64,000 nucleotides of DNA from assembly GCF_023055435.1 (NCBI RefSeq), contig NW_025963802.1, forward strand, positions 558,001 through 622,000. Reading direction: 5' to 3'. The number at the start of each line of letters is the position of its first letter. Position 1 is the first letter of the stretch. The position numbers and the translations under genes were made by a program. This document shows, piece after piece, positions 1 to 64,000 of the stretch. Under the pieces are notes generated by a model. It made no database searches, had not been told where the DNA came from, and saw nothing but the letters and a program-made list of their open reading frames with translations. This stretch comes from Haliotis rufescens (Eukaryota).

Positions 1-519
1 TCCCATCCTGGGAGTGCATGTGTCACTATATATAGCTACGTTGTAAAATAACATCCTGGGTGTACATGTGTCACTATATATAGCTACGTTGTATACTGAC
101 ATCCTGTGTGTACATGTGTCACTTTATATAGCTACGTTGTATACTTACATCCTAGGTGTACATGTGTCACTATATATAGCTACGTTGAATACTGACATCC
201 TAGGTGTACATGTGTCACTATATATAGCTACGTTGTATACTAACAACCTGGGTGTGCATGTGTCACCATAGATAGCTACGCTGTATATTAACATCCCGGG
301 TGTACCTGTGTCACTATATATAGCTACGTTCTATACTAACATCTTCGGTCTACATGTATCACTATATATAGCTACGTTGTAAACTGACATCTTAGGTGTG
401 CATATGTCACTATTTATAGCTACGTTGTGTACTGACATTCTTGGTGTGCATGTATTACGATATATAACTGCGTTGTAAACTGACTTCCTGGGTGTGCATG
501 TATCACTATGTATAGCTAC
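1..519. repeat. 48-bp minisatellite, ~10-11 diverged copies, runs off the left edge
   Basis: Consensus CATCCTGGGTGTACATGTGTCACTATATATAGCTACGTTGTATACTGA recurs every 48 bp; copies decay towards ~519. Confidence 0.95.
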
Positions 520-675
520 TCTTCTGCCTTGAAGTTCATTCCCCTAACACGCATGGGAAACGCGTTACGCAACCCGTGTGCACCCCGTTGATCACTCGAA
601 CCCGTGCGCGGCGTGTGCAACGCGTGACACACTCATTAGAGGGAGAACAAACTTTTGTCGAAAAAAGTAGGATCC

Positions 676-3150
676 ATGTTTATTTCCGCCAAGTTTCAGG
701 CCATAGGCCCATAGATCATACATGATATCAATAAAGTGTATGCATAAATACATGAAATTAATATAATACATAAATAATATATCAGTGAATTGTGAGTGAC
801 TCGCGTAATCTAAAAGCGTGGTAGATATATTTAGCAAGTTGTGTAATAGTGTATTTACATTTAGAAGACATAAGATTTACAAATTTTCATATGATGGATT
901 AGTGTGAAAATATGTATCAATAAAATGTAAACGTAATGTTGAATATGAAGTACAAATAAGGAGGAAATGATATTCATTTTCAATGTAGTTGAAGTCCAAT
1001 TTTTGACATTGTGGGCAAAATCTTTTGTTTTCTTCTATATTGGTATGACGTCCAGTTTCGATCATAAGTTTATGGCAGCTGCATCGGAATCTTGTTAGGG
1101 TTTCTTTATAGATCTTCTTGTTTACTTCCTGAAGGTACATTTCTATTGTTAATACCGATTTGAAAGTTAAATATGTTTTAAGTTTTGATTTTTGAGATAG
1201 GTTTTCAGTCCAACGTTGTTGACCACAGTCCACGATACGTTGTTTGAATTGTGAAATGAATATTTGCGGATCTCCAACATCTTGAATTATCCAGGCGTAG
1301 CCAAATCCATACTTGAAAATAATTTTTTTTATATTATGTTGCCCATGATATACGGCCAGCTTCATCTAATGTGTACATCATTAAATACGTTTGCTTCGGT
1401 AGACGATCAGTGTTCATAGAGATTAATTTTGTCAAATATTTAATACATTTACTAATATAATACACATATAATCGTTGTCTTCCAGTTTCACCAAGAACAG
1501 CGTCATTGCTTGCATTATTTGGTACGTAAAGAATCCGTTTGTAATATTTAGTCTGTACCATCTCTATAGTTTCGTAGTATTGGAAACCCCAAACTTCAGA
1601 GCCATATGTTAATATTGGTAAAACCATGGATTCGAACATCTTTATTGCAGTAGTGATTGGTAATCCTCCACATAATTATTTTATAGATATAATGACATAC
1701 TTTTTCTGCTTGTTGTGAAAGTGTTGCCGTTGCTTTTGTCCATAGCAGTTTAGCAGTGACATATAGTCCCAATATTTATAAGATGAAACAGTCTCTATCT
1801 TTTCTTCTCTGTAAGTCCAATTTTCATAGTTCCTTAAACGTCCACCATTTCTAAAAACGATTATCTTTGATTTGTTCATATTTAGAGACAGTCCCCATTT
1901 TTTACAAAATTCACTTAACATTTGATCTGTTGTTGTAATCTTCCAGTGGTATCGGCAGTGTTGGCAACATCATCGGCGTATAATAAAGAACAAATATTTG
2001 GTGCTTCTTCTGAGATGAATATTCCACGAGAGTCAGATTGATTTAGTTCGTTGACCAATTCATTTATAAACAGGCAAAAGAGTGTCGGGCTGATCATGCA
2101 TCCTTGTCGTGTTCCAATAAAACAGTTAAACTATTCAGTTAAACCATTATCAGTTCTCACACAAGCTTTTAGTTTCGAATACATATCTCGTAGAATTTTT
2201 AGAACGTTTCCATGGATACCATATTTCATAAGCCGATGCCAAAGCAAGTTATGGTGAACAGTCAAACGCTTTACTGAAGTCAATGAAGAGACAATAAAAT
2301 CTTCCACCGGTTGATTTTGATAGGTATTTCTGTATCATTCCATACAATGTGAAAATACTGTCGACTGTTTAGCGTCCTTTTCTAAAACCAAACTGGTTTT
2401 CATATAATATATTATTGTCATCACACCATAGCTGCAGGCGTTCGTTGATCATTTTTGTGAATATTTTCCCCAAAACGGGTAATAATGAAATGCCTCTATA
2501 TATAATTATTCACACTGTTCGTATCTCCATCTTTATACATCGGACATATAACTGCTCTGCACCATGATTCCGGATAAACACCTGATTTCATTATCTCGTT
2601 AAACAGATGCACACATATAGGAACAATAATATACAAAGAATTCAGAAATAGTTTAGAAGAGATCCCATCACATCCTGGTGCCTTATTTGATTTCATGTTG
2701 ATAATGGCTGTCTTCACTTCATCACTTGATATCTCTCTGTTTACGTCTTCAGGCGATCCACGTTCACAAGCCTCACATACATCATTGTCATGCTGTGATA
2801 TGTCTGATTTTACTAAATCTTCAATAGATGACTTCGAACGGGGAGAATTTAATAGATTCTGGAAATATGAAAACCATCCCCAAGAACTGATACTGTTTGT
2901 TTTCCTGCAACATTTTATTTTCTTGATTTCCTTCCACAGTTTGTTGTTATCACTTTTTATCTCATTAAATCTATCTCTGAGTGAACGCTGAAATTCATCT
3001 TGTTTCTGTTTGCATAATTCTTTAAAGGTTCGTCTGTGCTGTTTATATACTTGGTAATCTTCATCTCTATCCGTGTCTCTGAATCTATCCAGTTCAAAAT
3101 ACTTCTCCGACTTCAGTCTATCACACTCTGCGTGACACTATGCAGGCTGA
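676..3150 (-). mobile_element. Degenerate, 5'-truncated non-LTR retrotransposon (LINE ORF2 remnant: RT plus C-terminal CCHC finger); clade uncertain, possibly RTE-X-like
   Basis: Minus-strand fragments in canonical order: KAPGCDGI...W...ICPMYKDGD...NNY (2496-2717), QGC-MISPTLFCLFINEL and LLYADD (1915-2097), LNMNKSKIIVF (1676-1921), LPILTYGSEVWG (1334-1639), LTRFRCSCHKLMIETGRH...CPQC...ENEYHFLLIC (877-1365). Many frameshifts and stops. Minus-strand AATAAA at 679-684. No endonuclease domain seen. Boundaries are approximate. Confidence 0.9.
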
Positions 3151-4043
3151 ACCTAGACGTGGTAACAAGGCGATAACGTTTTGATTTCCTGACGAAAAAT
3201 GTTAACACACATTTTATTTTTTGTACTTGCTGATGTCTCATTTTTAGATGTGATTTTGTTGGAAAATATGAGGAGTACTGTTGTGGCTTCTACATGATGT
3301 TTTCCGATGGTGTTAAGAGAATACATGATCCTGTTAAATGTTATTGCTATTCAAATGGGTTTTTTTGTGATTTGACATTAAAAGTCTGTTGTACGACTTT
3401 CAGTGATCATGTTTATGAGGTTTGGTGGAGCATTGTTTTCATTGGACCCTAATTATTTTATGATGGTTGGGTCTCTTTGTCTCAGCTCCATAGCCGTGAC
3501 GCTGGGAAAGGGCAGCATTTAATTAATGAGAGTAGGTTATATCATGGAGGATACACTTGAGGGAGAGGGTTCTACTAATTACCGTACCACAGGAAGAGAC
3601 CTGTAGACGTGAGCGCGGGGTTGTGTGTAAGATGGCCGTTGCATAATGGCCGCCAGGAGTGCTAAACATTGAGCTAAAGCAGTGTTGTTTTCACGGGCCT
3701 GTTGAATAAATTCCCGGCGCTGCTGTCCATATATCTTCTACTTGATCCTGGATACATCATTTTGGCATTTTCAACGTACATTAATGGTTTACTAGTTATA
3801 TCTTTTAGAGTATTTGTCAATTGTGTCGAACGTACAAGCAATAATTGTAATTTGTGGTGACATATAAATATAAAACGTCTTATTTAAAACATGAAGTAAG
3901 TACGATAGTAAATAATAATATTCAAATCGCATTAAAATACAATGATAACAACATTCATATGTAACCCTAAAGCCTGTGTTCCACATTCATAGCCAGGAGG
4001 ACAGCTGCTGACTAAACAAAGGGAAGAAGCTTGCCTTTACATA

Positions 4044-5439
4044 TACTGAACCAAATTAAAAACTTCACAATCCTAAAATTTTAACATTTTGACCAGTTAT
4101 CATTGTGAGCCCTTATTGTGTATTTAAACAGTAATGGCCACGTATTGTCTTCAGATAACACCCGTTTTTGTGCAGGTGAATCGATCAAAATCATGTGCAC
4201 AGCACTATAGTGGCAAAAGTGGTTTTCCACCTGCAACTGGTCACGTAGCCATAATACCGCACGTGTTTTCAGCCATACTTGTTAGCAGTCATTAATAAAA
4301 AAAAGAAAAACACAAAAAAAACAAAGTCTTTACGGCCATTTGTCATGCCACGTCTTTCAAATGTGCAACGTGAACGTGCCATCGGCATGTTGAAGACGGG
4401 AACGTCCGTAGCTGAAGTCGCAAGGACGATGGGTTGTAGTCGACGGACTGTTTATGATTTACAGACGCGTTTACAGCAAACGGGTACCACCACTGATCGC
4501 CCTCGGCCAGGCCGACCACGAGTGACGTCACATGCAGAGGATCGTCAGATTGTCTTTACGTCACCTGCGTAGCCGATTTTTGACGGCTACATCAACCAGA
4601 AATTAACTGTTTAGGGGTAGACTGAGTGCGCAAAATGTTCGAAACCGTCTGAGAACTGTTCACCTTCAAGCACGACGGTTATACTGCGGGCCGATTCTGA
4701 CTCAATTACACAGACGTCAACGTCAATTGTGGGCACAGCGACACTTACGATGGACTCAGAGGAATTGGAATCAAGTCGTCTTCAGTGGAGAATCCCGATT
4801 TAATCTACGATTTGTTGTTGGTAGGGCGAGGGTGTGGAGGCGCCGTCAAGAAACGTTACGCCCAGTGTTGTGTACAGGAAGTTGACAGATTTCGAGGCGG
4901 AAGTGTCATGTCGTGTGGGGTGCTTTCTGTGGCAATGCACGTTCCAGGCTTCTTGTCATCCGTGGTAACATCAACGCTGCTGCTTACCGGGACCATGTAC
5001 TGGCACCAAAACTTCTGCCTTTTATGGCAAACCCGTGAATATTCCGGGGTAGAATAGGTCTTCAGCAACCCATGTTTGCCGTAAAAGGTGACTATGCTTG
5101 TCGTAAAAGGCGACTTACGGGATCGGGTGGTCAGGATCGCTGAATTGGTTGATGCATGTCATCGATCCCAATTGCGTGGATCGATGCTCATGACATTAAT
5201 CACTGGATTGTCAGGTCCAGACTCGATTATTTACAGACCGCCGTCATATAGCTGGAATATTGCTGATTGCGGCGTTAAACAACAAACCAACTAACCAACC
5301 AACCAACCTTTTATGACAGCACAAGTACATGGACCCGGTTTCATCTTCCAAAACGACAATGCCAGACCCCACACAGCAATTTTGACAAGGAATTTCCTTC
5401 AGGATGCGGGAGTCAACGTCATGGACTGGCCGTCAAGGT
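4044..5439 (+). mobile_element. Degenerate Tc1/mariner (DD34E-type) DNA transposon, 3'-truncated and interrupted by a SINE
   Basis: Transposase from ATG 4345: MPRLSNVQRERAIGML...VARTMGCSRRTV (paired-type HTH), DRPRPGRPRVTS (GRPR motif), VFSGESRF (first catalytic D mutated to G), GGSVM, FQNDNARPH (second D), MDWPSR, then an abrupt end before SPDLNPIE. Putative left TIR after TA at ~4042-4044 (TACTGAACCAAATTAAAAAC). No right TIR found. Confidence 0.88.
5030..5306 (+). mobile_element. SINE-like retroposed insertion with (AACC)n tail and 12-bp TSD
   Basis: Flanked by CCTTTTATGGCA (5018-5029) and CCTTTTATGACA (5307-5318); ends ...GGCGTTAAACAACAAACCAACTAACCAACCAACCAA. Removing the insert and one TSD copy restores the transposase frame DHVLAPKLLPFMTAQVHGPGFIFQNDNARPH. 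The resemblance to abalone SINEs is from memory. Confidence 0.85.
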
Positions 5440-7751
5440 ACACTAGTACAGCCTCACCACAGTACAGCAGTAGCACTGTACCACACGGGGTCAACTATGC
5501 TAACCGTTTCCGTGTAATACAGCAGCCTGCTCACAAGAAAATAGCTTCTGCTGACTATACTGCAGAAGTCCCCAGATACTACATTATTCTCCCCGAATTT
5601 TATTTATCTTACTGCACAATAACAATAAACTACAACAGCTTTATTTCCTAACTGATAGGTACATATATTGGTTTCTTCTCACAAAGGGACTGTCACTATG
5701 AATATTCACAACACCTTTTTATGCGTGTAATATCTGTTGAAAGCCTAAAGTACACCAATGTCTTCTAAAAACATGATTGACATATGAACAACAGCTTGTT
5801 TTCTCGTCTTTGTTGACTTGTCTTTGTATGTGTTTGTGACGGAGGAACCGTTGGGGCAGGATACGCTTACTTTTTGGCAACCGCCAGGTATCATCACTAT
5901 CTGGTAGTCATTCATACGCACATGCGTGTGATCATTAAAGTCGAAATCGTACAATGGTCTCTGCTTCGAGCAGAGGTTTCGAATGATTCTGAAAAGGGTT
6001 ATGTGGCTTTTATTTGCAACTGCGTTTCTTGAGAGAAGTCTCTTATTTTCAACATATCATCTTGATAATTGTACACTTCATTATCAAGGCATTTGTAATA
6101 ATACGAGCATCACTAAATTTGTTATCTCAATTTCTATAGATAACGCCTGAATATTGATATAATAATCATTCAATGATGACCCTTTAACTACATAAATCGT
6201 CAACGCCAGAAAATAATCAGGCTCCATTGTCTGCTGAAACAGATTTCATTGGGTGTAAAAGGCAAGATTGTGCTAAAACATATGCTGAATATCAGTGATG
6301 TCACCAGGTGTTAATGAATAGTTTATATTTGTATATATTTGTTGGGTGTTTCATGAGCTCCTCCGTCAGTTCCATCGTGTGCCAGATTGGGAGAATGTTG
6401 TCTTTTGACAATGTCTCAGCCATTCATACATTTGCATATATACTTATCACTGTTGCAAATAACTCACTTTAACGTGTTTTAATCTTGGGGTGAGTCTTTG
6501 GTTCTAAACATTAGAAGAAAGAAGAAAGTATATAAATCGCCTCTACCCTTTACGTATGCCCTTGACATGATGAAGCAGTAGTGATAGTGATGACTGTGTT
6601 CTTTTAAGGCGTGTTTAAACCAAAACTCATACCAAGAATAAAACATGCGCAAATCAGTTTGACAATGTGTAACTATGTAAGGGTTTCCCAGAAAAACCGG
6701 ACATCTAAAAGTAAAGACGTGTGTTTTCAGAAGAAAATGCTCTTAAAGTATAACACAAAGGTGTTTTCAAAGATAGACATGACCAAACGACTTGTTTTTA
6801 CAGTCTGGTTGTTGTTATAAAAAGACTTATGACAAGCTTTAAAGTTGGACCATTTATTCCGCTGAATTTCACTCTCTACAGTTACCAAATGCAATCTCCT
6901 TTGTATTGATAAATGATTGTCACGTTTGCGTTGTAATCAAACAATAGGGATAAATTAGCTATTTGTTTGTTTATTGTAATCTTCAATCCTACCAATCCAG
7001 TTCGGAATCTTCAAATTCGCTGTCTGATTTAATCAATATGTATTTTACAAATAGCACCCACAGGGAAGGTGCTTAGTGAACACACAACTAAATATCTATA
7101 TAGATACTTCTCCTATTAATTACATAAGCAGTATGCAAAATGTTAAATTGCATCATCAAATCAAGAAGTACATGTTTGATGGAAATTACAAATAATTCCT
7201 AGTTTGATAAGCTACATCCGGACAAGCGTATCTAATAGTTACTTTTGAATTCAATCGTTTTGTTTGTGTTATTAATAAACTGTAAAGATATGTTACTGTC
7301 ATGGAAATTCCAACTGTATGCATTCCCTTCTAACCAAAGCAGTAAGAATCTTGCAACATTTGTTTTGATGCTCTACATCACCATGGCTTTCGCTCTTTCA
7401 TTGCAGCAGCTCAGATATTATTTATACAAAGCGCCATAACAACATGTAGATTGTATTCTGAATACAACTTTCGCTCATTTTCAAGGACAGCGCACACATT
7501 TGCATTTCAATACAGTGCACACTGTCTACCCCTTGATCCCGTTAATGAACGCTTTGACCAAAATTGATACTCCTGCTTATTTGTTTCACTGCATGTTTTT
7601 AAAATGCAAATTGAAATAAAGCCAGCCAATTCCAGATATTATGGTACTTCAAATGGCCATCAAACCCTTTCGTGGCAGCCCAAATGATACATTCCCGTGA
7701 AACATGAACTCGGGTAAGTGACATTTTGTGGGAGATATATCAAGCATAAAA

Positions 7752-7803
7752 TCACTCCTCTTATCATCATGTCCGGTTCACTCCTCTTATCATCATGTCC
7801 GGT
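7752..7803. repeat. Perfect 26-bp tandem duplication downstream of the gene (present in all 11 complete units)
   Basis: TCACTCCTCTTATCATCATGTCCGGT x2. Confidence 0.9.
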
Positions 7804-8087
7804 TTCCTCAGGAACGTTATAGCACATATCAGTAGTTGATATCTTAGCTTGAAGTAAAACGCAATATCATTTAAGTGCTTGGATATTGGTCGACAACACG
7901 CACTATGTCCAGAGTTTACAATATGGATAAACATAGATCATTCTTCCATTGTGAACATTCAATTCAGTTTTCAGATTCTCAAACAAATTTCAAGGCGTAA
8001 ATAAATATGACAAGATTTTATTGAACCAATTCCATTGGTTTGAGAATATACATAAATAGCCAGCATCACACTGCAGGTGATAATAAC

Positions 8088-8700
8088 TCAATAATAGCCG
8101 ATACCTGAAACAAAAAAATAGTAGAATAAAGTTGGGATATATGGATAAGTCACAACGAAGTCTTGAAACTAGCTGCATGATAAGCTAAACCAAATATTAG
8201 AGAAAGCAGAGAATAATTTTAAAGATGTTTTGTAAATGTCATCAGCTTTGTCGCGTAAAATAATAATACCACATAGGTAAATTATATAATTTTGCAAACG
8301 AGACTGAAGGTGGGATACGATAAACAAATGATATCATATTTTGTGAAATACCTTTTCCCAATCCCATTCCGTATCCTCCAATTCCGCCGTAGAGACCACC
8401 ATAGCCTCCAAGTCCTCCGTACAGACCTCCCATGCCTCCGTATAGACCTCCTACGCCTCCGTATAGACCTCCCATGCCTCCGTATAGACCTCCCACGCCT
8501 CCGTATAGACCTCCCATGCCTCCGTACAGACCTCCATAGCATCCGTACAGACCTCCAAGGCCTCCGTACAATCCACCCATTCCGTAGCCAATTCCGCCAA
8601 GTCCTCCTTTCAACCCGCCAATTCCACCATACAGACCGGTAGGCTCGGCAAAGGCGGTAACAGCCAGGCAGGCAACAAGAGCGGCGACTATCTTCATCAT
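8088..8700 (-). pseudogene. Gly/Tyr-rich secreted protein gene, copy 1: ORF intact (join 8352..8700, 8088..8104) but core promoter deleted; probable pseudogene or silent copy
   Basis: Coding exons and splice sites are intact, with a Gly-to-Cys change (GLYGCYGG). A 135-bp deletion at 9010/9011 removes the TATA box, the putative start site and part of exon 1. Confidence 0.7.
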
Positions 8701-11700
8701 TTTGAGTATCTATTGAGTAAGGTGAAAATCGTTGTCAAGAAAGGGAAATAGCATGTTATCGTTACTCATCTGGTAAATTCAGTTCACACCACTCATTGTG
8801 AATTATGTTATCAGTTTTACTTTCACCTGCATTCATAGATTTCCCAATTTACAAGAACGTTTTATGTTACATATTCGTACTTTTATGAATTGGCTCAACA
8901 TAAAGATTGAAAACAGCCAGATGCGCAGCAGATGAATCAAACATTAAAAGTATACATATATATCACAAGCAAACCTTAAAATAGTACTTACAGTTTGGTC
9001 TTGACTCGTATAATGGTGTAAAGTAAGCATTCTTTTCGCATCAAAGGGCCCGAGGTTATCACCCTACGGGTACACATGCGAGCTGGTATACATGAACATC
9101 GATTAAGGAAGTACAAGACAACGTATATAAAGGTGGCAAACAGACACACTCTCTCTGGCATCGTCTAACTGCATTTCAAACAGTCCTCGATACTCAACGT
9201 TTAACCTATATCAAGTAAATATTCGATAACGGTCTGAAAAGTGTGTATCCAGTAAATATATGATGTGGGAGCAACATACATCAGACATTATAATGCATCT
9301 GTGTGATACGACATAACAAGAGACCAGAAAACTGACGCAACACACTAGTACAGCCTTACCACAGTACAGCAGTAGCACTGTACCACACGGGGTCAACTAT
9401 GCTAACCGTTTCCGTGTAATACAGCAGCCTGCTCACAAGAAAATAGCTTCTGCTGAATATACTGCAGAAGTCCCCAGATACTGCATTATTCTCCCCGAAT
9501 TTTATTTATCTTACTGCACAATAACAATAAACTACAACAGCTTTATTTCCTAACTGATAGGTACATATATTGGTTTCTTCTCACAAAGGGACTGTCACTA
9601 TGAATATTCACAACACCATTTTATGCGTGTAATATCTGTTAAAAGCCTAAAGTACACCAATGTCTTCTGAAAACATGATTGACATATGAACAACCGCTTG
9701 TTTTCTCGTCTTTGTTGACTTGTCTTTGTATGTGTTTGTGACGGAGGAACCGTTGGGGCAGGATACGCTTACTTTTTGGCAACCGCCAGGTATCATCACT
9801 ATCTGGTAGTCATTCATACGCACATGCGTGTGATCATTAAAGTCGAAATCGTACAATGGTCTCTGCTTCGAGCAGAGGTTTCGAATGATTCTGAAAAGGG
9901 TTATGTGGCTTTTATTTGCAACTGCGTTTCTTGAGAGAAGTCTCTTATTTTCAACATATCATCTTGATAATTGTACACTTCATTATCAAGGCATTTGTAA
10001 TAATACGAGCATCACTAAATTTGTTATCTCAATTTCTATAGATAACGCCTGAATGTTGATATAATAATCATTCAATGATGACCCTTTAACTACATAAATC
10101 GTCAACGTCAGAAAATAATCAGGCTCCATTATCTGCTGAAACAGATTTCATTGAGTGTAAAAGGCAAGGTTGTGCTAAAACATATGCTGAATATCAGTGA
10201 TGTCATCAGGTGTTAATGAATAGTTTATATTTGTATATATTTGTTGGGTGTTTCATGAGCTCCTCCGTCAGTTACATCGTGTGCCAGATTGGGAGAATGT
10301 TGTCTTTTGACAATGTCTCAGCCATTCATACATTTGCATATATACTTAATCACTGTTGCAAATAACTCACTTTAACGTGTTTTAATCTTGGGGTGAGTCT
10401 TTGGTTCTAAACATTAGAAGAAAGAAGAAAGTATATAAATCGCCTCTACCCTTTACGTATGCCCTTGACATGATGAAGCAGTAGTGATAGTGATGACTGT
10501 GTTCTTTTAAGGCGTGTTTAAACCAAAACTCATACCAAGAATAAAATATGCGCAAATCAGTTTGACAATGTGTAACTATGTAAGGATTTCCCAGAACCGT
10601 ACATCTAAAAGTAAAGACGTGTGTTTTCAGAAGAAAATGCTCTTAAAGTATAACACAAAGGTGTTTTCAAAGATAGACATGACCAAACGACTTGTTTTTA
10701 CAGTCTGGTTGTTGTTATAAAAAGACTTATGACAAGCTTTAAAGTTGGACCATTTATTCCGCTGAATTTCACTCTCTACAGTTACCAAATGCAATCTCCT
10801 TTGTGTTAATAAGTGATTGTCACGTTTGCGTTGTAATCAAACAATAGGGATTTATTAGCTATTTGTTTGTTTATTGTAATCTTCAATCCTACCAATCCAG
10901 TTCGGAATCTTAAAATTCGCTGTCTGATTTAATCAATATGTATTTTACAAATAGCACCCACAGGGAAGGTGCTTAGTGAACACACAACTAAATATCTATA
11001 TAGATACTTCTCCTATTAATTACATAAGCAGTATGCAAAATTTTAAATTGCATCATCAAATCAAGAAGCACATGTTTGATGGAAATTACAAATAATTCCT
11101 AGTTTGATAAGCTACACCCGGACAAGCGTATTTAATAGTTACTTTTGAATTCAATCGTTTTGTTTGTGTTATTAATAAACTGTCAAGATATGTTACTGTC
11201 ATGGAAATTCTAACTGTATGCATTCCCTTCTAACCAAAGCAGTAAGAATCTTGCAACATTTGTTTTGATGCTCTACATCACCATGGCTTTCGCTGTTTCA
11301 TTGCAGCAGCTCAGATATTATTTATACAAAGCGCCATAACAACATGTAGATTGTATTCTGAATACAACTTTCGCTCATTTTCAAGGACAGCGCACACATT
11401 TGCATTTCAATACAGTGCACACTGTCTACCCTTGATCCCGTTAATGAACGCTTTGACCAAAATTGATACTCCTGCTTATTTGTTTCGCTGCATGTTTTTA
11501 AAATGCAAATTGAAATACAGCCAGCCAATTCCAGATATTATGGTACTTCAAATGGCCAACAAACCCTTCCGTGGCAGCCCAAATGACACATTACCGTGAA
11601 ACATGAACTCGGGTAAGTGACATTTTGTGGGAGATATATCAAGCATAAAATCACTCCTCTTATCATCATGTCCGGTTCACTCCTCTTATCATCATGTCCG

Positions 11701-11915
11701 GTTTCCTCAGGAACGTAATAGCACATATCAGTAGTTGATATCTTAGCTTGAAGTAAAACGCAATATCATTTAAGTGCTTGGATATTGGTCGACAACACGC
11801 ATTATGTCCAGAGTTTACAATATGGATAAACATAGATCACTCTTCCATTGTGAACATTCAATTCAGTTTTCAGATTCTCAAACAAATTTCAAGGCGTAAA
11901 TAAATATGACAAGAT

Positions 11916-11921
11916 TTTATT
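11916..11921 (-). terminator. Polyadenylation signal AATAAA (copy 2 shown; present in all copies)
   Basis: Minus strand GGTTCAATAAAATCTTG, 65 nt after the TGA of exon 3, followed by T-rich sequence. Confidence 0.7.
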
Positions 11922-11986
11922 GAACCAATTCCATTGGTTTGAGAATATACATAAATAGCCAGCATCACACTGCAGGTGATAATAAC

Positions 11987-12599
11987 TCAATAATAGCCGA
12001 TACCTGAAACAAAAAAATAGTAGAATAAAGTTGGGATATATGGATAAGTCACAACGAAGGTTTGAAACTAGCTGCATGATAAGCTAAACCAAATATTAGA
12101 GAAAGCAGAGAATAATTTTAAAGATGTTTTGTAAATGTCATCAGCTTTGTCGCGTAAAATAATAATACCACATAGGTAAATTATATAATTTTGCAAACGA
12201 GACTGAAGGTGGGATACGATAAACAAATGATATCATATTTTGTGAAATACCTTTTCCCAATCCCATTCCGTATCCTCCAATTCCGCCGTAGAGACCACCA
12301 TAGCCTCCAAGTCCTCCGTGCAGACCTCCCATGCCTCCGTATAGACCTCCCACGCCTCCGTATAGACCTCCCATGCCTCCGTATAGACCTCCCACGCCTC
12401 CGTATAGACCTCCCATGCCTCCGTACAGACCTCCATAGCCTCCGTACAGACCTCCAAGGCCTCCGTACAATCCACCCATTCCGTAGCCAATTCCGCCCAG
12501 TCCTCCTTTCAACCCGCCAATTCCACCATACAGACCGGTAGGCTCGGCAAAGGCGGTAATAGCCAGGCAGGCAACAAGAGCGGCGACTATCTTCATCAT
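11987..12599 (-). CDS. Secreted Gly/Tyr/Leu-rich GGLYGGx-repeat protein, copy 2 (join 12251..12599, 11987..12003; 121 aa; Ile14 and His variant)
   Basis: Signal-peptide-like MMKIVAALVACLAITAFA; 21-bp coding repeats; donor AAG|GTATTT and acceptor TTTTTTTGTTTCAG|GTATCGGCTATTATTGA give C-terminal GIGYY*; AATAAA 65 bp downstream of the stop codon. Confidence 0.88.
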
Positions 12600-12890
12600 T
12601 TTGAGTATCTATTGAGTAACGTGAAAATCGTTGTCAAGAAAGGGAAATAGCATGTTATCGTTACTCATCTGGTAAATTCAGTTCACACCACTCATTGTGA
12701 ATTATGTTATCAGTTTTACTTTCACCTGCATTCATATATTTCCCAATTTACAAGAACGTTTTATGTTACATATTCGTACTTTTATGAATTGGCTCATCAT
12801 AAAGATTGAAAACAGCCAGATGCGCAGCAGATGAATCAAACATTAAAAGTATACATATATATCACAAGCAAACCTTAAAATAGTACTTAC

Positions 12891-12942
12891 AGTTTGGTCT
12901 TGACTCGTATCTGTGTCTTAACGGCAGGTGAAGATAAGAGAT
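12891..12942 (-). other. Putative non-coding exon 1 (copy 2 shown), followed by intron 1 (12609-12890)
   Basis: Consensus donor ACT|GTAAGT at 12891/12890; acceptor TTTTCACGTTACTCAATAG|ATACTCAAAATG at 12609/12608, 9 nt before the ATG. Confidence 0.72.
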
Positions 12943-12964
12943 GATGGAACAGTTTCCCCCATCC

Positions 12965-12974
12965 TTTATATATA
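12965..12974 (-). promoter_or_regulatory. TATA box of the Gly/Tyr-rich gene (copy 2 shown; same offset from the ATG in copies 2-11; absent in copy 1)
   Basis: Minus strand reads GGTATATATAAAGGATGG, ~28-30 nt upstream of an Inr-like CCATCATCT (putative +1 at ~12942). Confidence 0.75.
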
Positions 12975-15900
12975 CCATTTGTGAATTATACGTGATTAAT
13001 TTACCTTGGGCTGGCCACTTCCAGGTAAGAGACGCACCTCAGTTTAATGGTGTAAAGTAAGCATTCTTTTCGCATCAAAGGGCCCGAGGTTATCACCCTA
13101 CGGGTACACATGCGAGCTGGTATACATGAACATCGATTAAGGAAGTACAAGACAACGTATATAAAGGTGGCAAACAGACACACTCTCTCTGGCATCGTCT
13201 AACTGCATTTCAAACAGTCCTCGATACTCAACGTTTAACCTATATCAAGTAAATATTCGATAACGGTCTGAAAAGTGTGTATCCAGTAAATATATGATGT
13301 GGGAGCAACATACATCAGACATTATAATGCATCTGTGTGATACGACATAACAAGAGACCAGAAAACTGACGCAACACACTAGTACAGCCTTACCACAGTA
13401 CAGCAGTAGCACTGTACCACACGGGGTCAACTATGCTAACCGTTTCCGTGTAATACAGCAGCCTGCTCACAAGAAAATAGCTTCTGCTGAATATACTGCA
13501 GAAGTCCCCAGATACTGCATTATTCTCCCCGAATTTTATTTATCTTACTGCACAATAACAATAAACTACAACAGCTTTATTTCCTAACTGATAGGTACAT
13601 ATATTGGTTTCTTCTCACAAAGGGACTGTCACTATGAATATTCACAACACCATTTTATGCGTGTAATATCTGTTAAAAGCCTAAAGTACACCAATGTCTT
13701 CTGAAAACATGATTGACATATGAACAACCGCTTGTTTTCTCGTCTTTGTTGACTTGTCTTTGTATGTGTTTGTGACGGAGGAACCGTTGGGGCAGGATAC
13801 GCTTACTTTTTGGCAACCGCCAGGTATCATCACTATCTGGTAGTCATTCATACGCACATGCGTGTGATCATTAAAGTCGAAATCGTACAATGGTCTCTGC
13901 TTCGAGCAGAGGTTTCGAATGATTCTGAAAAGGGTTATGTGGCTTTTATTTGCAACTGCGTTTCTTGAGAGAAGTCTCTTATTTTCAACATATCATCTTG
14001 ATAATTGTACACTTCATTATCAAGGCATTTGTAATAATACGAGCATCACTAAATTTGTTATCTCAATTTCTATAGATAACGCCTGAATGTTGATATAATA
14101 ATCATTCAATGATGACCCTTTAACTACATAAATCGTCAACGTCAGAAAATAATCAGGCTCCATTATCTGCTGAAACAGATTTCATTGAGTGTAAAAGGCA
14201 AGGTTGTGCTAAAACATATGCTGAATATCAGTGATGTCATCAGGTGTTAATGAATAGTTTATATTTGTATATATTTGTTGGGTGTTTCATGAGCTCCTCC
14301 GTCAGTTACATCGTGTGCCAGATTGGGAGAATGTTGTCTTTTGACAATGTCTCAACCATTCATACATTTGCATATATACTTAATCACTGTTGCAAATAAC
14401 TCACTTTAACGTGTTTTAATCTTGGGGTGAGTCTTTGGTTCTAAACATTAGAAGAAAGAAGAAAGTATATAAATCGCCTCTACCCTTTACGTATGCCCTT
14501 GACATGATGAAGCAGTAGTGATAGTGATGACTGTGTTCTTTTAAGGCGTGTTTAAACCAAAACTCATACCAAGAATAAAATATGCGCAAATCAGTTTGAC
14601 AATGTGTAACTATGTAAGGATTTCCCAGAACCGTACATCTAAAAGTAAAGACGTGTGTTTTCAGAAGAAAATGCTCTTAAAGTATAACACAAAGGTGTTT
14701 TCAAAGATAGACATGACCAAACGACTTGTTTTTACAGTCTGGTTGTTGTTATAAAAAGACTTATGACAAGCTTTAAAGTTGGACCATTTATTCCGCTGAA
14801 TTTCACTCTCTACAGTTACCAAATGCAATCTCCTTTGTGTTAATAAGTGATTGTCACGTTTGCGTTGTAATCAAACAATAGGGATTTATTAGCTATTTGT
14901 TTGTTTATTGTAATCTTCAATCCTACCAATCCAGTTCGGAATCTTAAAATTCGCTGTCTGATTTAATCAATATGTATTTTACAAATAGCACCCACAGGGA
15001 AGGTGCTTAGTGAACACACAACTAAATATCTATATAGATACTTCTCCTATTAATTACATAAGCAGTATGCAAAATTTTAAATTGCATCATCAAATCAAGA
15101 AGCACATGTTTGATGGAAATTACAAATAATTCCTAGTTTGATAAGCTACACCCGGACAAGCGTATTTAATAGTTACTTTTGAATTCAATCGTTTTGTTTG
15201 TGTTATTAATAAACTGTCAAGATATGTTACTGTCATGGAAATTCTAACTGTATGCATTCCCTTCTAACCAAAGCAGTAAGAATCTTGCAACATTTGTTTT
15301 GATGCTCTACATCACCATGGCTTTCGCTGTTTCATTGCAGCAGCTCAGATATTATTTATACAAAGCGCCATAACAACATGTAGATTGTATTCTGAATACA
15401 ACTTTCGCTCATTTTCAAGGACAGCGCACACATTTGCATTTCAATACAGTGCACACTGTCTACCCTTGATCCCGTTAATGAACGCTTTGACCAAAATTGA
15501 TACTCCTGCTTATTTGTTTCGCTGCATGTTTTTAAAATGCAAATTGAAATACAGCCAGCCAATTCCAGATATTATGGTACTTCAAATGGCCAACAAACCC
15601 TTCCGTGGCAGCCCAAATGACACATTACCGTGAAACATGAACTCGGGTAAGTGACATTTTGTGGGAGATATATCAAGCATAAAATCACTCCTCTTATCAT
15701 CATGTCCGGTTCACTCCTCTTATCATCATGTCCGGTTTCCTCAGGAACGTAATAGCACATATCAGTAGTTGATATCTTAGCTTGAAGTAAAACGCAATAT
15801 CATTTAAGTGCTTGGATATTGGTCGACAACACGCACTATGTCCAGAGTTTACAATATGGATAAACATAGATCACTCTTCCATTGTGAACATTCAATTCAG

Positions 15901-16020
15901 TTTTCAGATTCTCAAACAAATTTCAAGGCGTAAATAAATATGACAAGATTTTATTGAACCAATTCCATTGGTTTGAGAATATACATAAATAGCCAGCATC
16001 ACACTGCAGGTGATAATAAC

Positions 16021-16633
16021 TCAATAATAGCCGATACCTGAAACAAAAAAATAGTAGAATAAAGTTGGGATATATGGATAAGTCACAACGAAGGTTTGAA
16101 ACTAGCTGCATGATAAGCTAAACCAAATATTAGAGAAAGCAGAGAATAATTTTAAAGATGTTTTGTAAATGTCATCAGCTTTGTCGCGTAAAATAATAAT
16201 ACCACATAGGTAAATTATATAATTTTGCAAACGAGACTGAAGGTGGGATACGATAAACAAATGATATCATATTTTGTGAAATACCTTTTCCCAATCCCAT
16301 TCCGTATCCTCCAATTCCGCCGTAGAGACCACCATAGCCTCCAAGTCCTCCGTGCAGACCTCCCATGCCTCCGTATAGACCTCCCACGCCTCCGTATAGA
16401 CCTCCCATGCCTCCGTATAGACCTCCCACGCCTCCGTATAGACCTCCCATGCCTCCGTACAGACCTCCATAGCCTCCGTACAGACCTCCAAGGCCTCCGT
16501 ACAATCCACCCATTCCGTAGCCAATTCCGCCCAGTCCTCCTTTCAACCCGCCAATTCCACCATACAGACCGGTAGGCTCGGCAAAGGCGGTAATAGCCAG
16601 GCAGGCAACAAGAGCGGCGACTATCTTCATCAT
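16021..16633 (-). CDS. Secreted Gly/Tyr-rich protein, copy 3 (join 16285..16633, 16021..16037; 121 aa; Ile14 and His variant)
   Basis: Same exon/intron structure and protein as copy 2; TATA at 16999-17008. Confidence 0.88.
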
Positions 16634-19600
16634 TTTGAGTATCTATTGAGTAACGTGAAAATCGTTGTCAAGAAAGGGAAATAGCATGTTATCGTTACTC
16701 ATCTGGTAAATTCAGTTCACACCACTCATTGTGAATTATGTTATCAGTTTTACTTTCACCTGCATTCATATATTTCCCAATTTACAAGAACGTTTTATGT
16801 TACATATTCGTACTTTTATGAATTGGCTCATCATAAAGATTGAAAACAGCCAGATGCGCAGCAGATGAATCAAACATTAAAAGTATACATATATATCACA
16901 AGCAAACCTTAAAATAGTACTTACAGTTTGGTCTTGACTCGTATCTGTGTCTTAACGGCAGGTGAAGATAAGAGATGATGGAACAGTTTCCCCCATCCTT
17001 TATATATACCATTTGTGAATTATACGTGATTAATTTACCTTGGGCTGGCCACTTCCAGGTAAGAGACGCACCTCAGTTTAATGGTGTAAAGTAAGCATTC
17101 TTTTCGCATCAAAGGGCCCGAGGTTATCACCCTACGGGTACACATGCGAGCTGGTATACATGAACATCGATTAAGGAAGTACAAGACAACGTATATAAAG
17201 GTGGCAAACAGACACACTCTCTCTGGCATCGTCTAACTGCATTTCAAACAGTCCTCGATACTCAACGTTTAACCTATATCAAGTAAATATTCGATAACGG
17301 TCTGAAAAGTGTGTATCCAGTAAATATATGATGTGGGAGCAACATACATCAGACATTATAATGCATCTGTGTGATACGACATAACAAGAGACCAGAAAAC
17401 TGACGCAACACACTAGTACAGCCTTACCACAGTACAGCAGTAGCACTGTACCACACGGGGTCAACTATGCTAACCGTTTCCGTGTAATACAGCAGCCTGC
17501 TCACAAGAAAATAGCTTCTGCTGAATATACTGCAGAAGTCCCCAGATACTGCATTATTCTCCCCGAATTTTATTTATCTTACTGCACAATAACAATAAAC
17601 TACAACAGCTTTATTTCCTAACTGATAGGTACATATATTGGTTTCTTCTCACAAAGGGACTGTCACTATGAATATTCACAACACCATTTTATGCGTGTAA
17701 TATCTGTTAAAAGCCTAAAGTACACCAATGTCTTCTGAAAACATGATTGACATATGAACAACCGCTTGTTTTCTCGTCTTTGTTGACTTGTCTTTGTATG
17801 TGTTTGTGACGGAGGAACCGTTGGGGCAGGATACGCTTACTTTTTGGCAACCGCCAGGTATCATCACTATCTGGTAGTCATTCATACGCACATGCGTGTG
17901 ATCATTAAAGTCGAAATCGTACAATGGTCTCTGCTTCGAGCAGAGGTTTCGAATGATTCTGAAAAGGGTTATGTGGCTTTTATTTGCAACTGCGTTTCTT
18001 GAGAGAAGTCTCTTATTTTCAACATATCATCTTGATAATTGTACACTTCATTATCAAGGCATTTGTAATAATACGAGCATCACTAAATTTGTTATCTCAA
18101 TTTCTATAGATAACGCCTGAATGTTGATATAATAATCATTCAATGATGACCCTTTAACTACATAAATCGTCAACGTCAGAAAATAATCAGGCTCCATTAT
18201 CTGCTGAAACAGATTTCATTGAGTGTAAAAGGCAAGGTTGTGCTAAAACATATGCTGAATATCAGTGATGTCATCAGGTGTTAATGAATAGTTTATATTT
18301 GTATATATTTGTTGGGTGTTTCATGAGCTCCTCCGTCAGTTACATCGTGTGCCAGATTGGGAGAATGTTGTCTTTTGACAATGTCTCAACCATTCATACA
18401 TTTGCATATATACTTAATCACTGTTGCAAATAACTCACTTTAACGTGTTTTAATCTTGGGGTGAGTCTTTGGTTCTAAACATTAGAAGAAAGAAGAAAGT
18501 ATATAAATCGCCTCTACCCTTTACGTATGCCCTTGACATGATGAAGCAGTAGTGATAGTGATGACTGTGTTCTTTTAAGGCGTGTTTAAACCAAAACTCA
18601 TACCAAGAATAAAATATGCGCAAATCAGTTTGACAATGTGTAACTATGTAAGGATTTCCCAGAACCGTACATCTAAAAGTAAAGACGTGTGTTTTCAGAA
18701 GAAAATGCTCTTAAAGTATAACACAAAGGTGTTTTCAAAGATAGACATGACCAAACGACTTGTTTTTACAGTCTGGTTGTTGTTATAAAAAGACTTATGA
18801 CAAGCTTTAAAGTTGGACCATTTATTCCGCTGAATTTCACTCTCTACAGTTACCAAATGCAATCTCCTTTGTGTTAATAAGTGATTGTCACGTTTGCGTT
18901 GTAATCAAACAATAGGGATTTATTAGCTATTTGTTTGTTTATTGTAATCTTCAATCCTACCAATCCAGTTCGGAATCTTAAAATTCGCTGTCTGATTTAA
19001 TCAATATGTATTTTACAAATAGCACCCACAGGGAAGGTGCTTAGTGAACACACAACTAAATATCTATATAGATACTTCTCCTATTAATTACATAAGCAGT
19101 ATGCAAAATTTTAAATTGCATCATCAAATCAAGAAGCACATGTTTGATGGAAATTACAAATAATTCCTAGTTTGATAAGCTACACCCGGACAAGCGTATT
19201 TAATAGTTACTTTTGAATTCAATCGTTTTGTTTGTGTTATTAATAAACTGTCAAGATATGTTACTGTCATGGAAATTCTAACTGTATGCATTCCCTTCTA
19301 ACCAAAGCAGTAAGAATCTTGCAACATTTGTTTTGATGCTCTACATCACCATGGCTTTCGCTGTTTCATTGCAGCAGCTCAGATATTATTTATACAAAGC
19401 GCCATAACAACATGTAGATTGTATTCTGAATACAACTTTCGCTCATTTTCAAGGACAGCGCACACATTTGCATTTCAATACAGTGCACACTGTCTACCCT
19501 TGATCCCGTTAATGAACGCTTTGACCAAAATTGATACTCCTGCTTATTTGTTTCGCTGCATGTTTTTAAAATGCAAATTGAAATACAGCCAGCCAATTCC

Positions 19601-20054
19601 AGATATTATGGTACTTCAAATGGCCAACAAACCCTTCCGTGGCAGCCCAAATGACACATTACCGTGAAACATGAACTCGGGTAAGTGACATTTTGTGGGA
19701 GATATATCAAGCATAAAATCACTCCTCTTATCATCATGTCCGGTTCACTCCTCTTATCATCATGTCCGGTTTCCTCAGGAACGTAATAGCACATATCAGT
19801 AGTTGATATCTTAGCTTGAAGTAAAACGCAATATCATTTAAGTGCTTGGATATTGGTCGACAACACGCACTATGTCCAGAGTTTACAATATGGATAAACA
19901 TAGATCACTCTTCCATTGTGAACATTCAATTCAGTTTTCAGATTCTCAAACAAATTTCAAGGCGTAAATAAATATGACAAGATTTTATTGAACCAATTCC
20001 ATTGGTTTGAGAATATACATAAATAGCCAGCATCACACTGCAGGTGATAATAAC

Positions 20055-20667
20055 TCAATAATAGCCGATACCTGAAACAAAAAAATAGTAGAATAAAGTT
20101 GGGATATATGGATAAGTCACAACGAAGGTTTGAAACTAGCTGCATGATAAGCTAAACCAAATATTAGAGAAAGCAGAGAATAATTTTAAAGATGTTTTGT
20201 AAATGTCATCAGCTTTGTCGCGTAAAATAATAATACCACATAGGTAAATTATATAATTTTGCAAACGAGACTGAAGGTGGGATACGATAAACAAATGATA
20301 TCATATTTTGTGAAATACCTTTTCCCAATCCCATTCCGTATCCTCCAATTCCGCCGTAGAGACCACCATAGCCTCCAAGTCCTCCGTGCAGACCTCCCAT
20401 GCCTCCGTATAGACCTCCCACGCCTCCGTATAGACCTCCCATGCCTCCGTATAGACCTCCCACGCCTCCGTATAGACCTCCCATGCCTCCGTACAGACCT
20501 CCATAGCCTCCGTACAGACCTCCAAGGCCTCCGTACAATCCACCCATTCCGTAGCCAATTCCGCCCAGTCCTCCTTTCAACCCGCCAATTCCACCATACA
20601 GACCGGTAGGCTCGGCAAAGGCGGTAATAGCCAGGCAGGCAACAAGAGCGGCGACTATCTTCATCAT
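20055..20667 (-). CDS. Secreted Gly/Tyr-rich protein, copy 4 (join 20319..20667, 20055..20071; 121 aa; Ile14 and His variant)
   Basis: Same as copies 2-3; TATA at 21033-21042. Confidence 0.88.
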
Positions 20668-23600
20668 TTTGAGTATCTATTGAGTAACGTGAAAATCGTT
20701 GTCAAGAAAGGGAAATAGCATGTTATCGTTACTCATCTGGTAAATTCAGTTCACACCACTCATTGTGAATTATGTTATCAGTTTTACTTTCACCTGCATT
20801 CATATATTTCCCAATTTACAAGAACGTTTTATGTTACATATTCGTACTTTTATGAATTGGCTCATCATAAAGATTGAAAACAGCCAGATGCGCAGCAGAT
20901 GAATCAAACATTAAAAGTATACATATATATCACAAGCAAACCTTAAAATAGTACTTACAGTTTGGTCTTGACTCGTATCTGTGTCTTAACGGCAGGTGAA
21001 GATAAGAGATGATGGAACAGTTTCCCCCATCCTTTATATATACCATTTGTGAATTATACGTGATTAATTTACCTTGGGCTGGCCACTTCCAGGTAAGTGA
21101 CGCACCTCAGTTTAATGGTGTAAAGTAAGCATTCTTTTCGCATCAAAGGGCCCGAGGTTATCACCCTACGGGTACACATGCGAGCTGGTATACATGAACA
21201 TCGATTAAGGAAGTACAAGACAACGTATATAAAGGTGGCAAACAGACACACTCTCTCTGGCATCGTCTAACTGCATTTCAAACAGTCCTCGATACTCAAC
21301 GTTTAACCTATATCAAGTAAATATTCGATAACGGTCTGAAAAGTGTGTATCCAGTAAATATATGATGTGGGAGCAACATACATCAGACATTATAATGCAT
21401 CTGTGTGATACGACATAACAAGAGACCAGAAAAACTGACGCAACACACTAGTACAGCCTTACCACAGTACAGCAGTAGCACTGTACCACACGGGGTCAAC
21501 TATGCTAACCGTTTCCGTGTAATACAGCAGCCTGCTCACAAGAAAATAGCTTCTGCTGAATATACTGCAGAAGTCCCCAGATACTGCATTATTCTCCCCG
21601 AATTTTATTTATCTTACTGCACAATAACAATAAACTACAACAGCTTTATTTCCTAACTGTTAGGTACATATATTGGTTTCTTCTCACAAAGGGACTGTCA
21701 CTATGAATATTCACAACACCATTTTATGCGTGTAATATCTGTTAAAAGCCTAAAGTACACCAATGTCTTCTGAAAACATGATTGACATATGAACAACCGC
21801 TTGTTTTCTCGTCTTTGTTGACTTGTCTTTGTATGTGTTTGTGACGGAGGAACCGTTGGGTCAGGATACGCTTACTTTTTGGCAACCGCCAGGTATCATC
21901 ACTATCTGGTAGTCATTCATACGCACATGCGTGTGATCATTAAAGTCGAAATCGTACAATGGTCTCTGCTTCGAGCAGAGGTTTCGAATGATTCTGAAAA
22001 GGGTTATGTGGCTTTAATTTGCAACTGCGTTTCTTGAGAGAAGTCTCTTATTTTCAACATATCATCTTGATAATTGTACACTTCATTATCAAGGCATTTG
22101 TAATAATACGAGCATCACTAAATTTGTTATCTCAATTTCTATAGATAACGCCTGAATGTTGATATAATAATCATTCAATGATGACCCTTTAACTACATAA
22201 ATCGTCAACGCCAGAAAATAATCAGGCTCCATTATCTGCTGAAACAGATTTCATTGAGTGTAAAAGGCAAGGTTGTGCTAAAACATATGCTGAATATCAG
22301 TGATGTCATCAGGTGTTAATGAATAGTTTATATTTGTATATATTTGTTGGGTGTTTCATGAGCTCCTCCGTCAGTTACATCGTGTGCCAGATTAGGAGAA
22401 TGTTGTCTTTTGACAATGTCTCAGCCATTCATACATTTGCATATATACTTAATCACTGTTGCAAATAACTCACTTTAACGTGTTTTAATCTTGGGGTGAG
22501 TCTTTGGTTCTAAACATTAGAAGAAAGAAGAAAGTATATAAATCGCCTCTACCCTTTACGTATGCCCTTGACATGATGAAGCAGTAGTGATAGTGATGAC
22601 TGTGTTCTTTTAAGGCGTGTTTAAACCAAAACTCATACCAAGAATAAAACATGCGCAAATCAGTTTGACAATGTGTAACTATGTAAGGGTTTCCCAGAAC
22701 CGTACATCTAAAAGTAAAGACGTGTGTTTTCAGAAGAAAATGCTCTTAAAGTATAACACAAAGGTGTTTTCAAAGATAGACATGACCAAACGACTTGTTT
22801 TTACAGTCTGGTTGTTGTTATAAAAAGACTTATGACAAGCTTTAAAGTTGGACCATTTATTCCGCTGAATTTCACTCTCTACAGTTACCAAATGCAATCT
22901 CCTTTGTGTTAATAAATGATTGTCACGTTTGCGTTGTAATCAAACAATAGGGATATATTAGCTATTTGTTTGTTTATTGTAATCTTCAATCCTACCAATC
23001 CAGTTCGGAATCTTAAAATTCGCTGTCTGATTTAATCAATATGTATTTTACAAATAGCACCCACAGGGAAGGTGCTTAGTGAACACACAACTAAATATCT
23101 ATATAGATACTTCTCCTATTAATTACATAAGCAGTATGCAAAATTTTAAATTGCATCATCAAATCAAGAAGTACATGTTTGATGGAAATTACAAATAAAT
23201 CCTAGTTTGATAAGCTACACCCGGACAAGCGTATTTAATAGTTACTTTTGAATTCAATCGTTTTGTTTGTGTTACAAATAAACTGTAAAGATATGTTACT
23301 GTCATGGAAATTCCAACTGTATGCATTCCCTTCTAACCAAAGCAGTAAGAATCTTGCAACATTTGTTTTGATGCTCTACATCACCATGGCTTTCGCTGTT
23401 TCATTGCAGCAGCTCAGATATTATTTATACAAAGCGCCATAACAACATGTAGATTGTATTCTGAATACAACTTTCGCTCATTTTCAAGGACAGCACACAC
23501 ATTTGCATTTCAATACAGTGCACACTGTCTACCCCTTGATCCCGTTAATGAACGCTTTGACCAAAATTGATACTCCTGCTTATTTGTTTCGCTGCATGTT

Positions 23601-24089
23601 TTTAAAATGCAAATTGAAATACAGCCAGCCAATTCCAGATATTATGGTACTTCAAATGGCCAACAAACCCTTTCGTGGCAGCCCAAATGATACATTCCCG
23701 TGAAACATGAACTCGGTAAGTGACATTTTGTGGGAGATATATCAAGCATAAAATCACTCCTCTTATCATCATGTCCGGTTCACTCCTCTTATCATCATGT
23801 CCGGTTTCCTCAGGAACGTAATAGCACATATCAGTAGTTGATATCTTAGCTTGAAGTAAAACGCAATATCATTTAAGTGCTTGGATATTGGTCGACAACA
23901 CGCATTATGTCCAGAGTTTACAATATGGATAAACATAGATCACTCTTCCATTGTGAACATTCAATTCAGTTTTCAGATTCTCAAACAAATTTCAAGGCGT
24001 AAATAAATATGACAAGATTTTATTGAACCAATTCCATTGGTTTGAGAATATACATAAATAGCCAGCATCACACTGCAGGTGATAATAAC

Positions 24090-24681
24090 TCAATAATAGC
24101 CGATACCTGAAACAAAAAAATAGTAGAATAAAGTTGGGATATATGGATAAGTCACAACGAAGTCTTGAAACTAGCTGCATGATAAGCTAAACCAAATATT
24201 AGAGAAAGCAGAGAATAATTTTAAAGATGTTTTGTAAATGGCATCAGCTTTGTCGCGTAAAATAATAATACCACATAGGTAAATTATATAATTTTGCAAA
24301 CGAGACTGAAGGTGGGATACGATAAACAAATGATATCATATTTTGTGAAATACCTTTTCCCAATCCCATTCCGTATCCTCCAATTCCGCCGTAGAGACCA
24401 CCATAGCCTCCAAGTCCTCCGTGCAGACCTCCCATGCCTCCGTATAGACCTCCCACGCCTCCGTATAGACCTCCCACGCCTCCGTATAGACCTCCCATGC
24501 CTCCGTACAGACCTCCATAGCCTCCGTACAGACCTCCAAGGCCTCCGTACAATCCACCCATTCCGTAGCCAATTCCGCCCAGTCCTCCTTTCAACCCGCC
24601 AATTCCACCATACAGACCAGTAGGCTCGGCAAAGGCGGTAACAGCCAGGCAGGCAACAAGAGCGGCGACTATCTTCATCAT
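24090..24681 (-). CDS. Secreted Gly/Tyr-rich protein, copy 5 (join 24354..24681, 24090..24106; 114 aa; one heptad deleted, His variant)
   Basis: In-frame 21-bp loss (ORF track 145 vs 152 aa); splice sites intact; TATA at 25047-25056. Confidence 0.88.
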
Positions 24682-27600
24682 TTTGAGTATCTATTGAGTA
24701 ACGTGAAAATCGTTGTCAAGAAAGGGAAATAGCATGTTATCGTTACTCATCTGGTACATTCAGTTCACACCACTCATTGTGAATTATGTTATCAGTTTTA
24801 CTTTCACCTGCATTCATATATTTCCCAATTTACAAGAACGTTTTATGTTACATATTCGTACTTTTATGAATTGGCTCAACATAAAGATTGAAAACAGCCA
24901 GATGCGCAGCAGATGAATCAAACATTAAAAGTATACATATATATCACAAGCAAACCTTAAAATAGTACTTACAGTTTGGTCTTGACTCGTATCTGTGTCT
25001 TAACGGCAGGTGAAGATAAGAGATGATGGAACAGTTTCCCCCATCCTTTATATATACCATTTGTGAATTATACGTGATTAATTTACCTTGGGCTGGCCAC
25101 TTCCAGGTAAGTGACGCACCTCAGTTTAATGGTGTAAAGTAAGCATTCTTTTCGCATCAAAGGGTCCGAGGTTATCACCCTACGGGTACACATGCGAGCT
25201 GGTATACATGAACATCGATTAAGGAAGTACAAGACAACGTATATAAAGGTGGAAAACAGACACACTCTCTCTGGCATCGTCTAACTGCATTTCAAACAGT
25301 CCTCGATACTCAACGTTTAACCTATATCAAGTAAATATTCGACAACGGTCTGAAAAGTGTGTATCCAGTAAATATATGATGTGGGAGCAACATACATCAG
25401 ACATTATAATGCATCTGTGTGATACGACATAACAAGAGACCAGAAAACTGACGCAACACACTAGTACAGCCTTACCACAGTACAGCAGTAGCACTGTACC
25501 ACACGGGGTCAACTATGCTAACCGTTTCCGTGTAATACAGCAGCCTGCTCACAAGAAAATAGCTTCTGCTGAATATACTGCAGAAGTCCCCAGATACTGC
25601 ATTATTCTCCCCGAATTTTATTTATCTTACTGCACAATAACAATAAACTACAACAGCTTTATTTCCTAACTGATAGGTACATATATTGGTTTCTTCTCAC
25701 AAAGGGACTGTCACTATGAATATTCACAACACCATTTTATGCGTGTAATATCTGTTAAAAGCCTAAAGTACACCAATGTCTTCTGAAAACATGATTGACA
25801 TATGAACAACCGCTTGTTTTCTCGTCTTTGTTGACTTGTCTTTGTATGTGTTTGTGACGGAGGAACCGTTGGGTCAGGATACGCTTACTTTTTGGCAACC
25901 GCCAGGTATCATCACTATCTGGTAGTCATTCATACGCACATGCGTGTGATCATTAAAGTCGAAATCGTACAATGGTCTCTGCTTCGAGCAGAGGTTTCGA
26001 ATGATTCTGAAAAGGGTTATGTGGCTTTTATTTGCAACTGCGTTTCTTGAGAGAAGTCTCTTATTTTCAACATATCATCTTGATAATTGTACACTTCATT
26101 ATCAAGGCATTTGTAATAATACGAGCATCACTAAATTTGTTGTCTCAATTTCTATAGATAACGCCTGAATGTTGATATAATAATCATTCAATGATGACCC
26201 TTTAACTACATAAATCGTCAACGCCAGAAAATAATCAGGCTCCATTATCTGCTGAAACAGATTTCATTGAGTGTAAAAGGCAAGGTTGTGCTAAAACATA
26301 TGCTGAATATCAGTGATGTCATCAGGTGTTAATGAATAGTTTATATTTGTATATATTTGTTGGGTGTTTCATGAGCTCCTCCGTCAGTTACATCGTGTGC
26401 CAGATTAGGAGAATGTTGTCTTTTGACAATGTCTCAGCCATTCATACATTTGCATATATACTTAATCACTGTTGCAAATAACTCACTTTAACGTGTTTTA
26501 ATCTTGGGGTGAGTCTTTGGTTCTAAACATTAGAAGAAAGAAGAAAGTATATAAATCGCCTCTACCCTTTACGTATGCCCTTGACATGATGAAGCAGTAG
26601 TGATAGTGATGACTGTGTTCTTTTAAGGCGTGTTTAAACCAAAACTCATACCAAGAATAAAACATGCGCAAATCAGTTTGACAATGTGTAACTATGTAAG
26701 GGTTTCCCAGAACCGTACATCTAAAAGTAAAGACGTGTGTTTTCAGAAGAAAATGCTCTTAAAGTATAACACAAAGGTGTTTTCAAAGATAGACATGACC
26801 AAACGACTTGTTTTTACAGTCTGGTTGTTGTTATAAAAAGACTTATGACAAGCTATAAAGTTGGACCATTTATTCCGCTGAATTTCACTCTCTACAGTTA
26901 CCAAATGCAATCTCCTTTGTGTTAATAAATGATTGTCACGTTTGCGTTGTAATCAAACAATAGGGATATATTAGCTATTTGTTTGTTTATTGTAATCTTC
27001 AATCCTACCAATCCAGTTCGGAATCTTAAAATTCGCTGTCTGATTTAATCAATATGTATTTTACAAATAGCACCCACAGGGAAGGTGCTTAGTGAACACA
27101 CAACTAAATATCTATATAGATACTTCTCCTATTAATTACATAAGCAGTATGCAAAATTTTAAATTGCATCATCAAATCAAGAAGTACATGTTTGATGGAA
27201 ATTACAAATAATTCCTAGTTTGATAAGCTACACCCGGACAAGCGTATTTAATAGTTACTTTTGAATTCAATCGTTTTGTTTGTGTTATTAATAAACTGTC
27301 AAGATATGTTACTGTCATGGAAATTCCAACTGTATGCATTCCCTTCTAACCAAAGCAGTAAGAATCTTGCAACATTTGTTTTGATGCTCTACATCACCAT
27401 GGCTTTCGCTGTTTCATTGCAGCAGCTCAGATATTATTTATACAAAGCGCCATAACAACATGTAGATTGTATTCTGAATACAACCTTCGCTCATTTTCAA
27501 GGACAGCGCACACATTTGCATTTCAATACAGTGCACACTGTCTACCCCTTGATCCCGTTAATGAACGCTTTGACCAAAATTGATACTCCTGCTTATTTGT

Positions 27601-28103
27601 TTCGCTGCATGTTTTTAAAATGCAAATTGAAATACAGCCAGCTAATTCCAGATATTATGGTACTTCAAATGGCCAACAAACCCTTCCGTGGCAGCCCAAA
27701 TGATACATTCCCGTGAAACATGAACTCGGGTAAGTGACATTTTGTGGGAGATATATCAAGCATAAAATCACTCCTCTTATCATCATGTCCGGTTCACTCC
27801 TCTTATCATCATGTCCGGTTTCCTCAGGAACGTAATAGCACATATCAGTAGTTGATATCTTAGCTTGAAGTAAAACGCAATATCATTTAAGTGCTTGGAT
27901 ATTGGTCGACAACACGCACTATGTCCAGAGTTTACAATATGGATAAACATAGATCACTCTTCCATTGTGAACATTCAATTCAGTTTTCAGATTCTCAAAC
28001 AAATTTCAAGGCGTAAATAAATATGACAAGATTTTATTGAACCAATTCCATTGGTTTGAGAATATACATAAATAGCCAGCATCACACTGCAGGTGATAAT
28101 AAC

Positions 28104-28716
28104 TCAATAATAGCCGATACCTGAAACAAAAAAATAGTAGAATAAAGTTGGGATATATGGATAAGTCACAACGAAGTCTTGAAACTAGCTGCATGATAAG
28201 CTAAACCAAATATTAGAGAAAGCAGAGAATAATTTTAAAGATGTTTTGTAAATGGCATCAGCTTTGTCGCGTAAAATAATAATACCACATAGGTAAATTA
28301 TATAATTTTGCAAACGAGACTGAAGGTGGGATACGATAAACAAATGATATCATATTTTGTGAAATACCTTTTCCCAATCCCATTCCGTATCCTCCAATTC
28401 CGCCGTAGAGACCACCATAGCCTCCAAGTCCTCCGTACAGACCTCCCATGCCTCCGTATAGACCTCCCACGCCTCCGTATAGACCTCCCATGCCTCCGTA
28501 TAGACCTCCCACGCCTCCGTATAGACCTCCCATGCCTCCGTACAGACCTCCATAGCCTCCGTACAGACCTCCAAGGCCTCCGTACAATCCACCCATTCCG
28601 TAGCCAATTCCGCCCAGTCCTCCTTTCAACCCGCCAATTCCACCATACAGACCAGTAGGCTCGGCAAAGGCGGTAACAGCCAGGCAGGCAACAAGAGCGG
28701 CGACTATCTTCATCAT
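28104..28716 (-). CDS. Secreted Gly/Tyr-rich protein, copy 6 (join 28368..28716, 28104..28120; 121 aa; consensus form)
   Basis: Intact structure; TATA at 29082-29091. Confidence 0.88.
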
Positions 28717-31700
28717 TTTGAGTATCTATTGAGTAACGTGAAAATCGTTGTCAAGAAAGGGAAATAGCATGTTATCGTTACTCATCTGGTACATTCAGTT
28801 CACACCACTCATTGTGAATTATGTTATCAGTTTTACTTTCACCTGCATTCATATATTTCCCAATTTACAAGAACGTTTTATGTTACATATTCGTACTTTT
28901 ATGAATTGGCTCAACATAAAGATTGAAAACAGCCAGATGCGCAGCAGATGAATCAAACATTAAAAGTATACATATATATCACAAGCAAACCTTAAAATAG
29001 TACTTACAGTTTGGTCTTGACTCGTATCTGTGTCTTAACGGCAGGTGAAGATAAGAGATGATGGAACAGTTTCCCCCATCCTTTATATATACCATTTGTG
29101 AATTATACGTGATTAATTTACCTTGGGCTGGCCACTTCCAGGTAAGTGACGCACCTCAGTTTAATGGTGTAAAGTAAGCATTCTTTTCGCATCAAAGGGC
29201 CCGAGGTTATCACCCTACGGGTACACATGCGAGCTGGTATACATGAACATCGATTAAGGAAGTACAAGACAACGTATATAAAGGTGGAAAACAGACACAC
29301 TCTCTCTGGCATCGTCTAACTGCATTTCAAACAGTCCTCGATACTCAACGTTTAACCTATATCAAGTAAATATTCGACAACGGTCTGAAAAGTGTGTATC
29401 CAGTAAATATATGATGTGGGAGCAACATACATCAGACATTATAATGCATCTGTGTGATACGACATAACAAGAGACCAGAAAACTGACGCAACACACTAGT
29501 ACAGCCTTACCACAGTACAGCAGTAACACTGTACCACACGGGGTCAACTATGCTAACCGTTTCCGTGTAATACAGCAGCCTGCTCACAAGAAAATAGCTT
29601 CTGCTGAATATACTGCAGAAGTCCCCAGATACTGCATTATTCTCCCCGAATTTTATTTATCTTACTGCACAATAACAATAAACTACAACAGCTTTATTTC
29701 CTAACTGATAGGTACATATATTGGTTTCTTCTCACAAAGGGACTGTCACTATGAATATTCACAACACCATTTTATGCGTGTAATATCTGTTAAAAGCCTA
29801 AAGTACACCAATGTCTTCTGAAAACATGATTGACATATGAACAACCGCTTGTTTTCTCGTCTTTGTTGACTTGTCTTTGTATGTGTTTGTGACGGAGGAA
29901 CCGTTGGGGCAGGATACGCTTACTTTTTGGCAACCGCCAGGTATCATCACTATCTGGTAGTCATTCATACGCACATGCGTGTGATCATTAAAGTCGAAAT
30001 CGTACAATGGTCTCTGCTTCGAGCAGAGGTTTCGAATGATTCTGAAAAGGGTTATGTGGCTTTTATTTGCAACTGCGTTTCTTGAGAGAAGTCTCTTATT
30101 TTCAACATATCATCTTGATAATTGTACACTTCATTATCAAGGCATTTGTAATAATACGAGCATCACTAAATTTGTTATCTCAATTTCTATAGATAACGCC
30201 TGAATGTTGATATAATAATCATTCAATGATGACCCTTTAACTACATAAATCGTCAACGCCAGAAAATAATCAGGCTCCATTATCTGCTGAAACAGATTTC
30301 ATTGAGTGTAAAAGGCAAGGTTGTGCTAAAACATATGCTGAATATCAGTGATGTCATCAGGTGTTAATGAATAGTTTATATTTGTATATATTTGTTGGGT
30401 GTTTCATGAGCTCCTCCGTCAGTTACATCGTGTGCCAGATTAGGAGAATGTTGTCTTTTGACAATGTCTCAGCCATTCATACATTTGCATATATACTTAA
30501 TCACTGTTGCAAATAACTCACTTTAACGTGTTTTAATCTTGGGGTGAGTCTTTGGTTCTAAACATTAGAAGAAAGAAGAAAGTATATAAATCGCCTCTAC
30601 CCTTTACGTATGCCCTTGACATGATGAAGCAGTAGTGATAGTGATGACTGTGTTCTTTTAAGGCGTGTTTAAACCAAAACTCATACCAAGAATAAAACAT
30701 GCGCAAATCAGTTTGACAATGTGTAACTATGTAAGGGTTTCCCAGAACCGTACATCTAAAAGTAAAGACGTGTGTTTTCAGAAGAAAATGCTCTTAAAGT
30801 ATAACACAAAGGTGTTTTCAAAGATAGACATGACCAAACGACTTGTTTTTACAGTCTGGTTGTTGTTATAAAAAGACTTATGACAAGCTTTAAAGTTGGA
30901 CCATTTATTCCGCTGAATTTCACTCTCTACAGTTACCAAATGCAATCTCCTTTGTGTTAATAAATGATTGTCACGTTTGCGTTGTAATCAAACAATAGGG
31001 ATATATTAGCTATTTGTTTGTTTATTGTAATCTTCAATCCTACCAATCCAGTTCGGAATCTTAAAATTCGCTGTCTGATTTAATCAATATGTATTTTACA
31101 AATAGCACCCACAGGGAAGGTGCTTAGTGAACACACAACTAAATATCTATATAGATACTTCTCCTATTAATTACATAAGCAGTATGCAAAATTTTAAATT
31201 GCATCATCAAATCAAGAAGTACATGTTTGATGGAAATTACAAATAATTCCTAGTTTGATAAGCTACACCCGGACAAGCGTATTTAATAGTTACTTTTGAA
31301 TTCAATCGTTTTGTTTGTGTTATAAATAAACTGTAAAGATATGTTACTGTCATGGAAATTCCAACTGTATGCATTCCCTTCTAACCAAAGCAGTAAGAAT
31401 CTTGCAACATTTGTTTTGATGCTCTACATCACCATGGCTTTCGCTGTTTCATTGCAGCAGCTCAGATATTATTTATACAAAGCGCCATAACAACATGTAG
31501 ATTGTATTCTGAATACAACTTTCGCTCATTTTCAAGGACAGCACACACATTTGCATTTCAATACAGTGCACACTGTCTACCCCTTGATCCCGTTAATGAA
31601 CGCTTTGACCAAAATTGATACTCCTGCTTATTTGTTTCGCTGCATGTTTTTAAAATGCAAATTGAAATACAGCCAGCCAATTCCAGATATTATGGTACTT

Positions 31701-32137
31701 CAAATGGCCAACAAACCCTTTCGTGGCAGCCCAAATGATACATTCCCGTGAAACATGAACTCGGTAAGTGACATTTTGTGGGAGATATATCAAGCATAAA
31801 ATCACTCCTCTTATCATCATGTCCGGTTCACTCCTCTTATCATCATGTCCGGTTTCCTCAGGAACGTAATAGCACATATCAGTAGTTGATATCTTAGCTT
31901 GAAGTAAAACGCAATATCATTTAAGTGCTTGGATATTGGTCGACAACACGCACTATGTCCAGAGTTTACAATATGGATAAACATAGATCACTCTTCCATT
32001 GTGAACATTCAATTCAGTTTTCAGATTCTCAAACAAATTTCAAGGCGTAAATAAATATGACAAGATTTTATTGAACCAATTCCATTGGTTTGAGAATATA
32101 CATAAATAGCCAGCATCACACTGCAGGTGATAATAAC

Positions 32138-32729
32138 TCAATAATAGCCGATACCTGAAACAAAAAAATAGTAGAATAAAGTTGGGATATATGGATAAGT
32201 CACAACGAAGTCTTGAAACTAGCTGCATGATAAGCTAAACCAAATATTAGAGAAAGCAGAGAATAATTTTAAAGATGTTTTGTAAATGGCATCAGCTTTG
32301 TCGCGTAAAATAATAATACCACATAGGTAAATTATATAATTTTGCAAACGAGACTGAAGGTGGGATACGATAAACAAATGATATCATATTTTGTGAAATA
32401 CCTTTTCCCAATCCCATTCCGTATCCTCCAATTCCGCCGTAGAGACCACCATAGCCTCCAAGTCCTCCGTGCAGACCTCCCATGCCTCCGTATAGACCTC
32501 CCACGCCTCCGTATAGACCTCCCACGCCTCCGTATAGACCTCCCATGCCTCCGTACAGACCTCCATAGCCTCCGTACAGACCTCCAAGGCCTCCGTACAA
32601 TCCACCCATTCCGTAGCCAATTCCGCCCAGTCCTCCTTTCAACCCGCCAATTCCACCATACAGACCAGTAGGCTCGGCAAAGGCGGTAACAGCCAGGCAG
32701 GCAACAAGAGCGGCGACTATCTTCATCAT
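32138..32729 (-). CDS. Secreted Gly/Tyr-rich protein, copy 7 (join 32402..32729, 32138..32154; 114 aa; one heptad deleted, His variant)
   Basis: Same protein as copy 5; TATA at 33095-33104. Confidence 0.88.
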
Positions 32730-35700
32730 TTTGAGTATCTATTGAGTAACGTGAAAATCGTTGTCAAGAAAGGGAAATAGCATGTTATCGTTACTCATCT
32801 GGTACATTCAGTTCACACCACTCATTGTGAATTATGTTATCAGTTTTACTTTCACCTGCATTCATATATTTCCCAATTTACAAGAACGTTTTATGTTACA
32901 TATTCGTACTTTTATGAATTGGCTCAACATAAAGATTGAAAACAGCCAGATGCGCAGCAGATGAATCAAACATTAAAAGTATACATATATATCACAAGCA
33001 AACCTTAAAATAGTACTTACAGTTTGGTCTTGACTCGTATCTGTGTCTTAACGGCAGGTGAAGATAAGAGATGATGGAACAGTTTCCCCCATCCTTTATA
33101 TATACCATTTGTGAATTATACGTGATTAATTTACCTTGGGCTGGCCACTTCCAGGTAAGTGACGCACCTCAGTTTAATGGTGTAAAGTAAGCATTCTTTT
33201 CGCATCAAAGGGCCCGAGGTTATCACCCTACGGGTACACATGCGAGCTGGTATACATGAACATCGATTAAGGAAGTACAAGACAACGTATATAAAGGTGG
33301 AAAACAGACACACTCTCTCTGGCATCGTCTAACTGCATTTCAAACAGTCCTCGATACTCAACGTTTAACCTATATCAAGTAAATATTCGACAACGGTCTG
33401 AAAAGTGTGTATCCAGTAAATATATGATGTGGGAGCAACATACATCAGACATTATAATGCATCTGTGTGATACGACATAACAAGAGACCAGAAAACTGAC
33501 GCAACACACTAGTACAGCCTTACCACAGTACAGCAGTAGCACTGTACCACACGGGGTCAACTATGCTAACCGTTTCCGTGTAATACAGCAGCCTGCTCAC
33601 AAGAAAATAGCTTCTGCTGAATATACTGCAGAAGTCCCCAGATACTGCATTATTCTCCCCGAATTTTATTTATCTTACTGCACAATAACAATAAACTACA
33701 ACAGCTTTATTTCCTAACTGATAGGTACATATATTGGTTTATTCTCACAAAGGGACTGTCACTATGAATATTCACAACACCATTTTATGCGTGTAATATC
33801 TGTTAAAAGCCTAAAGTACACCAATGTCTTCTGAAAACATGATTGACATATGAACAACCGCTTGTTTTCTCGTCTTTGTTGACTTGTCTTTGTATGTGTT
33901 TGTGACGGAGGAACCGTTGGGGCAGGATACGCTTACTTTTTGGCAACCGCCAGGTATCATCACTATCTGGTAGTCATTCATACGCACATGCGTGTGATCA
34001 TTAAAGTCGAAATCGTACAATGGTCTCTGCTTCGAGCAGAGGTTTCGAATGATTCTGAAAAGGGTTATGTGGCTTTTATTTGCAACTGCGTTTCTTGTGA
34101 GAAGTCTCTTATTTTCAACATATCATCTTGATAATTGTACACTTCATTATCAAGGCATTTGTAATAATACGAGCATCACTAAATTTGTTATCTCAATTTC
34201 TATAGATAACGCCTGAATGTTGATATAATAATCATTCAATGATGACCCTTTAACTACATAAATCGTCAACGCCAGAAAATAATCAGGCTCCATTATCTGC
34301 TGAAACAGATTTCATTGAGTGTAAAAGGCAAGGTTGTGCTAAAACATATGCTGAATATCAGTGATGTCATCAGGTCTTAATGAATAGTTTATATTTGTAT
34401 ATATTTGTTGGGTGTTTCATGAGCTCCTCCGTCAGTTACATCGTGTGCCAGATTAGGAGAATGTTGTCTTTTGACAATGTCTCAGCCATTCATACATTTG
34501 CATATATACTTAATCACTGTTGCAAATAACTCACTTTAACGTGTTTTAATCTTGGGGTGAGTCTTTGGTTCTAAACATTAGAAGAAAGAAGAAAGTATAT
34601 AAATCGCCTCTACCCTTTACGTATGCCCTTGACATGATGAAGCAGTAGTGATAGTGATGACTGTGTTCTTTTAAGGCGTGTTTAAACCTAAACTCATACC
34701 AAGAATAAAACATGCGCAAATCAGTTTGACAATGTGTAACTATGTAAGGGTTTCCCAGAACCGTACATCTAAAAGTAAAGACGTGTGTTTTCAGAAGAAA
34801 ATGCTCTTAAAGTATAACACAAAGGTGTTTTCAAAGATAGACATGACCAAACGACTTGTTTTTACAGTCTGGTTGTTGTTATAAAAAGACTTATGACAAG
34901 CTATAAAGTTGGACCATTTATTCCGCTGAATTTCACTCTCTACAGTTACCAAATACAATCTCCTTTGTGTTAATAAATGATTGTCACGTTTGCGTTGTAA
35001 TCAAACAATAGGGATATATTAGCTATTTGTTTGTTTATTGTAATCTTCAATCCTACCAATCCAGTTCGGAATCTTAAAATTCGCTGTCTGATTTAATCAA
35101 TATGTATTTTACAAATAGCACCCACAGGGAAGGTGCTTAGTGAACACACAACTAAATATCTATATAGATACTTCTCCTATTAATTACATAAGCAGTATGC
35201 AAAATTTTAAATTGCATCATCAAATCAAGAAGTACATGTTTGATGGAAATTACAAATAATTCCTAGTTTGATAAGCTACACCCGGACAAGCGTATTTAAT
35301 AGTTACTTTTGAATTCAATCGTTTTGTTTGTGTTATTAATAAACTGTCAAGATATGTTACTGTCATGGAAATTCTAACTGTATGCATTCCCTTCTAACCA
35401 AAGCAGTAAGAATCTTGCAACATTTGTTTTGATGCTCTACATCACCATGGCTTTCGCTGTTTCATTGCAGCAGCTCAGATATTATTTATACAAAGCGCCA
35501 TAACAACATGTAGATTGTATTCTGAATACAACTTTCGCTCATTTTCAAGGACAGCACACACATTTGCATTTCAATACAGTGCACACTGTCTACCCCTTGA
35601 TCCCGTTAATGAACGCTTTGACCAAAATTGATACTCCTGCTTATTTGTTTCGCTGCATGTTTTTAAAATGCAAATTGAAATACAGCCAGCTAATTCCAGA

Positions 35701-36151
35701 TATTATGGTACTTCAAATGGCCAACAAACCCTTCCGTGGCAGCCCAAATGATACATTCCCGTGAAACATGAACTCGGGTAAGTGACATTTTGTGGGAGAT
35801 ATATCAAGCATAAAATCACTCCTCTTATCATCATGTCCGGTTCACTCCTCTTATCATCATGTCCGGTTTCCTCAGTAACGTAATAGCACATATCAGTAGT
35901 TGATATCTTAGCTTGAAGTAAAACGCAATATCATTTAAGTGCTTGGATATTGGTCGACAACACGCACTATGTCCAGAGTTTACAATATGGATAAACATAG
36001 ATCACTCTTCCATTGTGAACATTCAATTCAGTTTTCAGATTCTCAAACAAATTTCAAGGCGTAAATAAATATGACAAGATTTTATTGAACCAATTCCATT
36101 GGTTTGAGAATATACATAAATAGCCAGCATCACACTGCAGGTGATAATAAC

Positions 36152-36764
36152 TCAATAATAGCCGATACCTGAAACAAAAAAATAGTAGAATAAAGTTGGG
36201 ATATATGGATAAGTCACAACGAAGTCTTGAAACTAGCTGCATGATAAGCTAAACCAAATATTAGAGAAAGCAGAGAATAATTTTAAAGATGTTTTGTAAA
36301 TGGCATCAGCTTTGTCGCGTAAAATAATAATACCACATAGGTAAATTATATAATTTTGCAAACGAGACTGAAGGTGGGATACGATAAACAAATGATATCA
36401 TATTTTGTGAAATACCTTTTCCCAATCCCATTCCGTATCCTCCAATTCCGCCGTAGAGACCACCATAGCCTCCAAGTCCTCCGTACAGACCTCCCATGCC
36501 TCCGTATAGACCTCCCACGCCTCCGTATAGACCTCCCATGCCTCCGTATAGACCTCCCACGCCTCCGTATAGACCTCCCATGCCTCCGTACAGACCTCCA
36601 TAGCCTCCGTACAGACCTCCAAGGCCTCCGTACAATCCACCCATTCCGTAGCCAATTCCGCCCAGTCCTCCTTTCAACCCGCCAATTCCACCATACAGAC
36701 CAGTAGGCTCGGCAAAGGCGGTAACAGCCAGGCAGGCAACAAGAGCGGCGACTATCTTCATCAT
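36152..36764 (-). CDS. Secreted Gly/Tyr-rich protein, copy 8 (join 36416..36764, 36152..36168; 121 aa)
   Basis: Intact structure; TATA at 37130-37139. Confidence 0.88.
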
Positions 36765-39700
36765 TTTGAGTATCTATTGAGTAACGTGAAAATCGTTGTC
36801 AAGAAAGGGAAATAGCATGTTATCGTTACTCATCTGGTAAATTCAGTTCACACCACTCATTGTGAATTATGTTATCAGTTTTACTTTCACCTGCATTCAT
36901 ATATTTCCCAATTTACAAGAACGTTTTATGTTACATATTCGTACTTTTATGAATTGGCTCAACATAAAGATTGAAAACAGCCAGATGCGCAGCAGATGAA
37001 TCAAACATTAAAAGTATACATATATATCACAAGCAAACCTTAAAATAGTACTTACAGTTTGGTCTTGACTCGTATCTGTGTCTTAACGGCAGGTGAAGAT
37101 AAGAGATGATGGAACAGTTTCCCCCATCCTTTATATATACCATTTGTGAATTATACGTGATTAATTTACCTTGGGCTGGCCACTTCCAGGTAAGTGACGC
37201 ACCTCAGTTTAATGGTGTAAAGTAAGCATTCTTTTCGCATCAAAGGGCCCGAGGTTATCACCCTACGGGTACACATGCGAGCTGGTATACATGAACATCG
37301 ATTAAGGAAGTACAAGACAACGTATATAAAGGTGGCAAACAGACACACTCTCTCTGGCATCGTCTAACTGCATTTCAAACAGTCCTCGATACTCAACGTT
37401 TAACCTATATCAAGTAAATATTCGACAACGGTCTGAAAAGTGTGTATCCAGTAAATATATGATGTGGGAGCAACATACATCAGACATTATAATGCATCTG
37501 TGTGATACGACATAACAAGAGACCAGAAAACTGACGCAACACACTAGTACAGCCTTACCACAGTACAGCAGTAGCACTGTACCACACGGGGTCAACTATG
37601 CTAACCGTTTCCGTGTAATACAGCAGCCTGCTCACAAGAAAATAGCTTCTGCTGAATATACTGCAGAAGTCCCCAGATACTGCATTATTCTCCCCGAATT
37701 TTATTTATCTTACTGCACAATAACAATAAACTACAACAGCTTTATTTCCTAACTGATAGGTACATATATTGGTTTATTCTCACAAAGGGACTGTCACTAT
37801 GAATATTCACAACACCATTTTATGCGTGTAATATCTGTTAAAAGCCTAAAGTACACCAATGTCTTCTGAAAACATGATTGACATATGAACAACCGCTTGT
37901 TTTCTCGTCTTTGTTGACTTGTCTTTGTATGTGTTTGTGACGGAGGAACCGTTGGGGCAGGATACGCTTACTTTTTGGCAACCGCCAGGTATCATCACTA
38001 TCTGGTAGTCATTCATACGCACATGCGTGTGATCATTAAAGTCGAAATCGTACAATGGTCTCTGCTTCGAGCAGAGGTTTCGAATGATTCTGAAAAGGGT
38101 TATGTGGCTTTTATTTGCAACTGCGTTTCTTGAGAGAAGTCTCTTATTTTCAACATATCATCTTGATAATTGTACACTTCATTATCAAGGCATTTGTAAT
38201 AATACGAGCATCACTAAATTTGTTATCTCAATTTCTATAGATAACGCCTGAATGTTGATATAATAATCATTCAATGATGACCCTTTAACTACATAAATCG
38301 TCAACGCCAGAAAATAATCAGGCTCCATTATCTGCTGAAACAGATTTCATTGAGTGTAAAAGGCAAGGTTGTGCTAAAACATATGCTGAATATCAGTGAT
38401 GTCATCAGGTGTTAATGAATAGTTTATATTTGTATATATTTGTTGGGTGTTTCATGAGCTCCTCCGTCAGTTACATCGTGTGCCAGATTGGGAGAATGTT
38501 GTCTTTTGACAATGTCTCAGCCATTCATACATTTGCATATATACTTAATCACTGTTGCAAATAACTCACTTTAACGTGTTTTAATCTTGGGGTGAGTCTT
38601 TGGTTCTAAACATTAGAAGAAAGAAGAAAGTATATAAATCGCCTCTACCCTTTACGTATGCCCTTGACATGATGAAGCAGTAGTGATAGTGATGACTGTG
38701 TTCTTTTAAGGCGTGTTTAAACCAAAACTCATACCAAGAATAAAACATGCGCAAATCAGTTTGACAATGTGTAACTATGTAAGGGTTTCCCAGAACCGTA
38801 CATCTAAAAGTAAAGACGTGTGTTTTCAGAAGAAAATGCTCTTAAAGTATAACACAAAGGTGTTTTCAAAGATAGACATGACCAAACGACTTGTTTTTAC
38901 AGTCTGGTTGTTGTTATAAAAAGACTTATGACAAGCTTTAAAGTTGGACCATTTATTCCGCTGAATTTCACTCTCTACAGTTACCAAATGCAATCTCCTT
39001 TGTATTGATAAATGATTGTCACGTTTGCGTTGTAATCAAACACTAGGGATATATTAGCTATTTGTTTGTTTATTGTAATCTTCAATCCTACCAATCCAGT
39101 TCGGAATCTTAAAATTCGCTGTCTGATTTAATCAATATGTGTTTTACAAATAGCACCCACAGGGAAGGTGCTTAGTGAACACACAACTAAATATCTATAT
39201 AGATACTTCTCCTATTAATTACATAAGCAGTATGCAAAATTTTAAATTGCATCATCAAATCAAGAAGTACATGTTTAATGGAAATTACAAATAATTCCTA
39301 GTTTGATAAGCTACACCCGGACAAGCGTATTTAATAGTTACTTTTGAATTCAATCGTTTTGTTTGTGTTATTAATAAACTGTCAAGATATGTTACTGTCA
39401 TGGAAATTCTAACTGTATGCATTCCCTTCTAACCAAAGCAGTAAGAATCTTGCAACATTTGTTTTGATGCTCTACATCACCATGGCTTTCGCTGTTTCAT
39501 TGCAGCAGCTCAGATATTATTTATACAAAGCGCCATAACAACATGTAGATTGTATTCTGAATACAACCTTCGCTCATTTTCAAGGACAGCACACACATTT
39601 GCATTTCAATACAGTGCACACTGTCTACCCCTTGATCCCGTTAATGAACGCTTTGACCAAAATTGATACTCCTGCTTATTTGTTTCGCTGCATGTTTTTA

Positions 39701-40186
39701 AAATGCAAATTGAAATACAGCCAGCCAATTCCAGATATTATGGTACTTCAAATGGCCAACAAACCCTTCCGTGGCAGCCCAAATGATACATTCCCGTGAA
39801 ACATGAACTCGGGTAAGTGACATTTTGTGGGAGATATATCAAGCATAAAATCACTCCTCTTATCATCATGTCCGGTTCACTCCTCTTATCATCATGTCCG
39901 GTTTCCTCAGGAACGTAATAGCACATATCAGTAGTTGATATCTTAGCTTGAAGTAAAACGCAATATCATTTAAGTGCTTGGATATTGGTCGACAACACGC
40001 ACTATGTCCAGAGTTTACAATATGGATAAACATAGATCACTCTTCCATTGTGAACATTCAATTCAGTTTTCAGATTCTCAAACAAATTTCAAGGCGTAAA
40101 TAAATATGACAAGATTTTATTGAACCAATTCCATTGGTTTGAGAATATACATAAATAGCCAGCATCACACTGCAGGTGATAATAAC

Positions 40187-40799
40187 TCAATAATAGCCGA
40201 TACCTGAAACAAAAAAATAGTAGAATAAAGTTGGGATATATGGATAAGTCACAACGAAGTCTTGAAACTAGCTGCATGATAAGCTAAACCAAATATTAGA
40301 GAAAGCAGAGAATAATTTTAAAGATGTTTTGTAAATGGCATCAGCTTTGTCGCGTAAAATAATAATACCACATAGGTAAATTATATAATTTTGCAAACGA
40401 GACTGAAGGTGGGATACGATAAACAAATGATATCATATTTTGTGAAATACCTTTTCCCAATCCCATTCCGTATCCTCCAATTCCGCCGTAGAGACCACCA
40501 TAGCCTCCAAGTCCTCCGTACAGACCTCCCATGCCTCCGTATAGACCTCCCACGCCTCCGTATAGACCTCCCATGCCTCCGTATAGACCTCCCACGCCTC
40601 CGTATAGACCTCCCATGCCTCCGTACAGACCTCCATAGCCTCCGTACAGACCTCCAAGGCCTCCGTACAATCCACCCATTCCGTAGCCAATTCCGCCCAG
40701 TCCTCCTTTCAACCCGCCAATTCCACCATACAGACCAGTAGGCTCGGCAAAGGCGGTAACAGCCAGGCAGGCAACAAGAGCGGCGACTATCTTCATCAT
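40187..40799 (-). CDS. Secreted Gly/Tyr-rich protein, copy 9 (join 40451..40799, 40187..40203; 121 aa)
   Basis: Intact structure; TATA at 41165-41174. Confidence 0.88.
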
Positions 40800-43700
40800 T
40801 TTGAGTATCTATTGAGTAACGTGAAAATCATTGTCAAGAAAGGTAAATAGCATGTTATCGTTACTCATCTGGTAAATTCAGTTCACACCACTCATTGTGA
40901 ATTATGTTATCAGTTTTACTTTCACCTGCATTCATAGATTTCCCAATTTACAAGAACGTTTTATGTTACATATTCGTACTTTTATGAATTGGCTCAACAT
41001 AAAGATTGAAAACAGCCAGATGCGCAGCAGATGAATCAAACATTAAAAGTATACATATATATCACAAGCAAACCTTAAAATAGTACTTACAGTTTGGTCT
41101 TGACTCGTATCTGTGTCTTAACGGCAGGTGAAGATAAGAGATGATGGAACAGTTTCCCCCATCCTTTATATATACCATTTGTGAATTATACGTGATTAAT
41201 TTACCTTGGGCTGGCCAATTCCAGGTAAGTGACGCACCTCAGTTTAATGGTGTAAAGTAAGCATTCTTTTCGCATCAAAGGGCCCGAGGTTATCACCCTA
41301 CGGGTACACATGCGAGCTGGTATACATGAACATCGATTAAGGAAGTACAAGACAACGTATATAAAGGTGGAAAACAGACACACTCTCTCTGGCATCGTCT
41401 AACTGCATTTCAAACAGTCCTCGATACTCAACGTTTAACCTATATCAAGTAAATATTCGACAACGGTCTGAAAAGTGTGTATCCAGTAAATATATGATGT
41501 GGGAGCAACATACATCAGACATTATAATGCATCTGTGTGATACGACATAACAAGAGACCAGAAAACTGACGCAACACACTAGTACAGCCTTACCACAGTA
41601 CAGCAGTAGCACTGTACCACACGGGGTCAACTATGCTAACCGTTTCCGTGTAATACAGCAGCCTGCTCACAAGAAAATAGCTTCTGCTGAATATACTGCA
41701 GAAGTCCCCAGATACTGCATTATTCTCCCCGAATTTTATTTATCTTACTGCACAATAACAATAAACTACAACAGCTTTATTTCCTAACTGATAGGTACAT
41801 ATATTGGTTTATTCTCACAAAGGGACTGTCACTATGAATATTCACAACACCATTTTATGCGTGTAATATCTGTTAAAAGCCTAAAGTACACCAATGTCTT
41901 CTGAAAACATGATTGACATATGAACAACCGCTTGTTTTCTCGTCTTTGTTGACTTGTCTTTGTATGTGTTTGTGACGGAGGAACCGTTGGGGCAGGATAC
42001 GCTTACTTTTTGGCAACCGCCAGGTATCATCACTATCTGGTAGTCATTCATACGCACATGCGTGTGATCATTAAAGTCGAAATCGTACAATGGTCTCTGC
42101 TTCGAGCAGAGGTTTCGAATGATTCTGAAAAGGGTTATGTGGCTTTTATTTGCAACTGCGTTTCTTGAGAGAAGTCTCTTATTTTCAACATATCATCTTG
42201 ATAATTGTACACTTCATTATCAAGGCATTTGTAATAATACGAGCATCACTAAATTTGTTATCTCAATTTCTATAGATAACGCCTGAATGTTGATATAATA
42301 ATCATTCAATGATGACCCTTTAACTACATAAATCGTCAACGCCAGAAAATAATCAGGCTCCATTATCTGCTGAAACAGATTTCATTGAGTGTAAAAGGCA
42401 AGGTTGTGCTAAAACATATGCTGAATATCAGTGATGTCATCAGGTGTTAATGAATAGTTTATATTTGTATATATTTGTTGGGTGTTTCATGAGCTCCTCC
42501 GTCAGTTACATCGTGTGCCAGATTAGGAGAATGTTGTCTTTTGACAATGTCTCAGCCATTCATACATTTGCATATATACTTAATCACTGTTGCAAATAAC
42601 TCACTTTAACGTGTTTTAATCTTGGGGTGAGTCTTTGGTTCTAAACATTAGAAGAAAGAAGAAAGTATATAAATCGCCTCTACCCTTTACGTATGCCCTT
42701 GACATGATGAAGCAGTAGTGATAGTGATGACTGTGTTCTTTTAAGGCGTGTTTAAACCAAAACTCATACCAAGAATAAAACATGCGCAAATCAGTTTGAC
42801 AATGTGTAACTATGTAAGGGTTTCCCAGAACCGTACATCTAAAAGTAAAGACGTGTGTTTTCAGAAGAAAATGCTCTTAAAGTATAACACAAAGGTGTTT
42901 TCAAAGATAGACATGACCAAACGACTTGTTTTTACAGTCTGGTTGTTGTTATAAAAAGACTTATGACAAGCTTTAAAGTTGGACCATTTATTCCGCTGAA
43001 TTTCACTCTCTACAGTTACCAAATGCAATCTCCTTTGTATTGATAAATGATTGTCACTTTTGCGTTGTAATCAAACACTAGGGATATATTAGCTATTTGT
43101 TTGTTTATTGTAATCTTCAATCCTACCAATCCAGTTCGGAATCTTAAAATTCGCTGTCTGATTTAATCAATATGTGTTTTACAAATAGCACCCACAGGGA
43201 AGGTGCTTAGTGAACACACAACTAAATATCTATATAGATACTTCTCCTATTAATTACATAAGCAGTATGCAAAATTTTAAATTGCATCATCAAATCAAGA
43301 AGTACATGTTTGATGGAAATTACAAATAATTCCTAGTTTGATAAGCTACACCCGGACAAGCGTATTTAATAGTTACTTTTGAATTCAATCGTTTTGTTTG
43401 TGTTATTGATAAACTGTAAAGATATGTTACTGTCATGGAAATTCTAACTGTATGCATTCCCTTCTAACCAAAGCAGTAAGAATCTTGCAACATTTGTTTT
43501 GATGCTCTACATCACCATGGCTTTCGCTGTTTCATTGCAGCAGCTCAGATATTATTTATACAAAGCGCCATAACAACATGTAGATTGTATTCTGAATACA
43601 ACCTTCGCTCATTTTCAAGGACAGCGCACACATTTGCATTTCAATACAGTGCACACTGTCTACCCCTTGATCCCGTTAATGAACGCTTTGACCAAAATTG

Positions 43701-44221
43701 ATACTCCTGCTTATTTGTTTCGCTGCATGTTTTTAAAATGCAAATTGAAATACAGCCAGCCAATTCCAGATATTATGGTACTTCAAATGGCCAACAAACC
43801 CTTCCGTGGCAGCCCAAATGATACATTCCCGTGAAACATGAACTCGGGTAAGTGACATTTTGTGGGAGATATATCAAGCATAAAATCACTCCTCTTATCA
43901 TCATGTCCGGTTCACTCCTCTTATCATCATGTCCGGTTTCCTCAGTAACGTAATAGCACATATCAGTAGTTGATATCTTAGCTTGAAGTAAAACGCAATA
44001 TCATTTAAGTGCTTGGATATTGGTCGACAACACGCACTATGTCCAGAGTTTACAATATGGATAAACATAGATCACTCTTCCATTGTGAACATTCAATTCA
44101 GTTTTCAGATTCTCAAACAAATTTCAAGGCGTAAATAAATATGACAAGATTTTATTGAACCAATTCCATTGGTTTGAGAATATACATAAATAGCCAGCAT
44201 CACACTGCAGGTGATAATAAC

Positions 44222-44834
44222 TCAATAATAGCCGATACCTGAAACAAAAAAATAGTAGAATAAAGTTGGGATATATGGATAAGTCACAACGAAGTCTTGA
44301 AACTAGCTGCATGATAAGCTAAACCAAATATTAGAGAAAGCAGAGAATAATTTTAAAGATGTTTTGTAAATGGCATCAGCTTTGTCGCGTAAAATAATAA
44401 TACCACATAGGTAAATTATATAATTTTGCAAACGAGACTGAAGGTGGGATACGATAAACAAATGATATCATATTTTGTGAAATACCTTTTCCCAATCCCA
44501 TTCCGTATCCTCCAATTCCGCCGTAGAGACCACCATAGCCTCCAAGTCCTCCGTACAGACCTCCCATGCCTCCGTATAGACCTCCCACGCCTCCGTATAG
44601 ACCTCCCATGCCTCCGTATAGACCTCCCACGCCTCCGTATAGACCTCCCATGCCTCCGTACAGACCTCCATAGCCTCCGTACAGACCTCCAAGGCCTCCG
44701 TACAATCCACCCATTCCGTAGCCAATTCCGCCCAGTCCTCCTTTCAACCCGCCAATTCCACCATACAGACCAGTAGGCTCGGCAAAGGCGGTAACAGCCA
44801 GGCAGGCAACAAGAGCGGCGACTATCTTCATCAT
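44222..44834 (-). CDS. Secreted Gly/Tyr-rich protein, copy 10 (join 44486..44834, 44222..44238; 121 aa)
   Basis: Intact structure; TATA at 45200-45209. Confidence 0.88.
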
Positions 44835-47800
44835 TTTGAGTATCTATTGAGTAACGTGAAAATCGTTGTCAAGAAAGGTAAATAGCATGTTATCGTTACT
44901 CATCTGGTAAATTCAGTTCACACCACTCATTGTGAATTATGTTATCAGTTTTACTTTCACCTGCATTCATAGATTTCCCAATTTACAAGAACGTTTTATG
45001 TTACATATTCGTACTTTTATGAATTGGCTCATCATAAAGATTGAAAACAGCCAGATGCGCAGCAGATGAATCAAACATTAAAATTGTACATATATATCAC
45101 AAGCAAACCTTAAAATAGTACTTACAGTTTGGTCTTGACTCGTATCTGTGTCTTAACGGCAGGTGAAGATAAGAGATGATGGAACAGTTTCCCCCATCCT
45201 TTATATATACCATTTGTGAATTATACGTGATTAATTTACCTTGGGCTGGCCACTTCCAGGTAAGTGACGCACCTCAGTTTAATGGTGTAAAGTAAGCATT
45301 CTTTTCGCATCAAAGGGCCCGAGGTTATCACCCTACGGGTACACATGCGAGCTGGTATACATGAACATCGATTAAGGAAGTACAAGACAACGTATATAAA
45401 GGTGGCAAACAGACACACTCTCTCTGGCATCGTCTAACTGCATTTCAAACAGTCCTCGATTCTCAACGTTTAACCTATATCAAGTAAATATTCGATAACG
45501 GTCTGAAAAGTGTGTATCCAGTAAATATATGATGTGGGAGCAACATACATCAGACATTATAATGCATCTGTGTGATACGACATAACAAGAGACCAGAAAA
45601 CTGACGCAACACACTAGTACAGCCTTACCACAGTACAGCAGTAGCACTGTACCACACGGGGTCAACTATGCTAACCGTTTCCGTGTAATACAGCAGCCTG
45701 CTCACAAGAAAATAGCTTCTGCTGAATATACTGCAGAAGTCCCCAGATACTGCATATTCTCCCCGAATTTTATTTATCTTACTGCACAATAACAATAAAC
45801 TACAACAGCTTTATTTCCTAACTGATAGGTACATATATTGGTTTATTCTCACAAAGGGACTGTCACTATGAATACTCACAACACCTTTTTATGCGTGTAA
45901 TATCTGTTAAAAGCCTAAAGTACACCAATGTCTTCTGAAAACATGATTGACATATGAACAACAGCTTGTTTTCTCGTCTTTGTTGACTTGTCTTTGTATG
46001 TGTTTGTGACGGAGGAACCGTTGGGGCAGGATACGCTTACTTTTTGGCAACCGCCAGGTATCATCACTATCTGGTAGTCATTCATACGCACATGCGTGTG
46101 ATCATTAAAGTCGAAATCGTACAATGGTCTCTGCTTCGAGCAGAGGTTTCGAATGATTCTGAAAAGGGTTATGTGGCTTTTATTTGCAACTGCGTTTCTT
46201 GAGAGAAGTCTCTTATTTTCAACATATCATCTTGATAATTGTACACTTCATTATCAAGGCATTTGTAATAATACGAGCATCACTAAATTTGTTATCTCAA
46301 TTTCTATAGATAACGCCTGAATGTTGATATAATAATCATTCAATGATGACCCTTTAACTACATAAATCGTCAACGCCAGAAAATAATCAGGCTCCATTAT
46401 CTGCTGAAACAGATTTCATTGAGTGTAAAAGGCAAGGTTGTGCTAAAACATATGCTGGATATCAGTGATGTCATCAGGTGTTAATGAATAGTTTATATTT
46501 GTATATATTTGTTGGGTGTTTCATGAGCTCCTCCGTCAGTTACATCGTGTGCCAGATTAGGAGAATGTTGTCTTTTGACAATGTCTCAGCCATTCATACA
46601 TTTGCATATATACTTAATCACTGTTGCAAATAACTCACTTTAACGTGTTTTAATCTTGGGGTGAGTCTTTGGTTCTAAACATTAGAAGAAAGAAGAAAGT
46701 ATATAAATCGCCTCTACCCTTTACGTATGCCCTTGACATGATGAAGCAGTAGTGATAGTGATGACTGTGTTCTTTTAAGGCGTGTTTAAACCAAAACTCA
46801 TACCAAGAATAAAACATGCGCAAATCAGTAACTATGTAAGGGTTTCCCAGAACCGTACATCTAAAAGTAAAGACGTGTGTTTTCAGAAGAAAATGCTCTT
46901 AAAGTATAACACAAAGGTGTTTTCAAAGATAGACATGACCAAACGACTTGTTTTTACAGTCTGGTTGTTGTTATAAAAAGACTTATGACAAGCTTTAAAG
47001 TTGGACCATTTATTCCGCTGAATTTCACTCTCTACAGTTACCAAATGCAATCTCCTTTGTATTGATAAATGATTGTCACGTTTGCGATGTAATCAAACAC
47101 TAGGGATATATTAGCTATTTGTTTGTTTATTGTAATCTTCAATCCTACCAATCCAGTTCGGAATCTTAAAATTCGCTGTCTGATTTAATCAATATGTGTT
47201 TTACAAATAGCACCCACAGGGAAGGTGCTTAGTGAACACACAACTAAATATCTATATAGATACTTCTCCTATTAATTACATAAGCAGTATGCAAAATTTT
47301 AAATTGCATCATCAAATCAAGAAGTACATGTTTGATGGAAATTACAAATAATTCCTAGTTTGATAAGCTACACCCGGACAAGCGTATTTAATAGTTACTT
47401 TTGAATTCAATCGTTTTGTTTGTGTTATTAATAAACTGTCAAGATATGTTACTGTCATGGAAATTCCAACTGTATGCATTCCCTTCTAACCAAAGCAGTA
47501 AGAATCTTGCAACATTTGTTTTGATGCTCTACATCACCATGGCTTTCGCTGTTTCATTGCAGCAGCTCAGATATTATTTATACAAAGCGCCATAACAACA
47601 TGTAGATTGTATTCTGAATACAACTTTCGCTCATTTTCAAGGACAGCACACACATTTGCATTTCAATACAGTGCACACTGTCTACCCCTTGATCCCGTTA
47701 ATGAACGCTTTGACCAAAATTGATACTCCTGCTTATTTGTTTCGCTGCATGTTTTTAAAATGCAAATTGAAATACAGCCAGCCAATTCCAGATATTATGG

Positions 47801-48243
47801 TACTTCAAATGGCCATCAAACCCTTTCGTGGCAGCCCAAATGATACATTCCCGTGAAACATGAACTCGGGTAAGTGACATTTTGTGGGAGATATATCAAG
47901 CATAAAATCACTCCTCTTATCATCATGTCCGGTTCACTCCTCTTATCATCATGTCCGGTTTCCTCAGGAACGTAATAGCACATATCAGTAGTTGATATCT
48001 TAGCTTGAAGTAAAACGCAATATCATTTAAGTGCTTGGATATTGGTCGACAACACGCACTATGTCCAGAGTTTACAATATGGATAAACATAGATCACTCT
48101 TCCATTGTGAACATTCAATTCAATTTTTAGATTCTCAAACAAATTTCAAGGCGTAAATAAATATGACAAGATTTTATTGAACCAATTCCATTGGTTTGAG
48201 AATATACATAAATAGCCAGCATCACACTGCAGGTGATAATAAC

Positions 48244-48856
48244 TCAATAATAGCCGATACCTGAAACAAAAAAATAGTAGAATAAAGTTGGGATATATGG
48301 ATAAGTCACAACGAAGTCTTGAAACTAGCTGCATGATAAGCTAAACCAAATATTAGAGAAAGCAGAGAATAATTTTAAAGATGTTTTGTAAATGGCATCA
48401 GCTTTGTCGCGTAAAATAATAATACCACATAGGTAAATTATATAATTTTGCAAACGAGACTGAAGGTGGGATACGATAAACAAATGATATCATATTTTGT
48501 GAAATACCTTTTCCCAATCCCATTCCGTATCCTCCAATTCCGCCGTAGAGACCACCATAGCCTCCAAGTCCTCCGTACAGACCTCCCATGCCTCCGTATA
48601 GACCTCCCACGCCTCCGTATAGACCTCCCATGCCTCCGTATAGACCTCCCACGCCTCCGTATAGACCTCCCATGCCTCCGTACAGACCTCCATAGCCTCC
48701 GTACAGACCTCCAAGGCCTCCGTACAATCCACCCATTCCGTAGCCAATTCCGCCCAGTCCTCCTTTCAACCCGCCAATTCCACCATACAGACCGGTAGGC
48801 TCGGCAAAGGCGGTAACAGCCAGGCAGGCAACAAGAGCGGCGACTATCTTCATCAT
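48244..48856 (-). CDS. Secreted Gly/Tyr-rich protein, copy 11 (join 48508..48856, 48244..48260; 121 aa)
   Basis: Intact structure; TATA at 49222-49231; exon 1 and the upstream region carry private substitutions. Confidence 0.88.
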
Positions 48857-50057
48857 TTTGAGTATCTATTGAGTAACGTGAAAATCATTGTCAAGAAAGG
48901 TAAATAGCATGTTATCGTTACTCATCTGGTAAATTCAGTTCACACCACTCATTATGAATTATGTTATCAGTTTTACTTTCACCTGCATTCATATATTTCC
49001 CAATTTACAAGAACGTTTTATGTTACATATTCGTACTTTTATGAATTGGCTCATCATAAAGATTGAAAACAGACAGATGCGCAGCAGATGAATCAAACAT
49101 TAAAAGTGTACATATATATCACAAGCAAACCTTAAAATAGTACTTACAGTTTGGTGTTTACACGTATCTGTGTCTCAACGGCAGGTGAAGATAAGAGATG
49201 ATGGAACAGTTTCCCCCATCCTTTATATATACCATTTGTGAATTATACGTGATTTATTTACCTTGGGCTGGCCACTTCCAGGTAAGTAACGCACCTCCGC
49301 TTATTTGTGTAAAGTAAGCATTCTTTTCGCATCGAAGGGCCCGAGGTTATCACCCTACGGGTACACATGCGAGCTGGTATACATGAACATCGATTAAGGA
49401 AGTACAAGACAACGTATATAAAGGTGGCAAACAGACACACTCTTTCTGGCATCGTCTAACCGCATTTCAAACAGTCCTCGATACTCAACGTTTAACCTAT
49501 ATTAAGTAAATATTGGATAACGGTCTGAAAAGTGTGTATCCAGTGAATATATGATGTAGGAGCAACATACATCAGACATTATAATGCATCTGTGTGATAA
49601 GACATAACAAGAGACCAGAAAACTGACGCAACACACTAGTACAGCCTCACCACAGTACAGCAGTAGCACTGTACCACACGGGGTCAACTATGCTAACCGT
49701 TTCCGTGTAATACAGCAGCCTGCTCACAAGAAAATAGCTTCTACTGAATATACTGCAGAAGTCCCCAGATACTACATTATTCTCCCCGAATTTTATTTAT
49801 CTTACTGCACAATAACAATAAACTACAACAGCTTTGTTTGCTAACTGATAGGTACATATATTGGTTTCTTCTCACAAAGGAACTCTCACTGTGAATACTC
49901 ACAACACCATTTTATGCGTGTAGTATCTGTTAAAAGCCTAAAGTACACCAATGTCTTCTGAAAACATGATTGACATATGAACAACCGCTTGTTTTCTCGT
50001 CTTTGTTGACTTGTCTGTGTATGTGATTGTGACGGTGGAACCGTTGGGGCAGGATAC

Positions 50058-50140
50058 CAGTAGTAAGTACAGACCACAAAATAATTTTTATCAGCAGAAG
50101 AAATACCTTTCTTCTGCTGACGTCACTTCCTGTTGGTGCA
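50058..50140 (+). repeat. Split direct repeat A1 (left terminus, 83 bp)
   Basis: Matches 53735-53817 with 7 mismatches. Confidence 0.92.
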
Positions 50141-50167
50141 ACGTCGCCAGCGAGTCGACCTACGGAA

Positions 50168-50776
50168 TTGAATGCCCAAAATGGCGGACATGCCCCCCTA
50201 GGTGCGTCGAGTTCACCGAGTTCCGGTTTTAGCAACGCTGAAGTCGCCACCGGCACAACACGACAGCATGCGACGAGTGCAGTTGATGTGCAGTCTGAAT
50301 TTCAAGTAATCAAGGACAGTTATCAACGTGTCAAGCTAGCTGCCGATCACAAACTGCAGGTTTCTCGCGGAGGAATAAAACACTAGGACAAAACAACCGA
50401 TTCTATTATAGCAAAGTGTGCGCGGTATTTTGAAACAGGTTTGGAAATATTGCAAAGCATTGAGTCAAATGACAGTGAGAATATTCAGGAACTTTATTTT
50501 GTACTGTTAGCTAATATTCGTTATCTACAAGATGGATATGCTGCTCTTTTAGTTAGTGGTGCTGTTATTCCTGAAACCGCACGATTGTTCAGAACATTTA
50601 GAAGAAATACCTCTGGTTTTACTCCAGACGCAATAAACGACCTGAGAAACGCTGCAGCCGTAGCTTCAGTATCAGTACAGCAAGATGACTTTAACTTTCG
50701 ACAAGCACATTCTTCAAAAGACGTGTACACGGGTCGAAACATCCCTAACACTAGCGATAATGAAGGGGGACAATAA
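50168..50776 (+). pseudogene. ORF1 (putative gag) of the YR retrotransposon, with a premature TAG at 50384-50386
   Basis: ORFs 50168-50386 and 50441-50776 are in the same frame, separated by one stop codon. The gag call rests on position upstream of pol. Confidence 0.65.
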
Positions 50777-50779
50777 ATA

Positions 50780-52567
50780 TCGAAAGACATTGCAACAAAT
50801 TCCAGTTATAAAATGGGTTTATGGTGGCCTAAAAATACCATTTACTAAAGAACCACAAATTCAGTAATAAACAATATCAATTTGTGACAAGTGAAATTCG
50901 GGCATTGTTCTGTTCGGGAGCAATTGAAATATGCAGTCGAAAACCAAAATGTGTATCGCCTATAAAAAGGGGGAAAAATTACGATTGATACATGATTTAC
51001 GGGAGCTGAACAGTGCATGTTTAAAACAGGGATACCAATGTGAGGACATTAGAACGGTTAGACAGTGTGTTAAAACAGGTGATAGTTTAGTTACACTTGA
51101 CATTAAAAACGGATTTCATCATATACCCATACACCAAGATGACAGAGATTATCTTTGGTTTCAGTGGCAAAATACATTTTATCGATGGAAGGTTCTCCCA
51201 TTTGGTTTATCAATAGCTCCGTACTATTTTTGTAAAATACTCAAACCAGTTGTTACGTATCTGCGATCTCATGGTCCATGAGAGTTGTGTGTTATGTAGA
51301 TGACATTCTACTTATGAGTACTCCTGCACATAACGTATCACAAAACAAACAATTAGTGAACACTCTTTCAAAGCTTGGGTTTTTTATCAATTGGGATAAG
51401 TCTGACTTAGAGCCAAGCAACACCAAGTCTTATTTGGGTTACATAGTGTGCACAGACGGAGAATTCGCTCAGTTGAGAATCCCATCATCACTGGTAAGGA
51501 AACTGAAAAAAGACATAAGGCGTGGTCTTGCTTTACCTAGGATTGAGGCCAGAGTGTTGGCTCGCATCTCTGGTCAATGTGTATCAATGTTCCGGGCTAT
51601 TGTCCCAGGGAAACTAATGGTCAGAAGTACATACAGACTTCTTAGTAGAAAAAATAGTTGGGACGATAAATTGACACTAGATTCGCCAGCTAATGAGGAT
51701 ATGTTGTGGTGGTTTACTGCTCTTGATAACTGGAATGGACAAAGCATAATTATTCGACAACCTGAAGTGCAAATAGTTACAGACGCAAGTTCGACAGGTT
51801 ACGGCGCGGTATGCAACGGGAAACAGGCAGCAGGATTTTGGCCTCCACAAATAAGCAGTCTTCACTCAAACAACAAAGAGATGTTAGCCATTCTCATGGC
51901 GTTGCACACCTTTGGTCCAAGTTTAAAAGGAAAAGTTGTGAAGATACTGTCCGACAACATATCTGCAGTATGCTACATAAATCAACTGGGAGGTCCAAGT
52001 CTGCCCCTGACAAATATCATGAAATCAATATGGATCGTGCCTCACAAGTATGGCCTTCATATTCAAGCAGGCTTCCTGGCTGGATGCAAGAATGTAGAAG
52101 CAGATGCTCTCAATCGTCTCCCAGACCTATACGAGTGGCAACTGAATCCAGCCCTATTTCAATACATAGACAGACTGTGGGGAACCCACTCAGTAGACCG
52201 GTTTGCGACCATGTCAAATACTCAGCTGGGAACATACAACAGTCGATTTTGGGACCCGGGCAGTTCAGGGGTGGACGCTTTGTCTAGAGCAAACTGGGGG
52301 ATTCACAACAACTTTGTGAATCCGCCCTTCCGTCTATTACCAGAGGTCATAGACAAGGTCATCCAGGAAAAAGCAATCGCGACTATCATAGCACCTGCGT
52401 GGAGAAACAGACCGTGGTTTCACAAACTGAGAACGATATTGACCTGTTCCCCAATTCGAATTCCAAAGATCTCCTGGACAATTCTAAGTTCAACGAGCAA
52501 GGTGGAACCTTTGGAATATCACAAATGGCGCCTATACGCCTGGAGAGTGTGTGGAGATGGAATCTAG
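50780..52567 (+). pseudogene. pol: reverse transcriptase, RNase H and Dam-like N6-adenine methyltransferase (frameshifted)
   Basis: RT motifs LRLIHDLRELN, LDIKNGFHHIPI, LPFGLSIAPYYF, YVDD, YLG; RNase H motifs TDASSTGYGA, SNNKEMLAI, SDN, NVEADALNR; MT motifs DRFA, NSRFWDPG, GVDAL, FVNPPF, APAW..RPWF. Frameshift at ~51280. Start position is approximate. Confidence 0.92.
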
Positions 52568-53590
52568 AAAAAAAGGTTGGTTAGACAGGGCCATAAGTCA
52601 ACTACAACTTTGTCTGGCACCAAGCACTCTTAAAGTGTACAACGGAGCTATTCAGAAACTACAACAATTTTGTCATGATAATGAACGGTCATTTCCGAGA
52701 TGTGATGAAATAACTATAGTTGACTTTTTGTGCTCAATAGCTGATAGTTCATCTAGACCATTATCTCAAATAAAGACAACAGTCGCTGCTCACTCACTTG
52801 TTCGAATGTGCGAACGAGGAGTCAGTTTTGGACAATTACGAAGTCAATATGATGATCAAAGCATTGATTAAATCTAATACTCTACAACCCCGTAAACGGT
52901 CAAAGATCATGCCTGTGGACCCATTTATCAATTTATTTCGTCAATGGCCAAATAATCTGCATCTACAGCTTAAATTGTTAAGGTTAAAGATTATTGTATT
53001 GTTGTCTTTAACATTAATGTTGAGACCCTCGGACATAACCCCTAAAGTCGTTGTGTTTGATCCCAATGACAATGTGAAAAAAGCAGTGGTATTTTCATCT
53101 GATGATGTACTTTTCCATGATGATGATAGCGCAACCATATGGTTGCATGGTATAAAGAATGACACTGACAGGTCAGGTTTCGAGGTACATCCCCCACCAG
53201 GATCAGAGAGAAAAGTTAACCCAGTTGAAGCTCTTAAAGTGTACATAGAACGGACAAATGGTGTTAGGCCCAAACAGGATATGCCAGTATTTCTAACACT
53301 GCAACGACCTTACAAGGCAATAACTGCTGCTACAGTCGGTTCGATTCTAAACGAAGCAATCAGATTAGCAGGTTTAGGTGGATTTTATACAGCTAAATCT
53401 TTTTAGGCCGACGGGGGCGACTAAGGCTATAGACACGGGGTTTGAACCAGATACAATTATGCGCATGGGTCGTTGGAAGACAAGATCAGTGTTCTTTGAC
53501 TACTATGTACACAGTAAAACCCCTGCCTCTTACACAACTGATGTTTTGACAAAATTAGATTTATTGTTTGCATTTATGATGTTTCGATGA
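52551..53590 (+). pseudogene. Tyrosine recombinase (frameshifted, three fragments)
   Basis: LAPSTLKVY (N-terminal domain), LRPSD (catalytic R), GIKND (K), AKSF-RPTGAT (second R), MGRWKT (W), VFFDYY (Y). Confidence 0.9.
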
Positions 53591-53678
53591 TATCTATTAC
53601 ATAAAACGTTAATTTCCTATATACATTTTGCAGAATGCATGCATTTTCTGTTAAATATCTTGTAGTAGCTCTCTATTT

Positions 53679-53734
53679 AGGCTATAACTATTATTTTAGT
53701 TTCGTGGTGTGTTGATAACGTAGGTTTCGGTAAA
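53679..53734 (+). repeat. Split direct repeat B1 (56 bp), directly abutting A2
   Basis: Matches 53891-53946 with 3 mismatches. Confidence 0.92.
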
Positions 53735-53817
53735 CAGAAGTTAGTACACACCACAAAATAATAATTATCAGCAGAAGAAATACGTTTCTTCTGCTGGCGT
53801 CACTTCCTGTTGGTGCA
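53735..53817 (+). repeat. Split direct repeat A2 (83 bp)
   Basis: Internal copy of the left terminus A1. Confidence 0.92.
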
Positions 53818-53890
53818 TTTTCTTCTATTTCTTTTGATTATATAATGTAAAGTTTATAGACTTTCTGGTGACGTTGTATTACGGGAATAA

Positions 53891-53946
53891 AGGCTATAAC
53901 TATCATTTTAGTTTTGTGGTGTGTTGATAACGTAGGTTTCAGTAAA
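53891..53946 (+). repeat. Split direct repeat B2 (right terminus, 56 bp)
   Basis: Ends ...TTTCAGTAAA; host sequence resumes with GCTTAC at 53947. Confidence 0.92.
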
Positions 53947-54627
53947 GCTTACATTTTGGCAACCGCCAGGTATCATCACTATCTGGTAGTCATTCATACG
54001 CACATGCTTGTGATCATTATAGTCGGAATCGTACAATGGTCGCTGCTTCGAGCAGAGGTTTCGAATGATTCTGAAAAGGGTTTTGTGGCTTTTATTTGCA
54101 ACTGCGTTCCTTGAGAGAACTCTCTTATTTTCAACATATCGTCTTGATAATTGTACACTTCATTATCAATGCATTTGTGATAATACGAGCATCACTAAAT
54201 TTGTTATCTCAATTTCTATAGATAACGCCTGAATATTGATATAATAATCATTCAATGATGACCCTTTAACTACATAAATCGTCAACACCAGAGAATAATG
54301 AGGCTACATTATCTGCTGAAACAGATTTCATTGGGCGTAAAAGGCAAGATTGTGCTGAAACATATACTGAATATCAGTGATGTCACCAGGTGTTAGTGAA
54401 TAGTTTTATATTTATATATATTTGTTGGATGTTTCATGAGCTCCTCCGTCCGTTCCATCGTGTGCCAAATTGGGAGAATGTTGTCTTTTGACAATCACTT
54501 GACAAAATATCATCCATTCCAAACAATCCAAAACTTGGAAATACCACCATTCCAAATGGAAATATGACCATTCCAAAATTTGTCAAGGTCATATTTCCAA
54601 GCTTGGATTTTTTGGGATTTGTTTGGA

Positions 54628-55061
54628 TTTGTTTGGATATGTTTGGATACAACATGTCATAATCATATCTGTTAAACGTTGTACAACTTTTGACCTTATG
54701 TGAGATTAGTAATGACATGAAAGTAAATAATTAAGAGTATTTTGGCACTATTTACCACGAAAAGACCAAATCATGAGCAAATATAACTAAAAGAATTTCT
54801 GTCATTTAAAGTGGCTACTCTTTATATTTAATTTCTGATCCTCCTTGTCTATAATCATATGACATTGACTATGAACTTTGAACACTTAAACAAATATTTT
54901 GTTTGGATATGTTTGGATACAACATGTCATAATCATATGTTAAACGTTGTACAACTTTTGACCTTATGCGAGATTAGTAATGACATGAAAGTAAATAATT
55001 AAGAGTATTTTGGCACTATTTACAACGAAAAGACCAAATCATGAGCAAATGTAACTAAAAG
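54628..55061. repeat. ~165-bp direct repeat pair (54628-54793 and 54898-55061), 270-bp offset
   Basis: TTTGTTTGGATATGTTTGGATACAACATGTC...GAGCAAAT(A/G)TAACTAAAAG occurs twice with few differences; the second copy runs straight into the satellite. Confidence 0.9.
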
Positions 55062-58000
55062 TGTGAAGTGGGACAGAAGTGATGTGTGAAGTGGGAGAGA
55101 AGTGATGTGTGAAGTTGGCCCGATGTGCTGGTGAAGACCAGAAGTCATGTGTGAAGTTGGACAGAAGTGATGTGTGAAGTGGGACAGACGTGATGTGTGA
55201 AGTGGGACAGAAGTGATGTGTGAACTGGGACAGACGTGATGTGTGAACTGGGACAGACGTGATGTGTGAAGTGGGAAAGAAGTGAAGTGTGAAGTGGGAC
55301 AGAAGTGAAGTGTGAAGTGGGACAGAAGTGATGTGTGAAGTGGGACAGAAGTGATGTGTGAAGTGGGACAGAAGTGTTGTGTGAAATGGGACAGAATTGA
55401 TGTGTGAACTGGGACAGACGTGATGTGTGAAGTGGGACAGAAGTGATGTGTGAAGACCAGAAGTGATGTGTGAACTGGGACAGACGTGATGTGTGAAGAC
55501 CAGAAGTGATGTGTGAAGTGGGACAAAAGTGTTGTGTGAAGTGGGCCCGATGTGCTTGTGAAGACCAGAAGTGATGTGTGAAGTGGGACAGAAGTGATGT
55601 GTGAAGTGGGACAGAAGTGATGTGTGAAGTGGGACAGAATTGATGTGTGAAGTGGGACAGAAGTGATGTGTGAAGTAGGACAGAAGTGATGTGTGAAGTG
55701 GGACAGAAGTGATGTGTGAAGTGGGACAGAATTGATGTGTGAAGTGGGACAGAAGTGATGTGTGAAGTGGGACAGAATTGATGTGTGAAGTGGGACAGAA
55801 GTGATGTGTGAAGTGGGACAGAAGTGATGTGTGAAGTGGGACAGAATTGATGTGTGAAGTGGGACAGAAGTGATGTGTGAAGTAGGACAGAAGTGATGTG
55901 TGAAGTGGGACAGAAGTGATGTGTGAAGTGGGACAGAATTGATGTGTGAAGTGGGACAGAAGTGATGTGTGAAGTGGGACAGAATTGATGTGTGAAGTGG
56001 GACAGAAGTGATGTGTGAAGTGGGACAGAAGTGATGTGTGAAGTGGGACAGAATTGATGTGTGAAGTGGGACAGAAGTGATGTGTGAAGTGGGACAGAAG
56101 TGATGTGTGAAGTGGGACAGAAGTGATGTGTGAACTGGGACAGACGTGATGTGTGAAGTGGGACAGAAGTGTTGTGTGAAGTGGGACAGAAGTGATGTGT
56201 GACAGAAGGGTTGTGTGATGTGGGACAGAAGTGATGTGTGAAGTGGGACAGAAATGTTGTGTGAAGTGGGACAGAAGTGTTGTGTGAAGTGGGACAGAAG
56301 TGATGTGTGAAGTGGGACAGAAGTGTTGTGTGAAGTGGGACAGAAGTGTTGTGTGAAGTGGGACAGAAGTGATGTGTGACAGAAGTGATGTGTGAACTGG
56401 GACAGACGTCATGTGTGAAGACCAGAAGTGATGTGTGAAGTGGGACAGAAGTGATGTGTGAAGTGGGCCCGATGTGATGTGTGAAGACCAGAAGTGATGT
56501 GTGAAGTGGGACAGACGTGATGTGTGAAGACCAGAAGTGATGTGTGAAGTGGGACAGAAGTGATGTGTCAAGTGGGACAGAAGTGAAGTGGGACAGAAGG
56601 GTTGTGTGATGTGGGACAGAAGTGATGTGTGAAGTGGGACAGAAATGTTGTGTGAAGTGGGGCAGAAGTGAAGTGGGACAGAAGTGTTGTGTGAAGTGGG
56701 GCAGAAGTGATGTGTGAAGTGGGACAGAAGTGATGTGTGAAGTGGGACAGAAGTGATGTGCGAAGTGGCTCAGAAGTGATGTGTGAAGTGGGACAGAAGT
56801 GATGTGTGACAGAAGGGTTGTGTGATGTGGGACAGAAGTGATGTGTGAAGTGGGACAGAAATGTTGTGTGAAGTGGGACAGAAGTGTTGTGTGAAGTGGG
56901 ACAGAAGTGAAGTGTGAAGTGGGACAGAAGTGTTGTGTGAAGTGGGACAGAAGTGTTGTGTGAAGTGGGACAGAAGTGATGTGTGAAGTGGGACAGAAGT
57001 GATGTGTGACAGAAGTGATGTGTGAACTGGGACAGACGTCATGTGTGAAGACCAGAAGTGATGTGTGAAGTGGGACAGAAGTGATGTGTGAAGTGGGCCC
57101 GATGTGATGTGTGAAGACCAGAAGTGATGTGTGAAGTGGGACAGACGTGATGTGTGAAGACCAGAAGTGATCTGTGAAGTGGGACAGAAGTGATGTGTCA
57201 AGTGGGACAGAAGTGAAGTGGGACAGAAGGGTTGTGTGATGTGGGACAGAAGTGATGTGTGAAGTGGGACAGAAATGTTGTGTGAAGTGGGGCAGAAGTG
57301 AAGTGGGACAGAAGTGTTGTGTGAAGTGGGGCAGAAGTGATGTGTGAAGTGGGACAGAAGTGTTGTGTGAAGTGGGACAGAAGTGATGTGTGAAGTGGGA
57401 CAGAAGTGATGTGCGAAGTGGCTCAGAAGTGATGTGTGAAGTGGGACAGAAGTGATGTGTGAAGTGGGACAGATGTGTTGTGTGAAGTGGGACAGAAGTG
57501 ATGTGTGAAGTAGGACAGAAGTGATGTGTGAAGTGGGACAGAAGCGATGTGTGAAGTGGGACAGAAGTTTTGTGTGAAGTGGGACAGAAGTGATGTGTGA
57601 AGTGGGACAGAAGTGATGTGTGAAGTGGGACGGAAATGTTGTGTGAAGACCAGAAGTGTTGTGTGAAGACCAGAAAAGATGTGTCAAGTGGGACAGAAGT
57701 GATGTGTGAAGTGGGAGAGAAGTGTTGTGTGAAGTGGGACAGAAAGGATGTGTGAAGTGGGACAGAAGTGATGTGTGAAGTGGGACAGAAGTGATGTGTG
57801 AAGTGGGACAGAAGTGATGTGTCAAGTGGGACAGAAGTGTTGTGTGAAGTGGGACAGAAAGGATGTGTGAAGTGGGACAGAAGTGTTGTGTGAAGTGGGA
57901 CAGAAGTGATGTGTGAAGTGGGACAGAAGTGATGTGTGAAGTGGGACAGAAGTGAAGTGGGACAGAAGTGATGTATGAAGTGGGACAGAAGTGTTGTGTG

Positions 58001-61000
58001 AAGTGGGACAGAAGTGAAGTGGGACAGAAGTGATGTGTGAAGTTGGACAGAAGTGATGTGTGATGTGGGACAGAAGTGTTGTGTGAAGTGGGACAGAAGT
58101 GATGTGTGAAGACCAGAAGTGATGGGTGAAGTGGGACAGAAGTGATGGGTGAAGTGGGACAGACGTGATGTGTGAAGTGGGACAGAAGTGTTGTGTGAAG
58201 TGGGACAGAAGTGATGTGTGAAGTGGGACAGAAGTGATGTGTGAAGTGGGACAGAAGTGTTGTGTGAAGTGGGCCCGATGTGCTTGTGAAGACCAGAAGT
58301 GATGTGTGAAGTGGGACAGAAGTGATGTGTGAAGTGGGACAGACGTGATGTGTGAAGTGGGACAGAAGTGATGTGTGAAGTGGGAGAGAAGTGTTGTGTG
58401 AAGTGGGCCCGATGTGCTGGTGAAGACCAGAAGTGATGTGTGAAGTGGGACAGAAGTGATGTGTGAAGTGGGACAGACGTGATGTGTGAAGTGGGAGAGA
58501 AGTGATGTGTGAAGTGGGACAGAAGTGTTGTGTGAAGTGGGCCCAATGTGCTGGTGAAGACCAGAAGTGATGTGTGAAGTGGAACAGAAGTGAAGTGTGA
58601 AGTGGGACAGAAGTGATGTGTGAAGTGGGACAGAAGTGTTGTGTGAAGTGGGACAGAAGTGTTGTGTGAAGTGGGACAGAAGTGTTGTGTGAACTGGGAC
58701 AGAAGTGATGTGTGAAGACCAGAAGTGATGTGTGAAGTGGGACAGAAGTGATGTGTGAAGTGGGACAGAAGTGTTGTGTGAAGTGGGCCCGATGTGCTTG
58801 TGAAGACCAGAAGTGATGTGTGAAGTGGGACAGAAGTGATGTGTGAAGTGGGACAGAAGTGATGTGTGAAGTGGGACAGAAGTGATGTGTGAAGTGGGAC
58901 AGAAGTGTTGTGTGAAGTGGGACAGAAGTGATGTGTGAAGTGGGACAGAAGTGATGTGTGAAGTGGGACAGACGTGATGTGTGAAGTGGGACAGAAGTGA
59001 TGTGTGAACTGGGACAGACGTGATGTGTGAACTGGGACAGACGTGATGTGTGAAGTGGGAAAGAAGTGAAGTGTGAAGTGGGACAGAAGTGAAGTGTGAA
59101 GTGGGACAGAAGTGATGTGTGAAGTGGGACAGAAGTGATGTGTGAAGTGGGACAGAAGTGTTGTGTGAAATGGGACAGAATTGATGTGTGAACTGGGACA
59201 GACGTGATGTGTGAAGTGGGACAGAAGTGATGTGTGAAGACCAGAAGTGATGTGTGAACTGGGACAGACGTGATGTGTGAAGACCAGAAGTGATGTGTGA
59301 AGTGGGACAAAAGTGTTGTGTGAAGTGGGCCCGATGTGCTTGTGAAGACCAGAAGTGATGTGTGAAGTGGGACAGAAGTGATGTGTGAAGTGGGACAGAA
59401 GTGATGTGTGAAGTGGGACAGAATTGATGTGTGAAGTGGGACAGAAGTGATGTGTGAAGTAGGACAGAAGTGATGTGTGAAGTGGGACAGAAGTGATGTG
59501 TGAAGTGGGACAGAATTGATGTGTGAAGTGGGACAGAAGTGATGTGTGAAGTGGGACAGAATTGATGTGTGAAGTGGGACAGAAGTGATGTGTGAAGTGG
59601 GACAGAAGTGATGTGTGAAGTGGGACAGAATTGATGTGTGAAGTGGGACAGAAGTGATGTGTGAAGTAGGACAGAAGTGATGTGTGAAGTGGGACAGAAG
59701 TGATGTGTGAAGTGGGACAGAATTGATGTGTGAAGTGGGACAGAAGTGATGTGTGAAGTGGGACAGAATTGATGTGTGAAGTGGGACAGAAGTGATGTGT
59801 GAAGTGGGACAGAATTGATGTGTGAAGTGGGACAGAATTGATGTGTGAAGTGGGACAGAAGTGATGTGTGAAGTGGGACAGAAGTGATGTGTGAAGTGGG
59901 ACAGAAGTGATGTGTGAACTGGGACAGACGTGATGTGTGAAGTGGGACAGAAGTGTTGTGTGAAGTGGGACAGAAGTGATGTGTGACAGAAGGGTTGTGT
60001 GATGTGGGACAGAAGTGATGTGTGAAGTGGGACAGAAATGTTGTGTGAAGTGGGACAGAAGTGTTGTGTGAAGTGGGACAGAAGTGATGTGTGAAGTGGG
60101 ACAGAAGTGTTGTGTGAAGTGGGACAGAAGTGTTGTGTGAAGTGGGACAGAAGTGATGTGTGACAGAAGTGATGTGTGAACTGGGACAGACGTCATGTGT
60201 GAAGACCAGAAGTGATGTGTGAAGTGGGACAGAAGTGATGTGTGAAGTGGGCCCGATGTGATGTGTGAAGACCAGAAGTGATGTGTGAAGTGGGACAGAC
60301 GTGATGTGTGAAGACCAGAAGTGATGTGTGAAGTGGGACAGAAGTGATGTGTCAAGTGGGACAGAAGTGAAGTGGGACAGAAGGGTTGTGTGATGTGGGA
60401 CAGAAGTGATGTGTGAAGTGGGACAGAAATGTTGTGTGAAGTGGGGCAGAAGTGAAGTGGGACAGAAGTGTTGTGTGAAGTGGGGCAGAAGTGATGTGTG
60501 AAGTGGGACAGAAGTGATGTGTGAAGTGGGACAGAAGTGATGTGCGAAGTGGCTCAGAAGTGATGTGTGAAGTGGGACAGAAGTGATGTGTGACAGAAGG
60601 GTTGTGTGATGTGGGACAGAAGTGATGTGTGAAGTGGGACAGAAATGTTGTGTGAAGTGGGACAGAAGTGTTGTGTGAAGTGGGACAGAAGTGAAGTGTG
60701 AAGTGGGACAGAAGTGTTGTGTGAAGTGGGACAGAAGTGTTGTGTGAAGTGGGACAGAAGTGATGTGTGAAGTGGGACAGAAGTGATGTGTGACAGAAGT
60801 GATGTGTGAACTGGGACAGACGTCATGTGTGAAGACCAGAAGTGATGTGTGAAGTGGGACAGAAGTGATGTGTGAAGTGGGCCCGATGTGATGTGTGAAG
60901 ACCAGAAGTGATGTGTGAAGTGGGACAGACGTGATGTGTGAAGACCAGAAGTGATCTGTGAAGTGGGACAGAAGTGATGTGTCAAGTGGGACAGAAGTGA

Positions 61001-64000
61001 AGTGGGACAGAAGGGTTGTGTGATGTGGGACAGAAGTGATGTGTGAAGTGGGACAGAAATGTTGTGTGAAGTGGGGCAGAAGTGAAGTGGGACAGAAGTG
61101 TTGTGTGAAGTGGGGCAGAAGTGATGTGTGAAGTGGGACAGAAGTGTTGTGTGAAGTGGGACAGAAGTGATGTGTGAAGTGGGACAGAAGTGATGTGCGA
61201 AGTGGCTCAGAAGTGATGTGTGAAGTGGGACAGAAGTGATGTGTGAAGTGGGACAGATGTGTTGTGTGAAGTGGGACAGAAGTGATGTGTGAAGTAGGAC
61301 AGAAGTGATGTGTGAAGTGGGACAGAAGCGATGTGTGAAGTGGGACAGAAGTTTTGTGTGAAGTGGGACAGAAGTGATGTGTGAAGTGGGACAGAAGTGA
61401 TGTGTGAAGTGGGACGGAAATGTTGTGTGAAGACCAGAAGTGTTGTGTGAAGACCAGAAAAGATGTGTCAAGTGGGACAGAAGTGATGTGTGAAGTGGGA
61501 GAGAAGTGTTGTGTGAAGTGGGACAGAAAGGATGTGTGAAGTGGGACAGAAGTGATGTGTGAAGTGGGACAGAAGTGATGTGTGAAGTGGGACAGAAGTG
61601 ATGTGTCAAGTGGGACAGAAGTGTTGTGTGAAGTGGGACAGAAAGGATGTGTGAAGTGGGACAGAAGTGTTGTGTGAAGTGGGACAGAAGTGATGTGTGA
61701 AGTGGGACAGAAGTGATGTGTGAAGTGGGACAGAAGTGAAGTGGGACAGAAGTGATGTATGAAGTGGGACAGAAGTGTTGTGTGAAGTGGGACAGAAGTG
61801 AAGTGGGACAGAAGTGATGTGTGAAGTTGGACAGAAGTGATGTGTGATGTGGGACAGAAGTGTTGTGTGAAGTGGGACAGAAGTGATGTGTGAAGACCAG
61901 AAGTGATGTGTGAAGTGGGACAGAAGTGATGGGTGAAGTGGGACAGACGTGATGTGTGAAGTGGGACAGAAGTGTTGTGTGAAGTGGGACAGAAGTGATG
62001 TGTGAAGTGGGACAGAAGTGATGTGTGAAGTGGGACAGAAGTGTTGTGTGAAGTGGGCCCGATGTGCTTGTGAAGACCAGAAGTGATGTGTGAAGTGGGA
62101 CAGAAGTGATGTGTGAAGTGGGACAGACGTGATGTGTGAAGTGGGACAGAAGTGATGTGTGAAGTGGGAGAGAAGTGTTGTGTGAAGTGGGCCCGATGTG
62201 CTGGTGAAGACCAGAAGTGATGTGTGAAGTGGGACAGAAGTGATGTGTGAAGTGGGACAGACGTGATGTGTGAAGTGGGAGAGAAGTGATGTGTGAAGTG
62301 GGACAGAAGTGTTGTGTGAAGTGGGCCCAATGTGCTGGTGAAGACCAGAAGTGATGTGTGAAGTGGAACAGAAGTGAAGTGTGAAGTGGGACAGAAGTGA
62401 TGTGTGAAGTGGGACAGAAGTGTTGTGTGAAGTGGGACAGAAGTGTTGTGTGAAGTGGGACAGAAGTGTTGTGTGAACTGGGACAGAAGTGATGTGTGAA
62501 GACCAGAAGTGATGTGTGAAGTGGGACAGAAGTGATGTGTGAAGTGGGACAGAAGTGTTGTGTGAAGTGGGCCCGATGTGCTTGTGAAGACCAGAAGTGA
62601 TGTGTGAAGTGGGACAGAAGTGATGTGTGAAGTGGGACAGAAGTGATGTGTGAAGTGGGACAGAAGTGATGTGTGAAGTGGGACAGAAGTGTTGTGTGAA
62701 GTGGGACAGAAGTGATGTGTGAAGTGGGACAGAAGTGATGTGTGAAGTGGGACAGACGTGATGTGTGAAGTGGGACAGAAGTGATGTGTGAACTGGGACA
62801 GACGTGATGTGTGAACTGGGACAGACGTGATGTGTGAAGTGGGAAAGAAGTGAAGTGTGAAGTGGGACAGAAGTGAAGTGTGAAGTGGGACAGAAGTGAT
62901 GTGTGAAGTGGGACAGAAGTGATGTGTGAAGTGGGACAGAAGTGTTGTGTGAAATGGGACAGAATTGATGTGTGAACTGGGACAGACGTGATGTGTGAAG
63001 TGGGACAGAAGTGATGTGTGAAGACCAGAAGTGATGTGTGAACTGGGACAGACGTGATGTGTGAAGACCAGAAGTGATGTGTGAAGTGGGACAAAAGTGT
63101 TGTGTGAAGTGGGCCCGATGTGCTTGTGAAGACCAGAAGTGATGTGTGAAGTGGGACAGAAGTGATGTGTGAAGTGGGACAGAAGTGATGTGTGAAGTGG
63201 GACAGAATTGATGTGTGAAGTGGGACAGAAGTGATGTGTGAAGTAGGACAGAAGTGATGTGTGAAGTGGGACAGAAGTGATGTGTGAAGTGGGACAGAAT
63301 TGATGTGTGAAGTGGGACAGAAGTGATGTGTGAAGTGGGACAGAATTGATGTGTGAAGTGGGACAGAAGTGATGTGTGAAGTGGGACATAAGTGATGTGT
63401 GAAGTGGGACAGAATTGATGTGTGAAGTGGGACAGAAGTGATGTGTGAAGTAGGACAGAAGTGATGTGTGAAGTGGGACAGAAGTGATGTGTGAAGTGGG
63501 ACAGAATTGATGTGTGAAGTGGGACAGAAGTGATGTGTGAAGTGGGACAGAAGTGATGTGTGAAGTGGGACAGAATTGATGTGTGAAGTGGGACAGAAGT
63601 GTTGTGTGAAGTGGGACAGAAGTGATGTGTGACAGAAGTGATGTGTGAACTGGGACAGACGTCATGTGTGAAGACCAGAAGTGATGTGTGAAGTGGGACA
63701 GAAGTGATGTGTGAAGTGGGCCCGATGTGATGTGTGAAGACCAGAAGTGATGTGTGAAGTGGGACAGACGTGATGTGTGAAGACCAGAAGTGATGTGTGA
63801 AGTGGGACAGAAGTGATGTGTCAAGTGGGACAGAAGTGAAGTGGGACAGAAGGGTTGTGTGATGTGGGACAGAAGTGATGTGTGAAGTGGGACAGAAATG
63901 TTGTGTGAAGTGGGGCAGAAGTGAAGTGGGACAGAAGTGTTGAGTGAAGTGGGGCAGAAGTGATGTGTGAAGTGGGACAGAAGTGATGTGTGAAGTGGGA
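55061..64000. repeat. 23-bp satellite (GAAGTGGGACAGAAGTGATGTGT)n with a 3,784-bp higher-order repeat; runs off the right edge
   Basis: Monomer = GAAGTGGGACA + GAAGTGATGTGT. Variant patterns recur at a 3,784-bp offset (ORF-track pairs 56770/60554, 59310/63094, 56571/60355). Confidence 0.97.

What the first reader, a model, noticed from the sequence alone, without database searches (positions are those of the whole stretch)
50058..53946. Structurally complete PAT-like tyrosine-recombinase retrotransposon with exact ends defined by 11 empty paralogous sites
Seen: the order is A1(83 bp)-ORF1-RT-RH-MT-YR-B1(56 bp)-A2-spacer-B2. The internal B1|A2 join (GGTAAA|CAGAAG) reproduces the join expected on circularising the right and left ends (AGTAAA|CAGTAG). 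Insertion into GGATAC|GCTTAC adds or removes no host bases, and I see no shared trinucleotide between target and circle junction. Known: DIRS1-like elements have inverted termini plus an internal complementary region, while PAT and Ngaro elements have split direct repeats. The Dam-like MT domain (NPPF motif) is characteristic of the DIRS1/PAT lineage rather than Ngaro. Inference: a compact (~3.9 kb) PAT-like family, possibly uncatalogued in this host, with an unusually well-resolved integration site.
Basis: partly seen in the sequence, partly recalled or inferred. Interest (0 to 1): 0.75.

Follow-up and report, generated by a model that had tools for sequence, protein, structure and literature searches.

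The report
Decayed PAT-like tyrosine-recombinase retrotransposon copy
This is an old, broken and internally shortened copy of a known kind of jumping gene (a PAT-like, DIRS-order retrotransposon) that landed cleanly in the last unit of a gene array, so its exact ends can be read; it is ordinary as a class, but its insertion site is unusually well resolved.

Summary
Window 50058-53946 is bounded by split direct repeats: A1, interior, B1|A2, a 73-bp spacer, B2. It sits in GGATAC|GCTTAC with no base gained or lost, and 11 empty paralogous sites confirm this. The domain order is ORF1, RT, RNase H, Dam-like MT, Cre-like tyrosine recombinase.

It is not structurally complete. Other genomic copies hold three more interior segments (164, about 75 and about 439 bp). 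These carry the ORF1 start, an RG-rich box and the pol start. Full length is about 4.57 kb, not 3.9 kb, and pol and YR are also frame-broken.

The family is small: about 10 copies with interior and at least 13 complete solo A-spacer-B units.

Family-wide, targets do resemble the circle junction. The left flank has A at -2 in 18 of 21 and at -1 in 16 of 21; the right flank starts with C in 12 of 21. The window copy is an exception.

Relatives from metagenomes (45-58% pol identity) share the architecture. They also share a dyad-symmetric B|A junction motif and a hairpin in A.

By structure it is PAT-like, not DIRS1-like or Ngaro. Named references and Repbase/Dfam could not be consulted. Verdict: a new member of a known kind. 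A word look-up of earlier scan findings returned nothing.

The parts
50058..53946 (+). Whole inserted element: a decayed, internally deleted PAT-like retrotransposon copy of 3,889 bp
   Evidence: Boundaries come from 11 empty paralogous sites. There are 68 matches elsewhere in the genome.
50046..50057 (+). Left half of the host target (ends ...GGATAC)
53947..53959 (+). Right half of the host target (starts GCTTAC...)
50058..50140 (+). A1, the 5' terminal direct repeat (83 bp)
   Evidence: family D1, 92% identical to A2
50092..50119 (+). 12-bp-stem hairpin or palindrome inside A1 (the same feature in A2 at 53769-53796)
   Evidence: I1; z -4.7 and -3.95. Intact in 15 of 21 A copies. Lineage-specific equivalents occur in relatives.
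50118..50125 (+). TGACGTCA octamer directly after the hairpin. It is a candidate promoter element by inference only.
   Evidence: Present in 17 of 21 A copies. That it is a CRE-type site is recalled, not tested.
50165..50776 (+). ORF1 (Gag-like) remnant. Its start is missing, it has an internal stop at 50384-50386, and it lacks an RG-rich block of 25 codons.
   Evidence: ORF1 relatives are found in 30 of 36 clade loci.
50164..50165 (+). Point where other copies hold about 164 more bases, including the ORF1 start codon
   Evidence: present in 4 of 4 other copies spanning this point.
50686..50687 (+). Point where other copies hold about 75 more bases (the RG-rich box)
   Evidence: present in 5 of 5 other copies. 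One public-run contig also lacks the segment.
50811..50815 (+). Point (5-base overlap AAATG) where other copies hold about 415-439 more bases: the inter-ORF region plus the first 32 pol codons
   Evidence: present in 4 of 4 other copies.
50805..52567 (+). pol remnant. The RT N-terminal part lies in one frame with 4 stops (50805-51275). A 429-codon open stretch follows (51278-52567) holding the RT C-terminal part, RNase H (about 51764-51967) and the MT domain (about 52136-52423).
   Evidence: The best solved relative of the family profile is Ty3 RT, 5.5e-33.
52319..52330 (+). NPPF motif of the Dam-like methyltransferase domain
   Evidence: Read. N545 and P547 are invariant columns in A3.
52551..53590 (+). 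Tyrosine recombinase remnant in three frames (52569-52790, 52789-53403, 53402-53548). A stop at 53404-53406 sits where the conserved KxxR arginine falls.
   Evidence: The fold of a sister copy's YR matches Cre at 8.4e-10.
53679..53734 (+). B1, the internal copy of the 3' terminal repeat (56 bp)
   Evidence: family D2
53735..53817 (+). A2, the internal copy of the 5' terminal repeat
   Evidence: family D1
53716..53743 (+). Dyad-symmetric core of the B1|A2 junction, which equals the circle junction. Its form is TRACGTARGTTT, N4, AAAYWGTAGTYA, and the B|A boundary lies after AAA.
   Evidence: 18 invariant columns across 8 sequences from 7 lineages. One R/Y pair covaries 4:4.
53681..53772 (+). Extended imperfect palindrome centred on the junction
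   Evidence: Folded as single-stranded DNA: -20.5 kcal/mol, z -7.2. A sister copy has 14-nt exact inverted arms, reached by 0 of 1000 shuffles.
53818..53890 (+). Unique spacer between A2 and B2 (73 bp)
   Evidence: Relatives L077, L079 and L089 have spacers of 69, 88 and 143 bp.
53886..53891 (+). AATAAA across the spacer/B2 edge. It is a candidate poly(A) signal by inference only.
   Evidence: Present in 15 of 19 B2 or solo copies and 0 of 3 B1 copies.
53891..53946 (+). B2, the 3' terminal direct repeat
   Evidence: family D2
46023..46047 (+). Nearest of the 11 empty paralogous sites. The others start at 5853, 9755, 13789, 17823, 21858, 25871, 29906, 33919, 37954 and 41989.

Best explanation
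Window 50058-53946 is an old, non-autonomous remnant of a low-copy PAT-like retrotransposon. It belongs to the DIRS order and the split-direct-repeat type, with ORF1, RT-RNase H-Dam-like MT and a Cre-like tyrosine recombinase.

Shown:
- The element has exact ends CAGTAG...CAGTAAA.
- It was inserted without a target-site duplication into the last, diverged unit of a 4-kb tandem gene array.
- It later lost three interior segments and several reading frames.
- The same ends recur at 20 or more other loci, most of them 212-bp solo A-spacer-B units.
- Family targets resemble the B|A junction, (A/T)AA|C.

Inferred, following the standard model for this order:
- An RNA that starts in or after A1 and ends in B2 is reverse-transcribed. 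A promoter-like TGACGTCA lies in A, and AATAAA lies at the spacer/B2 edge.
- The missing end pieces are restored from the internal B1|A2 copy, giving a molecule whose ends meet as B|A.
- The recombinase exchanges strands between that junction and a target with short AA(A)C likeness. In this copy the exchange point is fixed at AAA|C, because the target had no such likeness.
- Solo units arise by recombination between A1 and A2.
For: - Repeats and junctions.
- Empty sites and precise insertion.
- Domains: RVT_1 to 2.8e-21; RT_RNaseH 1.3e-5, above its cut-off in a sister copy; Dam weak; Ty3 RT 5.5e-33; Phage_integrase in 7 of 10 YR relatives, best 1e-7; model pLDDT 80.4; Cre 8.4e-10.
- YR catalytic columns R, K, [K/R]xxR, W and Y are invariant or nearly so in 10 sequences.
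- Longer sister copies and the nature of the missing segments.
- Broken frames.
- Copy inventory.
- No target-site duplication in 15 of 16 two-ended insertions.
- Target bias: A at -2 in 18 of 21 (p 3e-7), A at -1 in 16 of 21 (p 3e-5), C at +1 in 12 of 21 (p 1e-4).
- The same A1...B1A2-spacer-B2 plan in relatives L077, L079 and L089.
- Clade placement away from the inverted-repeat relatives.
- Conserved junction dyad.
- Literature, passages read: PAT definition (PMC4157794, PMC3266345); junction trinucleotide shared with the target (PMC7192593, PMC3266345); solo AB repeats in Ngaro (PMC8547959).
Against: - No named PAT, DIRS1, Ngaro or VIPER sequence could be put on the tree, so membership rests on structure. 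PMC4157794 warns that these structural traits are homoplasious. In my tree, split-repeat elements lie on both sides of the inverted-repeat ones.
- ORF1 has no CCHC zinc finger, unlike Pat1 proper.
- In the window copy the Dam, RNase H and integrase Pfam matches are below their curated cut-offs. The YR profile found no solved structure by sequence.
- No circle-junction joint was seen in public-run contigs. The one small-RNA run laid nothing, so there is no evidence of activity or expression.
- The RNA ends, the promoter and the poly(A) site are inferred from motifs only.
- The tree was a quick search with SH-aLRT support only, and it carried long-branch warnings.
Confidence: 0.88

Rival explanations
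1. It is a DIRS1-like element in the strict sense, with inverted terminal repeats plus an internal complementary region.
For: It has the same RT-RH-MT and YR gene set, and the pol and YR ORFs overlap. The junction is self-complementary, as noted for DIRS-1 in PMC7192593 (passage).
Against: The termini are direct repeats (A1/A2 and B1/B2), not inverted ones. Only short subterminal arms are inverted. The three relatives with true inverted termini (L091, L094, L106) fall outside the window's 37-row clade.
Confidence: 0.03
2. It is an Ngaro-type element.
For: It has the A1-[ORFs]-B1A2B2 plan and solo AB units, as described for Ngaro in PMC8547959 (passage).
Against: Ngaro elements lack the MT domain (PMC4157794, PMC3266345, passages). 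Here the MT region with NPPF is present and conserved.
Confidence: 0.02
3. The insertion was not made by the recombinase on a junction-bearing intermediate. Instead a linear cDNA was captured at a chance break, or the element was moved in by array recombination or gene conversion.
For: The window target shares no AA(A)C core with the junction. DIRS-1 cDNA intermediates are reported as mostly linear and single-stranded, and circle junctions were not amplified (PMC7192593, passages).
Against: The ends are identical to the base in 21 5' ends and 21 3' ends at unrelated loci. No host base was lost or gained here. There is no target-site duplication in 15 of 16. The target bias mirrors the junction. 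End-joining would be expected to give ragged ends.
Confidence: 0.06
4. The 3.9-kb form is the family's normal spliced or compact version, and the longer copies carry introns or insertions.
For: There are three clean length differences. One public-run contig also lacks the 75-bp segment.
Against: - None of the three segments has GT...AG ends.
- They carry the ORF1 start codon, an in-frame RG-rich block and the pol start.
- The pol start aligns from residue 1 with a 629-aa relative.
- All other genomic copies spanning these points have the segments.
Confidence: 0.02

Closest known systems
PAT elements, especially the 'echinoderm-form' Pat1-like layout (SpPat1) as described in PMC4157794
   Same: It has RT-RH-MT plus a co-oriented YR. 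[quoted passage not shown] It is found in marine invertebrates; the nearest named YR relative is a Holothuria leucospilota protein at 51% identity.
   Different: ORF1 has no zinc finger. A unique spacer of 69-143 bp separates A2 from B2 in this clade. No comparison with SpPat1 or PAT sequences was possible.
DIRS1-like elements
   Same: The gene set is the same and pol and YR overlap. A short junction core is shared with targets: DIRS1-like junction trinucleotides listed in PMC3266345 include AAA and AAC. The junction is self-complementary.
   Different: Here the termini are split direct repeats, not inverted terminal repeats with an internal complementary region.
Ngaro elements
   Same: They share the A1-[ORFs]-B1A2B2 architecture and isolated solo AB repeats (PMC8547959).
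   Different: Ngaro elements have no MT domain. This family has one.
Cre/loxP, and integron IntI with folded attC sites (a working analogy only)
   Same: The YR model matches Cre best, and integron integrase also matches. The junction is a dyad with GTTT...AAAC arms, lineage-specific paired outer arms and a variable centre. The exchange point lies between A and C of AAAC. In attC sites only AAC and GTT are conserved, and cleavage is between C and the adjacent A (PMC2727003, passages).
   Different: This is a eukaryotic retroelement. No experiment shows which DNA form is recombined. The spacing between the half-sites varies from 4 to 22 nt, unlike loxP.

Membership tests
DIRS order (tyrosine-recombinase retrotransposons) | Reverse transcriptase of the Ty3-related type, plus RNase H | tested here: met
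   RVT_1 scores 8.7e-14 in the window and 2.8e-21 in a sister copy. RT_RNaseH scores 1.3e-5, above its cut-off, in a sister copy. The family profile finds Ty3 RT at 5.5e-33.
DIRS order (tyrosine-recombinase retrotransposons) | A tyrosine recombinase in place of an integrase | tested here: met
   The R, K, [K/R]xxR, W and Y columns are conserved. Phage_integrase matches 7 of 10 relatives. The model matches Cre at 8.4e-10. The window's own copy is frame-broken. A sequence search of solved structures found nothing.
DIRS order (tyrosine-recombinase retrotransposons) | Insertion without a target-site duplication | tested here: met
   The window copy against 11 empty sites. 15 of 16 two-ended insertions show none.
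PAT elements | A putative methyltransferase domain after RNase H | tested here: met
   The Dam Pfam match is weak: 0.0064 in the window, and 2.4e-5 at best in a relative, all below the cut-off. NPPF and the surrounding columns are invariant in 14 relatives.
PAT elements | Split direct repeats A1...B1A2...B2 | tested here: met
   The same arrangement is seen in sister copies.
PAT elements | RT or YR groups with named PAT references on a tree | not testable with these tools
   No tool returned named PAT, TOC, Kangaroo, DIRS1, Ngaro or VIPER sequences. The only substitute was a tree labelled by terminal-repeat type.
Pat1-like (strict sense) | [quoted passage not shown] | tested here: not met
   A sister copy's 270-aa ORF1 has 3 Cys and no CX2CX4HX4C. 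PMC4157794 notes that some members lack it.
DIRS1-like | Inverted terminal repeats plus an internal complementary region | tested here: not met
   One search shows direct terminal repeats and no terminal inverted pair.
Ngaro | Absence of the MT domain | tested here: not met
   The MT region is present.
Kangaroo / Daphnia 'novel' PAT forms | YR in inverted orientation | tested here: not met
   The YR is on the same strand as pol.

The most novel reading that the evidence does not exclude
The B|A junction of this widespread marine-invertebrate PAT-like clade may be recombined as a folded single-stranded hairpin. This would work like integron attC against a double-stranded target: one strand exchange between A and C of AAAC, then resolution by replication.

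This reading would fit four things:
- the compensatory, lineage-specific pairing around the junction;
- the variable 4-22-nt centre;
- the weak target requirement and the clean insertion into a non-homologous site seen in this window;
- the single-stranded cDNA intermediates reported for DIRS-1.

The conserved hairpin in A would be a second structure-based cis signal.
Probability: 0.2. Interest if true: 0.65.

Novelty: new member of a known kind. Interest (0 to 1): 0.3.

Why it matters
As a class this is ordinary: a dead copy of a known retrotransposon type.

Its value is as a clean natural record. Eleven empty paralogues show that a split-repeat YR retroelement can enter a site with no likeness to its junction, without adding or losing a base. 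That fixes one exchange point at AAA|C.

Set beside 20 other insertions and relatives from metagenomes, it points to three conserved non-coding signals: the junction dyad, the hairpin in A, and the spacer with AATAAA. These could guide experiments on how DIRS-order elements integrate, which is still unsettled (PMC7192593).

Tried and rejected
- **Introns.** I tested whether the three segments missing from the window copy are introns. None has GT...AG ends, and they hold start codons and in-frame coding sequence. Rejected.
- **Circle junction or tandem joints in public runs.** The only 'back' joint (53781 to 50108, depth 4) is explained by A1/A2 likeness. The joint that skips 3,889 bases in X14 is the paralogous empty site. 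These runs are Logan contigs, so absence proves nothing.
- **Small RNAs.** Run X23 laid 0 reads, so there is no test.
- **YR profile against solved structures by sequence.** Blank at E 0.01. The fold search then settled it.
- **Pfam on ORF1.** Only a weak BicD match. The Atlas gave unnamed mollusc-rich clusters and a 0.86 lead to LAP2alpha. This is a lead only.
- **Names for NCBI-sourced pol relatives.** None carried a name.
- **Earlier scan notes by words.** None found.
- **Repbase/Dfam and named reference elements.** Supplementary files of the papers were not opened.
- **Literature on the hairpin in A, the spacer and the junction dyad.** I did not search for these beyond, so I do not claim they are unpublished.
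- **Subsets given to calls.**
  - One search compared 10 of 30 loci.
  - Searches listed ORFs for 3 of about 9 other interior-bearing copies.
  - One search aligned 9 of 292 YR hits.
  - One search aligned 14 of 214 pol hits.
  - looked only at loci of 4 kb or more.
  - Searches used 76 of 80 metagenome loci. L104, L108, L110 and L111 had no open matching stretch of 250 aa and were left out.
  - One search dropped internal B1|A2 junctions, ends that did not start or end with the family's terminal letters, and duplicate flanks.
  - One search has 17 rows, one of which is a false pairing of two neighbouring units on C588.
Full report
**1. What is in the window**

Repeats and junctions
- The stretch 50058-53946 is bounded and organised by two pairs of direct repeats.
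  - A1 (50058-50140) and A2 (53735-53817) are 83 nt long and 92% identical.
  - B1 (53679-53734) and B2 (53891-53946) are 56 nt long and 95% identical.
- B1 abuts A2, and 73 unique bases separate A2 from B2.
- The internal join reads GGTAAA|CAGAAG. Joining the element's two ends would give AGTAAA|CAGTAG.

Empty sites
- A 25-base pattern for the expected empty site matches 11 times in the window at 3.9-4.0 kb spacing. Shuffles give 0.
- I aligned both junctions with three of the 11 sites. The host reads GGATAC|GCTTAC with nothing added or lost.
- The base on each side differs between element and host, so the boundaries carry no ambiguity.

Host context
- The window holds a tandem array of about 4,034-bp units.
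- Interior units are 98.8-99.2% alike.
- The unit that holds the element is 96.3-96.6% like the others over the left 1 kb. It is 94.2-95.4% like them over the right 549 bp.
- Array homology stops 549 bp to the right of the insertion.
- So the element sits in the last, truncated and diverged unit. It lies about 1.2 kb upstream of that unit's copy of a gene for a 152-aa Gly/Tyr-rich protein with a signal-peptide-like start.
- A 23-bp satellite fills 55061-64000.

**2. Genes**

Pfam on the open pieces of the window copy:

| Family | E-value | Against curated cut-off |
|---|---|---|
| RVT_1 | 8.7e-14 | above |
| RT_RNaseH | 7.2e-5 | just below |
| Dam | 0.0064 | below |
| Phage_int_SAM_1 | 0.043 | below |

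- Nothing was found for the two ORF1 pieces or the two C-terminal YR pieces.
- NPPF lies at 52319-52330.

Pol
- The 429-codon open stretch (51278-52564) has 214 relatives at E of 1e-5 or better among 4,199 candidates.
- The best is 55% identical. Most are proteins of about 620 aa on contigs of about 4-5 kb.
- A profile of 14 of them finds Ty3 reverse transcriptase first among solved structures, at 5.5e-33.

Recombinase
- I read the recombinase from a sister copy whose frame is open (L003, 345 aa).
- It has 292 relatives of about 340 aa.
- The named ones are a Holothuria leucospilota 'Tyr recombinase domain-containing protein' (51%) and an Amphibalanus amphitrite protein (42%).
- In an alignment with 9 of them, R169, K213, R296 of a [K/R]xxR box and W319 are invariant. 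The H328-Y329 pair is nearly invariant.
- Phage_integrase matches 7 of these 10 sequences, best 1e-7.
- A model with pLDDT 80.4 matches Cre recombinase first (8.4e-10). Xer, integron and lambda integrases follow.
- A sequence search of solved structures with the YR profile was blank.

ORF1
- ORF1 has no Pfam family apart from a weak BicD match.
- It has no CCHC zinc finger.
- An Atlas look-up gave unnamed clusters in which molluscs are the commonest taxon. It also gave a 0.86 lead to LAP2alpha. This is a lead only.

**3. The copy is not complete**

Inventory
- The window's own genome (1.33 Gb) gave 68 matches to the element.
- It gave 47 matches to its last 212 bases.
- About 10 loci hold interior sequence.
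- At least 13 loci are complete 212-bp A-spacer-B units flanked by unrelated DNA.
- These counts are lower bounds, as the tool states.

Missing segments

Every other copy that spans the relevant points holds extra DNA that the window copy lacks:

| Window position | Extra DNA in other copies | Copies holding it |
|---|---|---|
| 50164 | about 154-164 bp | 4 of 4 |
| 50686 | about 74-78 bp | 5 of 5 |
| 50811-50815 | about 415-439 bp | 4 of 4 |

- None of the three segments has intron-like ends.
- In L002 the segments carry three things:
  - the ORF1 start codon;
  - an in-frame RG-rich block of 25 residues;
  - the pol start, whose first residues align from residue 1 with a 629-aa relative.
- Full length is therefore about 4.57 kb.

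Other damage
- In the window copy, pol is read in two frames with 4 stops in the first part. The recombinase is read in three frames.
- A stop falls where the conserved arginine of the [K/R]xxR box lies.
- In the three other copies whose ORFs I listed (L002, L003, L004), at least one gene is interrupted or missing in each.

Relative age
- A1/A2 and B1/B2 in the window copy differ at 10 of 139 positions.
- In L002, A1 and A2 differ at 1 of 83.
- So the window copy is one of the older insertions. Its repeat divergence is of the same order as the divergence of its host unit from the rest of the array.

**4. Ends and targets across the family**

- Twenty-one independent 5' ends and 21 independent 3' ends carry the same terminal letters, CAGTAG... 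and ...CAGTAAA.
- I dropped internal junctions, duplicated flanks and truncated ends before counting.
- Among 16 independent insertions with both flanks, 15 show no duplicated host bases. One shows TAA.
- The flanks are not random:

| Position | Base count | p |
|---|---|---|
| -2 | A in 18 of 21 | 3e-7 |
| -1 | A in 16 of 21 | 3e-5 |
| -3 | A in 11, T in 8, of 21 | - |
| +1 | C in 12 of 21 | 1e-4 |

- The preferred target, (A/T)AA|C, therefore mirrors the junction TAAA|C.
- This is the trait described for the order. A short junction core is shared with the target and so appears at both ends (PMC7192593 and PMC3266345, passages). The latter lists AAA and AAC among DIRS1-like junction trinucleotides.
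- The window copy (TAC|G) is one of the few exceptions.
- Its target had no such core, so its two junctions show that the element-side break lies exactly between AAA and C.

**5. Relatives and classification**

Loci and terminal repeats
- A scan of metagenome contigs with the pol alignment confirmed 418 of 545 candidate stretches. The tool kept 80 loci.
- Self-comparison of the 76 loci with an open pol stretch gave these classes:

| Class | Loci |
|---|---|
| Full A1...B1A2...B2 plan | L077, L079, L089, L130, L133 |
| Exact end-overlap | L060, L061, L069, L072, L073, L100, L136 |
| Only the A pair | L070, L071, L076, L081 |
| True inverted termini | L091, L094, L106 |

- The spacers in L077, L079 and L089 are 69, 88 and 143 bp.
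- Exact end-overlap is expected when an assembler collapses A and B. It does not prove circles.
- Most of the remaining loci are cut short.

Tree
- I built a quick maximum-likelihood tree of 77 rows, with SH-aLRT support only and long-branch warnings.
- The window's pol pairs with L060 (support 98), inside a 37-row clade (support 99).
- That clade holds three of the five full split-repeat elements, six of the seven end-overlap contigs and all four A-only contigs. It holds none of the inverted-repeat ones.
- The inverted-repeat elements form other groups. A third group at 31-34% identity again holds split-repeat elements.
- So the two repeat types are interleaved, as PMC4157794 reports.

Gene order and limits
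- ORF1, pol and YR lie in that order on one strand. ORF1 relatives are found in 30 of 36 clade loci and in 0 of 44 loci outside the clade.
- By the published structural definition (an MT domain plus split direct repeats), the family is PAT-like and has the 'echinoderm-form' layout.
- It is not DIRS1-like, because it has no inverted termini. It is not Ngaro, because it has an MT domain.
- I could not place it against named references or check Repbase/Dfam.

**6. Non-coding signals (observations, with inferred roles)**

(a) The junction
- A motif of the form ACGTA[AG]G, then 8-30 bases, then [CT][AT]GTAG occurs in 6 of 36 clade loci. Many loci lack that region. It occurs in 0 of 44 loci outside the clade.
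- I aligned the window, a sister copy and those six loci. Eighteen columns are invariant. The form is TRACGTARGTTT, 4-22 bases, AAAYWGTAGTYA.
- The two halves are inverted.
  - The R and Y positions covary, with 4 A-T and 4 G-C pairs.
  - 82% of cells pair, against 37-50% when the partner is slid by 1-3 columns.
  - Nine pairs change on both sides.
  - I derived the structure from these same sequences, which favours it.
- The outer arms differ by lineage:

| Lineage | Exact arm | Shuffles reaching it (of 1000) |
|---|---|---|
| L002 | 14 nt | 0 |
| L072 | 9 nt | 13 |
| L077 | 7 nt | 170 |
| L068 | 7 nt | 179 |
| L060, L073, L079 | none notable | - |

- Folded as single-stranded DNA, 53679-53790 gives -20.5 kcal/mol, z -7.2.

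(b) A hairpin in A
- The window family has a 12-bp stem at 50092-50119 and at 53769-53796.
- Twenty-seven of 36 clade loci have at least one hairpin with a stem of 10 or more outside the coding part.
- The density is 39 in 63,394 nt outside coding, against 5 in 94,421 nt inside. Each lineage has its own letters.

(c) Possible transcription signals
- TGACGTCA follows the hairpin in 17 of 21 A copies.
- AATAAA spans the spacer/B2 edge in 15 of 19 B2 or solo copies. It is at the edge of 0 of 3 B1 copies.
- From this I infer a transcript that starts in or after A1 and ends in B2. Its missing ends could be restored from the internal B1|A2. Neither RNA end was observed.

**7. Public reads**

- Twenty runs in 8 studies hold part of the stretch, under three coded organism labels.
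- All informative runs are contig sets.
- The contigs show the paralogous empty site and the extra segments of longer copies.
- A set of contigs is about 99% identical to the window copy, closer than any copy in the assembly.
  - These contigs carry the 164-bp and 439-bp segments.
  - In one run they lack the 75-bp segment.
  - Whether this is an allele of this locus or an unassembled sister copy is open.
- No listed contig bridges host flank and element.
- No circle joint was seen.
- The small-RNA run laid nothing.

**8. Mechanism and verdict**

Shown:
- precise, duplication-free insertion with fixed ends;
- a junction-like target bias in the family;
- a Cre-like recombinase;
- solo units;
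- internal decay of this copy.

Inferred from the order's standard model (PMC7192593, PMC4157794, passages):
- reverse transcription of a sub-genomic RNA;
- restoration of its ends from B1|A2;
- recombinase-mediated exchange at the B|A junction;
- solo formation by A1 x A2 recombination, as proposed for Ngaro in PMC8547959.

A bolder reading
- The junction may act as a folded single strand, as integron attC sites do.
- In attC sites only AAC and GTT are conserved, cleavage is between C and the adjacent A, and resolution needs replication (PMC2727003, passages).
- The evidence here does not exclude this, and nothing here tests it.

Overall, this is a new member of a known kind.

Earlier scan notes on this same window proposed the junction arms as an att-like site and the element as a clock for the array. 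My bear on both.

Noticed in passing
window 1,800-54,495 (units of about 4,034 bp; the gene copy in one unit lies at 44376-44834, minus strand): A tandem array of 12 units. Each encodes a 152-aa protein with a signal-peptide-like start and GGLYGG-type repeats, built on a 21-bp minisatellite. Interior units are 98.8-99.2% alike. The last unit, which bears the element, is 94-96.6% like the others and is truncated 549 bp past the insertion.
   Followed up: partly
window 55061-64000: A 23-bp satellite of about 400 copies with 85% matches and a very strong GC skew (+0.74). It starts about 570 bp after the end of the array.
   Followed up: no
window 4-519: A 48-bp tandem repeat of 10.8 copies at the left edge of the window.
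   Followed up: no
window 50164, 50686, 50811-50815 (public-run contigs): Contigs in runs X1 and X2 are about 99% identical to the window copy. They carry two of its three missing segments, and one of them lacks the 75-bp segment. They may come from an allele of this locus or from a sister copy absent from the assembly.
   Followed up: partly
L060, L061, L069, L072, L073, L100, L136 (metagenome contigs): The contig ends overlap exactly by 99-987 bases, so the contigs look circular, with units of about 4.1-5.1 kb. Collapse of the A and B repeats by the assembler would give the same picture, so this is no proof of circular DNA.
   Followed up: partly
L130:4613-5879: In this distant split-repeat relative, the 1,267-bp 'spacer' between A2 and B2 translates to a recombinase-like stretch with HSLR...GRW motifs. 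The internal repeats therefore lie upstream of the YR, which is a different layout from the window's clade.
   Followed up: no
G000 C594:5858872, 5877765, 5886773 (L055-L057): Three truncated A fragments of 74-80 bp have identical left flanks and lie 9-19 kb apart. The fragment was evidently copied along with a larger segmental or tandem duplication.
   Followed up: no
L003 (G000 C112:8813749-8816674): This copy ends exactly at the end of B1 and is followed by host DNA, with no A2-spacer-B2. That is the product expected from B1 x B2 recombination or from integration of a one-junction form.
   Followed up: no
L002:210-1019 (ORF1 of a sister copy): The Atlas feature search places ORF1 nearest to unnamed clusters in which molluscs are the commonest taxon. 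A lower-ranked cluster (0.86) carries LAP2alpha, a domain said in a paper listing (PMC4495291, listing only) to derive from DIRS1-like elements.
   Followed up: no
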